Notes under the pieces: generated by a model
What the model saw: the letters and a program-made list of their open reading frames with translations, nothing else
What the model was told of the DNA's origin: nothing
Databases searched by the model: none
Shown here: positions 1 to 64,000 of the stretch, piece by piece
How positions within the stretch are numbered: position 1 is the stretch's first letter
How the letters are laid out: each line of letters opens with the position of its first letter
DNA from: Planctomycetota bacterium
GTDB lineage: Bacteria > Planctomycetota > JAJSAM01 > JAJVHW01
DNA length: 64,000 nt
NCBI GenBank assembly: GCA_965248445.1
Contig: CBDFJG010000003.1
Location: 384,001-448,000 of the forward strand
Direction of reading: 5' to 3'
Position numbers and translations under genes: made by a program

Positions 1-1134
1 ATGCTGGCGCGCGAGACGCTGCAGCGGGCCCCGGGTTCGATCGAGGCGCTGCGCACGGCAGGCGTGGCCGCGGACGACATGGGCGATGGCGACACAGCCG
101 TCGAGTACCTCGGTCGCGCCGTGGACAAGGCCCCTGACAGTGCCGAGGTCATCTACGAGTTCGGCCGGGCCCTGGCGAACGCTGATCGGGGCAGCCAGTC
201 CGTGGCGTTCCTCGCGCAGGCGACCAACGTGACGGCGGGCCCGGCGCGCCGCGACGGAAACTGCCTGATCCTCTACGCGTACGCGCTCTACAAGAACCGC
301 TCGGGACTCGACTCGGTGCTCGACGCGATCCAGCGCGCTAACCGCGCGGCGCAGTCGCCCGCCTCCGGGGCGTACCTGAAGGAGATGCGCACGAAGATCG
401 CCGACTGGGATGCGACGCGCATCTGGACGGACAACTTCAACCGACAGGCCGACGAGAAGCTCTACAACGGCTGGATCGAGGACGACGACCGTCTCGGCCC
501 CGCGATCCGGGGCGACGGCACCTCTGCGATCTTCCGCGGCACCATGCGTGCGGTCGCCGATCCGCGCCAGGGTACGTCGATGTCCCGGCCGGGCGACCTG
601 AAGGGGTTCATGGAGGCGGAAGTCTCGTTCCGGCGCGGCTCCGACACCGAGGTCGTGATCGGTATCTCGATCGGTGCGCTGTCACCGCCTCCGGGCACCG
701 AAGACCCCGGCAAGCGCCGCGGTGGCCGCAACGTGGGGCACGAACTCGCTCTCGCCGTGGACCGGGACTCCAAGGTCTGGATCTGGGCGACCACGAAGAC
801 AGGCCGGGGCTCGACCGTCGGTCTCAAGCGCTTTGCGGTCCTAGGTGCCGACGGCGACCAGGTGACGTACCCCGAGGGGACCGACTGGCACACGTGCCGG
901 TTCGCCCGCACGGGTCCGTCGGACAAGGCGGGATTCGAAGTGTCCTTCGACGGCGGGCTCGTGAGCGCGAAGTTGGAGGACGAGGGCGCGGAGCCCGTGA
1001 GCGCGTTCGAAATCAGCGGTCTGGCGGCCAAGAGCGGGCGGGAGTACACCCTGTCCGTAATCGTTGACGCCGACCGTGGCACGGATGTTGATGTACGAAT
1101 CGACGACGTCACTCTCACGCGGAAGATCAACTGA
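1..1134 (+). CDS. TPR-repeat protein with C-terminal beta-rich domain (possibly 5'-truncated by the window edge)
   Basis: N-terminal helical repeats with TPR-like pattern (AVEYLGRAVDKAPDSAEVIYEFGRAL) are followed by an alternating beta-strand region beginning WTDNFNR. It lies directly upstream of the pilin genes. Confidence 0.6.
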   Translation: MLARETLQRAPGSIEALRTAGVAADDMGDGDTAVEYLGRAVDKAPDSAEVIYEFGRALANADRGSQSVAFLAQATNVTAGPARRDGNCLILYAYALYKNRSGLDSVLDAIQRANRAAQSPASGAYLKEMRTKIADWDATRIWTDNFNRQADEKLYNGWIEDDDRLGPAIRGDGTSAIFRGTMRAVADPRQGTSMSRPGDLKGFMEAEVSFRRGSDTEVVIGISIGALSPPPGTEDPGKRRGGRNVGHELALAVDRDSKVWIWATTKTGRGSTVGLKRFAVLGADGDQVTYPEGTDWHTCRFARTGPSDKAGFEVSFDGGLVSAKLEDEGAEPVSAFEISGLAAKSGREYTLSVIVDADRGTDVDVRIDDVTLTRKIN

Positions 1135-1168
1135 TCCCGCGGGGTCGGTGAGGACGAAGGAGACGCAG

Positions 1169-1870
1169 ATGCAGAGGCCGACAACCCAAGGACCGACAAT
1201 CCAGGGAGCTGGGCGGCGTGCTCAGGCCGAAGCCGGTGGTTTCTCCATGATCGAGCTGCTGGTCGTCATCACGATCCTCGCGGCGCTGGCCGCCGCCGGC
1301 ACCATCTGGTTCGGCATGGCGGAGAGGGCGAAGCTCAAGGCGATCACGACCTCGCGGCTGACTGCGATCGCCACCGGGCTCGAGTCTCTCAAGCTCGCCA
1401 CGGGCGCCTACCCGTCGACGGACAACGAGAGTCTGCGCGGTCCGAACCGCGAGAAGATCGGTGCGGCGATCGGCACGCCGAACGAGAGCAATCAGGGGAT
1501 CGAGACGGTCTACGTCGCGTTCCACATGACCGGCGTCTCCATCAGCACGGACGACCTCGGCGACTCGGCGATCGCGAACCTCGACGAGGACGGAGCCATC
1601 GAAACGACGGGCACGTCGCTCACGAGCAACGAGTTGTTCGAGTACGTGGATGCCTGGGGCAACCCGTTCGTCTACTTCAACGGCAAGGACTACAAGGACG
1701 TCAGCAAGGTCTCCGCGTACGTGAACTACAAGCTCGAGGACGTCACCGCCGCCCCCATGGCGAGCGAGAAGACCGGCGCGTTCCTGCGTGCCGCGTCGTT
1801 CCAGCTGTTCAGCATGGGCTCGGACGGACAGCCGAACACCGAAGACGACATTGCCTGGGGAACGAAGTAG
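1169..1870 (+). CDS. GspG-like major pseudopilin (prepilin N-terminal cleavage/methylation domain)
   Basis: Prepilin motif G|FSMIELLVVITILAALAA. GspG-like C-terminal motifs DAWGNPFVY and FQLFSMGSDGQPNTEDDI. Start set at ATG 1169 after AAGGAG. Confidence 0.85.
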   Translation: MQRPTTQGPTIQGAGRRAQAEAGGFSMIELLVVITILAALAAAGTIWFGMAERAKLKAITTSRLTAIATGLESLKLATGAYPSTDNESLRGPNREKIGAAIGTPNESNQGIETVYVAFHMTGVSISTDDLGDSAIANLDEDGAIETTGTSLTSNELFEYVDAWGNPFVYFNGKDYKDVSKVSAYVNYKLEDVTAAPMASEKTGAFLRAASFQLFSMGSDGQPNTEDDIAWGTK

Positions 1871-1884
1871 GTAGGAGAGAGCGC

Positions 1885-3015
1885 ATGCGGACACCAGCGC
1901 ACTGTTCTCGAGCGGGACTTCGGTCGGCCGCCGGCTACACGCTCATGGAGCTCATGCTCGTGCTCACCCTGATGGGCGTGCTCATGGGATTCGGCATCGG
2001 CGCATTCGTGTCACTCGGCAAGCGCACCGCGTACGAGCAGACTCTCGCGAGTACCACCGGCCTGGTGAACAAGGTCAAGAATGCGTCCTCGCGGTTCCCA
2101 GCCGCACTCGTCACCGATCCCGCCGAGCGCCGCATCTACGGGCGCACAGAGCAGATCCTGCAGGAGCTGCACTTCGAGCCCAGGAGGGGTGACGGCGAGG
2201 CGCTGGATGACTTCGCCAAGGGCATCGGCGGTCTGGACGTCGATGTCATCGGCGGCGACCTGCTCCCGGAGGGCGGGCGAGTCGGCGGCGGACTGAAGGT
2301 GACGGGCGGCGGCGTCGACTGCGGGAACTACGCGGCCTACGACGTCGAGGACGGCATCTCGATCGAACTCTGGATCCAGCCGGAGACCGTCGGGATGGCG
2401 CAGCTGGTCGAGAAGGGTGACGCGTTCAACGTGGCGATCCTGCCCAGCAGTAGCGGCCCCGGCCGCATTCGTGTTCGCATGAGCGTGCGCGACATGGGCG
2501 ACCGCGAGGAGATCAGTCACGAGGCAGAGATCCCGCGGGTGCGCGCCGGCAAGTGGATGGGGATCATCGTCGGGTACGACCGGAGCGAGATCACCGTGCG
2601 CACGGACGACGGTTTCGGCCCCGTGCTCCGCGGCTCCTTCCCCGAGACGCGGCCTCTCTACACCGACCCGGACGCGTCGCTGCGCGTCGCGACGGACTTC
2701 GTGGGCGTCATCGACGACTTCCGTTTCGGCGGCGTGCGCGTCGAGGACCCGGTCCTGTTGCCCGCAGGCGTCTACCTGGCGGGGAACGCGACCACGCTGC
2801 ACTTCTCGTCGGGCAAGCTCGACCCGCGGAAGCACCCGGGCGTCGTAAGGATCTTCCTCGGATCAAAGGAAGAGAAGGCCGTGATCGAGATCGGACAGAA
2901 CGGGACCGTGCAGCGGGTCGCCCGTCCCAAGGAAGGCGAGTGGCCGACCGACGACGGGAGCACGCTCCAGCCGCCGGGGACGGACGTCGAGACGACCCCC
3001 GAAAAGGACGAGTAG
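1885..3015 (+). CDS. GspH/FimT-like minor pseudopilin with inserted LamG-like (ConA-type) domain
   Basis: G|YTLMELMLVLTLMGVLMG. LamG-like strands ISIELWIQP, WMGIIVGYD and FVGVIDDFRF. C-terminus TLHFSSG...VIEIGQNGTV resembles the GspH end. RBS AGGAG. Confidence 0.7.
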   Translation: MRTPAHCSRAGLRSAAGYTLMELMLVLTLMGVLMGFGIGAFVSLGKRTAYEQTLASTTGLVNKVKNASSRFPAALVTDPAERRIYGRTEQILQELHFEPRRGDGEALDDFAKGIGGLDVDVIGGDLLPEGGRVGGGLKVTGGGVDCGNYAAYDVEDGISIELWIQPETVGMAQLVEKGDAFNVAILPSSSGPGRIRVRMSVRDMGDREEISHEAEIPRVRAGKWMGIIVGYDRSEITVRTDDGFGPVLRGSFPETRPLYTDPDASLRVATDFVGVIDDFRFGGVRVEDPVLLPAGVYLAGNATTLHFSSGKLDPRKHPGVVRIFLGSKEEKAVIEIGQNGTVQRVARPKEGEWPTDDGSTLQPPGTDVETTPEKDE

Positions 3016-3155
3016 GGGCGAGTAGGACGAGGGGCCACTCCCGCCGTGGTTCGGAACGGAAGTTGAGACTCTCTCCCCGGGATCGCAGTGGCAGGCCGCT
3101 GCAGCAAGAAGAAGCGCCCTCGCCAGCCAGGAGAGCGGGGGACCGGAGGTGTCAG

Positions 3156-6100
3156 GTGATCACAAAGTTGCCAATCGCTGATAACCAGATGACCAGTCCA
3201 GGGGCCGGCTCAGGGGCCGATTCAGGGGGTCGGAGGGCCGTCGATCGGGCGTCCCACGAGCGGGAGCGCGGCATCGCGCTGGTGTCCGTCGTGGCGGTCC
3301 TGGTGCTGCTCGCCATCGTCTCCACCCCGTTCCTCGTGAGCATGCGTGACAGCGCGGCCCGCGGTCAGAAGTTCCTCTACTCCGCCCGCGCCGACTGGGA
3401 GGCCGAGAGCCTCTTCGAACGGGTCCGCTCGCATCTGACGCTGTCTCTCGAACACATCGAGCGGCGCAAGCTCGATGACTCCAGCGCCGGCGCCGTGGAC
3501 AGCGGGCGTCCGCCCGACGACGCGACGCCCACCAGCGACACGACCGCCGAGATCACACTGCCGCGCGCGATCCTGGATGAGTTCAACATCGACTCCGCGC
3601 GCGAACAGCGCGTGTGGGACGTCGAGATCGTCGACCTGCAGGGCCGCCTGAACGCGAACAACTGCTCGTACCCGGTTCTGGCCAACATCCTCGGCCGCAC
3701 CGAGCTGGGCGATCAGCTCTCCTCCGATGACAACCGAGTGCCTCTGGTGGACGGCAGCATGTTCCCCGCCGATGGCGGGGTCGTGCGCATCGGCACCGAG
3801 GCGATCAAGTACGAACAGCGCCTCGGCAACGAACTGTCCGGCTGCGAACGCGGCTACCGAGGCGACGTGGCCGGCAACAGCGCCGCCGGTGACTGGGACC
3901 AGGGCGACGTCGTCATCCTCGAGGCCGCGTACCAGATCGCGACGCGTCCGTTCCGCGCGCGGCCGGGCGCGTACGTCCGCTACACCAACATCTACCAGTT
4001 GCGGAGCATCGCCGACCAGGGCGTCGCCGCACTATCGCCCGAGCAGTTCGACTCCCTGCGTCCGTTCGTCACCACGTGGAACGGCAACATCGTCGGAGAC
4101 GGGTGGTCGAACCCGCAAGTCGTCCGCAACGCGATCACCGCCGCCGACTCGTCGCAGCGCTACGCCGACCTCAAGAACAACCGCTACTTCGGTGAGGGCA
4201 CGATCTTCCGTATCACCGACGGCGTGAACGACGACTACGGCGTCATCACGAAGGTGCGCGGCGACAGTCAGGTGCTCCTGGGCGGGAACATCGAGAACGA
4301 CTACTCGGCGGACCAGTCGCGCATGTACTCGCTCGCCCGCTCGCCGGTCAACGTGAACGTGGCCGACGAAGACCTGCTGGCGATCGTGTTCAGCGGGCTG
4401 AAGATGCGCGGCCGCGGCACGGCCATCCCACCCGAGAAGGCGCGGCGCATCGCCAAGCACCTGAAGGAGTGGGTCGTCTCCGACGAGGACGCGCCCGGCG
4501 TGTACCGGAACTGGGAAGACTTCACGAATGCGCTCGAGGCCGCCCGCGACGAGATGGGCATCATCAGCGGTGATGAATTCGAGGCTCTGCTCCGGAACGC
4601 GATGAACGCGAACGACTCGGGCCTCTCGTTCTCCACGGTGCCCTTCGTGTTCCGCTCGTTCGACCTCTATCAGGTCGACGCAACGGCGGCGATCATGGAC
4701 TCGACGGGCCGCGAGCTCGCCCGCCGCGAACTGTCCCGCGTGTTCCACGCTTCGAGCACCCGCTCGGGCACGTTCGTCGTGGAGACGCAGGACGACTTCC
4801 AGCGCCACATCATGAAGTCGCGCGACTCCAAGTGGTTCGCCACGTTCCCCGACAACATCAACGCGTACTACGACTCCCGGAACATCCCCGCGTCCGAGTA
4901 CGAAGCGTTCGCGACCAAGTCGCGCTTCCCGTCGACCAAGCGCTCGGACGCGGACGGGGACGTGCGGCTCCTGCCGGCGGCCTATCGCTTCTCGCCGCAG
5001 GGCACGGCGCAGGGCACGACGGAACGCGTGCACCACTTCGACGAATCGGATCTGCCGGACGGTCTGGATCTCGCGAAGGACGAACTCACATTCACGGTCG
5101 ACGGTCCGTACAGCGTCGAGGACCGCCAGGCCGACATCGTCGACCTCCAGGACATCCCGGGTGTCGGCTCGGGCATCGAGATGGGTCTGAAGGAATTCGC
5201 CTACTCGATGTGGTACCGGCCGGCGTGGAGCCGCAGCGGCAGCGACGAAGTACTGTTCGACTACGGCGCCGAGGGCGACGACTTCAACCGCGTGAGCCTG
5301 CGTTACGACGGCGAGCGCGATGTGCTGCTGCTGGCGGTCGCCGATGCGACCCGCGAGGGGCGCTCGTGCGAGATCTTCTACGAGTTCGACCACACGACGT
5401 GGGACGCCGACCAGTGGTACCACATCGGCGTCAACGTGGCCGGCTGCCACCCCTCGCTCATCGAGCTGTTCATCGACGGTGAGAAGCAGGGCCGCGCGTC
5501 GGGCATCACGCGTCTGACGTCGAACATCGCGCCGACCGGTGCGGTACTCGAGCTCAGCGTCGAGGATGCGTCATCGTTCCCGGACTACGGCGTGGTCATG
5601 ATCCGCGCGGAAGAGGGGATGGAGCTCTTCGAGTACTCCTCGCGCACCGAAGGCTCGTTCATCCTCTCGAAGCGCAAGGCGCGCAACATCGACGTCGTGG
5701 ACGAAGCAGACGAACCGCGCACGCACGTCAGCGGCGCCGTCGTCGAGCTGTACGGGTTCGCCGGGTCGCTGCTGAGCGACATCAAGCGCGGCGGTTCGAC
5801 CACGGACTCGACGTTCGGACCGTTCCGCATCTATCGGTTCCACTACTACGGGCAAGACGTGATGATCGACGACGGGACGATCATCTGCCATGGTCTCGCG
5901 GCGACGACTCAGCACGTGCTCCCGATTGCGGATATCACGCTGACGGAGTGGGATACGGGGTCCGCCGACCAGGACATCTTGGACGATCTCGGACCCACCG
6001 GAACCGAGGGCCTGGCGCTCATCGTCTCCAGGTCGCCGGTGAGGATCATTCCGACCGGCGGCACCACGATCATCATCGGGAACGGCGGCAGCCTGGCCGT

Positions 6101-8375
6101 GGGTTCGGGTGACCTCCAGTCCGGGACGTTCACCGGGAGCGAGCTCGTTGCATACCGAGTGACCGACCCCGGCACGGTCGAGATCACGCAACGAAACCTG
6201 GATTCTCAGCACGTTCAGTTCGAACCGAACGGCCAGGACGCCAACCCACGCTTCATCCCCGGCTACTCGTGGGCAGACGATCAGGCGAGCTCTGCCCCGG
6301 AGAACATGCTTCTCAACACCACGACGGACTTCGGGGTCAAGACAGCGTTCATCCCGGTCGCATTGATCGCACAGGGCACTGGTGAGTACCTCAACCCGCT
6401 GGACGAGGAACCACAGCTTGGTGGATTCGCGTACGCCCAGGTCGACGGCGAGTGGATCAAGTACGACACGTACGACGACCAGATCCTGCCGGGCAAGATC
6501 GCGTTCTACCGCGACATGCGCTGGGACGACATCAGCGCGCGTCTGGGCTCAGCGACTCTCTCGACGGCGCAGGCCACGGCACAGGCGAGCACCGGGGCCG
6601 CAGGGGGCTCGGGTGGCAACTCGAACGGGGCGACCGAGCCGCCGCGGGCCACGGACCTCAATGACGAGAACAACCTGCCACCAGAGCCTCAGGCCGGCAC
6701 GGCGCCCAATGGCACCGGCGTGAACGGCGCCGCCAAGGACTGGAGGATCCCGGAGGAAACCGCGTTCGAGCTCGCACAGGATGCCGACTTCCGTGGCATG
6801 CTGCTCCCGAACCAGCAGAACGAACTGCGCATCGCCAACACCATTCCTGCCGAGCACGCAGCCGGGGTCGAGATCCTCCCGTGCTTCTTCGTGGTGGCAG
6901 GCAACGATCTCGCGACGGGCGACATCCGCCGCGGCGCGAACCCCGGCTTCGACGATCTGATCACGCTGCGCGACGCCAACTTGAACGACGAGCACGTTCG
7001 GGTGCAGTGGGGCTACCGCGGCTGGGCCGGCCTGACACAGATCACGACGCAGACGTGGAACTGGGACCGGCCGCAGCAGGTCCGACATCTGCGCAGCTTC
7101 GACTCGCGCATGTGGACACGTGCGCTCAAGTTCCCGTCCCGCGAGCTTCCGGATGCCGGACTCACGACCGGCGAGGAGTTGATGCGCGTCGGCGCCCCCT
7201 ACAACAACCCCGGCGTGACGAGTGCCGCGGTCGTCGACGAGGCGTGGTTCGCCGGATTCGACACCATCGATCCAGGGCGCGCGAAGTACGCGTTCCTCGG
7301 CGAGGTGCCGCCCGAGCTGTTCCCCACGTTCACGGCGCCCGCGAGCGGCACGGCGCCCGATCCGCGATTCAACGCGATCGACGACCAGGTCGACGAGTTC
7401 GCGGTGAACTTCCCGTACTTCGACGAGGTGCAGCTCGCGACGATCGTCAACGGGCTGCCCATCGACGAGAACCTCTACGACGACGACGGCGGTGTGATCC
7501 GCATCGACGACGAGTTGATCATCTACTCGGAGTTCGATCCGAACAACGGCCTCTTCTCGGGCTGCGTCCGCGGCTCCTTCGGCACCGAAGCGCTGCCACA
7601 CGGCTTCGGCGCGATCGTGGGGCCCGTCCGGACGTTCGCAACGTCCGCTCTGGTCAGCGATGCCGACGAGTCGTCGGCAGCGTTCGACCTGGTGGATGCA
7701 ACCGACTTCCCCGACGACGGGTACATCCGAATCGGAGACAGCCTCGAACTCATCGGCTACACGGAGCGCGGGGCGAACACGCTCTCTGGGCCGCTCGGGC
7801 GCATCGATCCGACCACCGAGCGCGCGCCCGGCGACGCCGACGCACGCGTCGGCGGCGGCCTGTTCCGGGGACGCTTCGGCACCGGTGACGGTGTGCGCGG
7901 ATACTCCTCGGGCGAGGTTGTGGTCGCGATGCCGTTCCGGCACTACGACCGCTACGCGGAGTACAGTGACGACGCCGAGCTGTCCTACACGCAGCTCACG
8001 TGGACCAAGCCCGGCGCGGTGTGGAAGCGCATCACCTGGGACGAGGACCCGCGGCAGAACGTCGAGATCATCGCACTGGTCCGCTTTGCCGGCGGACCGC
8101 CGTGGGATTCCGCCGACGTGATTCTCGTGGGCCAGGGCGCCATGCCGTCGACCGACCGCAGGAAGCACCTCTACGAGATCGCGGACCCGAAGGCCGAGAA
8201 CCTCCTGAACGTGGAATCCGACCGGTGCGAAGTGCGACTCCTGATCCGGTTCGTGACGGGCGCGTACGACCGCTTTGCGGACGTCGCTCCGGACAACTGG
8301 AAGGAGACGCCGCGCATCCAGAAGGTCGTCGTCGAATACGTTGCGCCGCCGCAGGTGCTGTATGAGGACAACTGA
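3156..8375 (+). CDS. Giant (1739 aa) GspK/PilX-like minor pseudopilin with LamG-like and repeated accessory modules
   Basis: ERG|IALVSVVAVLVLLAIV lacks Glu5, as GspK/PilX do. GspK-like motifs DLQGRLNAN, LRPFVTTW and PVNVNVADEDLL. Start reassigned to GTG 3156 after GGAGGT, because the ORF-track extension overlaps the previous gene. Confidence 0.75.
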   Translation: MITKLPIADNQMTSPGAGSGADSGGRRAVDRASHERERGIALVSVVAVLVLLAIVSTPFLVSMRDSAARGQKFLYSARADWEAESLFERVRSHLTLSLEHIERRKLDDSSAGAVDSGRPPDDATPTSDTTAEITLPRAILDEFNIDSAREQRVWDVEIVDLQGRLNANNCSYPVLANILGRTELGDQLSSDDNRVPLVDGSMFPADGGVVRIGTEAIKYEQRLGNELSGCERGYRGDVAGNSAAGDWDQGDVVILEAAYQIATRPFRARPGAYVRYTNIYQLRSIADQGVAALSPEQFDSLRPFVTTWNGNIVGDGWSNPQVVRNAITAADSSQRYADLKNNRYFGEGTIFRITDGVNDDYGVITKVRGDSQVLLGGNIENDYSADQSRMYSLARSPVNVNVADEDLLAIVFSGLKMRGRGTAIPPEKARRIAKHLKEWVVSDEDAPGVYRNWEDFTNALEAARDEMGIISGDEFEALLRNAMNANDSGLSFSTVPFVFRSFDLYQVDATAAIMDSTGRELARRELSRVFHASSTRSGTFVVETQDDFQRHIMKSRDSKWFATFPDNINAYYDSRNIPASEYEAFATKSRFPSTKRSDADGDVRLLPAAYRFSPQGTAQGTTERVHHFDESDLPDGLDLAKDELTFTVDGPYSVEDRQADIVDLQDIPGVGSGIEMGLKEFAYSMWYRPAWSRSGSDEVLFDYGAEGDDFNRVSLRYDGERDVLLLAVADATREGRSCEIFYEFDHTTWDADQWYHIGVNVAGCHPSLIELFIDGEKQGRASGITRLTSNIAPTGAVLELSVEDASSFPDYGVVMIRAEEGMELFEYSSRTEGSFILSKRKARNIDVVDEADEPRTHVSGAVVELYGFAGSLLSDIKRGGSTTDSTFGPFRIYRFHYYGQDVMIDDGTIICHGLAATTQHVLPIADITLTEWDTGSADQDILDDLGPTGTEGLALIVSRSPVRIIPTGGTTIIIGNGGSLAVGSGDLQSGTFTGSELVAYRVTDPGTVEITQRNLDSQHVQFEPNGQDANPRFIPGYSWADDQASSAPENMLLNTTTDFGVKTAFIPVALIAQGTGEYLNPLDEEPQLGGFAYAQVDGEWIKYDTYDDQILPGKIAFYRDMRWDDISARLGSATLSTAQATAQASTGAAGGSGGNSNGATEPPRATDLNDENNLPPEPQAGTAPNGTGVNGAAKDWRIPEETAFELAQDADFRGMLLPNQQNELRIANTIPAEHAAGVEILPCFFVVAGNDLATGDIRRGANPGFDDLITLRDANLNDEHVRVQWGYRGWAGLTQITTQTWNWDRPQQVRHLRSFDSRMWTRALKFPSRELPDAGLTTGEELMRVGAPYNNPGVTSAAVVDEAWFAGFDTIDPGRAKYAFLGEVPPELFPTFTAPASGTAPDPRFNAIDDQVDEFAVNFPYFDEVQLATIVNGLPIDENLYDDDGGVIRIDDELIIYSEFDPNNGLFSGCVRGSFGTEALPHGFGAIVGPVRTFATSALVSDADESSAAFDLVDATDFPDDGYIRIGDSLELIGYTERGANTLSGPLGRIDPTTERAPGDADARVGGGLFRGRFGTGDGVRGYSSGEVVVAMPFRHYDRYAEYSDDAELSYTQLTWTKPGAVWKRITWDEDPRQNVEIIALVRFAGGPPWDSADVILVGQGAMPSTDRRKHLYEIADPKAENLLNVESDRCEVRLLIRFVTGAYDRFADVAPDNWKETPRIQKVVVEYVAPPQVLYEDN

Positions 8376-8376
8376 C

Positions 8377-9633
8377 ATGACCCCAACGACACGACTCCGC
8401 GCCGGACCCCGCCCAAGCGGATTTGGGCGTTCAGCCGGTTACACCCTGATGGAGCTGCTCCTCGCAATGGGGCTGTTCTCCTTCCTCGGTGTCGGCATGG
8501 TGGCGCTGCTCTCTCGCGCCAGCGACTTCCTGACGGTTGGCGCGTCGACGGCGGAGACGCTGGATTCGCTCCAGACGTTCACCGAGGCGTTCGGCGACGA
8601 TATCTCGACGCTCTACACGGCGGCGGACAGCGAGACCGGACGTCCCGACGTGCGGCTCTACTCCGACATGGCCACCTGCAAGCTCTCGGACGACAAGGCG
8701 GAGCGCGCGCGCATCCGGCGCCTCTTCTTCGTCCGCCTCATTCCGCGCGAGGGCACGGCTTCGATGACTCGGCGGGCCGGCACGAGCCTCGAGGCCACCG
8801 GCGTGATGGATCAGAAGAACGACAGAGCCGAGGCGGACGACGGACTGTTGCGCGCCACCGGCGGCCTGATGGAAGTCGTCTGGGCGGCCGTGCCGGAGGA
8901 CCCGCAGGACCTCGCACGCATGCGCCTCTATCGCGGCTACCGCAGTCCGATCGGCGGCGTGGGCTCGCTGCTTCCGACGCGCGTCGAGACGGATCGCGGC
9001 GCAACGGTCGGCGAGCGCGGCCCGCGGGATGCAGCCGAGATCAAGAGCGTCGCCGAGCCGATCCTGTCGGGAGTGTTGCACTTCGACGTCGAGTTCTGGG
9101 CACGCAAGACGAAGACCTGGGCGCACGACACGCCAGCCCGCTCGGGCGGCGCACTGCACACCTGGGACTCGTCGCGCGGCATCCTCGGGGCGCTGCCGAC
9201 CCGTGCCCTGTACGACGGCTTCTACCTGGCGAAGGATGCGTCCTCGATCACCGATCCCACGGACGACACGTTCCCGCGGCGCGTGCGCGTCACGCTGGTC
9301 GTCGAGGAGATCGGCGCGAAGACGTCGGTGGGGTACCTGTCCGGGGACCTCGACGACTCCGCGAAGTTCGTCGAGCTCGAGTCCGCGCAGTTCGTTCCCG
9401 CCACCGACACGGCGACCAGGTACGTGAAGATCGGAGCGGAGTGGATCGAGTTCACGGGCGTCGACGGCACCACGCTGATCGGCTGCCGGCGCGGCGTGCG
9501 GGGGACCGAGGCGCTGCCTCACGACGCCGGATCCACGGTGCACCATGGCCGGACAGTCGTGCGCGAGTACGGCATCTCGACCTTCCGCGACACGTATGCC
9601 GACGAGCTCGGCAGCTCGGTTGGCCGCCGATGA
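8377..9633 (+). CDS. GspJ/PilW-like minor pseudopilin with inserted accessory module
   Basis: G|YTLMELLLAMGLFSFLGVGMV. ILSGVLHFDVEFW and FPRRVRVTLVV resemble GspJ C-terminal strands. ATG 8377 lies 1 bp after the upstream stop, with RBS GAGGA. Confidence 0.7.
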   Translation: MTPTTRLRAGPRPSGFGRSAGYTLMELLLAMGLFSFLGVGMVALLSRASDFLTVGASTAETLDSLQTFTEAFGDDISTLYTAADSETGRPDVRLYSDMATCKLSDDKAERARIRRLFFVRLIPREGTASMTRRAGTSLEATGVMDQKNDRAEADDGLLRATGGLMEVVWAAVPEDPQDLARMRLYRGYRSPIGGVGSLLPTRVETDRGATVGERGPRDAAEIKSVAEPILSGVLHFDVEFWARKTKTWAHDTPARSGGALHTWDSSRGILGALPTRALYDGFYLAKDASSITDPTDDTFPRRVRVTLVVEEIGAKTSVGYLSGDLDDSAKFVELESAQFVPATDTATRYVKIGAEWIEFTGVDGTTLIGCRRGVRGTEALPHDAGSTVHHGRTVVREYGISTFRDTYADELGSSVGRR

Positions 9634-9682
9634 GTCGAGCCGGGGGCGCGTTCTCGGCGCGGGCAGGTAGAATCCCGGAGGG

Positions 9683-10219
9683 ATGGCGATGAGACCACGA
9701 CCCAAGACAGCCCGTGTGTTGAGCGGGGGCGGCGGATCGAGCGGGGGGTTCACCCTTCTCGAAGTGCTCCTGGCCACGTCGCTCCTGGCGGTGGGGGCGG
9801 TCTCGGTGCTGGTTGTGCTGGCGTCCGCCGCGGGCTTCGCCGCGCAGCGCCAGGGACAGCAGCGCCTCACGCAGGTCCTCGAGGAAGCCCGCAACGACGC
9901 TCGCGCGATCGCGAACTCGTTCCGGCCCACCAAGGACGCGCCGCTCCCCGGCGGTAGCGACGCGACGTTCGAGCCGAAGACCAGCGCGCTCTACATCGGG
10001 TACCAGTGGACGTCGAAGTTCGCCCACGTGGACAACGACGTGCCCGAAGCCGGGTATCGCGTCCGTGTCTCGGTGGTGTACGGCGACGAGCAGGAGCACG
10101 TCGAGAACCTCATCGTCGGAACCGACACGGTGCCCGACGAGGAGTTCCTGACGTCCAGAACGTACGAGGAACAGAAGGCCGGCGAGGCGGATACCTCCGG
10201 CGGCCGCGAGTCGCGCTAG
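9683..10219 (+). CDS. GspI/PilV-like minor pseudopilin
   Basis: G|FTLLEVLLATSLLAVGAVSVL. YQWT...YRVRVSVVY strands resemble GspI. RBS GGAGG. Confidence 0.75.
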   Translation: MAMRPRPKTARVLSGGGGSSGGFTLLEVLLATSLLAVGAVSVLVVLASAAGFAAQRQGQQRLTQVLEEARNDARAIANSFRPTKDAPLPGGSDATFEPKTSALYIGYQWTSKFAHVDNDVPEAGYRVRVSVVYGDEQEHVENLIVGTDTVPDEEFLTSRTYEEQKAGEADTSGGRESR

Positions 10220-10296
10220 ACGAGTCACAGAGAGCGGGGCGGAAGCGCCGCGCACAGATCGAGTCGCGCATCAGGATGCGAAAAGGAGAACGAGAG

Positions 10297-11790
10297 ATGT
10301 CACGCAGTATTGAATCGTTGCGGGGAATCAGATCGTTGCGGGTTCTCTGCTTGGCCGCGCTCGTGGGCGTCGCCACGCTGGCGCCGCCCGCGCAGGCCGA
10401 CGTCATCGAACTGGCCGACGGCCGCATCCTGCACGGCAAGATCATCGACGGCGAGACGAACGAGGACGGCCTGGCCGTTCAGGTGTTCTCGACCGGTGGC
10501 ACGATCACCATCAGCTGGGACCACGTTCTCGAGTCCCGCCGCAAGCAGTTGCGCATCGACTACGGGATCGACATCCCGGAAGAGGAACAGGTCACGGTCC
10601 CCGGCCACATGGTCACGCTCGTCACCGGCAAGAAGGTGCGGGGCGTCGCCAAGGGCGGAGCCGACGCGCGCCCGCTCGTCCTGAAGACGCGCACCGGTGA
10701 GCAGAGTTACGATGGCTCGCAGGTGGCGGCCGTCGTCGAGATCGGCCTGCCGATCCTCGAGGCCTACACGATCCCCGAGGCCTATGCGCTCCAGGCAGCC
10801 AAGCAGCCCGTCGACTCTGCGTCGGCGCACTTCGCGATGGCGGACTTCAGTATGCGCATCGGCGACTTCGCACACGCCGTCGAGCACCTGAACAGCGCTG
10901 CCGCGGACGGCGATTTCGCGGCCACCACCGATGGCAAGACCATCGCCACGCGCCTGCGCCGCGCGAGCATCCTGCTCGAGGCGGAGGGCGCCCGCAAGCT
11001 GGCCGAGAAGATCAAGTTCGCGATGTACAAGAAGGACTGGAACGACGCGCTGTCCAAGCTGAAGGATCTCGACGGCGACTACCCCGACGAGCAGATCCGC
11101 GGGGCGATCGGCTTCGATCGTCTGCGCTCGCGCGTCGAGAAGGGTCGTGAGAAGCACTTCAAGGCCCGCGTCCAGACGGCGGTCTACAGGAAGATGATCG
11201 ATCTCATGCGCGACAAGGCGCGTCAGAAGAAGGCACTTCGTTCTGACGACGACCGTCCGGGCGCGGCGGTGGCGGGCACGCTCGCCGGCGCCAAGCAGTG
11301 GCTCAACCGCGAGCTGCCCACGCTGCTCTGGGAGGGCGTCGCCTCAGATCTCGGACTCGAGCAGGAGGAGATGGACCGGTTCTGGTCGCAGCGCTCGAGC
11401 AAGCGCCCGCGGATCGGCCTCTACGGCACGGGGTCGTTCATCGTCGTGAAGACCGCAGCCAGATCCGGGGGGGCCAAGCGTCCGCGCCGCCGTCCCCCTG
11501 GTCCCCGGGCCGGCAACAGGGGACCGGGCTCGCAGAAGGAAGCCAAGCCGATGACCGATGAGGGGTGGTGGGCCGGCCGCAAGACCGGCGACCGCGTCAA
11601 GTGGCTGGAGGCCTACTTCGCCAAGAACAGCGGGCTGTTCGAGGTCCTCAGCGTCGACGACACGAAGCTCTGCGACAACTGCGCCGGCGAGGGCATCCTG
11701 ACGGCGGGGTCCGTTGACGGCGGCCAGAACTCGTCGTACTGCCCGAAGTGCAACGGCGCGGGCAAGTTCAGAAGGGTGAGTTATCGATGA
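10297..11790 (+). CDS. Exported protein with C-terminal CxxCxGxG zinc-finger pair
   Basis: Signal peptide ending AQA|DVIELADGRILHGKI. C-terminal CDNCAGEG and CPKCNGAG. ATG 10297 after AAGGAG. Confidence 0.65.
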   Translation: MSRSIESLRGIRSLRVLCLAALVGVATLAPPAQADVIELADGRILHGKIIDGETNEDGLAVQVFSTGGTITISWDHVLESRRKQLRIDYGIDIPEEEQVTVPGHMVTLVTGKKVRGVAKGGADARPLVLKTRTGEQSYDGSQVAAVVEIGLPILEAYTIPEAYALQAAKQPVDSASAHFAMADFSMRIGDFAHAVEHLNSAAADGDFAATTDGKTIATRLRRASILLEAEGARKLAEKIKFAMYKKDWNDALSKLKDLDGDYPDEQIRGAIGFDRLRSRVEKGREKHFKARVQTAVYRKMIDLMRDKARQKKALRSDDDRPGAAVAGTLAGAKQWLNRELPTLLWEGVASDLGLEQEEMDRFWSQRSSKRPRIGLYGTGSFIVVKTAARSGGAKRPRRRPPGPRAGNRGPGSQKEAKPMTDEGWWAGRKTGDRVKWLEAYFAKNSGLFEVLSVDDTKLCDNCAGEGILTAGSVDGGQNSSYCPKCNGAGKFRRVSYR

Positions 11791-12368
11791 TCTCCGGTTC
11801 GGCCACGCGACGTGCCCTGCTCGCACTGACCGCGCTCGCGGTCCTTGCGTTCCCGCTGACGGCCTCGGCCAAGAGCCCGAAGTCCGGCGAGCGCCCGTCC
11901 GTCGAGCAGTTGCTGCAGAAGCACACGAAAGCCAAGGCCGACGCCGAAGCAGCGGCGATCGAGGCGTCCCGCGATCCGCACAGAGAGACGATCGAGGGGT
12001 ACAAGGACGGCACGACCCCGCTCGCCGACTACGAGGCGCTCATGGAGCTGATCGCCAACGAGAAGGACGACAAGATGCGGAAGTACCGGCGCCCCGCGGC
12101 GACGGCACTCATGGAGCGGTTCATCAAGGCCGGAGCCGACGGCGACGACCGCGTGCGGGAGCTGCGCGCTGCGGCAGTGCTCGAGATCCTGCACCTCATG
12201 AAGTCGAGCAAGAAGGAGACGCTCAGCCTCGCGATCATCCACGACATCCTGAGCGAGTTCTGGAAGCGCAAGATGAGCGACTACAACTTCAAGGCCACGA
12301 AGGAGCTGAAGGACCGGCGCAAGGCCTACAACTCCATGAAGAAGTACCTGCAAGGCCAAGAGCGCTGA
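11787..12368 (+). CDS. Exported helical hypothetical protein
   Basis: ATGA overlap with the upstream stop. Signal peptide RRALLALTALAVLAFPLTASA. Lys/Glu-rich helical body. Confidence 0.65.
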   Translation: MISGSATRRALLALTALAVLAFPLTASAKSPKSGERPSVEQLLQKHTKAKADAEAAAIEASRDPHRETIEGYKDGTTPLADYEALMELIANEKDDKMRKYRRPAATALMERFIKAGADGDDRVRELRAAAVLEILHLMKSSKKETLSLAIIHDILSEFWKRKMSDYNFKATKELKDRRKAYNSMKKYLQGQER

Positions 12369-13460
12369 GTGGCGTCCCGCATCCGCGCACTCTGGCTGTG
12401 CGCCGTTGTCTTCGTCCCGCTCTGTTCGTGCGCGACGTCGCACGTGCCGCCGCCGCCGGCCCCGGTTCTGGTCGATCAACCGGGACGCGCTTTCGACTGG
12501 CCCGCCGACGACGGCGCAGCGCGCTCCTTGCCGCCGCTGCCGAGTGTGACGGCCGCCGCGCCCGCGCGGGCGGGAGGGCTCCCGTCACCGGGCAACGGCG
12601 CGGACGACACGCTGTACGTGATCGGCGGTCGCAGCATCGGCGAGTCGGACCTGGGCCGCTTCATGCTGCGGTACTTCCCGGACCACGCGCGGGAGGCGCT
12701 CATCCAGCTGGTCGACGTCGTGCTCGTGGAGGCGGAGGCAGCGCGCCTGGGCGTCACCGCGGACGAACGGCTCGTGCGGGAGAAGACGTCCGCCTACGTC
12801 GAGGAGCGGGCGCGGCAGACGCGGGAGCAGTACGGGGAGGATGCCCGTCTCTCCGATCTTCTCGAGGAGAAGTACGGGCGAGATCTCGCGAGGTTCACGC
12901 GCGATGCCGAACGGCTGGCCCGCGTCGCCGTGCTGCGCGACGTGCTCGTACGCTACGACCAGGCGGCGACGCCGCGCGCGACCCTCCGGGTGCTCGTGGC
13001 CCCCGACGAGGCTGCCGCGGCGGACCTCGCCGATCGCCTGCGGCGGGGGGCGGACCCGGTGCTCCTGGCGCGCTCGATCGGCATGGAGGAGCCCGTCTCC
13101 CCGCCGCCGCTCGCGCGCGACGAGATCCGGCCCGACACGCTCGGGGCGGCCGTGTTCGGCGCGTCACCCGGGGAAGTGATCGGCCCGTTCCCGTTCACGG
13201 CTGAGGACGGCACCACGTGGTTTCAGGTCGTGCGCGTGGTCGCGCGCACGGACGGAAGTGGCGCCGGCTACCCGACGCTGGCCGAGGCGGTCGGCCGTGA
13301 CATCGCCTCTCGGCCGGTCGGTGTGGACGAGTATCTTGCCTGGCGGCAGCGCGCCCTGGCGCGACGGAGTGTCGAGGTGCGCCGCGAGGCGGGACGGATG
13401 GTCCCGTGGATTGAGAACGCGCCGATTCAGCACGCGCCGCGTTCGGGTGCGTCGAAGTGA
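12369..13460 (+). CDS. PrsA/SurA-like lipoprotein foldase (degenerate parvulin-type PPIase domain)
   Basis: Lipobox-like LCSC. SurA-N-like LVEAEAARLGVT. Parvulin-like LRVLVAPDEAAAADLADRLRRGAD...AVFGASPGEVIGPF...FQVVRV. Confidence 0.65.
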   Translation: MASRIRALWLCAVVFVPLCSCATSHVPPPPAPVLVDQPGRAFDWPADDGAARSLPPLPSVTAAAPARAGGLPSPGNGADDTLYVIGGRSIGESDLGRFMLRYFPDHAREALIQLVDVVLVEAEAARLGVTADERLVREKTSAYVEERARQTREQYGEDARLSDLLEEKYGRDLARFTRDAERLARVAVLRDVLVRYDQAATPRATLRVLVAPDEAAAADLADRLRRGADPVLLARSIGMEEPVSPPPLARDEIRPDTLGAAVFGASPGEVIGPFPFTAEDGTTWFQVVRVVARTDGSGAGYPTLAEAVGRDIASRPVGVDEYLAWRQRALARRSVEVRREAGRMVPWIENAPIQHAPRSGASK

Positions 13461-13482
13461 GTCACGTGGCCGGAGGTGCGCA

Positions 13483-14259
13483 GTGAGCGAGATGGACGGC
13501 AACGGCAACGGCAACGGCGGAGGAATGGGATCGCTCACTTCTTCTGGCTCGTCCGCTGACGCGGACGATGCGGCGTTGCCCCGGATTGCGCCGAGTGCGC
13601 TCCGGGCGGCGACGTTGTCTTCTGGCTCGTCTGCTGACGCAGACGACGCGCTTGGTGGCGGTGCCGAAGCAGATGACGGGATCGAGGAACTTGAGCAGCT
13701 CGAGGAGCTGGACGAGCATGCCGTTGCTTGGCGTGCTTTGCCTCTCCAGACGCGCATCGAGGCGCTGCTGTTCGCGGCCACCGAGCCGCTGTCGCTGCGG
13801 CGACTTGCGCACGCGGCGGGGGACGTCGAGAGCGGGGAGGTGAGCGCGGCGCTCGAGGCGCTGTCGTCGCACTATCGCCACACCGCCCGCGCCTTCGACC
13901 TGCGCGAGATCGGCGGCGGATACCAGCTGCGGACCACACCGGAGCTGGCCGGGCTGGTCGCCCGCGTCGGGCGCAAGCCGCGCGCCGAATCCCTCTCGAA
14001 GGCCGCCATGGAGACCCTCGCGATCGTCGCGTATCGCCAGCCGGTGCTCCGGGCGGACGTCGAGAAGATCCGCGGAGTGGCGAGCGGCGAGGTCCTCCGG
14101 ACGCTCATCGAGAAGGGTCTCGCCCGCGTGGCCGGCCGGGCCGATCTGCCGGGCGCCCCACTCCTCTACGGGACGACGTCCGACTTCCTCGAGCTGTTCG
14201 GGCTGCGCAACCTGAACGACCTGCCCTCGGACGGCGACCTGCTGCGGCGGAGCCTCTGA
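13483..14259 (+). CDS. scpB: SMC-ScpAB complex subunit ScpB
   Basis: IEALLFAATEPLS, GGGYQLRT, LSKAAMETLAIVAYRQPV-RADVEKIRGV and PGAPLLYGTTSDFLELFGL. Start set at GTG 13483 after GGAGGT. Confidence 0.95.
   Translation: MSEMDGNGNGNGGGMGSLTSSGSSADADDAALPRIAPSALRAATLSSGSSADADDALGGGAEADDGIEELEQLEELDEHAVAWRALPLQTRIEALLFAATEPLSLRRLAHAAGDVESGEVSAALEALSSHYRHTARAFDLREIGGGYQLRTTPELAGLVARVGRKPRAESLSKAAMETLAIVAYRQPVLRADVEKIRGVASGEVLRTLIEKGLARVAGRADLPGAPLLYGTTSDFLELFGLRNLNDLPSDGDLLRRSL
13540..13650 (+). repeat. 33-bp imperfect in-frame direct repeat in the scpB 5' extension
   Basis: Copies at 13540-13572 and 13618-13650 both encode SSGSSADADDA. Confidence 0.85.
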
Positions 14260-14296
14260 GGGCGCCCGGGCAGGGTCTGAGTAGGCCCGGGCAGGG
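14255..14296. repeat. 21-bp tandem duplication spanning the scpB stop codon
   Basis: tctgagggcgcccgggcaggg followed by tctgagtaggcccgggcaggg (18/21 identical). Confidence 0.8.
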
Positions 14297-14416
14297 CAAG
14301 GCTGCGCTCCCGGTCGTCGCCTCCTTCCGCCCCCTCGCCGCCCCCGAGTAGGATCATGGGTTCGGCCGGTAGGGACCGGATGCCGGGTAGCCGGGAACCA
14401 CGAGGAACGCTGTGCC

Positions 14417-16429
14417 ATGAAGGATGAGAATCCTCTCGATCTCGAGCAGCACGCCGACGAGACGGCCTGGGATGTCTGGAAGCGGCGGCTGATCTTCGGA
14501 CTGATCATCCTCCTGTGCATCACGTTCGCGGCTCCCGCGTTCGGGAGTTGCAGCAGTGCGTTCGACTCCGAAGACGTCGTCGCGACCTATCGCTTGAACG
14601 GGGAACTGCGCGCCGTCGGCGACGAGGAGTTCCGCGACCTGCAGCAGCGTCTCTACCAGTCGCACGCCGTGCTCAGTGGCCGGAGCCCCCAGGAGGACGA
14701 AGTCTGGGGGCACTTCCTGCTGAACCAGGCCGCACTCGCCGAGGGGATCTACGTCTCCGACGACGCCGCGATGACGTGGGTCCGCGACGTGCCCGATTTC
14801 CAGGCCGGCGGCAGGTTTGACGAGGACGCCTACCTGGGCACGCTCGCGAACGCCACGAGCGGGAGGCTCACGCACAAGAGTTTCCTGCGCACGGTGAAGG
14901 AGATCCTGCGCGGCCGCGAGTACCGGCGAATGTTCGCACTCGCGGTGCTGTCGCAGCCCTCCGAGGACGCGTTCATCACCTGGCAGGAGCAGAACAAGAA
15001 GATCTCACTCGAGTACATCGTGCAGGAGTTCGATCCCGTGGCGGCCGACGTCGCTGCGATCGAGCCGACCGAGGACGACCTACGCGTGTTCGTCACGCTC
15101 CCGACGATCGAAGCCCGGCTGCGCCTGCCGCCGCGGAAAGTCGTTGAAGCGGCCTACGTGAGGGTCCTGGAACTCGAGGCGTCGCAGAAGACGGAGCTCG
15201 AGACTCTGCTGACCGAGCGCGGGCGGCTCGACAAGGCCCTGGTCAGGCTGGCGAAGCAGGAGTGGGCGGCGGGCGCCGAGCGCGTCTACACCGAGAAGAA
15301 CTGGAAGGACTCCAAGCGCCGGCTGCGCCAGCTCCAGATCGACGACCTCGTCAAGGACTGGGTGGAGGGCGGCAACCAGGGCGACCTGCCCGACGACAAG
15401 TACCCACCCGACCCCTCGGCGATCGAGTGGCCGGCGAACGTCCTCGACCAGTTCGAGAAGTTCTGGCGCGACGACCTCGAACGAGAGGTCTTGATCCGCG
15501 AGTACGTGAAGCTGGTCGCAGAGCAGGCCGAGCGCGAGGGGAAGTCGTTCGCGGACCTCGCGACAGAGCACGCCGTGCACGGACTGAAGATCGTGCGCAA
15601 CGCCGAGGCCCAGACTGACAACGACCTCGTCGAGCAGTTCCCCGAGGGTCTCGGCCGCGACTCCGAATTCAGCAACGTCGTGCGCACGTTCCTCACCGGG
15701 CCGCGAGACGGAACGGCGTTCCTTCCGAAGGTGCACGTGGAACCGGTGCCGACGACGTCACTCGGCTCTGCGCTCGAGGACCGCGGATACATGGTGTTGC
15801 GCCTCGCGGACTTCGAAGCTGCGCGGCCGCGGCGTGTGGACGAAGCGCGTGACGAGATCGTCAAGATCTGGCGGGAGCACGAAGTCAGCAGGGTCGTGCG
15901 AGAGAAGATCGAAGCGGTGCGTGAGTCCGTGCGCGACACCGTCACGTTCGCCGACGCGGCGAAGACCGCCGGTCTGACAGTCCAGTCGCTGCGCAACGTG
16001 AACCGGAAGACGCGGAAGACGGGCTCCCGGGCCGGACCTACGGCAGGACCGGGCGAGACCCTGGACGACGCCACAGCCGCCGTCGCGCGCCGGCTGCGCC
16101 ACCGCAACCGCGTTCTCGATGCGTACCCGCAGCTCCGCATGACCAAGATCGACGATCTGATGGCGCCCGGCTCGATCATCCTGGATGACCGGACCCGCGC
16201 TGCGTACCTGATCCGCGTGACGGCGAAGGTGGACCCGCGTCCGATCGAGATGACTGAGTCGGACCTTCGACGGGTGCAGCAGCAGAACTCGCTCCAGGCG
16301 ATGCAGGCGCTCAACGATCTCGTCGGCCTCGACGCGCTGAAGCGGCGCCTCTCGTTCAAGGAGATCGAGCGCACGTCACCGAGCGACGACGCCGAGGACG
16401 AGGAAGCCCGCTCCGACGACGACAGCTAA
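14417..16429 (+). CDS. PpiD/SurA-N-like membrane-anchored periplasmic chaperone
   Basis: N-terminal TM helix. AALAEGIYVSDD...FQAGGRFDEDAY, KKISLEYI, EPTEDDL and FADAAKTAGLTV follow the PpiD pattern. Confidence 0.6.
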   Translation: MKDENPLDLEQHADETAWDVWKRRLIFGLIILLCITFAAPAFGSCSSAFDSEDVVATYRLNGELRAVGDEEFRDLQQRLYQSHAVLSGRSPQEDEVWGHFLLNQAALAEGIYVSDDAAMTWVRDVPDFQAGGRFDEDAYLGTLANATSGRLTHKSFLRTVKEILRGREYRRMFALAVLSQPSEDAFITWQEQNKKISLEYIVQEFDPVAADVAAIEPTEDDLRVFVTLPTIEARLRLPPRKVVEAAYVRVLELEASQKTELETLLTERGRLDKALVRLAKQEWAAGAERVYTEKNWKDSKRRLRQLQIDDLVKDWVEGGNQGDLPDDKYPPDPSAIEWPANVLDQFEKFWRDDLEREVLIREYVKLVAEQAEREGKSFADLATEHAVHGLKIVRNAEAQTDNDLVEQFPEGLGRDSEFSNVVRTFLTGPRDGTAFLPKVHVEPVPTTSLGSALEDRGYMVLRLADFEAARPRRVDEARDEIVKIWREHEVSRVVREKIEAVRESVRDTVTFADAAKTAGLTVQSLRNVNRKTRKTGSRAGPTAGPGETLDDATAAVARRLRHRNRVLDAYPQLRMTKIDDLMAPGSIILDDRTRAAYLIRVTAKVDPRPIEMTESDLRRVQQQNSLQAMQALNDLVGLDALKRRLSFKEIERTSPSDDAEDEEARSDDDS

Positions 16430-16434
16430 CCGCG

Positions 16435-16719
16435 TCAGTCCTGGGGCGTCTCGCGCGACTCGGATGTGGGCACCGGCACCGGGTCGTACCCGCCCTCGCA
16501 GCCCGGCCGGCAACGCAGGATGCGGCGCGCGGTCATCCAGCCACCGCGCATGGCACCGTGTGCGGTCACGGCCTCGATGGCATACGCCGAGCAGGTCGGA
16601 TGAAATCGACATGCCGCCGGGAGCAGTGGCGAGACACCCAGGCGGTAGGCCCGGACCAGGATGACCACCACCCACGCGAGCGGACTTCGCCGCTCCGGCC
16701 CGTCCGCCACTGCCGTCAC
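16435..16719 (-). CDS. yidD: Membrane protein insertion efficiency factor YidD
   Basis: YRLGVSPLLPAACRFHPTCSAYAIEA...RILRCRP...GGYDPVP. Confidence 0.95.
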   Translation of the reverse strand: MTAVADGPERRSPLAWVVVILVRAYRLGVSPLLPAACRFHPTCSAYAIEAVTAHGAMRGGWMTARRILRCRPGCEGGYDPVPVPTSESRETPQD

Positions 16720-17180
16720 CGCCGCCGCCGCTGCCGCGGCGGATCCCGGTTCGGTCCGTCCGCGGCCAGGCGTGCGACCGCCCGTCCCGCCGCCGTGATC
16801 AGGTTGTCGCGGATCTGCTCCATCCCGAGTTCATGCAGCGCGGACCTCGGCAAGAGCACGAGGTCGTGCCCTTCCGGCAGACGCGGCCGCGCGGTCCGGA
16901 AGGCCTCCCGCAAGAGCCGCCGGACGCGGTTACGGCGGACGGCGCCTCCCCAACGACGTCCCACGACGAGGGCCAGCCGGGGTGGCCGGTCGTCGGCGCG
17001 GTCGAACGCGTAGACGACCACCGGCCCCGCAGCTGCGCTGCGTCCACGATCGAACGCCCTGCGGACCTCCCGAGAGCGCTTGACGCGGGCCCCCTTGGGC
17101 AGGGTCCGCCGGGCCCCGGGCTGGGTGACCGGCGCGACCGGGGCGGGCTCTGGGAGCGGAGGGGGCTCGGATCGGGGCAC
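16716..17180 (-). CDS. rnpA: Ribonuclease P protein component
   Basis: RLALVVGRRWGGAVRRNRVRRLLREAFR (RNR motif). 4-bp overlap with yidD. Confidence 0.93.
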   Translation of the reverse strand: MPRSEPPPLPEPAPVAPVTQPGARRTLPKGARVKRSREVRRAFDRGRSAAAGPVVVYAFDRADDRPPRLALVVGRRWGGAVRRNRVRRLLREAFRTARPRLPEGHDLVLLPRSALHELGMEQIRDNLITAAGRAVARLAADGPNRDPPRQRRRR

Positions 17181-17221
17181 GACCCGCGGATCGTACGGTC
17201 CACGTGCCGCACACTTCCCGG

Positions 17222-17270
17222 TTGACGGGTCTGTTAGTGTCTGTTAGTACTTTGTTCGATAACTAAACGA
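17222..17270 (+). promoter_or_regulatory. Candidate lexA promoter with overlapping tandem operator-like repeats
   Basis: TTGACG at 17222, then 17 bp to TAGTAC preceded by TG. Perfect 10-bp tandem GTCTGTTAGT x2 (17229-17248) plus TGTTCG at 17253. AT-rich patch in GC-rich DNA. Confidence 0.55.
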
Positions 17271-17333
17271 CAACGGCTCCCCAGGCCAGATCGCGAGATC
17301 ACTGGGAGCTCGGCACGAGCGGGGACGACCCAG

Positions 17334-17408
17334 ATGCAACTGATCCTGACTGAACTGCCCGTGTTCCTGTTCCTCGTGGTGGTCGTGGCCGGAGCGCTCC
17401 TCTCGTGA
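17334..17408 (+). CDS. 24-aa hydrophobic small protein upstream of lexA (not in ORF track)
   Basis: ATG...TGA reads MQLILTELPVFLFLVVVVAGALLS. GGGGA lies upstream. The stop overlaps the lexA start (GTGA). Most codons end in G or C. Confidence 0.55.
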   Translation: MQLILTELPVFLFLVVVVAGALLS

Positions 17409-18001
17409 AGCCCTACACCCCGCGCCAGCGGTCGATCCTCGTCTTCGTGCGCGACTACCTGCGCGAGCACGGCGTGGCTCCGACCCTCGAAGAGATCGGG
17501 CGGTCGTTCGGGGTGCACAGGGTCACGATCTTTCAGCACATGAACGCGCTGGAGCGGCGCGGCGCCGTCCGCCGGCACCCGACTCTCGCCCGCGCGATCG
17601 AGATCCTGGATCCCGACTATCAGCCCGACACGGGTGTACAGATCCTCGGCCGCATCGCGGCCGGCGCTCCGATCGAGGCGATCGAGCATCCCGAGCCCCT
17701 GCTTCCAGATGACGTCCTCCCCAGCGACGGCGATCACTACGCGTTGCGCGTCGAGGGAGACTCCATGATCGAGGACGCCATTTGCGATGGCGACCTGGTC
17801 GTGGTGCGACGGACGAACCGAGCGCGCAACGGCGATGTGGTCGTCGCGGTGCTACCGGGCGGAGACGCGACGCTGAAGCGCTTCCGGCCACTCAAGGGCG
17901 GCCGCGTTCGGCTGGAGCCCGCGAATGCCCGCCTCGAACCGATCGAAGTGGACGCAGTCGAGATCCGTGGCGTCGTGACAGCCGTCGTACGCCAGCTGTA
18001 A
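17405..18001 (+). CDS. lexA: SOS repressor LexA
   Basis: wHTH TPRQRSILVFVRDY...PTLEEIG. Ala-Gly cleavage site GRIAAGAP. Catalytic Ser (GDSM) and Lys (ATLKRF). Confidence 0.95.
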   Translation: MKPYTPRQRSILVFVRDYLREHGVAPTLEEIGRSFGVHRVTIFQHMNALERRGAVRRHPTLARAIEILDPDYQPDTGVQILGRIAAGAPIEAIEHPEPLLPDDVLPSDGDHYALRVEGDSMIEDAICDGDLVVVRRTNRARNGDVVVAVLPGGDATLKRFRPLKGGRVRLEPANARLEPIEVDAVEIRGVVTAVVRQL

Positions 18002-18070
18002 GGGCGCCCGCCCCTGCGGAACCGTGCGTCGCAACCGCGTGTCGCCGCGGGTCTTCGGTATCGTGGTGCC

Positions 18071-20368
18071 GTGATTCGCTTCAGCGTCGTGTCGTTCGCG
18101 CTCCTCTTCGCCGCGGCCTGCGCTTCCGTCGCGGGAGAACGTGGTCCGTCGCTCGAGTTCGAACCACTACCCGGCAGCGCCGCGGGTGAGTGGTCTGCTC
18201 CTGCGCTGGTCTCCGGCACAACCGAGCGCTTCGGTGACGCGCAGCAACTGGCGCGCGCCGGACGCGTCGGCGAGGCAGTGCGGGCGCTCCGCGCACTGAT
18301 CGAAGACGAACCACGGGCCGTCGAGGCACATCGACTGTTGCAGGATCTCCTGCTCGTCTCGCCGGGGGACTGGTGGGTGCGCCGGTACTACCGAGCTCTC
18401 CTCGAACGGTCACCCAGTGACGCCGACGCGCTCTACCTGAACGGCAGGATCGAGCCGGACCCCGAGCGCCAGAGTGAACTCTTCGAACGGGCGCTGAGCG
18501 AGAACCCGGCGCATCCTTACGCGCGCATCGGCCGCGCGCTCACCCTGCAACGCGCCGAGCGGTACCAGGACGCGCTCGACGAGGCGCGTGCGGCCGCCCT
18601 CTCGGCCCCGCACGTCCGGTTGCCTTGGCTCTTCATGGCGTCGCTGGCCCTGTCCCGGGGTAGCGACGATCTGGCTGACGAGTTGTTCGCAGAAGCCGGC
18701 CGGCGGCACATTCGCGATCCCCGGCCGTGGCTCGGCCGGATGGTGGTCGCATTCGAGGACGGCCGAATGGGCGACTCGAGTTCGCACGCACTCGCCGCGC
18801 TCACGCGAGCGCCCGGCGAAGCACGCACGCTCGCCGGCGCCGTCGGGATGCTCGTGGAGTCAGCGGTACCCGACCATCTCGCAAGTGCGGCCAAGATCCT
18901 GGGTACCGCCCGGGCCGACGCCGAGGACCCCGGGGCCGTGGACCTCGCCATCGGACGGTTGCAACTGGCGGTTGGCGATGCCGAGGCCGCGGAGCAGGCG
19001 CTCGTGCGCGGCGAAGCGGCCGGCCTGGATCCCTTCGAAACGGGGCGATACCTGCGGCGAGCGCGGATCCTCGCGGGACGCTACTCCTCGGCGGTGTCCG
19101 GCGCGCTCTCCGCGTTGCCCGCAGACGTGCTGCTGTCAGACAACTTGTACGCGGGGCGCTGGGCGCACCTCATCGAATGTGCGCGTACGGCGGACGCCCG
19201 TCCCCGCGACGGCGAGGCGCTGCGCGCCATGGCAGCCGCACTGCGCAGCGTAGGGTGGCGGCGCGAGGCGACCGTTGTACGCGCGCGCGCAGCGGCGGAA
19301 GCGCCGGGCGACGCAGCGCTTCGCGCCCAAGCCGCGGACGCGCGCGCGTTCGACCGCTTCCTGGACGCGTTGGCCGCGCTCGCTCGTGATCTCCGCGACG
19401 TGCGTCGCAGCGGAGGCAAGACGCCGTCTCTTGAGGTCGCCATGCAGCGCATCCGCGAGGCGTCGCTCGTGCACCTCGGCCGCGACGTCACGTCGGGCGC
19501 CGAAGTGCGCAGTTACCCGTTGCTGGGCAAGGTCGCCGCGAGCGTGGCATCCGGCGGCGCGTTCGCGGCGGAGTTCGATGATCGCGGTCTGTTGCTCCTG
19601 GTGGGTGAGCGCCGGGGGGACGGACTGCAAGTCGTCCTCGGACGACTCGTGCTCGTGCGGGCCGACACGGCGGAGGTCGTTCTGGGCCGCGAACTGACGC
19701 TCGACGAGTGCTGGCTCGAGACGTCCGGGCTGCCCCCGGATCTCGCCGGATTCCGTGGCGGTCTCGCCGGCCTCACCGTCGACCGGCTGGTGTTGCTGCA
19801 ACTCGAGACCTGCCTGCGCGCCCCGGAGCCCCTGCACCCCGGCGTGCCGTTCGAGCCGCGGCCGGCTGCGACCGAGGCGGACCTGATCGCGCTCGACACG
19901 CCGTCGGCGGTCGCGCAACGCATCGAACTCTCACTCGCTGCCAACGGCCGGGTCGGACTCGACGTGCTGGAAGCGGTTCGGCGGCACGAACTGGGGCACG
20001 TGCTCGACGCACGACGGATCCTCCCGATCGGGCGCAAGCCGCTGCGTGCGCTGGGTCTTCTCGCCGCATCCGGTTTCGATGGGGGCGCCGTGGAGCAGCG
20101 ACTCGAGGGGCGGGCCGCCGTAGTCGCGCTGGTCGAGGCCGCCAGTCCGCGCGCCGCGCTGGCTTCGTTGCTCGGCTTCCTGCCCGATCTTCAGGGCTCG
20201 ACCGCTCACGCTGCCGGCTACCGGGAGGTCGTGTCGACGGCCGTCGAGCTCTTGCGCGACGACCCGAAGTCGTTTCCGTCGGTGTCGCAGGATCAAAATC
20301 TGCTGCAGCAGATGGACCGACTCACCGACGCGGAGATCCGGGAACTGGGACGCCGCTTGCTCGACTAG
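18071..20368 (+). CDS. TPR-repeat lipoprotein with C-terminal HExxH motif
   Basis: Lipobox-like FAAAC. Multiple TPR-like repeats (ALYLNGRI, ERALSENPAHPYARIGRA). RRHELGHVLD near the C-terminus. Confidence 0.65.
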   Translation: MIRFSVVSFALLFAAACASVAGERGPSLEFEPLPGSAAGEWSAPALVSGTTERFGDAQQLARAGRVGEAVRALRALIEDEPRAVEAHRLLQDLLLVSPGDWWVRRYYRALLERSPSDADALYLNGRIEPDPERQSELFERALSENPAHPYARIGRALTLQRAERYQDALDEARAAALSAPHVRLPWLFMASLALSRGSDDLADELFAEAGRRHIRDPRPWLGRMVVAFEDGRMGDSSSHALAALTRAPGEARTLAGAVGMLVESAVPDHLASAAKILGTARADAEDPGAVDLAIGRLQLAVGDAEAAEQALVRGEAAGLDPFETGRYLRRARILAGRYSSAVSGALSALPADVLLSDNLYAGRWAHLIECARTADARPRDGEALRAMAAALRSVGWRREATVVRARAAAEAPGDAALRAQAADARAFDRFLDALAALARDLRDVRRSGGKTPSLEVAMQRIREASLVHLGRDVTSGAEVRSYPLLGKVAASVASGGAFAAEFDDRGLLLLVGERRGDGLQVVLGRLVLVRADTAEVVLGRELTLDECWLETSGLPPDLAGFRGGLAGLTVDRLVLLQLETCLRAPEPLHPGVPFEPRPAATEADLIALDTPSAVAQRIELSLAANGRVGLDVLEAVRRHELGHVLDARRILPIGRKPLRALGLLAASGFDGGAVEQRLEGRAAVVALVEAASPRAALASLLGFLPDLQGSTAHAAGYREVVSTAVELLRDDPKSFPSVSQDQNLLQQMDRLTDAEIRELGRRLLD

Positions 20369-20379
20369 CCCGCGTCGTT

Positions 20380-20419
20380 CAGCAGCCTAGCGTGGCGGCC
20401 AGCAGCCTAGCGCGGTGGC
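20380..20419. repeat. 20-bp tandem duplication spanning the pepP stop codon
   Basis: cagcagcctagcgtggcggc followed by cagcagcctagcgcggtggc (18/20). Confidence 0.8.
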
Positions 20420-21876
20420 GCGACGTCGAACGCGGCAGGCTGCGCCATCAACGCCTCGATCTCTGCGCGCGTCTTCGGCACTCCGCTGGACAGCACTTCG
20501 TATCCATCTGTGGTGACGAGCACCGTGTCCTCGATGCGCACCCCGAGCGCCTGCTCCGCGATGTAGACGCCCGGCTCCACGGTCAGGACGCTGCCGACCT
20601 CCAGCGGGCGTGCGCGCGGGGGACTCCACGAATCGTGCACGTTCAACCCGACGCTGTGGCACGTGCCGTGGAAGAAGTACTGGTCCAGCCCGTGCTCACG
20701 CAGCGTCTCCCTCGCGACCTTGTGGATGTCGCCGAGCGTGACACCGGGCTTCACGATCGCTAACGCCTTGGTCTGGGCCTCCAGTACCGCGTCGTAGACC
20801 CTTGCCTGCTCCTTCGTGAACTTGCCGTTGACGGGGAACGAACGCGTGACGTCGGCGGCGTAGCCCTCGTACTCGCCACCTACATCCATCACGACGATGT
20901 CGCCGTTCTGCATGATCCGCTCGTTGTCGCGGTAGTGGAGGATGCACGAGTTGGGGCCGGAGCCGATGATCGAGGGAAAAGCCTGCTTCGCGCAGCCCGC
21001 CGCCTTGCAGTGGAACTCCAGGATCGCTGCGAGCTGGTACTCGGCGAGTCCCGGGCGCGCGACCGTCAGCGCATCATGGATCCCGCGCACCGTGGACGAC
21101 ACGGCCCGACGAATCTTATCGACCTCCCAGTCCGACTTCGCGGCGCGAAGATCCGTGATCAGGCGTCGCGCGGACTGCACCCACACCGCCCCGGGGACGT
21201 CTTCCGGCACACCGCTGTTCGGCATCGGCTTCAAGGAGCCTCCCTCCGGCATCAGCGCGCCGAGCACCTCTTCGAGGTCCTCGCGGCGCTCCTTGCCGTC
21301 GTCCGGTGCCGACGCGGAGATGAACAGGCGTTTGCGTGACTCCAGCAGCTCGGAGAGTTCGGCGCCGAGCGATTCGATCGGAAGCGCGCGATCGAACGAG
21401 AAGTGCTTGGCGGTCGCTTCATCCGGCCCGTGCTGCCGGCCGTTCCATCGCTCGAACGCCGGACGGCGGGGCTGCAGGAACAACGTCGAGTGCGGCTTTC
21501 CCGCCGCGAGGTGCAGGACCACCGCGCCCAGCGGCTCACGTGCCGGTGACACGTAGAAGAACTCGTCGCTGCGCGCACGATCGCTCAGCCCGCGGCCGGC
21601 ACCCGCGGCCAGCACGACCACGAGGGCGTCTTCGCCCGCGGCGCGTGCCAGCGCATCGCGACGTGCCCGGAACTCTGCAGCGTCCGGGTGACGGACGGTC
21701 TTGGCGTCGGCGACAGGCGGGCGCAGCGGTGCTTGCTGCGGCTTCGCGGGCGTGTCCCCTCGATCTTGTGCAGTGGCAGGTGTTGCGAGAACGGCGGCGA
21801 GCGCGAGGACACCCAGGCTGGCTCCCATGATCCCCACGTTCGCCCCCGGGATCCTCTGCGCGGGTCTGGCTCTCAT
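20407..21876 (-). CDS. pepP: Xaa-Pro aminopeptidase (M24B) with apparent signal peptide
   Basis: LHYR, DVGGEYEGYAADVTRSFP, HGTCHSVGLNVHD, TVEPGVY and GVRIEDTVLVT metal-binding motifs. The start could alternatively be 21828. Confidence 0.9.
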   Translation of the reverse strand: MRARPAQRIPGANVGIMGASLGVLALAAVLATPATAQDRGDTPAKPQQAPLRPPVADAKTVRHPDAAEFRARRDALARAAGEDALVVVLAAGAGRGLSDRARSDEFFYVSPAREPLGAVVLHLAAGKPHSTLFLQPRRPAFERWNGRQHGPDEATAKHFSFDRALPIESLGAELSELLESRKRLFISASAPDDGKERREDLEEVLGALMPEGGSLKPMPNSGVPEDVPGAVWVQSARRLITDLRAAKSDWEVDKIRRAVSSTVRGIHDALTVARPGLAEYQLAAILEFHCKAAGCAKQAFPSIIGSGPNSCILHYRDNERIMQNGDIVVMDVGGEYEGYAADVTRSFPVNGKFTKEQARVYDAVLEAQTKALAIVKPGVTLGDIHKVARETLREHGLDQYFFHGTCHSVGLNVHDSWSPPRARPLEVGSVLTVEPGVYIAEQALGVRIEDTVLVTTDGYEVLSSGVPKTRAEIEALMAQPAAFDVAPPR

Positions 21877-21885
21877 GCAGGGAGT

Positions 21886-22338
21886 CTACTCGGACGGCGG
21901 GCGCAGAACCGCCACGAGGCCGCTCTCGTCCTCTGCCGTCAGCAGAGCGCTGCGCAGCTCTTCGCTCTTGAAGCGCTGCACGGCGGCGGCCAGGTACTGG
22001 AGGTAGCGGCGCTGCCGATCCGTCGGCCCGGCGATCAGGACCACGTGGTGGACGGGCTCGCCGTCGAACGCGTTCCAGTCGATGCCTTCGCGGGAGCGGC
22101 CGTAGGTGACGACGAAGTCTGTCACCGCGACGATCTTGGCGTGAGGCACCGCAACGCCACCGCCGATGCCGGTTGACTCGACGTCCTCGCGCTCGAGGAG
22201 AGCCTCGAGCAGGCGCTCCTTGTCCGTGACCTCGGAGGCACTCCCGAGAGACTCGACCATTTCGAGTAGGGCGGCATCTCGAGTGCGGCTTCGAAGGTCG
22301 CGGACGCGGGCGTCGGCGAGCAGATCGGTCGGGCTCAT
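21886..22338 (-). CDS. PTS EIIA (fructose/Ntr-type) domain protein
   Basis: LLEREDVESTGIGGGVAVPHAK with the phospho-His, and GIDWNAFDGEPVH. Confidence 0.9.
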   Translation of the reverse strand: MSPTDLLADARVRDLRSRTRDAALLEMVESLGSASEVTDKERLLEALLEREDVESTGIGGGVAVPHAKIVAVTDFVVTYGRSREGIDWNAFDGEPVHHVVLIAGPTDRQRRYLQYLAAAVQRFKSEELRSALLTAEDESGLVAVLRPPSE

Positions 22339-22353
22339 GCTGGTCTCGTCGGT

Positions 22354-22409
22354 GTGTGGATCAAAAAGCCGTTGTGTGGATCAGAAGCCGGGGTGTGGAT
22401 CAGAAGTCG
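22354..22409. repeat. Three tandem copies of GTGTGGATCA(G/A)AA.. between yraN and the EIIA gene
   Basis: Copies start at 22354, 22374 and 22393. The third contains the yraN stop. Confidence 0.85.
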
Positions 22410-22774
22410 AGGTTGGTGATCGGCACGAAGCGTACGACGGATGGCCGACCCTCCGCGTCGAGGTCCACGGCCGCGCCGAGGAACTCGCGCGGAGCGGAGC
22501 TCCGTCCGCGACTCGCCAGCAGGTGTTCGGCGGCCCGCGCGACGCGGCGGAGCTTCGTCGGCGTCAGCGCTTCCTCGGGGCCACCCGCAGTTCCGCCGGG
22601 CCGCCGTGCTTTCACCTCGACGAAGACGAACGTGCCGCGCTTCTCTGCGACGACGTCGATCTCGCCGTGCGGCGTCTGAACGTTGCGATCGAGGATGCGA
22701 CAGCCACGTCCACGCAGGGCCTGTGCCGCGAACTCCTCGGCATCTGCCCCGCGCTGGAGGTGCCCGCGCGACAC
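22400..22774 (-). CDS. yraN: YraN/UPF0102 family nuclease-like protein
   Basis: GADAEEFAAQALRGRGCRILDRN...GEIDVVA...VFVEVKAR. Confidence 0.92.
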   Translation of the reverse strand: MSRGHLQRGADAEEFAAQALRGRGCRILDRNVQTPHGEIDVVAEKRGTFVFVEVKARRPGGTAGGPEEALTPTKLRRVARAAEHLLASRGRSSAPREFLGAAVDLDAEGRPSVVRFVPITNLDF

Positions 22775-22781
22775 GTCGCGG

Positions 22782-23165
22782 TTACTTCTTCTTCGCGACG
22801 ACGATGCGTTCGCGGAGTCGTGCGGACTTGCCGGAGCGCTCGCGCAGATAGTAGAGCTTGGCCCGTCGGACCCGCGCCTTGCGCTTGATGTTCACGTGTG
22901 CGACGCGCGGTGAGTGGATCGGGAAGACGCGCTCGACGCCCTCGCCCGCCACGATGCGGCGCACGGTGAACTTCTCGTTGATGCCGGCGCCGCGGCGCGC
23001 GATGACCACGCCGCCGAACGTCTGGATGCGCTGCTTCTCCTCGAGCTTGCCCTTCTTCTCGACGGTCTCGGTGATGACGACGCCGACGTCCACGGTGTCG
23101 CCCACGTCGAACTCGAGTGGCTTCTCGCGCAGGAAGGGCGTCTCGATGTCGCTGAGCTTTCTCAT
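22782..23165 (-). CDS. rplS: 50S ribosomal protein L19
   Basis: FDVGDTVDV...[11 protein letters not shown]...[21 protein letters not shown]...[18 protein letters not shown]. Confidence 0.98.
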
Positions 23166-23189
23166 GGTCTGTCTCCAGTGTCCCGCCGG

Positions 23190-23870
23190 TCAGTCTGCGC
23201 TGCTTGTCTTACGACGTGCGGCCGTTCGTCTCCGTGACATCTCCTCGCGCCAGGCTTCGATCCGGGCATGGTCTCCGGACAGCAGGACGTCGGGGACGCC
23301 GAGCTCCCGGAACTTCGGTGGACGGGTGTACTGCGGGCCCTCCAGGCGATCGCCGTGCGAGAACGACTCGCTGATCGCGGAGGAGGCGTCGCCGAGCGCG
23401 CCGGGCAGAAGCCTGACGACTGCGTCGATGATCGCGAGCGCCGGGATCTCCCCGCCCGTCAGCACGAAGTCGCCGAAGGAGACCTCATGGGGGGAGAGGA
23501 GTTCACGGATGCGCTCGTCGAAACCCTCGTACCGGCCGCACACCAGGATCAGGTGATCCTCGGCGGCGAACTGCCGCGCGAGGTCCTGCTGGAACCGCTC
23601 ACCCTGGGGGGAGAGCAGTACAACGTGACCCGGGCCGCGCTCCCGCAGGATGCGTTCCACGCACGGCACGACGACGTCGGCGCGCAGGAGCATCCCGGGA
23701 CCGCCACCGTACGGCCGGGCGTCCACCGACCGGTGCCGGTCGGAGGAGAAGTCGCGGATGTCATAGAGCCCTACGTCCACCACGCCGGCTTCCCTGGCAC
23801 GACCGAGGATGCTCGTTTCGAGCACGCCCTCGAGCATGCCTGGGAACAGCGTGGCGACGTCGATCTTCAC
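23190..23870 (-). CDS. trmD: tRNA (guanine37-N1)-methyltransferase
   Basis: KIDVATLFP, VDARPYGGGPGM, LSPQGE, CGRYEGFDER, DFVLTGGE and PQYTRP. Start reassigned to GTG 23870. Confidence 0.96.
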   Translation of the reverse strand: MKIDVATLFPGMLEGVLETSILGRAREAGVVDVGLYDIRDFSSDRHRSVDARPYGGGPGMLLRADVVVPCVERILRERGPGHVVLLSPQGERFQQDLARQFAAEDHLILVCGRYEGFDERIRELLSPHEVSFGDFVLTGGEIPALAIIDAVVRLLPGALGDASSAISESFSHGDRLEGPQYTRPPKFRELGVPDVLLSGDHARIEAWREEMSRRRTAARRKTSSAD

Positions 23871-24036
23871 GTTTCTCGAGTACGCTTCGATCTGCCCGGT
23901 GCCGTCCGGCGGGCCAACGGGCCCACGAGCGCCACCGAGCCCGGCATGATCCCAACTCCCCCGGCAGGCTCGCCTGGAAATCAGAGCGGGGCCCCAAATC
24001 TGGCGACCGGGCCGCGCGGGGCGGCAGGATGGCCAC

Positions 24037-24636
24037 ATGTACGGGGGAATCATCCCGGGGATCGGTCGCGTCGTGGCCGTCGAGGTTGCCGAGGGCGCGG
24101 CGCTGCGCCTCGCCGTGGACGTCTCCGTGCTCGGCCGCACCCCGCGGCACGGCGACTCGATCTCGATCGCCGGGGCGTGCTTGACGGTCGTGGAGTATGC
24201 CGACGGGGTGGCGCGCTTCGACGTGGTGGGGGAGACCGTGCGGCGTACCACGCTCGGTACGCTGGCCCCCGGTGACGCCGTCAACGTCGAGGGAAGCCTC
24301 CGGGTCGGTGATGAGATCGGTGGCCACCAGGTGTCAGGGCACATCGACGGCGTTGGCGAGGTCCGGTCGTTGGAGCGCCGTCCGGATGAGACCTGGATGA
24401 CCATCGCCGCGCCGCCGGAGGTGCTGGACACGCTCGCACCCAAGGGTTGGGTCGCGGTCGAGGGCGCGAGTCTGACGGTCGCAGACGTGGATGCGGCGGC
24501 GGGGACGTTCTCGATCGCGCTGATCCCCGCGACGCTCTCGCTGACGACCTTGGGCGCCGCGGTGGTGGGAACGCGGCTGAACCTCGAAGGCGATCCCATC
24601 GGCCGCCACGTCGCGCGGTTCCTTGCTTCACGTTGA
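24037..24636 (+). CDS. ribE: Riboflavin synthase (alpha-type)
   Basis: GDSISIAGACLTV, ETVRRTTLG, VNVEGSLRVGDEIGGHQVSGHIDG, LIPATL and LNLEGD. The N-terminus is MYGG rather than MFTG. This gene is called ribC in E. coli nomenclature. Confidence 0.88.
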   Translation: MYGGIIPGIGRVVAVEVAEGAALRLAVDVSVLGRTPRHGDSISIAGACLTVVEYADGVARFDVVGETVRRTTLGTLAPGDAVNVEGSLRVGDEIGGHQVSGHIDGVGEVRSLERRPDETWMTIAAPPEVLDTLAPKGWVAVEGASLTVADVDAAAGTFSIALIPATLSLTTLGAAVVGTRLNLEGDPIGRHVARFLASR

Positions 24637-24691
24637 GCGCCCGTGCGCGTGGCCTTCGGCTCGCGGCGCGATCAGCGCCGCGAGCTTCAGA

Positions 24692-25855
24692 TCAGAACCC
24701 GCCGAAGAGGAACGACGCGAACGTCAGGATCGGTGCGTTCTCGCGTGCGTCGCCGGCGCCGGCGGTGAGCGCTTTCAGGGAGTCGCGCAGTTCCACGTAC
24801 AACTCCTCGTCCTGGATGAGCTTGCCGAGCGTTCCCTCGCCGCGGCGGATGCGTCCCGTGATCTGGGCGACGTCCTTCGAGATGTTGTCCACGCGCTCCC
24901 CGAGCTGCTCGTCGTAGAGGAGCTTGCCGAGCGCACCCTGCCCGGAGCGCACCGCCGCGGCCACAGCCTTCAGGTCCGAGGCCGTCGCCGCGAGATCGTC
25001 ATAGAGCGCCGGGTCGTTCAGCAGGCGCCCGAGTGAGCCGCCTCCCGAGTCGAGCTTGGTCGTGACCGACCGGACGTTCGACATGCTCGCCTTCAGGTCC
25101 GATGCGAAGGTCTGGTCGTGCAGCATCATGTCAAGTGCGCCGCCGCCCTGTTTCGCATCCCGCGCCACATCGCGGATGCCCGCGATCGCCTCCTTCAGGT
25201 CGTCGTACAGCGTCTCGTCCGTCAGCAGCTTGCCGATGGTGCCCCTGCCGTCGCGCAGATCCTGACTGATCGCCTTGGCGTCGGACACGACCTCTCGCGC
25301 CTCGGTCGCCACCGCGCGCGCTTCCTTCGCGAACTCGTCGAGGTTCTCCGCGATGTTTTCGCTGCGGTCCGCCAGGTCACCGGTGATCTTGCGGATGTTC
25401 TCGGCGCTCTCCTTGAGCGGTCCGCGCAACTCGGCGACCGTCTCGTTGAGCTCGTCGAACATCCCTCCGCCGCTCGTGCCGTTGACGACGCCCGGAGCCA
25501 TGGCCGGCTGATCCGGCGTACCCGGGTGGATCGACACGACCGCTCCCCCGAGTGCTGAACGCGCAGCGACCTCGATCTCCGCGTCGCCACGGAGGTTCGG
25601 GTCGTAGTCGAGCGCCATGTGCACCTCGACGTGTCCCGTCCCGTCGGGAGCGATCGAGGTGACGCGTCCGGCCTTCGTGCCGTAGACCCAGACGTCGTCG
25701 CCCTCGCGCAGACCGGCGACCTCGCGGAAGCGAGCCGTCATGTCGTGCTTGTCACCGCCGCCGAGGAAGTTCGGATCCTTGATCCAGAGAGTCATCGCCA
25801 TGAGCACTGCCAAGAGTGCGAAGAGCACGAGTCCGACCAAGAGTTGGCGAGTCAT
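24692..25855 (-). CDS. mlaD: MlaD/MCE family protein with long helical C-terminal extension
   Basis: N-terminal TM, MCE motif ARFREVAGLREGDDVWVYGTKAGRVTSI, and five G(T/S/A)(L/I)GKLLxD-like repeats. Confidence 0.85.
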   Translation of the reverse strand: MTRQLLVGLVLFALLAVLMAMTLWIKDPNFLGGGDKHDMTARFREVAGLREGDDVWVYGTKAGRVTSIAPDGTGHVEVHMALDYDPNLRGDAEIEVAARSALGGAVVSIHPGTPDQPAMAPGVVNGTSGGGMFDELNETVAELRGPLKESAENIRKITGDLADRSENIAENLDEFAKEARAVATEAREVVSDAKAISQDLRDGRGTIGKLLTDETLYDDLKEAIAGIRDVARDAKQGGGALDMMLHDQTFASDLKASMSNVRSVTTKLDSGGGSLGRLLNDPALYDDLAATASDLKAVAAAVRSGQGALGKLLYDEQLGERVDNISKDVAQITGRIRRGEGTLGKLIQDEELYVELRDSLKALTAGAGDARENAPILTFASFLFGGF

Positions 25856-26622
25856 CAGTCCCTCCCGGCGCCGGTCTCTGCGACCGCGCCCTGTTCTACA
25901 AAACTGCGAATGATGGGGTGGTCGCTCGCGCGGAACTCGTCCGGTGTGAGCAGCCGGTCGATCCGCCCGTTGTCGAGCAGACCGATGTGGTCGCCGACGC
26001 GCAGCGCCGACGTGACGTCGTGACTGACGATGATCCCGGTCGCGCCGAGGTCGTCGCGCGCGTCCGTGATCAGCGTGTCGATCGTACGTGTCGTCATCGG
26101 GTCGAGTCCGGTCGTCGGCTCGTCGTACAGGACGAGCGCCGGCTCGAGCACGGTCGCGCGGGCGAAGCCCACGCGCTTGCGCATGCCTCCGGAGAGTTCT
26201 GCGGGGAACTTGTTCCCGATGTCGGCGAGGCCGACCGCGGCGAGGCGGGCATCGACCGTCTCGGTCACCTTGCGGTCGGGAACGCCGCGTTCGCGGAGAG
26301 GCAGCGCCACGTTCTCGCGGGCGCTCATCCAGTTGATGAGGGCGGCCCCTTGGAACACGAACCCCATGCGCTCACGGGCCGTGGCGAGATCCTGGCCCGA
26401 TGCGCCGTCGATTCGGATGCCGTCCACGTCGACCGAGCCGCCGTCCGCCGCGAGCAGACCGCACAGGATCTTCAGCGTGACGCTCTTGCCGGTGCCGGAC
26501 AGTCCCATGATGACGACGTTCGAGCCCCGCGGCACGTCGAGGTCCAGACCGTCGAGGACGACGTTGTCCCCGAACGCCTTGCGCACGCCGCGCAGCCGGA
26601 CCGCGGTCTCGCCACCGCTCAT
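25855..26622 (-). CDS. mlaF: MlaF-like ABC ATP-binding protein
   Basis: Walker A GLSGTGKS, signature ELSGGMRKRVGFARA and YDEPTTGLDP. Start set at ATG 26622 (ATGA overlap with mlaE). Confidence 0.92.
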   Translation of the reverse strand: MSGGETAVRLRGVRKAFGDNVVLDGLDLDVPRGSNVVIMGLSGTGKSVTLKILCGLLAADGGSVDVDGIRIDGASGQDLATARERMGFVFQGAALINWMSARENVALPLRERGVPDRKVTETVDARLAAVGLADIGNKFPAELSGGMRKRVGFARATVLEPALVLYDEPTTGLDPMTTRTIDTLITDARDDLGATGIIVSHDVTSALRVGDHIGLLDNGRIDRLLTPDEFRASDHPIIRSFVEQGAVAETGAGRD

Positions 26623-27437
26623 GCGAGCACCACCCAGAAGAGCCACGTCATCACGTAGCCGACGACGAGCGTGAGGACGACTGCCGCGACGACGCTGCCT
26701 CGCACAGCTCGTCCCACACCGAGTGCGCCACCGCGGGCACGCAGTCCGAACGAGCACGAGAGGCCGCCGATCATCACGCCGAACACGAGCGACTTGATCA
26801 ATCCGGAGTACAGATCCTTCGAAAGCGATCCGAACGTCAACTTGCCGGCCAACGCGTCGCGTGCCTTCTCGAAGAAGTCGGCCATGGGCACGCCGTATTG
26901 GGTTTCCGTGACGATCGCAGCGCCGAAGATGCCGACGACGATGACGAGGACCGTGAGCAGCACGGATGACACAGCGAGCGCGTAGAGGCGTGGCGAGACG
27001 AGGAACGTGACCGGATCGACGTTCATGAGTTCGAGCGCGTCGATCTCCTCGCTGACCTTCATGGTGCCGAGTTCGGCTGCGATGGCGGCGCCCGCCGTCG
27101 CGGCGAGGATGATCGCGGTGATGAACGGCCCCATCTCGCGGGCGAGGGTCGCCGCGACGATGATCGCCAGCTCGCCCTCGACGCCGTAGCGGCTCAGCTC
27201 CTCGCCGGTCTGCAGCGCGAGGATCATCCCGACGAAGAGCCCGACGATGCTGACCACCACGAGGCTCTTGACCAGCTGCACGTGAAGCTGTTCGACGAGT
27301 CGACCGAGCGCGCGCATCGGCTGACGCGGCACCAATCCTCGCGTCAGCCCCTGCACGAGGAGGAGCGCGGTGTGGCCGGCGCCCTCGCAGCCGTCGGCCA
27401 GGCCGGTCAGCAGTCCGCGGCGGGTGTCGGCGCTCAC
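26619..27437 (-). CDS. mlaE: MlaE-like ABC permease
   Basis: REMGPFITAIILAATAGAAIAAELGTMKVSEEIDALELMNVDP...PR and GGALGVGRA. Start set at GTG 27437 (GTGA overlap). Confidence 0.92.
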   Translation of the reverse strand: MSADTRRGLLTGLADGCEGAGHTALLLVQGLTRGLVPRQPMRALGRLVEQLHVQLVKSLVVVSIVGLFVGMILALQTGEELSRYGVEGELAIIVAATLAREMGPFITAIILAATAGAAIAAELGTMKVSEEIDALELMNVDPVTFLVSPRLYALAVSSVLLTVLVIVVGIFGAAIVTETQYGVPMADFFEKARDALAGKLTFGSLSKDLYSGLIKSLVFGVMIGGLSCSFGLRARGGALGVGRAVRGSVVAAVVLTLVVGYVMTWLFWVVLA

Positions 27438-28882
27438 TCGCCCGGTCCTTCGGTCTCGCCGGGTGCTCCGGGCACTACGGCAGTCGCAACGTTCTCCACA
27501 GAGCTGGGGGGCGACTCGGAGCCGAGAGGGATGTCGAGCCACCAGAAGAGGGTCAGCTTGCGCTGGCCGGTGCTTCCCTTCCGGTACCGCACGATCCCGA
27601 GCGGACCGTCCCACGCCTCCCGTCCCTCGGCGTCCGTGCGGCTCTTGAACAGGCTGATGAGGTCGGAGTAGACGCGCTCGCCGGCCTCCCACCCGACCAC
27701 CGGGATCAACGCGGGGATGCGGAGTGTGGAACGGCCGTCGGCGTGGCTCTCGGATGCGAACAGCGGCCAGGACTTGAGGGTGGTCTTCGTCGGCGCGCCG
27801 CCGGGCGGCCCGGACTCGCTCCGCATCCAGAATGGGACTATGTAGTCGCGCACGCGCGAGACGCCCGCCTGGACTTCCCACTGATGCCACACGATCGGCC
27901 AGGCCCAGAACGTGGACTGCTCGTTCTCTGCTGTGTAGTCCCCCCACAACGGCCACCACCATGTGGACTCGCTCTCACCGGGCCGGACCGACCGCTTGTA
28001 GAACGGCCAGAGTATCCCTGTGTATTCATCACCGGTCCGGTCGTCACTTGCGAACTGGAAGAACGGGTACAGAACGGTTGTCTGGCGTGAGCTGCCGTCG
28101 TCGGAGGTCCTGCGTCCCACGAACGGGAACACGAACCAGCCCGACAGCTTGCGATCTTCCTGCTGCTGCTCGTTCCAATGGATGATCGGCCACAGCGCGG
28201 AGCGGCGCGACGACGTGGCGTTGTCGCTCTGCGACCAGAACGGCAGGACACGGAAGTGACTTCGCTCATCTCCGTCGCCCCAGGCGATGAGGGGCCAGAG
28301 CACGTGGCGCGACTTCCAGTCGTTCGCACGGGTGTCCGCGTAGAGCGGGAAGCCCCGCACGCGGATCTCGTCGGCGAGTAACTTGCCCTTCAACTCGCCG
28401 TACAGCGGGAACAGCAGGAAGTACGGGCCCTCGCCGGGCTCGTCGCCCCAGAACGCGAACGGGAACACACCGAAATCGTCGTCCGACTCGTCCGCGGCGC
28501 GCTGCGCCTCCGTGCCCCAGGAGGAGTGGTAGAAGAAGGGCGCGATGTAGCGCTCCTCGTGCACGCCGTCCTTTGTGCGCAGATAGAACGGCGGGAGGAT
28601 CTGGTCCTGTCGCCCGTCGCCCTCGTGCTCGACCATTCCGAGCGGGCGCACGACTTGGGTGCGGATGTCCGGACCCTCCTCGTCCTCGTAGAGGCCGAAG
28701 AGCATGCGGGTGACGGTGGTCCCTCCCGGCAGGTCGGTCTCGACCTCGTAGAGGGGCGGGATGTTCGGAAACGAGCTGCAAGCGCCCAGGAAGAGGGCCA
28801 GCGCCGCGGCCGAGGCGGTCGCCCGGCACCCTGGTCGGCGCGAGGCGCGCTCGAGTGTCCGACGGCTCACCAGCCGCGGCAT
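27434..28882 (-). CDS. Lipoprotein with about 15 aromatic (W/F/L)-P-(F/L/I) repeats
   Basis: Lipobox LFLGAC. Recurrent units such as GVFPFAFWG, VLWPLIAWG, ALWPIIHWN, ILWPFYKRS and WWWPLWGDY. The stop overlaps the mlaE start. Confidence 0.75.
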   Translation of the reverse strand: MPRLVSRRTLERASRRPGCRATASAAALALFLGACSSFPNIPPLYEVETDLPGGTTVTRMLFGLYEDEEGPDIRTQVVRPLGMVEHEGDGRQDQILPPFYLRTKDGVHEERYIAPFFYHSSWGTEAQRAADESDDDFGVFPFAFWGDEPGEGPYFLLFPLYGELKGKLLADEIRVRGFPLYADTRANDWKSRHVLWPLIAWGDGDERSHFRVLPFWSQSDNATSSRRSALWPIIHWNEQQQEDRKLSGWFVFPFVGRRTSDDGSSRQTTVLYPFFQFASDDRTGDEYTGILWPFYKRSVRPGESESTWWWPLWGDYTAENEQSTFWAWPIVWHQWEVQAGVSRVRDYIVPFWMRSESGPPGGAPTKTTLKSWPLFASESHADGRSTLRIPALIPVVGWEAGERVYSDLISLFKSRTDAEGREAWDGPLGIVRYRKGSTGQRKLTLFWWLDIPLGSESPPSSVENVATAVVPGAPGETEGPGE

Positions 28883-29071
28883 CCGCCCATGCCACTCCAC
28901 GCTCTCTCTCCTCCCACAAGTGCCCTCTCCGAGGCTACCAGCGACGCGGAAAACCCTGGGAGGCATCCGGGCCGACGGACGACGTACTCGCGCCGTCCCT
29001 GCGCCGTATCGGTCCCCGAACGATAGAATCGGGACTTGAACGCCCGCTGAACGGTCCCCCGTGGAGACAAC

Positions 29072-30463
29072 GTGCTGAACGTCGCCCTTCCTTCGCCCGC
29101 CCATCTGTTGCTCGTCGCCGCGGCCTTCGTCACCTCGCTCGGCGCCGGGGCCGCTCCTTCGTGTGCGGCGGATCGGGCCCTGCGTTCAAGGGTCCTCCAG
29201 GCGCTGAAAGAGAACGACGCGGGTCGCCGCGCCCGAGCGCTCGGGGACGCCCTGCGAGGCGCAAGGGGCGCCGCCGCGGCGAAGATCCTCGTCCGCACGG
29301 CGTTGCCCCGGGCCGAGAGCGAGCGCGACCGCGCCGTCTGCGTCGCCGCGCTGGGGCGGATGGACACGCACGACGAGATCGAGGAGATCGCGGCACGCGC
29401 GCGGGATGCCCGGTACGGCGTGCCGGGTCGGGCCCAGCTGGCGACGGCGCTGGGCCGGACCGGCAACGCGACGGCGCTGGATGAACTGCGCGCGCTCGCG
29501 GTGGACTCGGACACGCGCGTGCGCTGCGCGGCGGTCGTGGCGCTTGGCCGGTTCCCGGGGCCGGACTCGCTGGCCGCGCTCTCGACCGCCCTCGAGGACG
29601 ACGACCCGGCACTTCGCCTGTCCGCGACGCAGGCGCTCGGCCAGCACGAGGACGAACTCGGCCTTCCCTTGCTTGTCCAGGCGCTGAAGAGTGCCGACGG
29701 GCGCTTTGCGGACGACGTGGCCGCGGTCCTCGGGCGCCGCACCGGCGAGCGATTCGGCCCCTCGTGGTCGGCCTACGAACGGCTGTTGCGCACGCGCGCG
29801 AAGCAGCCGACGGACGACATCGTCACCTCGGATCCGCCGCCCCTCGACGTGTCTGGGCCCGCGACGGGTTTCCGCACCGGCGGCGTGCTGTTCGTGCTCG
29901 CGACTTCGAAGAGCATGGGTGAGCCGGTCAGTGCGGGTGGCGAGCCGCGCCGCCTCTCCGATGCCGGGGACGATCTCGTGCGCGAGTGGGGCGAGGCGGC
30001 AACCTGCCTCGATGTCGCGCGCGTTCACTTGCGTGCCCTGATCCGGTCCGTCGGTGACGGGGTTCCTTTCGACGTCGCGACGTACGCCGACTCGACGACG
30101 TTCGCCTTCGGCAAGCTCACCCCTGCCGATGCGCGCTCACGCAAGAAGGCCGAGTCCCGTGTCGCGCGTCTCAGCCCCGGCGGCGGCGCAAATCTCGCCG
30201 ACGCGTTGCGCCGCTGCTTCGATCCCCGCAACAAAGACCCGCTCGGAGCGCACCCCGGTCCCGACACCGTCGTGCTGATCACGAACGGACAGCTTGGCGA
30301 CCCCGGCGAGACGAACGGCGCCGAGGTGCTGGAAGGGGTGCGCCGCTTCGCGCGCTCCCGTCCGATGCGGTTCATCTGCATCGCGGTGGGACAGAGCGAC
30401 CGCAGCGTGCTCGGAACGCTCGCTTCGACGGCCCCTTCAGGTCGAATTGTCTCGGTTCCCTGA
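29072..30463 (+). CDS. HEAT-repeat plus vWA-like domain protein
   Basis: HEAT units (DSDTRVRCAAVVALGRF, DDDPALRLSATQALG). vWA-like VLFVLATSKSM, GGGANLADAL, DTVVLITNGQ and RFICIAVG. Confidence 0.75.
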   Translation: MLNVALPSPAHLLLVAAAFVTSLGAGAAPSCAADRALRSRVLQALKENDAGRRARALGDALRGARGAAAAKILVRTALPRAESERDRAVCVAALGRMDTHDEIEEIAARARDARYGVPGRAQLATALGRTGNATALDELRALAVDSDTRVRCAAVVALGRFPGPDSLAALSTALEDDDPALRLSATQALGQHEDELGLPLLVQALKSADGRFADDVAAVLGRRTGERFGPSWSAYERLLRTRAKQPTDDIVTSDPPPLDVSGPATGFRTGGVLFVLATSKSMGEPVSAGGEPRRLSDAGDDLVREWGEAATCLDVARVHLRALIRSVGDGVPFDVATYADSTTFAFGKLTPADARSRKKAESRVARLSPGGGANLADALRRCFDPRNKDPLGAHPGPDTVVLITNGQLGDPGETNGAEVLEGVRRFARSRPMRFICIAVGQSDRSVLGTLASTAPSGRIVSVP

Positions 30464-30586
30464 CAGGTTCCATCGATGCGCGCGCTGCGTGACTTGCACG
30501 CCGTGCAAACGTGCCGCACACTCCATCCGGATCTGTCGTCCTCCCCGACCGGCTTCCCCTGACGGTCGCGCTGGAGGAAACGCCTC

Positions 30587-31393
30587 ATGTCGAAGAGAGC
30601 ACGCCTCCGGCGTCTCGCCGCCGGTCACGGCCTCGCAGCCGTGCTCGCGCTGTCGGGGTGCGTCGTGACCGAGACGCGTCCGAATCCCTACTACCGCGGC
30701 TACGACCCGGCGACCGCCGAGGAGCACGTGTGGGTCGGGCCGCCCGGCGCAGATCCGGACGATCCCACGGCCGAAGGGCCTCCGGCGGAACCGCCCCGGT
30801 CGATCCGGGAAGAGCGTGCGGAGCAGCGAGACGCCGACATGCACGCGGCACGCGCGGCGGATGCCGAGCCCGACCCGCCCACGGTGCGGGACGAACCCGG
30901 TGAGACGAAGAGCACCGCGAAGACTGTGGTGATCCCCAAGAGCGTCGTCGACGAGATGGAGGGGTTCCTCGCTTCGCCGCGGCTATTGATCGGTGAGATC
31001 GTCGAAGTGGATCTCTCGCGCAACCCGTTCCTCTCGCGCAGCGCGTTCTCGCTCGATGAGTCGTCCGTGGAGCGCACGGACGCAGCGGACGAAGCACGCG
31101 GCGTGGTGACGATCGTGCTGATCAACGTCTCCGGTGTGAAGACCCTGATGAACACACTGCCGCAGGTGCACTTCGAGGGCCTGAAACTCGTGGCGATCGA
31201 CCGGCTCGTGCTGCGGTACTGGACGCGCCCGCGTGCCGAGCGGCCGATCCACCTGCGCGCGGTTGCCCGGGGGAAGGCGCTCTTCGACGACGACGGCGTG
31301 CTCGCCAAGGGGGGCCGGATCGCGGTGGATGCAGAGGTGGTGGACCGCGGCGCGGGGTTCCTCTTCGATCACGGGAAGCAGGTCGACCCATAG
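30587..31393 (+). CDS. Hypothetical lipoprotein
   Basis: Lipobox LALSGC, RBS GGAGGA, and a Pro/Asp-rich linker followed by a beta-rich domain. Confidence 0.65.
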   Translation: MSKRARLRRLAAGHGLAAVLALSGCVVTETRPNPYYRGYDPATAEEHVWVGPPGADPDDPTAEGPPAEPPRSIREERAEQRDADMHAARAADAEPDPPTVRDEPGETKSTAKTVVIPKSVVDEMEGFLASPRLLIGEIVEVDLSRNPFLSRSAFSLDESSVERTDAADEARGVVTIVLINVSGVKTLMNTLPQVHFEGLKLVAIDRLVLRYWTRPRAERPIHLRAVARGKALFDDDGVLAKGGRIAVDAEVVDRGAGFLFDHGKQVDP

Positions 31394-31416
31394 CGGCGCG
31401 GATCGCTCCTTCGCTC

Positions 31417-32160
31417 GTGGCGGGCGCGCTCGGTGGCGCGGCAGCGGCACTCCTCGCAGTCTGGCTGCTCGGCGGGCACCCCGGACAGGGCGCTTCGGAC
31501 CTCGACGCGGTGCGTGCGGACGTGGCGGCGCTCGCGGATCTAGAGCGCGTGCGCGCCGCGACCGTGGACGCGCGGCTCGACGTGCTCACGGCGCGGCTTG
31601 CAGACGCTGCAGAGAACGGGAGCGCCGACGAACTGCGCCGGGCGATCGCGCAGACCGATGCATCGCTGCGCGCGCTGCGCGACGCCGTGCGCTACGAACT
31701 GGCGGCACTCGACGTCCACGTGAGCAGGATGCGGGACGCGCTGGACGTCCCTGCGACGGAGCCCTCGGCGGTCGGCGGACCACTCGACGAGCGGGATGAG
31801 TCCCGCTGGGTGGTCCTCGCTCGGGATCCGGACCCCGGCGTGCGGTTCTCGGCGCTTGCGCTGCTCGGCCGCCGGAAGAGCGACCGTAGCGTCGCCGCGT
31901 CGCGCGCAGCGCTCGGCGACGACGAGCCGATGGTCGCGTGGCAAGCGCTGCGCAACGTGGCCGCGTTCGCCGACCGGCAGGCCGCTCCCGAAGCAGCCGC
32001 CCTACTCGTGCACGAGCAAGCAGTCGTCCGCGCCGCCGCCCACGACACGCTTGTCCGTCTCGGAGCCCCCGCAGACAGCGCCTACGATCCGGTCGCGTCG
32101 GAGAGCGCGAACGAGGACGCCGTGGTCCGCCTCGCGGACTGGGCCCGCGCCGCCCGCTGA
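31417..32160 (+). CDS. Membrane-anchored coiled-coil/HEAT-repeat protein
   Basis: N-terminal hydrophobic segment, a coiled-coil, then DPDPGVRFSALALLG and HEQAVVRAAAHDTL. Start uncertain. Confidence 0.6.
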   Translation: MAGALGGAAAALLAVWLLGGHPGQGASDLDAVRADVAALADLERVRAATVDARLDVLTARLADAAENGSADELRRAIAQTDASLRALRDAVRYELAALDVHVSRMRDALDVPATEPSAVGGPLDERDESRWVVLARDPDPGVRFSALALLGRRKSDRSVAASRAALGDDEPMVAWQALRNVAAFADRQAAPEAAALLVHEQAVVRAAAHDTLVRLGAPADSAYDPVASESANEDAVVRLADWARAAR

Positions 32161-32179
32161 CTGCGAACTTCCATCGCAC

Positions 32180-32209
32180 TTCCTCCGTGTTTCCTCCGTG
32201 TTTCCTCCG
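32180..32209. repeat. 11-bp tandem repeat (TTCCTCCGTGT, about 2.7 copies) upstream of sucC
   Basis: ttcctccgtgt ttcctccgtgt ttcctccg. Confidence 0.9.
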
Positions 32210-32314
32210 GGGCATCCCTCCGCGCTCTCCGGGCCCCGGTGTATCGTCCGGGACTCGGCCCGACCGGGGCGCCCAAGTGCGGACGCCGGACCCCGAACGC
32301 GGAGACAACGCGAC

Positions 32315-33481
32315 ATGAAGATCCACGAGCATCAGGCCAAGCAAGTGCTCGCCGAGTTCGGCGTTCCGCTGCTGCGCAACGTCGTTTGCCACACGGCGGA
32401 CGAGGTCGAGCAGGCCGCGCGCGACCTGGGCGGCGGGACCGTCGTCGTGAAGGCGCAAGTGCACGCCGGCGGCCGCGGTAAGGGTGGCGGCGTCAAGCTC
32501 GCTCGCTCGCCGGCGGAGGCCCGCGAGGTCGCCGGTCAGATCATCGGGATGCAGCTCGTGACGCACCAGACGGGCCCAGAAGGCGTGCCCGTACGCATGG
32601 TGTTGGTCGAGGAGGGCTGCCGCATTGCGCAGGAGCTCTACGCGGGCATCGCGCTCGCCCGCGCCAGCGGACTGCCGGTGATGATGGGCTGCGCCGAGGG
32701 CGGCGTCGAGATCGAAGAGATCGCGGCGCGCGACCCCGATGCGATCAAGAAGGAGGCCTTCAGCCCGGACGCAGGACTGCGCGGGTACCAGGCCCGCCGC
32801 CTGGCGTTCGCACTGGGGCTCTCCGGCAAGCAGGTGCACAAGGCCGCGAAGATGTTCCAGCAGCTCGCGCGCGCCTACGTCGAGCGCGACGCCTCGCTCC
32901 TCGAGATCAACCCGATGGTGGTGACCGAGGACGGCGCGCTGATCGCCCTCGACGCGAAGATGAACATCGACGATAGCGCGCTCTACCGCCACCCCGCGCT
33001 GCGGGAGATGGCCGATCCTGCCGAAGAGGACCCGCTCGAGACCCGTGCGAACGCGGCCGGGCTGTCCTACATCGCGCTCGACGGTGACATCGCGTGCATG
33101 GTCAACGGCGCGGGACTCGCGATGGCCACGATGGACGTCATCCAGCACCACGGCGGCGAGCCGGCCAACTTCCTGGATGTCGGTGGCGGGGCAACGCTCG
33201 AACGCGTCACGGAGGCGTTCCGCATCATCCTGTCCGACTCCCGGGTGAAGGCGATCCTCGTGAACATCTTCGGCGGCATCATGCGCTGCGACGTCATCGC
33301 CGAGGGCGTGGTCGCCGCGGCGAAGGAGATCGGACTCGAGGACCCGCTGGTGGTGCGCCTCGAGGGCACGAACGTCGAGGAGGGACGGCGCATCCTTGCA
33401 GAGAGCGGGATCGCGCTGACCGTCGCCGATGACATGACGGACGCCGCGCAGAAGGTCGTCGCAGCTGCGGCCAACGGCTAA
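32315..33481 (+). CDS. sucC: Succinyl-CoA synthetase beta subunit
   Basis: MKIHEHQAK, VVKAQVHAGGRGKGGGVK, MVNGAGLAMATMD, ANFLDVGGGA and NIFGGIMRCD. Confidence 0.98.
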   Translation: MKIHEHQAKQVLAEFGVPLLRNVVCHTADEVEQAARDLGGGTVVVKAQVHAGGRGKGGGVKLARSPAEAREVAGQIIGMQLVTHQTGPEGVPVRMVLVEEGCRIAQELYAGIALARASGLPVMMGCAEGGVEIEEIAARDPDAIKKEAFSPDAGLRGYQARRLAFALGLSGKQVHKAAKMFQQLARAYVERDASLLEINPMVVTEDGALIALDAKMNIDDSALYRHPALREMADPAEEDPLETRANAAGLSYIALDGDIACMVNGAGLAMATMDVIQHHGGEPANFLDVGGGATLERVTEAFRIILSDSRVKAILVNIFGGIMRCDVIAEGVVAAAKEIGLEDPLVVRLEGTNVEEGRRILAESGIALTVADDMTDAAQKVVAAAANG

Positions 33482-33493
33482 GGAGCGCTAGAG

Positions 33494-34399
33494 ATGTCGA
33501 TCCTCGTCAACAAGAACTCCCGAGTCCTCGTGCAGGGGCTGACCGGTAGTGCCGGTTCGTTCCACGCCGGGCAGTGCGCCGAGTACGGCACCCAGATCGT
33601 CGCCGGTGTCGTGCCGGGTAAGGGCGGCCAGATGCACAACGGCGTTCCGGTGTTCGATACCGTCGAACACGCGGTGCGCGAGACCGGAGCCGACGTCTCG
33701 ATGGTGTTCGTGCCGCCGCCCTTCGCCGCGGACGCGGTGATGGAGAGTGCGGATGGCGGCGTGCCGCTCGTCGTCTGCATCACCGAGGGCATCCCCGCGA
33801 TCGACGAGGTGCGCATCAAGCTGGCCCTCGAGCACAGCGATACGCGCATGCTCGGGCCGAACTGCCCTGGTGTCATCACGCCGGGCGAGTGCAAGGTCGG
33901 CATCATGCCGGGCTACATCCACAAGCCCGGCCGCGTCGGCGTCGTGTCCCGCAGCGGCACGCTCACCTACGAGGCCGTTTGGCAACTGTCGAGCCGCGAC
34001 ATCGGTCAGAGCACCTGCATCGGCATCGGCGGCGATCCGGTCATCGGGACGACGTTCGTGGATGCGCTCGGGCTCTACCTCGCGGATGACGACACCGACG
34101 CCATCGTGCTGATAGGGGAGATCGGCGGCAGCGCAGAGGAAGAGGCCGCGGCGTACTACGCCGCGAGCGGGAGTAAGAAGCCCATCGCGTCGTTCGTGGC
34201 CGGCGCAACCGCGCCCCCCGGCAAGCGCATGGGGCACGCCGGTGCGATCATCGCGGGCGGCAAGGGCACCGCAGCCGAGAAGAAGAAGGCGCTCCTCGCA
34301 GCGGGCATCGGCGTCGCCGAGTCGCCGGCCGACATGGGCCTGACGATGGCGCAGATGATGGTCGAGCGAGACCTGGCCCCCGCGTCGGTCCTCGACTGA
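33494..34399 (+). CDS. sucD: Succinyl-CoA synthetase alpha subunit
   Basis: [33 protein letters not shown] and RMGHAGA (phospho-His). Confidence 0.98.
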
Positions 34400-34443
34400 A
34401 CACTGAGAGAGAGCATGGGCCAGTTGGTGCGAGGGGTGCGACG

Positions 34444-34599
34444 GTGAAGGAGAGGGCCGGCACGCTGCTCCAGCTGACCGGACTGATCCTCCTGCCGGTG
34501 GCGGTCGTGTTCGGACTCCGGGGCGGTGACATCTTCACCGAGCTTCTGCTCGCCACCGGAGGCGTCGCGCTCCTGCTGATGGGCCGCTCGCTGCGCTGA
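34444..34599 (+). CDS. 51-aa two-TM small membrane protein (not in ORF track)
   Basis: GTG after GAGGGG. MKERAGTLLQLTGLILLPVAVVFGLRGGDIFTELLLATGGVALLLMGRSLR. It fills the gap between sucD and the next gene. Confidence 0.65.
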   Translation: MKERAGTLLQLTGLILLPVAVVFGLRGGDIFTELLLATGGVALLLMGRSLR

Positions 34600-34618
34600 C
34601 CGCTGTAGCATCCGGCGG

Positions 34619-35137
34619 ATGGAGAGCCGCGACCTGACCGCGACGAGCCTCATGGCGAACCGACTCGTCGTGGCGTTGCTCGTGGCCGTCGGGCTCTACT
34701 TCCTGTTCCGGCCGCGCGCCCTCGGCTGGGACGCGCTCGCGCGGTCGGTCGGCGGAGAGTCGGCGCTCGTGTCCGGCGGAGTCGGCATGGCATTCCTGCT
34801 GCTGGCGCTTGCTGCCCGGGAGATGCACTCGATGCGCGTCCAGTCCGCGGAGGTCGCCGAGGGTCTCAATCAGCTCCTCTACGGCACGGACTACGCGCGG
34901 GACCGGGAAGCTGTCGAGATCCTGCTGGACGCCCTCGACGGCTCTGACCTTGAGGGGCGGGTCACCGCGCACAAGCACTTGCTGCGACTCACGGGGCAGA
35001 ACCTCGCGGCGGACCCGCGCGTGTGGCGCAGCTGGTGGGCGGCGCACCAGCGGCACTGGAGCCGCGCGCGCCTGACTGCCGATCCGACCACCGAAGAAGC
35101 AGACGGCCCGCCCGACTCCGGTCCTGTCTCGGCGTGA
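34619..35137 (+). CDS. Hypothetical membrane protein
   Basis: Two hydrophobic helices, then a HEAT-like end LLRLTGQNLAADPRVWRSWW. Confidence 0.65.
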   Translation: MESRDLTATSLMANRLVVALLVAVGLYFLFRPRALGWDALARSVGGESALVSGGVGMAFLLLALAAREMHSMRVQSAEVAEGLNQLLYGTDYARDREAVEILLDALDGSDLEGRVTAHKHLLRLTGQNLAADPRVWRSWWAAHQRHWSRARLTADPTTEEADGPPDSGPVSA

Positions 35138-35577
35138 CGACCCGGTTTCTCCAGGCCGTCGGCGTCGTCGTGCTGGCGCTCTTGCTCTGGTGGGGCCTCG
35201 ACGCTCTGTTCACCAGCGACGAGGAGCGGATCGCGAACGCCGTCGACGCCGCCCGCGACGCCCTCATCGAGAAGCGCGACGCCGACTTCCTCGCGTTCTT
35301 CGCGGACGATCTCGTCTACCAGAAGGGGAAGGGTCACGATCAGCTCGAGCGAGACCTGCGTCGCTGGCGGGCAAGCGGACTCAGCGAGGCTCACATCATC
35401 TCCCGCGAGGTCGAGATCGACCCCGACCGCGTGGCCCGGATCAGCCTGCAGGTCTCCGCCGGCAAGGGTCTGCTCGGGCTCGCTCAGGTGACCGTCGAGA
35501 TCGAGGCGGCCGAGGTCGAGGGTGACGACTGGCGAGTCCGGTCGTTCCGGTGGTGGCGCGGAAGCGCAGAGCGTTAG
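35134..35577 (+). CDS. Membrane-anchored NTF2/SnoaL-like hypothetical protein
   Basis: GTGA overlap. TM helix followed by DADFLAFFADD...WRVRSF, an NTF2-like pattern. Confidence 0.55.
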   Translation: MTTRFLQAVGVVVLALLLWWGLDALFTSDEERIANAVDAARDALIEKRDADFLAFFADDLVYQKGKGHDQLERDLRRWRASGLSEAHIISREVEIDPDRVARISLQVSAGKGLLGLAQVTVEIEAAEVEGDDWRVRSFRWWRGSAER

Positions 35578-35629
35578 GATCGCGCGCCGGGAAGCGGGGC
35601 GGCGTGTTCGCCCGTTCCCTAGAAGTACG

Positions 35630-36670
35630 ATGCCGGACACCACGACCACCCCTCTGCCAAGCGATCCCGCAGCCTCCACGGCGCGGGATCGAGCTGCCCT
35701 GAAGTCGCTCCTCCAGCCCATCGAGCCGGACATGCAGCGAGTGGGGGAAGCGCTGGCCGACATCACGCGGACCCACGCTCCCTACGTCATCCGACTGGTC
35801 GAGCACACGCGGGGTTTCGGTGGCAAGCGGCTGCGCCCGGCGCTCGTGATGCTGGCAGGACGTGCCGTGGACGACGCGAAGGTCGGCGAGACGCACGCGC
35901 GGGTCGGCGCAGTCGTGGAACTCATCCACACGGCCACCCTGGTGCATGACGACATCCTCGACGGCGCACTGGTTCGGCGCGGCCGCTCGACGCTGCACCG
36001 ACTGGAGGGCGTCGAGGTCTCGGTCCTGCTGGGCGACTTCCTGCTCGCCTCGGCGTATGCGGAGGCCGCCGCACTCGAAGACCGCCTTGCGTCCCGCTAT
36101 CTCTCCCAGGTCACGCGCGACGTGTGCCAGGGCGAGGTGCTGCAGATCCACAACCGAGGCAACCTCGATCTGTCGATGGATGAGTACCTCGAGATCATCG
36201 AGAAGAAGACGGCAGTGCTCTATCGCGCGGCGTGCGAGGTCGGCGCCCGCTACGCCGGCGGCAGCGACGAGGACGTGCACGCCCTCGCCACGTACGGGCT
36301 CGAACTCGGCATGGCGTTCCAGATCGTGGACGACGTGCTCGACCTGATCGGCGACGAGCGCGTCGTCGGCAAGTCGCTCGGCACGGATCTGGCGCGCGGG
36401 AAGCTCACGCTTCCGCTGATCCACTTCCTCGAGAACGGCCCGAAGGACGACGTCGCGTACGTCCGCACCGCCCTCGACGCCGGCCGCGGCGCGCAGGAGA
36501 GCAGCGCCATCCGCGAGCGCGTCACCGCCGCCGGTTCCGTCGAGTACGCCACCGCCCAGGCCCGCGCGCGCCTGGACCGAGCCACGTCGGCGCTCGACGG
36601 CTTCCGCGACTCGCCGGCGGTTACGATCCTGCGCTCCGTCGCGGACTACGTGATTGCCCGCCGCCGGTGA
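35630..36670 (+). CDS. Long-chain polyprenyl diphosphate synthase (IspB/HepT family)
   Basis: GGKRLRP, ELIHTATLVHDDILD...RRG, KTA and AFQIVDDVLD...GKSLGTDL. Confidence 0.93.
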   Translation: MPDTTTTPLPSDPAASTARDRAALKSLLQPIEPDMQRVGEALADITRTHAPYVIRLVEHTRGFGGKRLRPALVMLAGRAVDDAKVGETHARVGAVVELIHTATLVHDDILDGALVRRGRSTLHRLEGVEVSVLLGDFLLASAYAEAAALEDRLASRYLSQVTRDVCQGEVLQIHNRGNLDLSMDEYLEIIEKKTAVLYRAACEVGARYAGGSDEDVHALATYGLELGMAFQIVDDVLDLIGDERVVGKSLGTDLARGKLTLPLIHFLENGPKDDVAYVRTALDAGRGAQESSAIRERVTAAGSVEYATAQARARLDRATSALDGFRDSPAVTILRSVADYVIARRR

Positions 36671-36760
36671 GCGTTCGCTAACCCTCTCGCTGTTCTACCA
36701 GCCAGAGCGCGGTGATGCTGAGCGCGCTCGAGAGAGCGCAGACGGTGGCGGCGAAATCGC

Positions 36761-37612
36761 TCAGCCCACAGATCCCCGCTGCAGGCGGGCAGCTCTGACG
36801 GTGTTTGTGAGGAGCATGCCGACGGTGATGGGGCCGACGCCGCCGGGTACGGGAGTGATGAGGCCGGCGACCTCGCGGGCGTCGTTGGCGACGTCACCGA
36901 CCACGCCGTCGTCGACGACGTTGATGCCGATGTCCACGACGACGGCACCCGGCTTCAGCATGTCCCCGGTGACGAGGTTCGGCTTGCCGACGGCGACGCA
37001 CACGATGTCGGCTCGACGGGTGTGTGCAGCCACGTCCTTTGTGCCGATGTGACAGACGGTCACGGTAGCCAAGCGATCGAGCAGCAGCAGCGCGAGCGGC
37101 TTGCCGACGATTTCGCTGTGGCCGACGACCACGGTCTCTGCGCCCTCGAGCGGGACCTCGCTCTGCTCGAGCACGTGGATGGCTGCCATCGCCGTGCACG
37201 GTGCGAGGATCGCGCGGCCGCCCGCGAGCCGGCCGAGGTTGCTCGGGTGCAGGCCTTCGACGTCCTTCTGTGGATCCATCAGCGACTGGGCGGCGCGAGC
37301 GTCGAGACCGCTCGGCAGCGGGAGCTGCAGGATGATGCCGGTGGCGCGGTGGTCGGCGGCGAGCGCACGCAGGTGAGTGTGCAGCGCCTCCTGCGTGGTC
37401 TGGGCGGAGAGCCGGTTGTGGCGGAACCGGATGCCGGTGCGCTGGCACGCGCGGCTTTGGTTACGCAGGTACACGTCGGAGGCGCCCGAGTCGCCGACGG
37501 ACACAGCCACCAACCGCACGGGGCCCTCGCGGCTGAGGACCTCGACGTCGGCCCGCACCTGCTCCTCGATGGCGCTGCGCAGCGCCCGTCCGTCCACCAG
37601 CTTCGCCGTCAT
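36761..37612 (-). CDS. folD: Bifunctional methylene-THF dehydrogenase/cyclohydrolase
   Basis: GIILQLPLP, KDVEGLHP, PCTA, VGHSEIVGKP, DIGIN and TPVPGGVGPITV. Confidence 0.96.
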   Translation of the reverse strand: MTAKLVDGRALRSAIEEQVRADVEVLSREGPVRLVAVSVGDSGASDVYLRNQSRACQRTGIRFRHNRLSAQTTQEALHTHLRALAADHRATGIILQLPLPSGLDARAAQSLMDPQKDVEGLHPSNLGRLAGGRAILAPCTAMAAIHVLEQSEVPLEGAETVVVGHSEIVGKPLALLLLDRLATVTVCHIGTKDVAAHTRRADIVCVAVGKPNLVTGDMLKPGAVVVDIGINVVDDGVVGDVANDAREVAGLITPVPGGVGPITVGMLLTNTVRAARLQRGSVG

Positions 37613-37708
37613 GCCGCGCAGGATACGTCAGCCGCCCGTCAGAGGCTCCTCACGACCAACGACGCGTGCTCCAACGGGCTCGCGAGTGCCCCGTGATACG
37701 ATCCGGTC

Positions 37709-38248
37709 ATGCTCGGCGACATCCAGGAGATCCTCTACTCCCGGGAGGTCATCGACGAGCGCGTGAAGGAACTGGCGGCCCACGTCCAGGGCGCGTACCG
37801 CGACCAGCCCCTGACCGTGGCCGTCGTCCTGAACGGGGCCTTCATCTTCGCGGCCGACCTGGTGCGACACCTCGCCGCCGACGTCGACATGGTGTTCGTG
37901 CGCGCGCACTCCTACGGGGCTGACACGAGCCCCCAGTCCGAGCCGACCATCGGCCTGCCTGCGGGGATCGATTGGACGGGGCGGCACGTGCTGCTGGTCG
38001 AGGACATCGTGGACACCGGGCACACGGCCGTCGCCATGATGAGCGCGCTCCGCGGGCGTGGAGCCGCGTCCGTGCGGCTCTGCACGTTCCTGGACAAGCC
38101 GTCCCGCCGCGAGGTCGAGGTGAGCGTGGATTTCACCGGCTTCACGGTGGAGCGCGAGCCGTTCGTGGTTGGATACGGCCTCGACATCGGCGGTCGCTAC
38201 CGGAGCCTGCCGTACGTCGGCGTGCTGAAGCCCGAGTGCCGGCCCTGA
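37709..38248 (+). CDS. hpt: Hypoxanthine phosphoribosyltransferase
   Basis: VLNGAFIFAADL, VLLVEDIVDTGHT and FVVGYGLD...YRSLPYVG. Confidence 0.96.
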   Translation: MLGDIQEILYSREVIDERVKELAAHVQGAYRDQPLTVAVVLNGAFIFAADLVRHLAADVDMVFVRAHSYGADTSPQSEPTIGLPAGIDWTGRHVLLVEDIVDTGHTAVAMMSALRGRGAASVRLCTFLDKPSRREVEVSVDFTGFTVEREPFVVGYGLDIGGRYRSLPYVGVLKPECRP

Positions 38249-38252
38249 AGCC

Positions 38253-39029
38253 ATGGCTCTCGGTGATCGCGACTATATGCGCCGTCCTACTCCGCTGGGA
38301 GAGGCGCGCGGTCTGCGCTCGATCTCGATCCGCCTGATCATCGTGTGTGCGGTCGTGTGGCTCATGGTCCGCGCGAACTACCAGCCGGGGCGGGACAACC
38401 TCGTCGACGAGTTCGCGATCTCCTGGAACGCGCTCACCGAAGGCCGCGTCTGGACTCTCCTGACTCACGCGCTCACGCACCTCGACACGATGCACATCCT
38501 CTTCAACGCGTACGGCATCTGGCTCTTCGGCCGGATGGTCGAGCCGACGTACACGCGGCGGCAGTTCTACTTCGCGATTCTGGGCGCCATGCTCGCGGGC
38601 GGTCTCGGGCACGCGATCTACGGGGTCGCGACCGGCGATCCCCGGACGCCGGCCATCGGCGTGTCCGGAGTGGTGATGGCGCTCGTCGTGATGGCTGCAC
38701 TGCGCTTCCCCAAGGCCAAGATGGTGCTGTTCCCGATCCCGATCCAGTTGCCACTGTGGGTGCTCGGGGGGGTCTACATCGCGCTCGACGTGACGGGTGC
38801 CGTGCGCGGGACCGGGAACACCGCCTACGCGGCCCACCTGGGTGGGGCGGCGGCGGGGCTCGTGGCTCACCTACTCTCGCGAGGTCCGCGCGTGCAGCAG
38901 TTGCCGCCGCGTCGGCCGGCCAACCGGCAGGAAGTCGTCGACGCGCTGCTGGACAAGATCCAGCGCCAGGGGATCGGGTCGCTCTCGGCAGAGGAGCGGG
39001 CGTTCCTCGAAGAGTCGTCCCGCCGCTGA
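38253..39029 (+). CDS. Rhomboid intramembrane serine protease
   Basis: VWTLLTHALTH...HILFN, catalytic GVSG and AHLGG, and C-terminal VDALLDKIQRQGIGSLS-EE. Confidence 0.92.
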   Translation: MALGDRDYMRRPTPLGEARGLRSISIRLIIVCAVVWLMVRANYQPGRDNLVDEFAISWNALTEGRVWTLLTHALTHLDTMHILFNAYGIWLFGRMVEPTYTRRQFYFAILGAMLAGGLGHAIYGVATGDPRTPAIGVSGVVMALVVMAALRFPKAKMVLFPIPIQLPLWVLGGVYIALDVTGAVRGTGNTAYAAHLGGAAAGLVAHLLSRGPRVQQLPPRRPANRQEVVDALLDKIQRQGIGSLSAEERAFLEESSRR

Positions 39030-39060
39030 GCTCGAACTGCTGAGTCCTATCTGCTGGACC

Positions 39061-39560
39061 CTACCTGCTCGGCACGAGCACCAGCGACACGTCGAAGGTC
39101 TCTTGTCCCTCGAGGGTGATGTCCTGCCACGCCTCGTCGTGACCCGGCAACAGAGCCGACACCGTGTGCTTGTTGTTGCCGTACTCGTGCCGCCGCACCG
39201 TCTCTGTGCCGTGAATCAGCGACAGCGGGATCCAGATCGGGAACAGGAGGATCGTCCCGATGACTCCCGTGCTCTTGCGGATGGAGGCACCGACGTTGTT
39301 CTGACGGGAGTGGATCGTCTCGACGTGGTGGTACTCCACCGGCATTTTGAACGGGGCCGTGTCGAGTTCGGCGCCGTCCATGTAGACCATGGCGCCGCTG
39401 GGGCTCGTGCTCACGAGCAGGTCCGTGGTGATCAGGTCCGACTGGCGCTGGCCGGCGAAGAACTTCGACTTGCACGCGGGCAGTAGGAGCAGCGCTCCAC
39501 AGAGTGCGGCGGCGGTGGCGAAGCGGCCCATGGCGGTCGGACTCCCTGATTCTCTGGCCA

Positions 39561-39564
<4 letters not shown>
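39061..39564 (-). CDS. PEGA-like domain lipoprotein
   Basis: Lipobox LLPAC, LLVSTSPSGAMVYMDG and HTVSALLPGH. Confidence 0.65.
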
Positions 39565-41834
<2,270 letters not shown>

Positions 41835-41909
41835 CTCTAGTGATCCTCCGTTCCTGGCCCAGAGTTCATACCGGACTCGCCCGTTGTGACCGCGCTTTCG
41901 AACGACCGT

Positions 41910-44612
41910 TCAACGCCCGAGGGTCGCCGAGAGGCGCTCCCAGTCCCGGAGAGCCGCCCGCCGTTTGATCTCGTCTGGGGAGAACCCCGTCTCGGACGAT
42001 GGGTCCTCTCGGAGGAGCGCGTCCTTGGCGACCTCCGCCAGTTCGAGCCACTGCGCCTCGCGCCCGGGGAGCTCGAATGCGTACAGGAACTGCAGGTTGT
42101 AGAAGTACGCGTCCTGATAGGCACCGCCGGTGAGATCGAATGCGCGCAGGTACATCTCCTCCGCCCGTTCGAAGTCCTGCTCCGCGGCGAAGTAGTGGTG
42201 CATCAGCCCGGTGTCGTTGAACACCCCGGCGTACACCCAGCGTTCGGCGAACGGCAGGTCGTCGACGTCCTCGGGGATGCGAGCGATCGCCTCGGCGTAC
42301 AGTGCGACGCACTTCTTGAGCAGCGCACGTGCCCGCTCGGGAGTGCCGTCGGGGAACGTCTGGATTCGCGCGGGCCCGCGGCTCGTGAAACTCGACACGA
42401 CCTCACGCAGCGTGAACGCGAGGTTGTTGCGCGAGAGGACCTGGAAGCGGGCGTCGTCCGGCCGGACGGCGAGGAACCGGTCGTAGTCGGCGATCATCGC
42501 GTCGACGGCGGCGAAGCCGTCGAGACGCCGGGCGCGAATGGCACCCTCGACCTCGGCGACGACGGCTGCGAGGCCTGGCCGGACGCGGAGCGCGTCGAAG
42601 TAGGCGTCCATCGCGTCGTCGCGTCTCTTCTGCAGCAGCAGCGCGCGCGCCAGGTAGACCCGCGGCCACGCGGTCTCGAACGGCTCCACGTCGATGCGCT
42701 TGCGGAGCGCCTGCTCGGCGCGCGCTACATCTCCGGCGCCCAGACGCTCGCAGCCGACGAAGTAGAGAAGCGCCGAGTCTCTCGGGCGCTTCGCGAGGAG
42801 TTCCTCGAGGAGGGCGCGATAGCCGGCGATGTCGGGAGACATCAGATTGCGTAGTCCGGCCAGGGCGCGTTCTGCTGCGCTGTCATCGCCGAGGGCGTCG
42901 ATGTAAGCCGTGCGCGCCTTCTCGGTCTCACCGGCGTAGTGCCAGGCGTAGGCGCGCAGGAGGACAGCTACGCCGTAGAGGGGCTGCTCGGCCTCGAGCG
43001 TGTCGAGGAGCTCGCCGGCCGCGCGCATGTCCGCAGTGTCGGCGTCGGTCGCGCCATCGCCGGCGTAGCCGCGGAATCCGCGGCGATAGCGGTGCGTGCC
43101 GAGGGCTTCGCGCACGCTGCGCGGCGCCGTCTCGGCGGCCGCGCGGGCGGTGAGGAGGTCAATTGCCTCGCCCCGGCGTCCGCGCACCCGCAGCCAGAGG
43201 GCCTCGCCGAGCAGTGCCTCGTCGCGCACCGGCCACGCCGCCCCCTCCGCCCGCCGGACGCGCCGGTAGACCAGGATCGCATCCTCGGCCCGGGCGACCG
43301 CAAGAGCCTCCTCCTTGTTCGTCAACGCTGCCGAGACGCGGGCCAGGAGCAGCAGGTGCGCCGCGACCTCCGGCTCTCCGTCGTTCGCGCCGCCTGGCGA
43401 GGTCACACGTACGCGCGCACGTAGCGCGTGTTCTGCGCGGAGCAGCGGGCCGCGTTCGTCGAGTTCGAGTGCGGATCGCGCGGCACCGTCGGCGGCGCGA
43501 TCCGAATTCGGATTGCGGACAAGTTCCGCCTCGAACGCGGCGAGCGCATCCCGCGGACGCCCCTCCGCGAGGAGCTTGTCGCAGTCCTCGAGCGGGGGGA
43601 GCACGGGCGAGGTCAGCGCCTTCAGGAATGCGAGCAGGTCGGCGCGGTCCTCCTCGTCGAGGGCGAGCGGGCGCATGAGCGCGGAGAGATGGGGGTTCCG
43701 CCCGCCGCCGTCGACGTAGAAGTCGATGACCTCTTCCAGGATCGCCAGCGAACCGTCGTGCATGAACGGTCCCGTGAGCTCGATGTTGCGCAGGGTGGGT
43801 GTCCGGAAGGCGCCCGTGTCGTCTGCCTCGCCGGTGATCTTCGCGCGACCAGGGTCGGCCTTACCCTCGTCCTTCCCGGCGCCTGTGTTGTGGAAGCGTC
43901 CGTCACTGAACAGCGCATAGCTCTGCCGAATCGAGTGACACTGCACGCAGCCCGCGTCCGCGATGAACAGCCGGTACCCGCGTGCGGCCGCGTCGCTCAT
44001 GGCCGCCTCGTCGCCAGCCCACCACGCGTCGAACGGGGCGTCGCCCGAGAGCAGCGTGCGCTCGAATGCGGCCAGGGCGCGGACCGTGCGCTGCATGGTG
44101 ACGGCCGGATCGCCGAACGCCTCCTCGAACAGCGGTGTGTACTCCTCGATACCGGCCATGTGCTCGGCGAATGCACCCGCATCCGGCCACCCGAGTTCAT
44201 CGGGGTGCAGCAGCACCGCGCGGGCCTGCTCCTCGAGCGACGGCGCCCGGCCGTCGTGGAACAGATCGCGCACCAGCCCCACGTTGAGGAGCGTCGGTGC
44301 GTTGCGTGCCAGCTTCTTGCCTCCGCGTCCGGTCGGAACCGCGCGGCCGTCCGTGAACGCGAGTGACGCGACATGGCACGTGGCGCACGCGGAGGCGCCG
44401 TCCACGGAGAGCCGACGGTCGGTGAACAGCTTCGCCCCGAGCTCTACCTTTGCCTTCGTGGTCCGGTTGGTCCGGGGCGCCAGCGGGCGCACGACGCCGC
44501 GCGGTGGCGGCTCCCGTCCGTCCTCCGCCGTGGCGACGACCGCGAGCAGCGCGAGCGCCGCCGCGGCGGCGGCGATCGCGGGCCTCCGTTCAGCGCCAGC
44601 GAATCGGAACAC
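41910..44612 (-). CDS. Diheme cytochrome c peroxidase/MauG-family domain fused to a long TPR-like region
   Basis: Signal-like N-terminus, LGAKLFTDRRLS, CATCH, RNAPTLLN, CVQCH and FRTPTLRNIELTGPFMHDG, then about 550 aa of helical repeats. Confidence 0.85.
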   Translation of the reverse strand: MFRFAGAERRPAIAAAAAALALLAVVATAEDGREPPPRGVVRPLAPRTNRTTKAKVELGAKLFTDRRLSVDGASACATCHVASLAFTDGRAVPTGRGGKKLARNAPTLLNVGLVRDLFHDGRAPSLEEQARAVLLHPDELGWPDAGAFAEHMAGIEEYTPLFEEAFGDPAVTMQRTVRALAAFERTLLSGDAPFDAWWAGDEAAMSDAAARGYRLFIADAGCVQCHSIRQSYALFSDGRFHNTGAGKDEGKADPGRAKITGEADDTGAFRTPTLRNIELTGPFMHDGSLAILEEVIDFYVDGGGRNPHLSALMRPLALDEEDRADLLAFLKALTSPVLPPLEDCDKLLAEGRPRDALAAFEAELVRNPNSDRAADGAARSALELDERGPLLRAEHALRARVRVTSPGGANDGEPEVAAHLLLLARVSAALTNKEEALAVARAEDAILVYRRVRRAEGAAWPVRDEALLGEALWLRVRGRRGEAIDLLTARAAAETAPRSVREALGTHRYRRGFRGYAGDGATDADTADMRAAGELLDTLEAEQPLYGVAVLLRAYAWHYAGETEKARTAYIDALGDDSAAERALAGLRNLMSPDIAGYRALLEELLAKRPRDSALLYFVGCERLGAGDVARAEQALRKRIDVEPFETAWPRVYLARALLLQKRRDDAMDAYFDALRVRPGLAAVVAEVEGAIRARRLDGFAAVDAMIADYDRFLAVRPDDARFQVLSRNNLAFTLREVVSSFTSRGPARIQTFPDGTPERARALLKKCVALYAEAIARIPEDVDDLPFAERWVYAGVFNDTGLMHHYFAAEQDFERAEEMYLRAFDLTGGAYQDAYFYNLQFLYAFELPGREAQWLELAEVAKDALLREDPSSETGFSPDEIKRRAALRDWERLSATLGR

Positions 44613-45525
44613 GGCGGAATCGCTCCGTCAGACCGGGGGTGAGGACGATGCGGCGGTCGCGCCGCTCCAGTTCTGCGCGCAGGTCAGCCGCCCGCTCCTG
44701 GGCGTCGCGGGCACGATCGTCACGTCCGGCTGCGACGTGCAACTCGGCCTCCTGGTCCAGCGCGGCGGGAGACGGTCCGCTTCCGGGCAGCGTAGCCGCC
44801 GGCTCATCGGACGATCGAGCGAGCCGCGCGTCGTACAGGATGAGGGGACGAACCTCGAGCCACACTGGTCGTGTCGTGATGGGGTCTTCGATCGAGCCGC
44901 CACGCGCAAGCCCCGGCCGCTGCGTCCAGTTCATCGTGATCAGTTCGCCGGCCTCCGACTCGACCCACTCGTGTTCGGCGAGCGGTTCGTCGCCCACGAC
45001 GTGCAGGTCGAACGTGTGGTCGTCTCCGGACGGACGGCCGACGTCCGCGCCCGTCCACGGTCCATAGCCGACGATGACTGTCGTCTCCGCAGTCACGGTC
45101 ACGGACACGTCGAGTTTCAGCTCGGAGGCGTACCCGGCACCCTTGACCGGCGGTGGCGTCCGGGTGAACGCCAGGAAGTCGTCCGCGTACGCCATCTCCG
45201 TGGCGGCGAACGCATCGCCCGGCAGCACGAGCAACTGCGCGTTGTCGCTCATGGCGTACCCGTCGGGCGTGTCGCGGTAACGGATCTCGAAGGTCGCGCT
45301 CCCGCCCGGCGGCGGCACCAGCCGCAGGATCCCGAAACCGAGGGTGGTCGTCCCCTGGAAGTCGATCCATGGCGCCTCGTCCGGCGAGTCGCCGGCCGAC
45401 CCCTCTTGAGGTGCCGGAGTTGCGGGAGGCGCTGCCGGCGCTGGCGGCGTGTCGGCGGAGTCGCCGCATGCCCCGGCGGTAACGCCCACGAGGGCCACGA
45501 GCACGGAAAGGGCGACAAGGCGCAT
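44590..45525 (-). CDS. Hypothetical lipoprotein
   Basis: MRLVALSVLVALVGVTAGAC lipobox, then a Pro-rich linker and a beta-rich domain. It directly precedes the peroxidase gene. Confidence 0.65.
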   Translation of the reverse strand: MRLVALSVLVALVGVTAGACGDSADTPPAPAAPPATPAPQEGSAGDSPDEAPWIDFQGTTTLGFGILRLVPPPGGSATFEIRYRDTPDGYAMSDNAQLLVLPGDAFAATEMAYADDFLAFTRTPPPVKGAGYASELKLDVSVTVTAETTVIVGYGPWTGADVGRPSGDDHTFDLHVVGDEPLAEHEWVESEAGELITMNWTQRPGLARGGSIEDPITTRPVWLEVRPLILYDARLARSSDEPAATLPGSGPSPAALDQEAELHVAAGRDDRARDAQERAADLRAELERRDRRIVLTPGLTERFRRVPIRWR

Positions 45526-45632
45526 GCCGACGAGTTTGCGCCACCGGCAGGTGGGCGTCAACGAGGCGCGGTGCGGCACGCACAGGGACTTTTCGTGGGG
45601 TGCCCAGCCGGGCTCGGACCGAGGATCGTGGC

Positions 45633-46616
45633 ATGGCCGATCTCCGCATCCTCGAGGTCGATCTCAGCCGCTACGAGCGGGGGGGTCGGAGTTCCAGGCA
45701 GGCCGTCGTCGACGGCGTCCTGACCAGCCTCGGGACCGGCTTCGTGTACCTGCGGCACGACGTGCCAGAGGAGGTCATCGACCGCGCTTACGAACTCCTG
45801 GCGGCGTTCTTCCACCTGCCGCGTGAGGTGAAGGAGCAGTTCGTCCGGCAGGGCTCGATGGGGCAGACCGGGTTCACCGGACTGCTCGTCGAGACGGCTG
45901 CCGGAGAGGCGCTCCCGGACTGGAAGGAGATGCTGAACTGGGGCCGCGAACTCCCGGAAGGGCATCCGCTCCGCCGGAAGTACCCGCACCGATACATGGA
46001 GCGCGTGTTCCCCGAGGACGTCGTGCCGGGTATCGGCGACGCGCTCGCGATGCTGTGGGACACCTTTCAGGACGTGCAACGGCGCTTCCTTCGGGTGATC
46101 GCAACCGGGATCGGGTGTGCCGAGACGTACTTCGACGGGATGCTTGCGGACGGACCCACGCTCTGCCGCGCGATCCGCTATCCCCCGATGGACGATGCTC
46201 CCGCAGTGGGTCACGTGTGGGCCGCTGAACACGACGACATCAACCTCGTCACAGCGCTGCCGCGCGCGACCGCGCCGGGACTGCAGGTGCGGATCCAGGG
46301 CGAGTGGGTGGACGCCGTCGCGCCCGCCGGCTACGCGATCCTGAACACCGGCATGATGCTCGAGCGCGTCACGAATGGGCGGATCGCGGCGGGACCGCAC
46401 CGGGTCGTCGCGCCGCCCGGCGCGCACGGAGAGCGATTCAGCGTCGTGCAGTTCTGCCACCCGTCGCCGTGGACCGTGCTCGCGCCCGCCGCTTCGTGCA
46501 TCACGCCGGACAATCCGCAGCGGTTCTCCCCGATCGCGGCCGGCGACTGGCTCGATCAGGTGCTCTACGACATCAACCTGGTCGAGGACGCCCGGCGTGC
46601 GCCGGGTACCGGCTAG
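45633..46616 (+). CDS. Isopenicillin N synthase-family 2OG-Fe(II) oxygenase
   Basis: GFVYLRH, HxD motif (EHDDIN), NTGMMLERVTNG, PHRVV and RFS. Confidence 0.9.
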   Translation: MADLRILEVDLSRYERGGRSSRQAVVDGVLTSLGTGFVYLRHDVPEEVIDRAYELLAAFFHLPREVKEQFVRQGSMGQTGFTGLLVETAAGEALPDWKEMLNWGRELPEGHPLRRKYPHRYMERVFPEDVVPGIGDALAMLWDTFQDVQRRFLRVIATGIGCAETYFDGMLADGPTLCRAIRYPPMDDAPAVGHVWAAEHDDINLVTALPRATAPGLQVRIQGEWVDAVAPAGYAILNTGMMLERVTNGRIAAGPHRVVAPPGAHGERFSVVQFCHPSPWTVLAPAASCITPDNPQRFSPIAAGDWLDQVLYDINLVEDARRAPGTG

Positions 46617-48499
46617 CGTTCGAAGACCTTCTGCTTCTGCAGTTCGTCCTTTCCCTGCACGACGGTGACGAAACGGTTGGCGGGCACGTCGGTGAACCGC
46701 TGCACGGTGCCGGCCGCGTCGTTCCAGCGCACGACGAGACGGTCGATGCGCTCGCTCCGCCCCAGTCCGAAGTACGCCTCCGGCGGGTCCTGGTGGTTGG
46801 CGAGGCCCGAGCCGGCGCGGATCTCCCGCAACTGCCTGATCTTGCCCGTGACGACCTCGACGCGCGCACCGATACCGCTCCTGTTCGCTCCGCCCGCACC
46901 CTTGCCGACGAGCTTCACCGTCAGGAAGTGGTTGCCGCTGCGATTGGCGACGTCATTGCGCAGGAGGCCGACGCGGTTGATCTCGAGACCCGGCATGAAC
47001 TTCTCTCGGTGTGCCTTGTTCAGCCGCATGAACGAGCGCCCGATCAGGATGTCCACGTCGCCGTCGCGGTCGTAGTCCCCGAGCGAGAGGCTTCCGCAGC
47101 CCTCCCACGTCATGCCGAGTCTCTCCGTGACGTCCTTGAATGTGTGGTCCTTGTTCTGGAAGTAGACGCGCAGGAACTGCCCGTCCGCGTAGTCCCCCGA
47201 CGCGATCAGGAGGTCCTGCAATCCGTCGTTCTGGATGTCGGCAAGCGCTACGTGCAGGTCGCCGTTGTTCCACGAGCGCTCTTCGCGCCGTTTCCGCGGC
47301 GGAAGCAGGTCGGCGACGGTGATCCGCTTGAACCCGTTGCCCTGGTTCACCAACAGCGCGGACAGATCCGATGACTCGCCGGCCCACGCGTGCGTGATCT
47401 CTCCGATGAAGCAGTCCAGGTCGCCGTCGTTGTCGTAGTCGGCAACGGCACAGTCGAAGGTGTTTCCGTTCGCCCGGAACGGCGCCTCGTCCGAACGCTC
47501 TGCGCCGCGACGCTTGAAGAACTCCTGCGCCCACTCGGGGTACTTGCCGTGCTGGATCGCGTCACCCGCGAACATCGTCTCGCGACCGACGTCGACGAAC
47601 GTGCCGTCGCCCTCGTTGCGCCATTGACGGTTCCACTGGCGGCCGTACGAGAGGGCGAGGAGATCCTGATCGCCGTCGCCGTCCATGTCGCCGTGGGTCA
47701 CGCCGTACGTCGGACGGGAGGAGCGGTGACCAGCCGCAACGGGCAGCGTGGTCAGTCGAGAGGCGGTGGTGATGTCGGCGAAGCCACCTCGGCCGTCTCC
47801 GCGGAACAGACGGTCGATGCCGCAGTCCTCGAGCTGTCCGTAGACCTGGTACTCGCGGCCCTCGAAGACGTCCAGAAGCCCGTCCTGGTCCACGTCGCAG
47901 ACGGCCAGCGCCATCACGGGGCCGACATTCGCTGGAAGCGTGTAGTCGGACGCCGGTCCTCGCGCGAACCGGCCCCTGCCGTCGTTCAGCCAGACCGTCG
48001 AGCGAGCGCCGTGATCGGAGGCCGCAACGCTCTCGAAGCCCGCGGCCCCGAAGCGCACCCACGTCGCCTTGATGCCGGCCAGCGCGTCCTGGTCACCGTC
48101 GTTGTCGATGTCTGCGAAGTAGAGGTAGTGAGGCACCAGTTCCTTCGTGCTTGCCTTGGCTTGGTCCGGCTTGCCGTCGCGGCCGAGCGGGACCTGCTTC
48201 ACCACGGGGAACGGGATCCCGACACCCTCGACCTCCTTGAAGCGCGTGCCGCGCTTGCGCGACACGAGGAACGTCCGGCGGCTCAGCACGAGATCGAGCC
48301 AGCCGTCGCCGTCGAGATCGGTGAAGACGCAGTCTTTCGCGCGGTCGTCCGTGAGACCGACCTCTGTCGCCACGTCGACGAACCACGGCGGATCCTGGGG
48401 CGCAGGCGGTGCCGCGGGGTCCTGGGCCGTGGCGCTGGCCACGACCGTGGCGAGAAGTGCGGTCGAGAGTCCGATCAGACGTGCGTGGGGAGCTGTCAT
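46613..48499 (-). CDS. CRTAC1-family protein (FG-GAP repeats plus ASPIC/UnbV domain)
   Basis: Signal peptide, repeated DxDxDGDxD units, and C-terminal NRSGIGARVEV...AGSG...YFGLG...VRW. Start set at ATG 48499. Confidence 0.9.
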   Translation of the reverse strand: MTAPHARLIGLSTALLATVVASATAQDPAAPPAPQDPPWFVDVATEVGLTDDRAKDCVFTDLDGDGWLDLVLSRRTFLVSRKRGTRFKEVEGVGIPFPVVKQVPLGRDGKPDQAKASTKELVPHYLYFADIDNDGDQDALAGIKATWVRFGAAGFESVAASDHGARSTVWLNDGRGRFARGPASDYTLPANVGPVMALAVCDVDQDGLLDVFEGREYQVYGQLEDCGIDRLFRGDGRGGFADITTASRLTTLPVAAGHRSSRPTYGVTHGDMDGDGDQDLLALSYGRQWNRQWRNEGDGTFVDVGRETMFAGDAIQHGKYPEWAQEFFKRRGAERSDEAPFRANGNTFDCAVADYDNDGDLDCFIGEITHAWAGESSDLSALLVNQGNGFKRITVADLLPPRKRREERSWNNGDLHVALADIQNDGLQDLLIASGDYADGQFLRVYFQNKDHTFKDVTERLGMTWEGCGSLSLGDYDRDGDVDILIGRSFMRLNKAHREKFMPGLEINRVGLLRNDVANRSGNHFLTVKLVGKGAGGANRSGIGARVEVVTGKIRQLREIRAGSGLANHQDPPEAYFGLGRSERIDRLVVRWNDAAGTVQRFTDVPANRFVTVVQGKDELQKQKVFER

Positions 48500-48533
48500 G
48501 CGGACAGGATAGGGACCGAACAGGAGGTGAGCG

Positions 48534-48941
48534 ATGGTCGAGGTCACGGGACGATACGACGGCGAGCTCTCGTGCGTGGCAGTCCACGGCCCCTCGGCCG
48601 CCGAGATGACCACGGACGCACCAGTGGACAACCAGGGCCGCGGCCGCAGCTTCTCGCCCACGGATCTCGTGGCGACGGCGCTGGGCACGTGCGTGATGAC
48701 GATCATCGGGATCTTTGCCGCGCGGAAGGGGATCGAGATCACCGGCGCGACGTTCCGTGTAACCAAGGAGATGGCCGCCGATCCTCACCGACGTATCGCG
48801 CGTCTCCCCCTCACCGTCGTGCTTCCGGAGAGCGTGCCGCCCGATGTGCGCCCGCTGCTCGAGCGCGCCGCACACGGCTGCCCCGTGCACCGCAGCCTGG
48901 ACCCCCGCGTCGAGGCGCCGATCTCCTTCGAGTACGCGTGA
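48534..48941 (+). CDS. OsmC family protein
   Basis: TDAPVDNQGRG-SFSPTDLVATALGTC...AHGCPVHRSL. RBS AGGAGGT. Confidence 0.92.
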   Translation: MVEVTGRYDGELSCVAVHGPSAAEMTTDAPVDNQGRGRSFSPTDLVATALGTCVMTIIGIFAARKGIEITGATFRVTKEMAADPHRRIARLPLTVVLPESVPPDVRPLLERAAHGCPVHRSLDPRVEAPISFEYA

Positions 48942-48954
48942 GGTCGTTCGGCCG

Positions 48955-49368
48955 CTAGGAGCCCGCGACGACCTCGACCTTCATTCGGTCCGGGTCTTCG
49001 CAGAACAGCGCGTGGACGTCCGGTCCGCCCGCGTGCGGATAACGGTCCTCGTAGAGCAACGGCACGCCGCGCTCACGGAGTTCCTCGCGCAGCGTGTCCA
49101 CCGTGCCGGCTGTCTCGACAGAGAACGCCAGGTGGTTCAGGCCTGGACCGCCGCGGTGATAGGGTCGCTCCGCATGCCGCTCCTCCGCGGCGACGAAGAC
49201 GATGTACGTCTCGGCGCTCCGGTAGCTCCGCCCGCCGGGCCAGTCCTGGAACTGCGCCCACCCGAGGCGTGGCAGGAACCAGTCCCAGAAAGCGAGCGAG
49301 GCCGCGAGGTCCCGGACGTTCACCTCGACGTGGGAGAGTCCGGCGGGGCGCGTGGGTCTCGAGGGCAT
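48955..49368 (-). CDS. VOC/glyoxalase family protein
   Basis: LSHVEVNVRDLAASLAFW, GLNHLAF and FCEDPDRMKVEV. Confidence 0.9.
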   Translation of the reverse strand: MPSRPTRPAGLSHVEVNVRDLAASLAFWDWFLPRLGWAQFQDWPGGRSYRSAETYIVFVAAEERHAERPYHRGGPGLNHLAFSVETAGTVDTLREELRERGVPLLYEDRYPHAGGPDVHALFCEDPDRMKVEVVAGS

Positions 49369-49505
49369 GGGAGCGCGATGGAGTGTCGCGTCGCCACGGC
49401 TGGTGCCGAGGCTCCATCGGAGCCTGTCGTGAGATGGTTCCGGGCTCTCTGGGGCGCCCGCGGCCACAATCGGAGCGGACCGATTGGGAGGAGTGAGCGC
49501 ACGCG

Positions 49506-52202
49506 GTGAAGGGTCTCGAACGCACTCTTGGGCTGCATCACGTGGTCGCGATCAGCCTGGGTGCCATGCTCGGGAGCGGGGTCTTCGTGCTCCCGGGGCT
49601 CGCCGCGGCGAAGACGGGGCCGTCCGTCTGGCTGGCCTACCTGGCCGCCGGGATCTGCGTCCTGCCGGCGGCGCTGGCCAAGGCCGAAATGGCAACGGCG
49701 ATGCCGACCTCAGGCGGCACGTACGTGTACGTCGACCGGGCGTTCGGGCCGCTCGCGGGCACTGTCAGCGGTCTGGGACTCTGGCTCTCGATGCTGCTGA
49801 AGAGCTCGTTCGCGCTGGTGGGCTTCGGCGCGTACCTCGGCGCCCTCGGGGTCGAGGACATCCTGCCGCTGCGTCCGACGGCGCTCGCGGTTCTGGCGGC
49901 GATCGTGACCCTGAATCTCGCCGGCGTCCGCAAGGTCGGGAAGGTGATGCTCTGGATCGTGACCCTCGCGGTCGGCGGGCTGGTGTTCCTGGCCGTCGGG
50001 TCGCACGTCGTCGGCGAGGCCGTCGAGCAGGGGCCGTTCCTGACCGACGGGATGGGGGGCTTCGTCGCCGCGGCCGCGTTCGTGTTCGTGTCGTACGCCG
50101 GAGTGACCAAGGTCGCCGCGATCGCAGAGGAGGTGCGCAACCCCGGCCGCAACCTGCCTGCCGGGATGATCATCTCGCTGGTGGCGGCTGGACTGCTGTA
50201 CGCCTTGGTCGGGTTCGCACTGGTGAAGTTCGTCCCGCAGAGCGCCCTCCAGTCGGACCTGCGGCCGATCCACACACTTGCCGAGACGGTGGGTGGCCGT
50301 TGGGTCGGTCTCGTGTTCGCGGGACTCGGTGTCGTCACGATGCTCTCGATGGCGAACGCCGGCGTCCTCGCGTCGTCGCGGTTTCCGTACGCGATGTCGC
50401 GCGACAGACTCCTCCCGGACGTGCTCGCACGCGTCAGCGGTCGATTCGGCACGCCCACGATCGCGATCTTCGCGACCGCGGTCCCCATGACGCTCGCCAT
50501 CCTGTTCTTGGACGTCGCCGGCATCGCGAAGCTCGCGAGTCTGTTCAAGATCCTCATCTTCGGGGTCGTGAACGTCGCGCTCATCGTGCTGCGCGAGAGT
50601 GGCTCGACGTGGTACCGGCCGACGTTCCGGATACCGCTCTATCCGGCGGTGCCGATCCTGGGCGTCATCGCCTGCGGCGTGCTTCTCAGCGTCATGGGGC
50701 TGACGGCGGTCTGGGCGACCGCCGCCATCGTTGTCCTCGGCGTGCTGCTGTACGCGGTGTTCGGCCGTCGGCGTGCCGATCGCATGGGCATTGTCGAGAA
50801 GCTGTCCGCACGGAAGGGCGTGGTCGGAGACGCGGCCGAGGAGGAACACGGGCACGATCGCGCCGCCGTCGCCGTTGCGCTGATGGGCTGGGAGCGGTCC
50901 CCGGAGGCGCTCGTCGAGGTCGGTGCCGCGCTCGCTGACGGCCGCGAAATCGAGGTCATCCGGCTGAACGAGTTGCCGGCACAGATCCCCGTGACGGGTA
51001 GCGATCGAAACGTAGCCATCGTGCGGTCGCTGCGGCGCCGCATCCAGGCCATGGCGCGCGAGCGCGATCTCGATCTGCACTTCGACTCCGTGGTCACGCA
51101 CGACCTGGTGGAGACGGCACACCAGATCACGACGCGCTTCGCTTGCGAGTGGCTCGTCATCGCGTGGCGTGGTCGGCGCGCGCGATACAGGTTCCTGTTC
51201 ACAAGCCCCCTCGGGTGGCTCGTGAACCACCTGGACAGCAACCTGGCGCTGTTCCGAGATCGCGGGGTCCGCTACATCCGCAAGGTCCTCGTGTCCGCGG
51301 AGCCGGGTCCGGACGATGCGCTTGTCGTCCGCACCGCAGACCACTTGGTGGCGCTCCATGGTGCGACGCTCACGTTCCTGCGGTTCCAGCGTCCGAACGC
51401 AACCGAGGAGCAGGAGCGGAGCCGCAGCGCATACATCGAAGAGCTCGGCGGCATGTGCAAGTCTCCGTTCGAGGTTCTCACCGTCCGCGGAGCCGACCGG
51501 ATACGCAGTCTGGTCGAGACGACGGCGTCCTTCGATTTGCTGGTCACGGGCGCGCCCGCCTGGAAGTCGTTCTTCGGACAGTTCCGGGGCACCGACAAGG
51601 AGCGCATCATCGAGGGCGCCGCGTGCTCGGTGCTGATGCTCAAGACCCCGCCTGGGCGGACGCACGAAGTGCACGTCGAGGCGCCGGCAACCGCGACAGG
51701 CGAGTCGAAGGAGTTCGACCTGCTGCCTTTGTTGGTCGGCCGGTGCGTCGGCGCCCGCGTCCGCGTGCGGGACAAATCGGTGCTGTTCCGGCTGCTCGCA
51801 AAGCGATTTGCGCAAGCCACGGCGAGCCAGGACCCGCGGGTCATTCACGATGCCCTGTTGAAGCGCGAACGAACGCAGCACACGGGAATCGGACAGGGCC
51901 TGGCGTTCCCGCACTGCACGATCCCGGACCTCGATCGCACGTACGTGGGTGTGTTCGCGCTCGCGTCACCGATCGACTATGGACGTCCGGACGGCGAGAC
52001 CGTTGACGTCGTGTTCGCGTCGATCGGTCCACCGCACGATCGTCAAACGCACTTGCAGATCCTCGCCGAGTTCTCGGCGCTCGTTCTGCGCACGTCGATC
52101 GTCGAGCAACTCCGTGCGGCGCGCAACCGCGCGGCAATCCTGGATGCGCTCGCGGCCGGCCTCGCGGAGTTGCACCGCGCATCCGGCCTGCACACCGCGT
52201 GA
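49506..52202 (+). CDS. APC-family amino acid permease fused to USP-like domains and a PTS EIIA domain
   Basis: GAMLGSGVFVLPG, AEMATAMPTSGGTY and EEVRNPGRNLP. USP-like DLLVTGA...IIEGAACSVLMLK. EIIA RERTQHTGIGQGLAFPH. Confidence 0.85.
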   Translation: MKGLERTLGLHHVVAISLGAMLGSGVFVLPGLAAAKTGPSVWLAYLAAGICVLPAALAKAEMATAMPTSGGTYVYVDRAFGPLAGTVSGLGLWLSMLLKSSFALVGFGAYLGALGVEDILPLRPTALAVLAAIVTLNLAGVRKVGKVMLWIVTLAVGGLVFLAVGSHVVGEAVEQGPFLTDGMGGFVAAAAFVFVSYAGVTKVAAIAEEVRNPGRNLPAGMIISLVAAGLLYALVGFALVKFVPQSALQSDLRPIHTLAETVGGRWVGLVFAGLGVVTMLSMANAGVLASSRFPYAMSRDRLLPDVLARVSGRFGTPTIAIFATAVPMTLAILFLDVAGIAKLASLFKILIFGVVNVALIVLRESGSTWYRPTFRIPLYPAVPILGVIACGVLLSVMGLTAVWATAAIVVLGVLLYAVFGRRRADRMGIVEKLSARKGVVGDAAEEEHGHDRAAVAVALMGWERSPEALVEVGAALADGREIEVIRLNELPAQIPVTGSDRNVAIVRSLRRRIQAMARERDLDLHFDSVVTHDLVETAHQITTRFACEWLVIAWRGRRARYRFLFTSPLGWLVNHLDSNLALFRDRGVRYIRKVLVSAEPGPDDALVVRTADHLVALHGATLTFLRFQRPNATEEQERSRSAYIEELGGMCKSPFEVLTVRGADRIRSLVETTASFDLLVTGAPAWKSFFGQFRGTDKERIIEGAACSVLMLKTPPGRTHEVHVEAPATATGESKEFDLLPLLVGRCVGARVRVRDKSVLFRLLAKRFAQATASQDPRVIHDALLKRERTQHTGIGQGLAFPHCTIPDLDRTYVGVFALASPIDYGRPDGETVDVVFASIGPPHDRQTHLQILAEFSALVLRTSIVEQLRAARNRAAILDALAAGLAELHRASGLHTA

Positions 52203-52226
52203 CCGCGTCTCGCGTCCACATGCGTT

Positions 52227-52309
52227 GTGGCGTTGGCTCCGCAGAGCCAACCCTCTTACGAACAACTCGCAGATTCGGCCAGGCTCAACCGTGTTCGTCG
52301 GGAGTCGCC
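52227..52309 (+). repeat. About 83-bp intergenic repeat, copy 1 (GGCGTTGGCTC hairpin end)
   Basis: Aligns with 55321-55402. Begins with hairpin GTTGGCTC-cgca-GAGCCAAC. Confidence 0.85.
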
Positions 52310-52477
52310 TGTCTTCAAGGAACTGCGCCCCAAGGGCGGCGGGATGCCCGGCGTCGTCCATGTCGAGAATGCAGCCAATTGCCATCCCGACTTCCGCGGG
52401 TGGTTCGTGGGTACCCGTTTTCAGCCCTTGTGACTGGGGCTGGATCCAGATCGCCGCGCGACCCGTAGTGGAACCCG

Positions 52478-55027
52478 TCAGTACTTGAGCGTGCGCTTGT
52501 TCGCAGGCGACATGCGGATGTCCACGCTGCGGCTGTCCTGCCCGACCGCGATCTGGATGTTGTAGGGACCCTCGCCCGGCAGCGCGCCGAGCGTGAGTCC
52601 CTTGGCCTTAAGGAGCACCTGTTCCCTCAGGAAGTTGATCTGGAGCTTCGACACGCCCGGCGCGGACGGCGGGTTCCGGGCCACGTACACATCGCCCTTG
52701 CGGGTGAACTCGTTGCCCGGGATCGTCGCCTCGAACACTCCGCCGACCGAGATCGTCACGTCCGGCGCGGTGTCGGGCGTTCCGCCCTGCGTCGCCAGGC
52801 CCGCCAGGATCGACAACACGTCCTTGCCGTCGCCCTTGTGGACCTGCTTGACCTTGAACGGGAACACGTTCGGATTACTCAGCAGACCGCGGCGCTTGCC
52901 GAGCCTGTACCTGCCGCGCTCGAGCTCGACCGTCCCCGCGCCGGTGGCGCTCGCCGTCTCGAACTCGATCGTGATGTCACCCGAGTCCGGGACCTGGCCC
53001 ATGAAGTCGTCGGTGATCGTCAGCCTGAATTTGGCGCGCGAACTCCCGGAACGGTTCGGCTTGATGAGCAGGCGGGCGCCGCCGGACTTGAACTGGAACT
53101 TCGTGCCCTTGGTGTTCGGTTCGAGGTTCGCGGTGTACCCGAGGTCGCCGATCCTCACCGTCGCTGGTCCGGCCAGCGAGGCGCGTTCCGGTCCGGTGTC
53201 GAAGAACCCCGCGGCGTTGATCTTCGACTTCGCGGGGTTGTTCTCATTGAGCTTGACCTTCACCGTCTTTGGCAGGACGAACGACTGGATCGTGCCCGAT
53301 GCGTGGATCAGCAGCGACACGTCGCCACTCGTGCCGCCGATCGCGTCGCCGGACACGATGATCGCGTTCGTCGCGTCGATCAGCGCGCCGGAACCGCCGA
53401 AGCTCTCGAGCAGGATGCCGCCGGAGTCGATATCGCTCGAGAGCGTCGTGATCATCGCGTCCACCACGAGGATATCGCCGCCCTCCGAGATCATCGTGAC
53501 GTCGCCGGCGTTCCCTGCCTCCGCGTCGCCGGCGAACGAGATGTCGCCTTCGCAGTGCATCAGCAGGTCGCCGGAGCTCGCGTTGATCGTCGCTTGTAGG
53601 TCGATGCCGGCGGACCCCGCGACGAGCGATACGGCGTTGCCGAACACCTGCGGGCGCGGTCCCACGATCACGACCTCGGGAAAGCCGGTGCCCTGCACGG
53701 CCGCGATGCGCCCCGACGCGCCGACATCGACGTCGGAGTTCACGCTCTCGAGGTACGGGACGCCGTCCAGCAGCACTTCGCCGCCGAAGGCGCGGACCAC
53801 GACATCGCCGTCCTGGGCGCGGCAAAAACTGGCCCCCCAGACACGGACGTTCTGCGCGGACTCGACGAGGATGCCCCCGGCGCGTATGCACTCGACGCGC
53901 GCCTCCAGGCGGTCCGCGTCGTTGTCGAGCTCGACGCTCCCGCTGTGTGCGGAGACGCGGACGCCGCCGGCACCCTCCGACACAATCGCCCCGTAGTCGG
54001 AGACCACGACGGAGCCGCTCGCGGCAACGACCACCTCGCCGTCGCCCTCGGGTCCGCCGAAGGCGAGCCCGTCGGCGGCGTACACGCGGTTGCCGGCGAT
54101 CTCGACGTCCCCCCCGAACGCTTCGACCCGCAGGTCCGCAGCGAGGACGGTGATCGGCGAGTTCTGCAAGACCACGTCCTCCGAGGCCTCGATCAGCATG
54201 CGTCCGAACGTGTTGCTGCTCGTCTGGTCGAAGTCGATGTCGCCGCCGAACGCCTGCACGAGGGTCCTGACGGCGTCGAGAATGGTCGAGTCGAGGGAGA
54301 TGTGCGTCGACGACTGGATCTCCATGAACGAACCGGTCGTATCGAGAATGGAGTTGGCAATGTCGACTCCGTTGAGTCCCGACGTCGTTCCGTGCGAGCG
54401 GATGAAGAACTCCGAGCCCACCAGTTCGGCGGCGTGCGTCGGGGTGACTCCGTCCATGGGGACCATCTGGACGCCGATATCCACGCGATCCGCTTCGAGG
54501 GTCACGTGCAGCCCTCCGGTCTCGATGCCGGTGACGGGCGTGCTCCCCATGTCGTAGATCACGATCTCGTCGCCCGCGATGATCTCGATCTGTCCGAGGA
54601 TCACGCTGGTCTCGAGCCGTCCGGCAATCCGCACGGAGCCGGTCGCACGGATCGTCACCGCGTCGTCGTACGTGATGACCGAACCGTTCTCGACCGTGAA
54701 GTCCGTGTAGTTGTATGTGCCTCCGGGCAGCGACTGCGTGCTGTCGAGGGTCACCGCGCCGTCGCTGCCGTTCCCGGTGCTTGGCTTCTCCGGTAGCGGT
54801 CCCCCGTTCGCGCCCTGTGGCGGGATCGTGCCGAGCGGCGGCTTCGCGGGCGGCGTTGCCTCCGGCGCGCACTCGTCGATGGTGACGACGCCCTGCGCGT
54901 CCGCGGCACCAGCGTCGATCACGGCGCACGTCGTCACGATGGTGCCGACTCCGCCTGCGACGCTCGCGCAGAACAGGACGGTTGCCGCCGTGGCGGCAAG
55001 AGAGCTCCACCTGAGTCCTCGCATCAT
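52478..55027 (-). CDS. Large exported beta-helix/adhesin-like protein
   Basis: Signal-like N-terminus, many short beta-repeat units (VxAFGGxV, GDVxxxS) and a basic beta-rich C-terminal domain. Start set at ATG 55027 after AAGGGGA. Confidence 0.65.
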   Translation of the reverse strand: MMRGLRWSSLAATAATVLFCASVAGGVGTIVTTCAVIDAGAADAQGVVTIDECAPEATPPAKPPLGTIPPQGANGGPLPEKPSTGNGSDGAVTLDSTQSLPGGTYNYTDFTVENGSVITYDDAVTIRATGSVRIAGRLETSVILGQIEIIAGDEIVIYDMGSTPVTGIETGGLHVTLEADRVDIGVQMVPMDGVTPTHAAELVGSEFFIRSHGTTSGLNGVDIANSILDTTGSFMEIQSSTHISLDSTILDAVRTLVQAFGGDIDFDQTSSNTFGRMLIEASEDVVLQNSPITVLAADLRVEAFGGDVEIAGNRVYAADGLAFGGPEGDGEVVVAASGSVVVSDYGAIVSEGAGGVRVSAHSGSVELDNDADRLEARVECIRAGGILVESAQNVRVWGASFCRAQDGDVVVRAFGGEVLLDGVPYLESVNSDVDVGASGRIAAVQGTGFPEVVIVGPRPQVFGNAVSLVAGSAGIDLQATINASSGDLLMHCEGDISFAGDAEAGNAGDVTMISEGGDILVVDAMITTLSSDIDSGGILLESFGGSGALIDATNAIIVSGDAIGGTSGDVSLLIHASGTIQSFVLPKTVKVKLNENNPAKSKINAAGFFDTGPERASLAGPATVRIGDLGYTANLEPNTKGTKFQFKSGGARLLIKPNRSGSSRAKFRLTITDDFMGQVPDSGDITIEFETASATGAGTVELERGRYRLGKRRGLLSNPNVFPFKVKQVHKGDGKDVLSILAGLATQGGTPDTAPDVTISVGGVFEATIPGNEFTRKGDVYVARNPPSAPGVSKLQINFLREQVLLKAKGLTLGALPGEGPYNIQIAVGQDSRSVDIRMSPANKRTLKY

Positions 55028-55320
55028 CGTTCCCCTTGACCTGCCGAGAGGAGACGGATTCGGCGGTGCACTTCCCGCCTGTTCCCCCTGGGGTCCAAGG
55101 CGTCGAAAGCTGTTAACCAACGACGGCGCGTTCTGGTGAGCAATCGAGAGTTCGAGACGGAACGGACCGATTCCGGCGCTGTCGCGGGGTGTTGCGTCTG
55201 GACCCGAGAGCGAACGGGTGCGAACCGAGAGTCGGCCGTTGCGCGTAACCGTGTGCGGGCGCGGGACATGCGCGCGTTCTCTGCAAGGCGTTAACCACCC
55301 GGTCGGTTGGTTCGCGCGGG

Positions 55321-55530
55321 GTGGCGTTGGCTCCCCAGAGCCAACCCTCTTCAGAACCACTCGCAGAGTCGGCGAGGCTCAATCGGCTCGTTCGGGGTCG
55401 CCAGCGCGGCCATCGGCACGCAGGCGGGATGTACCCGCGATCGCTTGCTGGACATAGGCCAGGCCCCTCGTGACGGGAGGCCTGCCCATCGGGGCCGCGC
55501 GGGCCACGAGAGCATTCATGCACCAACGCC
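55321..55530 (+). mobile_element. Putative MITE-like element (repeat copy 2 plus right-end motif)
   Basis: Starts GGCGTTGG (55323) and ends GCATTCATGCACCAACGCC (55530). No convincing ORF and no target duplication seen. Confidence 0.5.
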
Positions 55531-55543
55531 GGTCTGCCTTCCC

Positions 55544-58006
55544 TTACTGACCCCACATCGCCCGCAACGCACTGCCCGCCGCGACACGCAGCGAGGAGTC
55601 GGCCGTGTCATCACGGCCCACGGCATCGACGACGGGCGCTGCGTCGAGTGCCGCTGGGCCGAGTTCCCGCAGAGCTTCGATCGCGTGGAAGCGCAGAGCC
55701 CAGTGCTGTGCGTCGTCGGCGACGAGATCCGTGATGACCTGTAGCGCCGGGTCGTTGGCGGTCTGGGAGATCTGCAGCGCCGCCTGTGCGGCGCGCAGCC
55801 GCAGGTGCGGGTCGTCGGACTTCATGAGCGGCCGGAGCGTGTCCGGTCCGTGGAAGGCGACGCGCCCGATGCGCCCGAGGGCGCGCGCCACGACTGCGCG
55901 AGTCAGGTTCGCACGCGCGCTCTCGTCGATGCCGCCGCCCCAGAAGGAGACGCTCCCGAACCCCACCGGGAGTTCGTAGCTCGCGAGCTCTGCGTCGTTG
56001 CGTGCCAGCAACTCTCGCAGGACCGGCACGGCGCCCTCCGCCGTAGGGCCGATCCCGCCGAGTGCCTGCACGCATTCCAGGTCGCCGGCCGTGGCGCGCA
56101 CCACCATGAGCGGCACTGCCGGCCGCGCAAGCTCGCCGAGACCGCCGAGTGCGCGGAGGGCCAGCCGGCGCGTCTCGGCGGACTCCTCGAGGTTCCGGAG
56201 GGAGCGGTCGAGTAGCGGATCGAGCGCGCCGGGGCCCATCTGGCCGAGCGCGTCGGCAACCGGCTCCGCACTCTCCCCCGGAGGACCGTCGATCACGGCC
56301 AGCATCACGTCCAGCGCCGCCCCCGCGGCCTCCGGGCCGATCGCACCGATCACCGTCGCCGCCTGCGGCATCCGCGGACCTTCGCCGGCGATCAGCGTTG
56401 CCATCTCGGGCGCGACGGGCAACGCTGCGCGCCCCATGCGCCGAAGCACGTCGAGCGCGAGGACGGCCCGCGGCTCCGCCGGCCCGCTCGCAGCCTCGAC
56501 GAGCGCCGCCAGGTTCTCGTCCGTCGCAGCGTGCGGACCGAGCGCCCGGGTCACCTCGTAGTGCACGTGCGTGAGCTTGACGGGGCGACCATCCTCGTGG
56601 GCATCGTCCCAGGCATCGAGGATCTCGGCGACCGGCGCGTCGCGGGACCGCGCGAGGTCGAGCAAGCGCGCCCGGGCCTGGTCGCCGTAGGGTTCGAGTT
56701 CCCCGTAGAGCCGGGCGATGCGAAACAGCGTCGGCACGTCGTCCGCGAGTTCGGGCTGGGCGCGCCACCGCGCCGCAAGGGCCCACTCCGGCAGGCCGTA
56801 GACCTCGCTCGTCTCGAGTTCACGCAGGCGGGAAGCCGCGTCCGCCGGCGGCCCGAGGACCGTCAGCGCTTGCACCGCCGCCCTCAGCACCCTCGCGTCG
56901 GCGTCCATGAGTGCCCGCACCAGCGCCGCGACTGCGTCGTCAGGGCTGCGCCCGATCCGCCTGAGCGCACGCACGGCCGACAGCCGCACCTCCGGCGCCG
57001 GGTCCTCGGTGACGAGACGCGCAACGTCCGGGACAGCCGCGCGCGCGCCGTCCCCCAGCTCGGCGAGCGCGTTGACCGCGACACGCCGGGCTCGCGGGGT
57101 TTCGTACGTCAGGAACTCCCTCAGCGTCTCGACGGTCTGCGGGTCCTCGGGCGCCACCCGCGCCAGGGCTCCGATCGCGGCCGACCGCTGTCCGGGATCG
57201 GTGGTCGAGAGCGCCTCGCGCACGGCCGCGACGACCTCCTCGCCGGCCGGACCGTTCCTACCGAGCCGCTCGATGACGGCCGCGCGCACGGACGCGGAAC
57301 GGTGGCGCGCCTCGGCCAGCAGGAGCGGCGTCGCCTCGCGCAGCCCGTGGCGGATGGCGTCGAGCGCCTGAGGCACGGAGTAGGACCCGCTGGTCACCTC
57401 GTAGAGCGTGATGAGTGCCGGGATCGCCGGCCGCGCGCCCGGGCCGATGTCCTCGAGCGCTCCTGCCGCGCGCTCGTAGACGTGACGGTCCGGGTCGCCC
57501 AGGGCCCAGACGAGCTCAGGGACGGCAGGCGCGGCGCCCTTGCGTAAGCGCCGGAGCGCCGCGGCGGCGTCGCTGCGGTCCGCCGCATCAGGCGACACCA
57601 ATCTACGGCGCAGAGCATCGTGGCCGCCCTCGGTCGACAGTTCGGCGAGCACGAGCGTTGCCTGGCAGCGCAGGGCGATCACAGGATCGCGCGAGCGGGC
57701 GCCCCGCTCCATCGCGGCGCGCATCTCGCCGACGCGCAGCGGTTCGAACACCAGCACGCGCGAGGCTGCCCTGCGAGCGAGGTCGTCCTGGCTGGCGAGC
57801 GCGGCGGCAAGGGCGGCGAAGGCGCGCTGGCCCTCGTCGCCTCCGGCGCGGACCTGCCGGTGGAGCGTCATGGCGGCGTCGCGCCGTTGCTCGCGAGTGC
57901 CGGTCTGCAGCGGAGCGGCGTCCTGGGCGGGGGCAACCGTGGCTCCGGCCACGAGAACGGCAGTGCTGATGGCGACGGCAACGGCGAGCCGAGCGGGCTT
58001 CTTCAT
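55544..58006 (-). CDS. Exported HEAT-repeat protein
   Basis: MKKPARLAVAVA signal peptide after GGAGGT, and many repeats of type AxxALGxIGPxAxxAVPxL. Confidence 0.85.
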   Translation of the reverse strand: MKKPARLAVAVAISTAVLVAGATVAPAQDAAPLQTGTREQRRDAAMTLHRQVRAGGDEGQRAFAALAAALASQDDLARRAASRVLVFEPLRVGEMRAAMERGARSRDPVIALRCQATLVLAELSTEGGHDALRRRLVSPDAADRSDAAAALRRLRKGAAPAVPELVWALGDPDRHVYERAAGALEDIGPGARPAIPALITLYEVTSGSYSVPQALDAIRHGLREATPLLLAEARHRSASVRAAVIERLGRNGPAGEEVVAAVREALSTTDPGQRSAAIGALARVAPEDPQTVETLREFLTYETPRARRVAVNALAELGDGARAAVPDVARLVTEDPAPEVRLSAVRALRRIGRSPDDAVAALVRALMDADARVLRAAVQALTVLGPPADAASRLRELETSEVYGLPEWALAARWRAQPELADDVPTLFRIARLYGELEPYGDQARARLLDLARSRDAPVAEILDAWDDAHEDGRPVKLTHVHYEVTRALGPHAATDENLAALVEAASGPAEPRAVLALDVLRRMGRAALPVAPEMATLIAGEGPRMPQAATVIGAIGPEAAGAALDVMLAVIDGPPGESAEPVADALGQMGPGALDPLLDRSLRNLEESAETRRLALRALGGLGELARPAVPLMVVRATAGDLECVQALGGIGPTAEGAVPVLRELLARNDAELASYELPVGFGSVSFWGGGIDESARANLTRAVVARALGRIGRVAFHGPDTLRPLMKSDDPHLRLRAAQAALQISQTANDPALQVITDLVADDAQHWALRFHAIEALRELGPAALDAAPVVDAVGRDDTADSSLRVAAGSALRAMWGQ

Positions 58007-58074
58007 CGCGACCTCCGGGAGAGAGTCCCCATCAACCCTAACGTTCGGCGTCGTCGGGAACTTTGGTCGGGCGC

Positions 58075-58193
58075 GGCGTTGGTGCGTGAATGCCTCCTGG
58101 CGTCCGCGTGCTGCCAGTCGTGCCCGAGCCGAAGCCACGTCGCGCTGGCTCAGGCTCGGCAGACGCGCCGCCCGGCACTCATGCACCAACGCC
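58075..58193. mobile_element. 119-bp palindromic MITE/REP-like element with 20-bp terminal inverted repeats
   Basis: GGCGTTGGTGCGTGAATGCC ... GGCACTCATGCACCAACGCC (18/20 complementary), with further internal inverted repeats. Confidence 0.7.
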
Positions 58194-58340
58194 CCGAATC
58201 GGCCGCGGTGTCTACCGTGTTTCGCGTCGTTCGAGGCGAGACGCCGCCTCCCTTGGTTCGCGGCGTTCGACGGTGACGATCGTGTGACGCCGGGGACGAA
58301 CAACGGGCCCGTAACATCAACAGCGGATGGGAGAGCCGAC

Positions 58341-60227
58341 ATGAGACGCCTTGCAGCCGGTCTGCTCGCCGCGGGGCTTCTCGTCACCGGCTGCGGCGAC
58401 GGCGCGTCCTCGCCGTCCGACGCGCAGTCGCCGCCCGCCGCGCCCGCGGCGGCGGAGACGCCGCGGCCGATCGAGGACCGCGTCGCCAACGCTCTGCGCG
58501 TGGCGCGGGACGAGGGAACGCACTGGCACCGCACGGACGCGCTGGTTCGTCTCGGCGAGGAAGCCGCCGCTCCGCTCTCCTCGATGGTCCGTGACTCCGA
58601 ACACGGCGCCGAGACCCGAGTGCTCGCGGCGCAGGCCCTCGGACGGATCGGCGGCGCCGACGCCGCGGGCACGCTACGCGCGCTCATGACCGACGAGGCC
58701 GCACCCGAAGTGCTGCGCAACGCCGCCACCGAAGCGCTGTGCGTCCTCGGCGAGCGCGAGCCGGTCGAGCGTCGGATCGCCTCATGGCGCAAGCGCTACG
58801 CGGAGATCTCGATCGCCCGCGCTGGCGCAAGGCAGCGCATCGCCAAGACGCTGTACGCCAGCGGCCAGTTCCGGGCCGGTGCCGACGCCTGGCGCGCGCT
58901 CGCACGTGCTGAAGACGACCCGGACCGCCGCTGGGCCTACGCGTACGACTGGGCGTGCTGCGCCGCGCTCGCCGGCGCAAAGGACGAGGCGCTCGAAGCC
59001 GTCGCGTTGGCGGTCGAGTCGGAGCGGACAGACCTCGACTGGATGGCGCGGGACGGCGACCTGCGTACGCTCCACGACGATGCACGCTTCGACGCGCTCC
59101 TCGCCGCGGCGCGCGAGAAGCGTGGGGGAATCCCGTCGGAGACGGGCACGGCGACCGCGGCCTCGTCGCTCGAGGGAGAGCCCGGATTCGCCGAGTACGC
59201 CGCACTCCGCGCCGAGTACTGGGACGGCGCGTTCGACCGCCACATCGAGGAGAACAACCGGTACTGGGGCGGTTACGACGACTTTCTGGAGGCCGAGGGA
59301 AAGAGCCGCACGCCGGAGGCGGCCGCCGCCTACATGGAACGAAACGGCCCGCCACCCGAGGACCCCTCGCCGGAGTACGCGAAGAAGTACCGCACACTAC
59401 TCGTGCGCTACCCCGCAGGCCGCGTCGGCGCCAAGCTCCGCGCGAGTCTGTTGACGATCTACTCGAACGCCCAGAACCACGCGGACTGGGTCGAGCTCTA
59501 CCTCGAGGCGATGGAGCTACCGGAACACGAGAGCGTGGTCGGCGAGAACGCGGGCACCGCGATGTGGGGATCCGACGGCGTCGAGCGTCGGGACGAGATG
59601 CGGGCGCGCCTTCGCACGTGGCTCGCGGCCCATCCCGAGGGCGAACCCGCCGCGCAGATCCGCTCCGCGCTCGCCGAGGACCTAAAGGGCTCGGGAGACA
59701 CCGCCGCCGCCCGCGCCGCGTTCGAGGAGATCGTCCGGCTCCACCCCGGCACCCGGCAGGCGAAGGAGGCCAAGGGCGCGCTCTACGAGCTGGACACGCT
59801 CGCCGTCGGCATGCCCGCGCCCGGGTTCGAGGCGAAGGACATCCACGGCGGAGCGATCTCCCTCGCCGCCCTGCGCGGCAAGGTCGTGCTGCTCGACTTC
59901 TGGGCGACGTGGTGCGGCCCGTGCATCGGGGAGCTGCCGAGCCTCATCGCCCTGCACGAGCGCTTCGAGGGCCCCGACTTCGCCCTCGTCGGCATCTCGC
60001 TCGACGAGGACGGCATCGCGCTCGTCGACTTCCTCGAAGAGGAGGACATGCCCTGGCCGCAGGTGTGTGACCTCGGCGGCTTCGAGGGCGAGGTCCCGCG
60101 CCTCTACAACGTCCGCGGCATACCGCACACCGTCCTCGTCGGGCCCGACGGCCGCATCCTCGCCCGCGACCTGCGCGGCGACGAACTCGCGGCCGCCGTC
60201 GAGAAGGCGCTCGCCGCGACGCGCTAG
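58341..60227 (+). CDS. Lipoprotein with HEAT/TPR repeats and C-terminal TlpA-like thioredoxin domain
   Basis: Lipobox LLVTGC, HEAT and TPR-like helices, and APGFEAKDIHG...GKVVLLDFWATWCGPC...YNVRGIP. Confidence 0.88.
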   Translation: MRRLAAGLLAAGLLVTGCGDGASSPSDAQSPPAAPAAAETPRPIEDRVANALRVARDEGTHWHRTDALVRLGEEAAAPLSSMVRDSEHGAETRVLAAQALGRIGGADAAGTLRALMTDEAAPEVLRNAATEALCVLGEREPVERRIASWRKRYAEISIARAGARQRIAKTLYASGQFRAGADAWRALARAEDDPDRRWAYAYDWACCAALAGAKDEALEAVALAVESERTDLDWMARDGDLRTLHDDARFDALLAAAREKRGGIPSETGTATAASSLEGEPGFAEYAALRAEYWDGAFDRHIEENNRYWGGYDDFLEAEGKSRTPEAAAAYMERNGPPPEDPSPEYAKKYRTLLVRYPAGRVGAKLRASLLTIYSNAQNHADWVELYLEAMELPEHESVVGENAGTAMWGSDGVERRDEMRARLRTWLAAHPEGEPAAQIRSALAEDLKGSGDTAAARAAFEEIVRLHPGTRQAKEAKGALYELDTLAVGMPAPGFEAKDIHGGAISLAALRGKVVLLDFWATWCGPCIGELPSLIALHERFEGPDFALVGISLDEDGIALVDFLEEEDMPWPQVCDLGGFEGEVPRLYNVRGIPHTVLVGPDGRILARDLRGDELAAAVEKALAATR

Positions 60228-60228
60228 C

Positions 60229-60335
60229 TGTAGGAACCGAGCAGGTTGTGAACACCCCCGGGTCTCCGGGTCAGATGGGGATTGGAAACAGCCCCACTGA
60301 CCTTGAGCCTCCGCAAGCCAGGGTTCTCTCCCACG
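60229..60335 (+). mobile_element. Possible IS481-family end remnant
   Basis: GCTAGC immediately followed by TGT-N11-AGGTTGT matches my recollection of the IS481 end and target pattern. No transposase follows. Confidence 0.35.
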
Positions 60336-60337
60336 CG

Positions 60338-60356
60338 GTACTCATGCACCAACGCC
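60338..60356 (+). repeat. Solo copy of the TCATGCACCAACGCC end motif
   Basis: gtactcatgcaccaacgcc. The 15-bp core is identical to 55516-55530, 58179-58193 and 62532-62546. Confidence 0.85.
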
Positions 60357-60505
60357 CGGTTGCCGGCTCATGCATCCATGCCGCTGCCGCCCGTGGGTCT
60401 GCGCTGACCCCGTAGCGAAGCGGACCGACGGATCCGACCCACCGAAGCTGGTTCCGGTCTGTCGGCAGCGCATCTCCGTCCTGGGCGCTACGATCGCCAC
60501 CTCAC

Positions 60506-62320
60506 ATGACTACGACCACGGACCGCCGGTCGACGCTCGTTCGCCCGTGCTCCCCCGTCATCGTGACTCTGCTCGTCGCCGCCAGCGCGCTCTTGGCGCT
60601 GCCTCGCGCGAACGCATCCAAGGACAACGAGAAGTGGGAGACGAAACTCACCCTCAACTGTCCGACGGATGGCGCCGTTGCGTACATCGACGGCGAACTC
60701 TGGGGGGCATTGCCCAAGACAAGTGTGCAGCCCAAGAAGTCCGGCAGCGTGAAGGTCGTGGTGCTCTGCGAGGACTACGCGGTGCTGCGTCGCCGGGTAG
60801 CCCTCCGGGGTTCATCGGACACGGTCGTCACCCTGCCGGCACTCAAACCCGCGTCGTGGCCAACGCTCGAGTCGGGCGACGGTTTCTCCGTCGCGTGGGA
60901 GTCCAAGGACCTCGGCTGGTTCGACGGCGGCACGGCGCCGCCGGGCGCCGGTCGGCTTGCGCTCGGCCGCCGCGGCCGCGTCACGCAATTCGGGTCCGCG
61001 CGGAAGCTCGATCCCGGCGAGGTGGTGCGGGGCGAGCCGAGCGACTGGGAGCCGCGGCCGGCCATGCTCGATCTGTGGGACGCCGCACACGGCACGACCG
61101 TGCGCCTCGATGGGGAGGACGTGAAGGACGGCGCCCCGGTCGCACTCGGCTCCCACGCGTTGCGCGTCTTCGCCAACCGGAAGCGGCAGGACGTAACCAT
61201 CGAGGTCCTGCCGGGCCAGCGCGTCGTGCGCGTGCCTCCTCTGTTCTCGGATCCAGATCCGATCGCCGCGGCACACACGTGGCTCGCAACGCACCAGGCA
61301 CCGGACGGACGCTGGTCGTCGTCGCGCATGAAGTGCTCGTGCGCGCCCCGTTGCGAGCCCGGCGCAGCGGGGCTCGACGTCGGCGTGACAGGCCTCGCGC
61401 TGCTCGCGTTGCTCGACGGTGGGAACACGCCCACGGCAGGGCCGCACGCCGACGCGGTCGCGAAGGGGCTCGGGTTCCTGATGAAGGCGCAGTCCGAAGA
61501 CGGCTTCTTCCAGCCCGCCGGGGCGCGCGGCGCGACGTTTGCCCAGCCAATCGCAGAGCTTGCCGTCCTCGAAGCGTGGGGGGCGACCGGCGACGAGAAG
61601 TTCGCGGCGGCGGCTGAGCGCGGTCTCGCCGCCATCTACAAGTGCCAGAATCCCTACCTCGCATGGCGCTATGGCGTTCGGGACGGCGACAACGACACGG
61701 CCGTGACCGTGTGGATGACGCTCGCCATCTCCACAGCCGCGCGGATGGATCTGGGCCTCGCGCCATTCTCCGACGTGCGCCCAGACTCGCGCACCGCCGT
61801 CCTCTCTCTGCGGGGCGCGCATCACTGGTTCGCCAAGATGACCGATCCGTCGACCGGCAACATCGGATACCAGAGACGCGGAGGTGGCCGCGCGTACCGG
61901 CCGAAAGAGAGCGGACGCTCCAGCGACATGCGCAACCTGCGATCGGGCGACTGGTCTCTCACCGCGATGGCGATGCTTGCGAAGAGGCGCATCGCCCGGG
62001 TGAACGGCGAGGACCCGGACACCCCGGACACCGAGTACGCCTCCGACCTCTCGCTCGCCGGCATTGCCGAGAACGCGCCATTCGCGGACCCGGACCCACA
62101 GGTCTACTTCGACGTCCACGCGGCCTGGTTCGGGGCGCGTGTCCTGCGCTCGGCGCGGAGCGCCTGGCCCCGACGCTGGAAAGACGGCATGCAGCGGCTC
62201 GCGGGTCTGCAGAGGAGCAACGGTTCCTTCGAACCGGACCGCGCGTTCAGCGCCACGGGCGGCTCGGTCTTCACGACGTCAATGGCCGCTCTCGCGCTCC
62301 AGCAGTGGCTTCGCCAGTGA
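60506..62320 (+). CDS. Exported PEGA-like plus prenyltransferase/squalene-cyclase-repeat protein
   Basis: Signal peptide, PEGA-like DGAVAYIDGELWG, and QW-type repeats WLATHQAPDGRW, FLMKAQSEDGFF and LAGLQRSNGSF. Confidence 0.8.
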   Translation: MTTTTDRRSTLVRPCSPVIVTLLVAASALLALPRANASKDNEKWETKLTLNCPTDGAVAYIDGELWGALPKTSVQPKKSGSVKVVVLCEDYAVLRRRVALRGSSDTVVTLPALKPASWPTLESGDGFSVAWESKDLGWFDGGTAPPGAGRLALGRRGRVTQFGSARKLDPGEVVRGEPSDWEPRPAMLDLWDAAHGTTVRLDGEDVKDGAPVALGSHALRVFANRKRQDVTIEVLPGQRVVRVPPLFSDPDPIAAAHTWLATHQAPDGRWSSSRMKCSCAPRCEPGAAGLDVGVTGLALLALLDGGNTPTAGPHADAVAKGLGFLMKAQSEDGFFQPAGARGATFAQPIAELAVLEAWGATGDEKFAAAAERGLAAIYKCQNPYLAWRYGVRDGDNDTAVTVWMTLAISTAARMDLGLAPFSDVRPDSRTAVLSLRGAHHWFAKMTDPSTGNIGYQRRGGGRAYRPKESGRSSDMRNLRSGDWSLTAMAMLAKRRIARVNGEDPDTPDTEYASDLSLAGIAENAPFADPDPQVYFDVHAAWFGARVLRSARSAWPRRWKDGMQRLAGLQRSNGSFEPDRAFSATGGSVFTTSMAALALQQWLRQ

Positions 62321-62511
62321 GGCGCGTCCGCGATCGGGAGACATGCCGACACGGAGGCGTTGCCGGCCGGGTTCGTGCCGGATCGGCCGGTAGACGACGC
62401 GAATCGCTGGCGCGTGCTCGACAGTTGCCGGTTCATGCCCCAACCCCGGTGGCAGGAGGTTCGCCCATGGGGACCTGGCGCGCTACCAGAGGCCAGGGCA
62501 GCCCAGGCTCG

Positions 62512-62546
62512 ACGCGGCCGCCAGGGGGCATTCATGCACCAACGCC
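62512..62546 (+). repeat. End-motif copy with extended homology to the 58075 element
   Basis: acgcggccgccagggggcattcatgcaccaacgcc matches the reverse complement of 58075-58109 at 32/35. Confidence 0.85.
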
Positions 62547-62655
62547 CCGATGACGAGTGACTCGGGCCGGGCGTCGCCACCGTCATTTACATCGGCACGT
62601 GGAATGCGACGGTCGCGACCGTATGCTCACTCGGGGAGTGAGAGGGTGCGTAGAC

Positions 62656-62770
62656 ATGGTGCTTCGTGACGCGTGTGTTCTCGGCGGACTCGCCATCGCC
62701 GTCTTGGGTCTGGCATCGAGTGTTGAGAGTGCGAAGGCCGCGACCGTCGCGGAATTCGACCAGCAACTGG
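62656..62770 (+). pseudogene. 5' stub of an exported-protein gene interrupted by the IS3-family element
   Basis: GAGGG RBS, then MVLRDACVLGGLAIAVLGLASSVESAKA|ATVAEFDQQLA, which runs straight into the IS end. Confidence 0.5.
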
Positions 62771-62812
62771 CGGGACGTGTCAACGATTCTGAGACACCGC
62801 GCGTCTTGGAGT

Positions 62813-63789
62813 TTAGTGAGCGACCTCCTGTGTCGCCGGCTGCGGCGCCGGCGGGTTGATCCAGACTTGGGTCGGGAGCGCCGGCGGAGCCGGCGCACGA
62901 CGCACGAAGCGCTCGGGGTGAGCACGGTAGGCGGCATCGAGCACGACGGAGCGCGCCGCGACGGCGGCCTCGGCGCGGCCGTAGTGGACGGTCTCGGGCG
63001 TCAAGAGCCCGAGGCTCGAGTGCCGGTGCTCGCGGTTGTACCAGTCGAAGAAGGCGCGGCAGTGCGCGCGCGCGTCCTCGATGGAGCCGAAGCGCGAGGG
63101 GAAGTCCGGCCGGTACTTCATGGTCCGGAACTGGCTCTCACTGAAGGCGTTGTCGTTGGACGTGTACGGCCGGCTGTGGGACTTCGTCACGCCCAGGTCC
63201 GCCAGCTTGAGCGCCAGCGTCAGCTCACCGGCGCGGGTCCCCTGCTTGTCGCACGCGTGCGCGACGAGTTCCTTGGCCAGCGTGCCGCTCTCGCACGCAG
63301 CCAGCGTCCAGCCCACGACGTGGCGCGAGTAGATGTCGAGCACGACGTAGAGGTGGTAGTACGTCCACTTCACCGGTCCCTTGAGCTTGGTGATGTCCCA
63401 GCTCCAGACCTGGTTGGGGCCCGTCGCCAGGAGCTCGGGCTTCTTGTACGCCGGATGGCGCAGTTGGTTGCGGCGCTCTCGCACCGCGCCCGCCGTGGCC
63501 AGGATGCGGTACATCGTGCGCGGCGAGCACAGGTAGCGCCCCTCGTCGAGCAGCATGGCCCACACCGTGCGCGGCGCGAGGTCCACGAAGCGCTCGCCGT
63601 TGAGCACCTCGAGCACACCCACCCCCGTTCCTGGGTCGAGAGCGCCCGCGGCGAAGGCGGGCGCGGCTGCTGGGGCCGGGGGCACGCCCGTGCCGCCCGG
63701 CGCCGGTAGAGCGTGGCGCGCGCAACGCCGAGCGCGCGGCAGGCCGGAGCGACGCCCACGCTCGCTCCCAGGTCCTCAGCGGCGATCAC
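62813..63789 (-). pseudogene. IS3-family transposase OrfB, frameshifted and internally deleted
   Basis: The N-terminus (ACRALGVARATLYR) and the core (PNQVWSWDITKL, SNDNAFSESQFRTMKY) are in different frames, with the switch near 63620. The expected HADRG segment is absent (ELTL|ALKLADLGV). Confidence 0.85.
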
Positions 63790-64000
63790 GTGTCGCTCCC
63801 GCTCGTCTCGGGCATCTCGATGCCCAGCAGCCGTGAGACTTTTTTCTGCACGTCGATGATCGTCTCAGCGGTCTCAAGCCGCTGGCGCAGCCGGACGTTC
63901 TCGCGCTCGAGCTGCGTCAGGCGCCGCTTGAGGGCGCGGGCCGGGTCGGGCCTGGGGCCGCGACGCTTGGGCGCGAGCGCTTCGAGTTGGCCCTGGTCGC
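63786..64000 (-). CDS. IS3-family OrfA, C-terminal part
   Basis: Reads ...LAPKRRGPRP...LERENVRLRQRLETAETIIDVQKKVSRLLGI...stop, with a GTGA overlap with orfB. Confidence 0.85.
   Translation of the reverse strand, partial: DQGQLEALAPKRRGPRPDPARALKRRLTQLERENVRLRQRLETAETIIDVQKKVSRLLGIEMPETSGSDT

Follow-up and report, generated by a model that had tools for sequence, protein, structure and literature searches.

A cassette-like gene array in a Planctomycetota genome as a pile of IS903-group ends and MITEs probably grown by replicative transposition and adjacent deletion

The 15-bp sequence TCATGCACCAACGCC that recurs between the genes of a cassette-like array in a Planctomycetota bacterium is the terminal inverted repeat (TIR) of an IS5-family, IS903-group element and of its MITEs. 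The window analysed here (64,000 nucleotides, G000:C3:384001-448000, from a 5.4-Mb source genome that is 92% complete) is part of a 25-kb pile of remnants that probably grew by repeated local replicative transposition and adjacent deletion, which would trim accessory DNA down to selected genes. The preliminary description of this window had read it as an accretion array built by one-ended transposition or recombination at IS-derived ends. Its observation of the repeat is partly confirmed and its interpretation is partly supported: the IS903-group origin, the clustering and the accessory genes stand, the uniform cassette array does not, the ends being mixed remnants of two-ended elements and the genes lying on both strands, and replicative transposition with adjacent deletion is better supported than the one-ended transposition that had been claimed.

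Four identical plus-strand copies of the 15-mer had been described as ending at 55530, 58193, 60356 and 62546, and exact copies do start at 55516, 58179, 60342 and 62532, at intervals of 2,663, 2,163 and 2,190 bp rather than the 2.2-2.7 kb first given. An inverted copy with one mismatch lies at 58075, as had been reported; the degenerate copy placed near 62432 was found at 62433, and another at 60368 had been overlooked. With up to three mismatches, the window contains seven matches against 1.96 expected, a number reached in none of 100 shuffles. No such match occurs in the first 55 kb of the window, in keeping with the preliminary description, which had noticed none in the first 52 kb. The exact 15-mer occurs 14 times in the 5.4-Mb source genome, and a weight matrix at a threshold of at least 21 bits finds 27 termini there and none in a reversed-sequence control; 33 weight-matrix rows, less six weak ones, went into the site-clustering analysis.

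The cognate element is present in the same contig. At G000:C3:320391-321477, two copies of the motif facing each other enclose a 317-aa open reading frame within an intact element of 1,087 bp. The encoded transposase matches NF033579 with 280 bits (cut-off 140) as well as PF13737 and PF01609, shares 36% identity with IS903B transposases and retains the DDE triad when aligned with IS903B. The likeness to the IS903 terminal repeat that had been noted, 13 of 18 bases, holds against IS903B ends taken from plasmid records. The element thus has the single-ORF DDE transposase of the IS903 type, and its length (1,042-1,131 bp in relatives) and its TIRs (15-27 bp, GGC.TTG.TG type) are also those of the IS903 group, which bears out the origin first proposed. 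The statement that no cognate transposase was visible is true of the window as far as an intact gene is concerned; outside it lies the intact gene, and within it ten codons (MSSKRSRVHP) of a truncated transposase remain, with their ATG at 55455 on the minus strand. Five further elements in the source genome, four of 119-133 bp and one of 264 bp, are short, non-coding and bounded by the cognate TIRs, and with multiple copies and an autonomous partner they are MITEs, which fold into long hairpins. No target duplication was seen in the MITE flanks examined. No IS6 model was matched in NCBIfam or Pfam searches for an IS6-type transposase.

The four exact copies in the window are four different things and not equivalent sites (Table 1). 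They had been described as the same oriented end, and while all four do lie on the plus strand, they belong to different kinds of end, and the genes between them run minus, plus and plus. The terminus at 55530 is 13 bp from the stop of the HEAT-repeat gene, and the 119-bp MITE is 13-14 bp shorter than its three 132-133-bp sisters elsewhere in the genome. Two termini cut into other copies, that at 62447 into the 62546 element and that at 60356 into the 60382 end. With 75-85% divergence between the remnants in the window and the intact copy, the events here are old, and it is mainly other genomes from which the mechanism is deduced, two points that count against the history proposed below.

Table 1. 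Features in and around the array (window positions)
Feature	Position	Strand	Remark
Exported-type protein gene, 848 aa	52478..55024	-	Without Pfam family
Truncated left end (IRL) of IS903-group element	55424..55530	-	TIR, 5' leader and first 10 transposase codons
HEAT-repeat protein gene, 820 aa	55544..58006	-	Signal-like N-terminus
Complete MITE, 119 bp	58075..58193	.	Long imperfect inverted arms; without target duplication
Lipoprotein-like gene, 628 aa	58341..60227	+	C-terminal TlpA/AhpC-TSA thioredoxin domain
Fragment of unrelated repeat	60223..60307	.	86% to C3:1749334-1749418; adjoins inner side of next end
Orphan TIR end	60308..60356	-	With ~50 nt interior of no assigned origin
Degenerate second end	60357..60382	-	Cut 26 nt from its terminus by 60356 end
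Exported-type gene, 604 aa	60506..62320	+	PEGA-like and prenyltransferase/squalene-cyclase-like domain; both matches below curated cut-offs
Right-end (IRR-type) remnant	62362..62447	+	Degenerate TIR
Chimeric end	62448..62546	-	46-nt MITE arm (62501-62546) and IRL-leader-like stretch (by eye); cut by 62447 terminus
Start of fourth signal-peptide gene	62656..62777	+	Interrupted ~62778 by IS3/IS481-like element; probably continues past window
Unrelated IS3/IS481-like element	62778..64000	-	Extends to ~64353

The cluster runs past the window to C3:464808, and beyond the window it includes transposase fragments, another MITE, an ECF-sigma fusion and a glycosyltransferase. Six of its 12 termini face right and six face left, so the uniform orientation of the exact copies is partly a window effect. 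The local hotspot that had been claimed is borne out by mapping across the genome: for 10 of 17 sites the nearest other site is at most 10 kb away, a count equalled in none of 5000 permutations. An evenly dispersed REP was ruled out, 12 of the 27 curated termini being found within 25 kb. Among control IS families, one is clustered too (22 of 54 sites against 9.6 expected) and another is not (4 of 42 against 6.1). The idea that the intervals in the window are composite transposons bounded by outer duplications was rejected, as no exact cross-flank match of 7-12 bp exists among 83 ends of the source genome. Termini in this genome do not lie significantly close to stop codons (3/15, p=0.39), no positional enrichment of TTG[AC][CT], as in promoter targeting, was present in sets of 329 and 77 flanks, and no sigma-70-like site was found in 55300-62800.

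According to the preliminary description, a single large gene with a signal or lipoprotein peptide occupies each of the three intervals, and the N-termini of all three fit, as judged by reading the sequence and not by a predictor; the gene calls are our own, with unreliable starts and some genes missed. The fourth such gene announced after the last copy does start at 62656, but it is cut at about 62778 by the IS3/IS481-like element. The 848-aa gene upstream has paralogues at 59-60% elsewhere in the genome, distant from any such end. We compared the content of the array with five family relatives, which belong to other genera and are too distant for breakpoint testing. The HEAT-repeat gene was found in none of the five at E<=1e-25, the TlpA gene in one (29%, partial) and the 604-aa gene in all five by its C-terminal domain only (34-39%), while a neighbouring permease occurs in two at 75% in an unrelated gene order. 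Conserved gene order, together with an even spread of the motif through the genome, had been named beforehand as what would count against the accretion reading, and no shared order was seen in these relatives. The comparison supports the view that the framed genes are accessory and that their order is not conserved in the family.

A notable trait of this lineage is the lack of target duplications, which had been pointed out for the window copies and is correct for them. Starting from 77 related loci in several phyla we obtained 65 full elements, none of which has an 8-9-bp duplication, and an extended, overlapping set gave 0 of 70, including copies more than 99% identical to a sister. The 9-bp direct repeat that flanks members of the IS903 group was absent from all 102 full-length copies even when two mismatches were allowed, with 0.66 expected by random pairing. 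The two densely sampled genomes contribute 0 of 32 (G304) and 0 of 35 (G305) in sets that overlap with the 102. Outside the clade, 9-bp duplications flank six of seven copies of a canonical relative in genome G229 and four of eight distinct sites among control loci with a TIR pair found. In a quick tree the clade is set apart with an SH-aLRT of 99, and after the first catalytic Asp its members read GEWAAAKHG, against GEWKV[RK]KHG in the duplication-making relatives; this motif may be linked to the transposition route.

The junctions themselves suggest how such copies arise. The flank consensus is palindromic outside both IRL and IRR, with C at position 2 and G at 8, and G at 3 and C at 7; its symmetry on a 9-bp axis is r=0.91, against at most 0.39 for the other lengths within 5-13, and 46 held-out termini from the source genome and the related genome G006 exceed background on this consensus (z=5.0). 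Because the flanks are symmetric on a 9-bp axis and no duplication is present, each end appears to sit in a 9-bp target and the two ends in different ones. This symmetry, together with one split duplication, indicates a 9-bp stagger: in G305 a sister copy is split into halves 1-178 and 167-1079, which lie 110 kb apart and have a 9-mer in common. Since duplications are lacking and yet a 9-bp stagger is indicated, the lineage is best placed as a variant of the IS903 group and not as a plain member. Contiguous flanks were found in none of the 28 informative cases from 84 elements (three self-hits dropped) and in none of 34 informative cases from a second set of 52, whereas the same test, applied to three control families, was positive in three of 15 informative copies. 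Blunt insertion without duplication was ruled out because the flanks never rejoin. Of 95 internal breaks in truncated sisters, 18 abut a sister terminus, where 0.6 would be expected, and one end-9 bp-end junction was observed. Split duplications number one among 133 termini in G305 and none among 108 in G304; being so rare, they barely record any gain in copy number by inversion or cointegration. As with IS26, the copies are without matched duplications and lie at rearrangement junctions, a trait that the controls partly share.

We therefore propose, as the probable history, that the transposase would cut its targets with a 9-bp stagger and usually join without excising the element, a copy-in route as in IS26. 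Attack in cis on nearby DNA would delete the interval together with the partner duplication, while attack in trans, or on another circle, would add a copy and invert or integrate DNA. Copies would persist only in dispensable islands, and deletions would stop at useful genes, which could give such a locus its cassette-like look. The intact transposase would act in trans to mobilise the MITEs. An identical end product would result if the host recombined two simple insertions with each other.

A different and rather unlikely possibility is that of an active gene-accretion platform, in which circles of a gene plus a MITE excise and insert beside an existing end, as do IS26 translocatable units, to produce integron-like arrays. 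The cleaner array of G006 (G006:C2, 23.5-65.8 kb) keeps this idea possible. It is like the IS26 arrays described in PMC7986276. Within its 42 kb lie seven MITEs that are complete, 132-295 bp long, along with a number of solo right ends; all nine HMM-assignable pieces share one polarity, 13 of 14 genes are called on one strand (a second caller adds one minus-strand gene), and of the eight termini that face a stop codon, six are no more than 25 bp away from it, a distance found for 29 of 262 random intergenic points (p=7e-5). A gene-plus-MITE unit in G006 is duplicated at 94% over 1,580 bp, 170 bp adjoining the intact copy in the source genome recur with 100% identity close to a second end cluster, and the 110 kb between the two halves of the G305 copy could likewise be taken as movement of this kind. 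Against it, the window array has mixed ends, polarity and gene strands, most paralogues of the array genes elsewhere in the source genome have no end within 80 kb, the start of the duplicated G006 unit does not coincide with a MITE terminus, and among the joints listed, 15 of 173 and all from one sample's contigs, none is at a terminus. Trimming under selection explains the tight spacing in G006. The common orientation needs no targeted insertion, because the orientation of copies in G305 is biased by region (2 of 21 plus in one and 16 of 19 plus in the other, with the split chosen by eye), and in our analysis such a bias could explain the co-orientation in G006 as well. Orientation bias of IS families has been described in a passage of PMC3971601. 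It is doubtful, though worth stating, that an IS903-group clade has switched to IS26-like copy-in and, using its MITEs as landing pads, builds genes for exported proteins and ECF sigma factors into integron-like arrays in uncultured bacteria, with neither integrase nor attC.

It is also unlikely that we are dealing with an ordinary IS903-type cut-and-paste element that accumulated in a permissive island and, in generally unstable genomes, lost its duplications afterwards through host recombination and through other IS families. Duplications are indeed scarce in some other families of the same genomes: an IS66-like element of the source genome keeps them at two of 41 copies, with contiguous flanks in 0 of 15, and a 1,487-bp element of genome G306 at three of 22. 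The clustering of one control family, given above, points the same way, and passages of PMC13224724 invoke recombination between IS903B copies for duplication-free deletions. Compared with the IS66-like control alone, the lineage does not differ significantly (p=0.08). However, two other IS families of the source genome keep duplications at 5/10 and 3/5, and when these, the IS66-like and the G306 elements are pooled, duplications are kept at 13 of 78 control copies and at 0 of 102 in the lineage (p=1e-5, with kin among the copies not independent). Automatic calls of IS boundaries are noisy, and the controls were restricted to families with clear TIRs. Erasure would have to be complete in several phyla and in near-identical sisters too, and if recombination had caused inversions, split partners should be numerous, yet few are seen. 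An array without any link to transposition, formed by site-specific recombination at sites of the attC kind or of another recombinase, is highly improbable: the MITEs fold into long hairpins and, like attC sites, have diverged among themselves, but the motif terminates an intact element with a DDE transposase, remnants carry transposase codons, no integron integrase exceeded its cut-off, no tyrosine recombinase match was found within the cluster, no Rfam family exceeded its threshold, and the GTT/AAC polarity is the reverse of that in the attC consensus, RYYYAAC...GTTRRRY. An integron was rejected on the same grounds of reversed repeat polarity, together with genes on both strands and no TIGR02249 match over the cut-off in the 92% complete source genome.

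IS903 is the textbook element that can tip between simple insertion and replicative transposition. The present lineage resembles IS903 and IS903B in its length of about 1.05-1.09 kb, its single DDE transposase (36%), its TIR (13/18) and the 9-bp stagger that we infer here, and it differs in that canonical members carry 9-bp duplications and none of the 102 copies does. All IS903-group entries in Table 2 of PMC3281130 have 9-bp duplications, and passages in PMC11708052, PMC13224724 and PMC2723962 indicate that IS903 can transpose replicatively and make adjacent deletions, which according to PMC2723962 begin at the element terminus. For IS26, of the IS6 family, PMC4471558 reports that a matched flanking duplication was absent from every single copy, and a section of PMC7986276 describes arrays in which direct and inverted copies are intercalated with genes and rearranged by replicative transposition. 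Duplication-free copies, gene-intercalated arrays and replicative rearrangement are thus shared with IS26 arrays, pseudo-compound transposons and translocatable units, and the junctions of the lineage appear to fit IS26-like replicative transposition with adjacent deletion. The transposase family is a different one, however, the target of IS26 is 8 bp and not 9 bp, and the arrays here consist mostly of non-autonomous MITEs and of decayed ends that surround genes for exported proteins and ECF sigma factors. An IS5 element of the IS903 subgroup in E. coli C likewise has duplication-free copies, with a new copy at the junction of a large deletion, a single event that is proposed in the part of PMC11708052 concerned to be insertion into a DNA break. 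In our lineage, by contrast, both ends carry the 9-bp target consensus of a transposase type, which argues for junctions chosen by the transposase. The likeness to integron cassette arrays and CALINs is superficial: diverged palindromic repeats lie between the genes, and in G006 the arrangement is tight and co-oriented, but there is no IntI and no attC here, the repeats derive from a DDE transposon and the polarity in the window is mixed.

The type of element is already known; neither an IS903 clade free of duplications nor gene arrays framed by IS903-group MITEs turned up in the open-access literature searched. The clade is natural and widespread, is apparently fixed on the rearranging route and has a distinct motif beside the catalytic Asp, which would make the switch testable with natural sequences. 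If our reading is true, it would be a second, unrelated family that behaves like IS26. Tidy gene-repeat arrays can come from transposon-driven trimming with no recombinase, which is a warning for annotation; the window is a decayed example, ordinary if taken alone. A metagenome scan with the 133-bp MITE returned two short contigs and no array. The exact motif is present in three of 41 related genomes, the source genome included, and a looser pattern occurs in 29 of 401 genomes of the phylum. Contigs from the only sample in which the stretch was found match 46000-59922 and 60253-62800 of the window with zero differences, and that sample is probably the source itself and so is not independent.

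The terminal inverted repeats (TIRs) of the IS903-group element that stand alone in the cluster differ in direction on the two sides of approximately 447 kb on contig C3 of the source genome (G000). In a post hoc count, each of the four solo ends to the left of this point faces right and the four on its other side all face left, so that the termini are directed toward the centre. Several genes lie close to such ends or to the related MITEs. The 3' end of a glycosyltransferase gene falls within a MITE (locus L001), whose TIR supplies the stop codon, and in five places in two genomes (the source genome and G006, a related genome with a co-oriented MITE-gene array) an ECF-sigma fusion gene begins approximately 60–130 bp past an IS903-group end. 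The cluster also contains a gene for a 1,722-aa repeat protein, of which a 98% copy is found on contig C2.

Features at and around IS903-group ends in the source genome and G006
Feature	Position
Solo ends facing right	window 55530-62546
Solo ends facing left	G000:C3:449803-464808
Glycosyltransferase gene end within a MITE (locus L001)	G000:C3:451955-451969
ECF-sigma fusion gene sites	G006:C2:25467, 39381, 43233; G000:C3:451837; G000:C4:1652681
1,722-aa repeat protein gene	G000:C3:458772-463940
170-bp duplication, two copies	G000:C3:321475-321644; C3:1209571-1209740
81-83-bp repeat, two copies	window 52222-52302; 55316-55396
Sequence related to this repeat	C3:457397-457687

A 170-bp sequence adjoining the right end of the intact 1,087-bp element is duplicated with 100% identity elsewhere on C3, approximately 900 bp away from another tandem pair of ends; this duplication hints at recent activity.

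Among the relatives of the element, the full copies on G305:C30 show a strong regional orientation bias, with 2 of 21 in plus orientation at 0.5–2.3 Mb versus 16 of 19 at 4.1–5.4 Mb; the copies in G304 appear to be of mixed orientation. One flank is common to two genomes, joining the left end at L125 and the right end at L130. Other elements lie at or in IS903-group copies. In several copies from Vicinamibacterales (L071, L072, L076, L083 and L086), the first TIR base adjoins an element with the end sequence TGTGCCGGGAAAGC, suggesting an IS that targets IS903-group ends, and a 1,630-bp element occupies an identical position within the right end of three copies (L090, L112 and L116).

Other repeats are present in the source genome. 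A 1,500-bp IS66-like element has 41 copies genome-wide, only two of which have kept the 8-bp duplication, and the 848-aa exported-type gene is flanked on both sides by an 81–83-bp repeat (83–86% identity), to which a sequence further along C3 is related.
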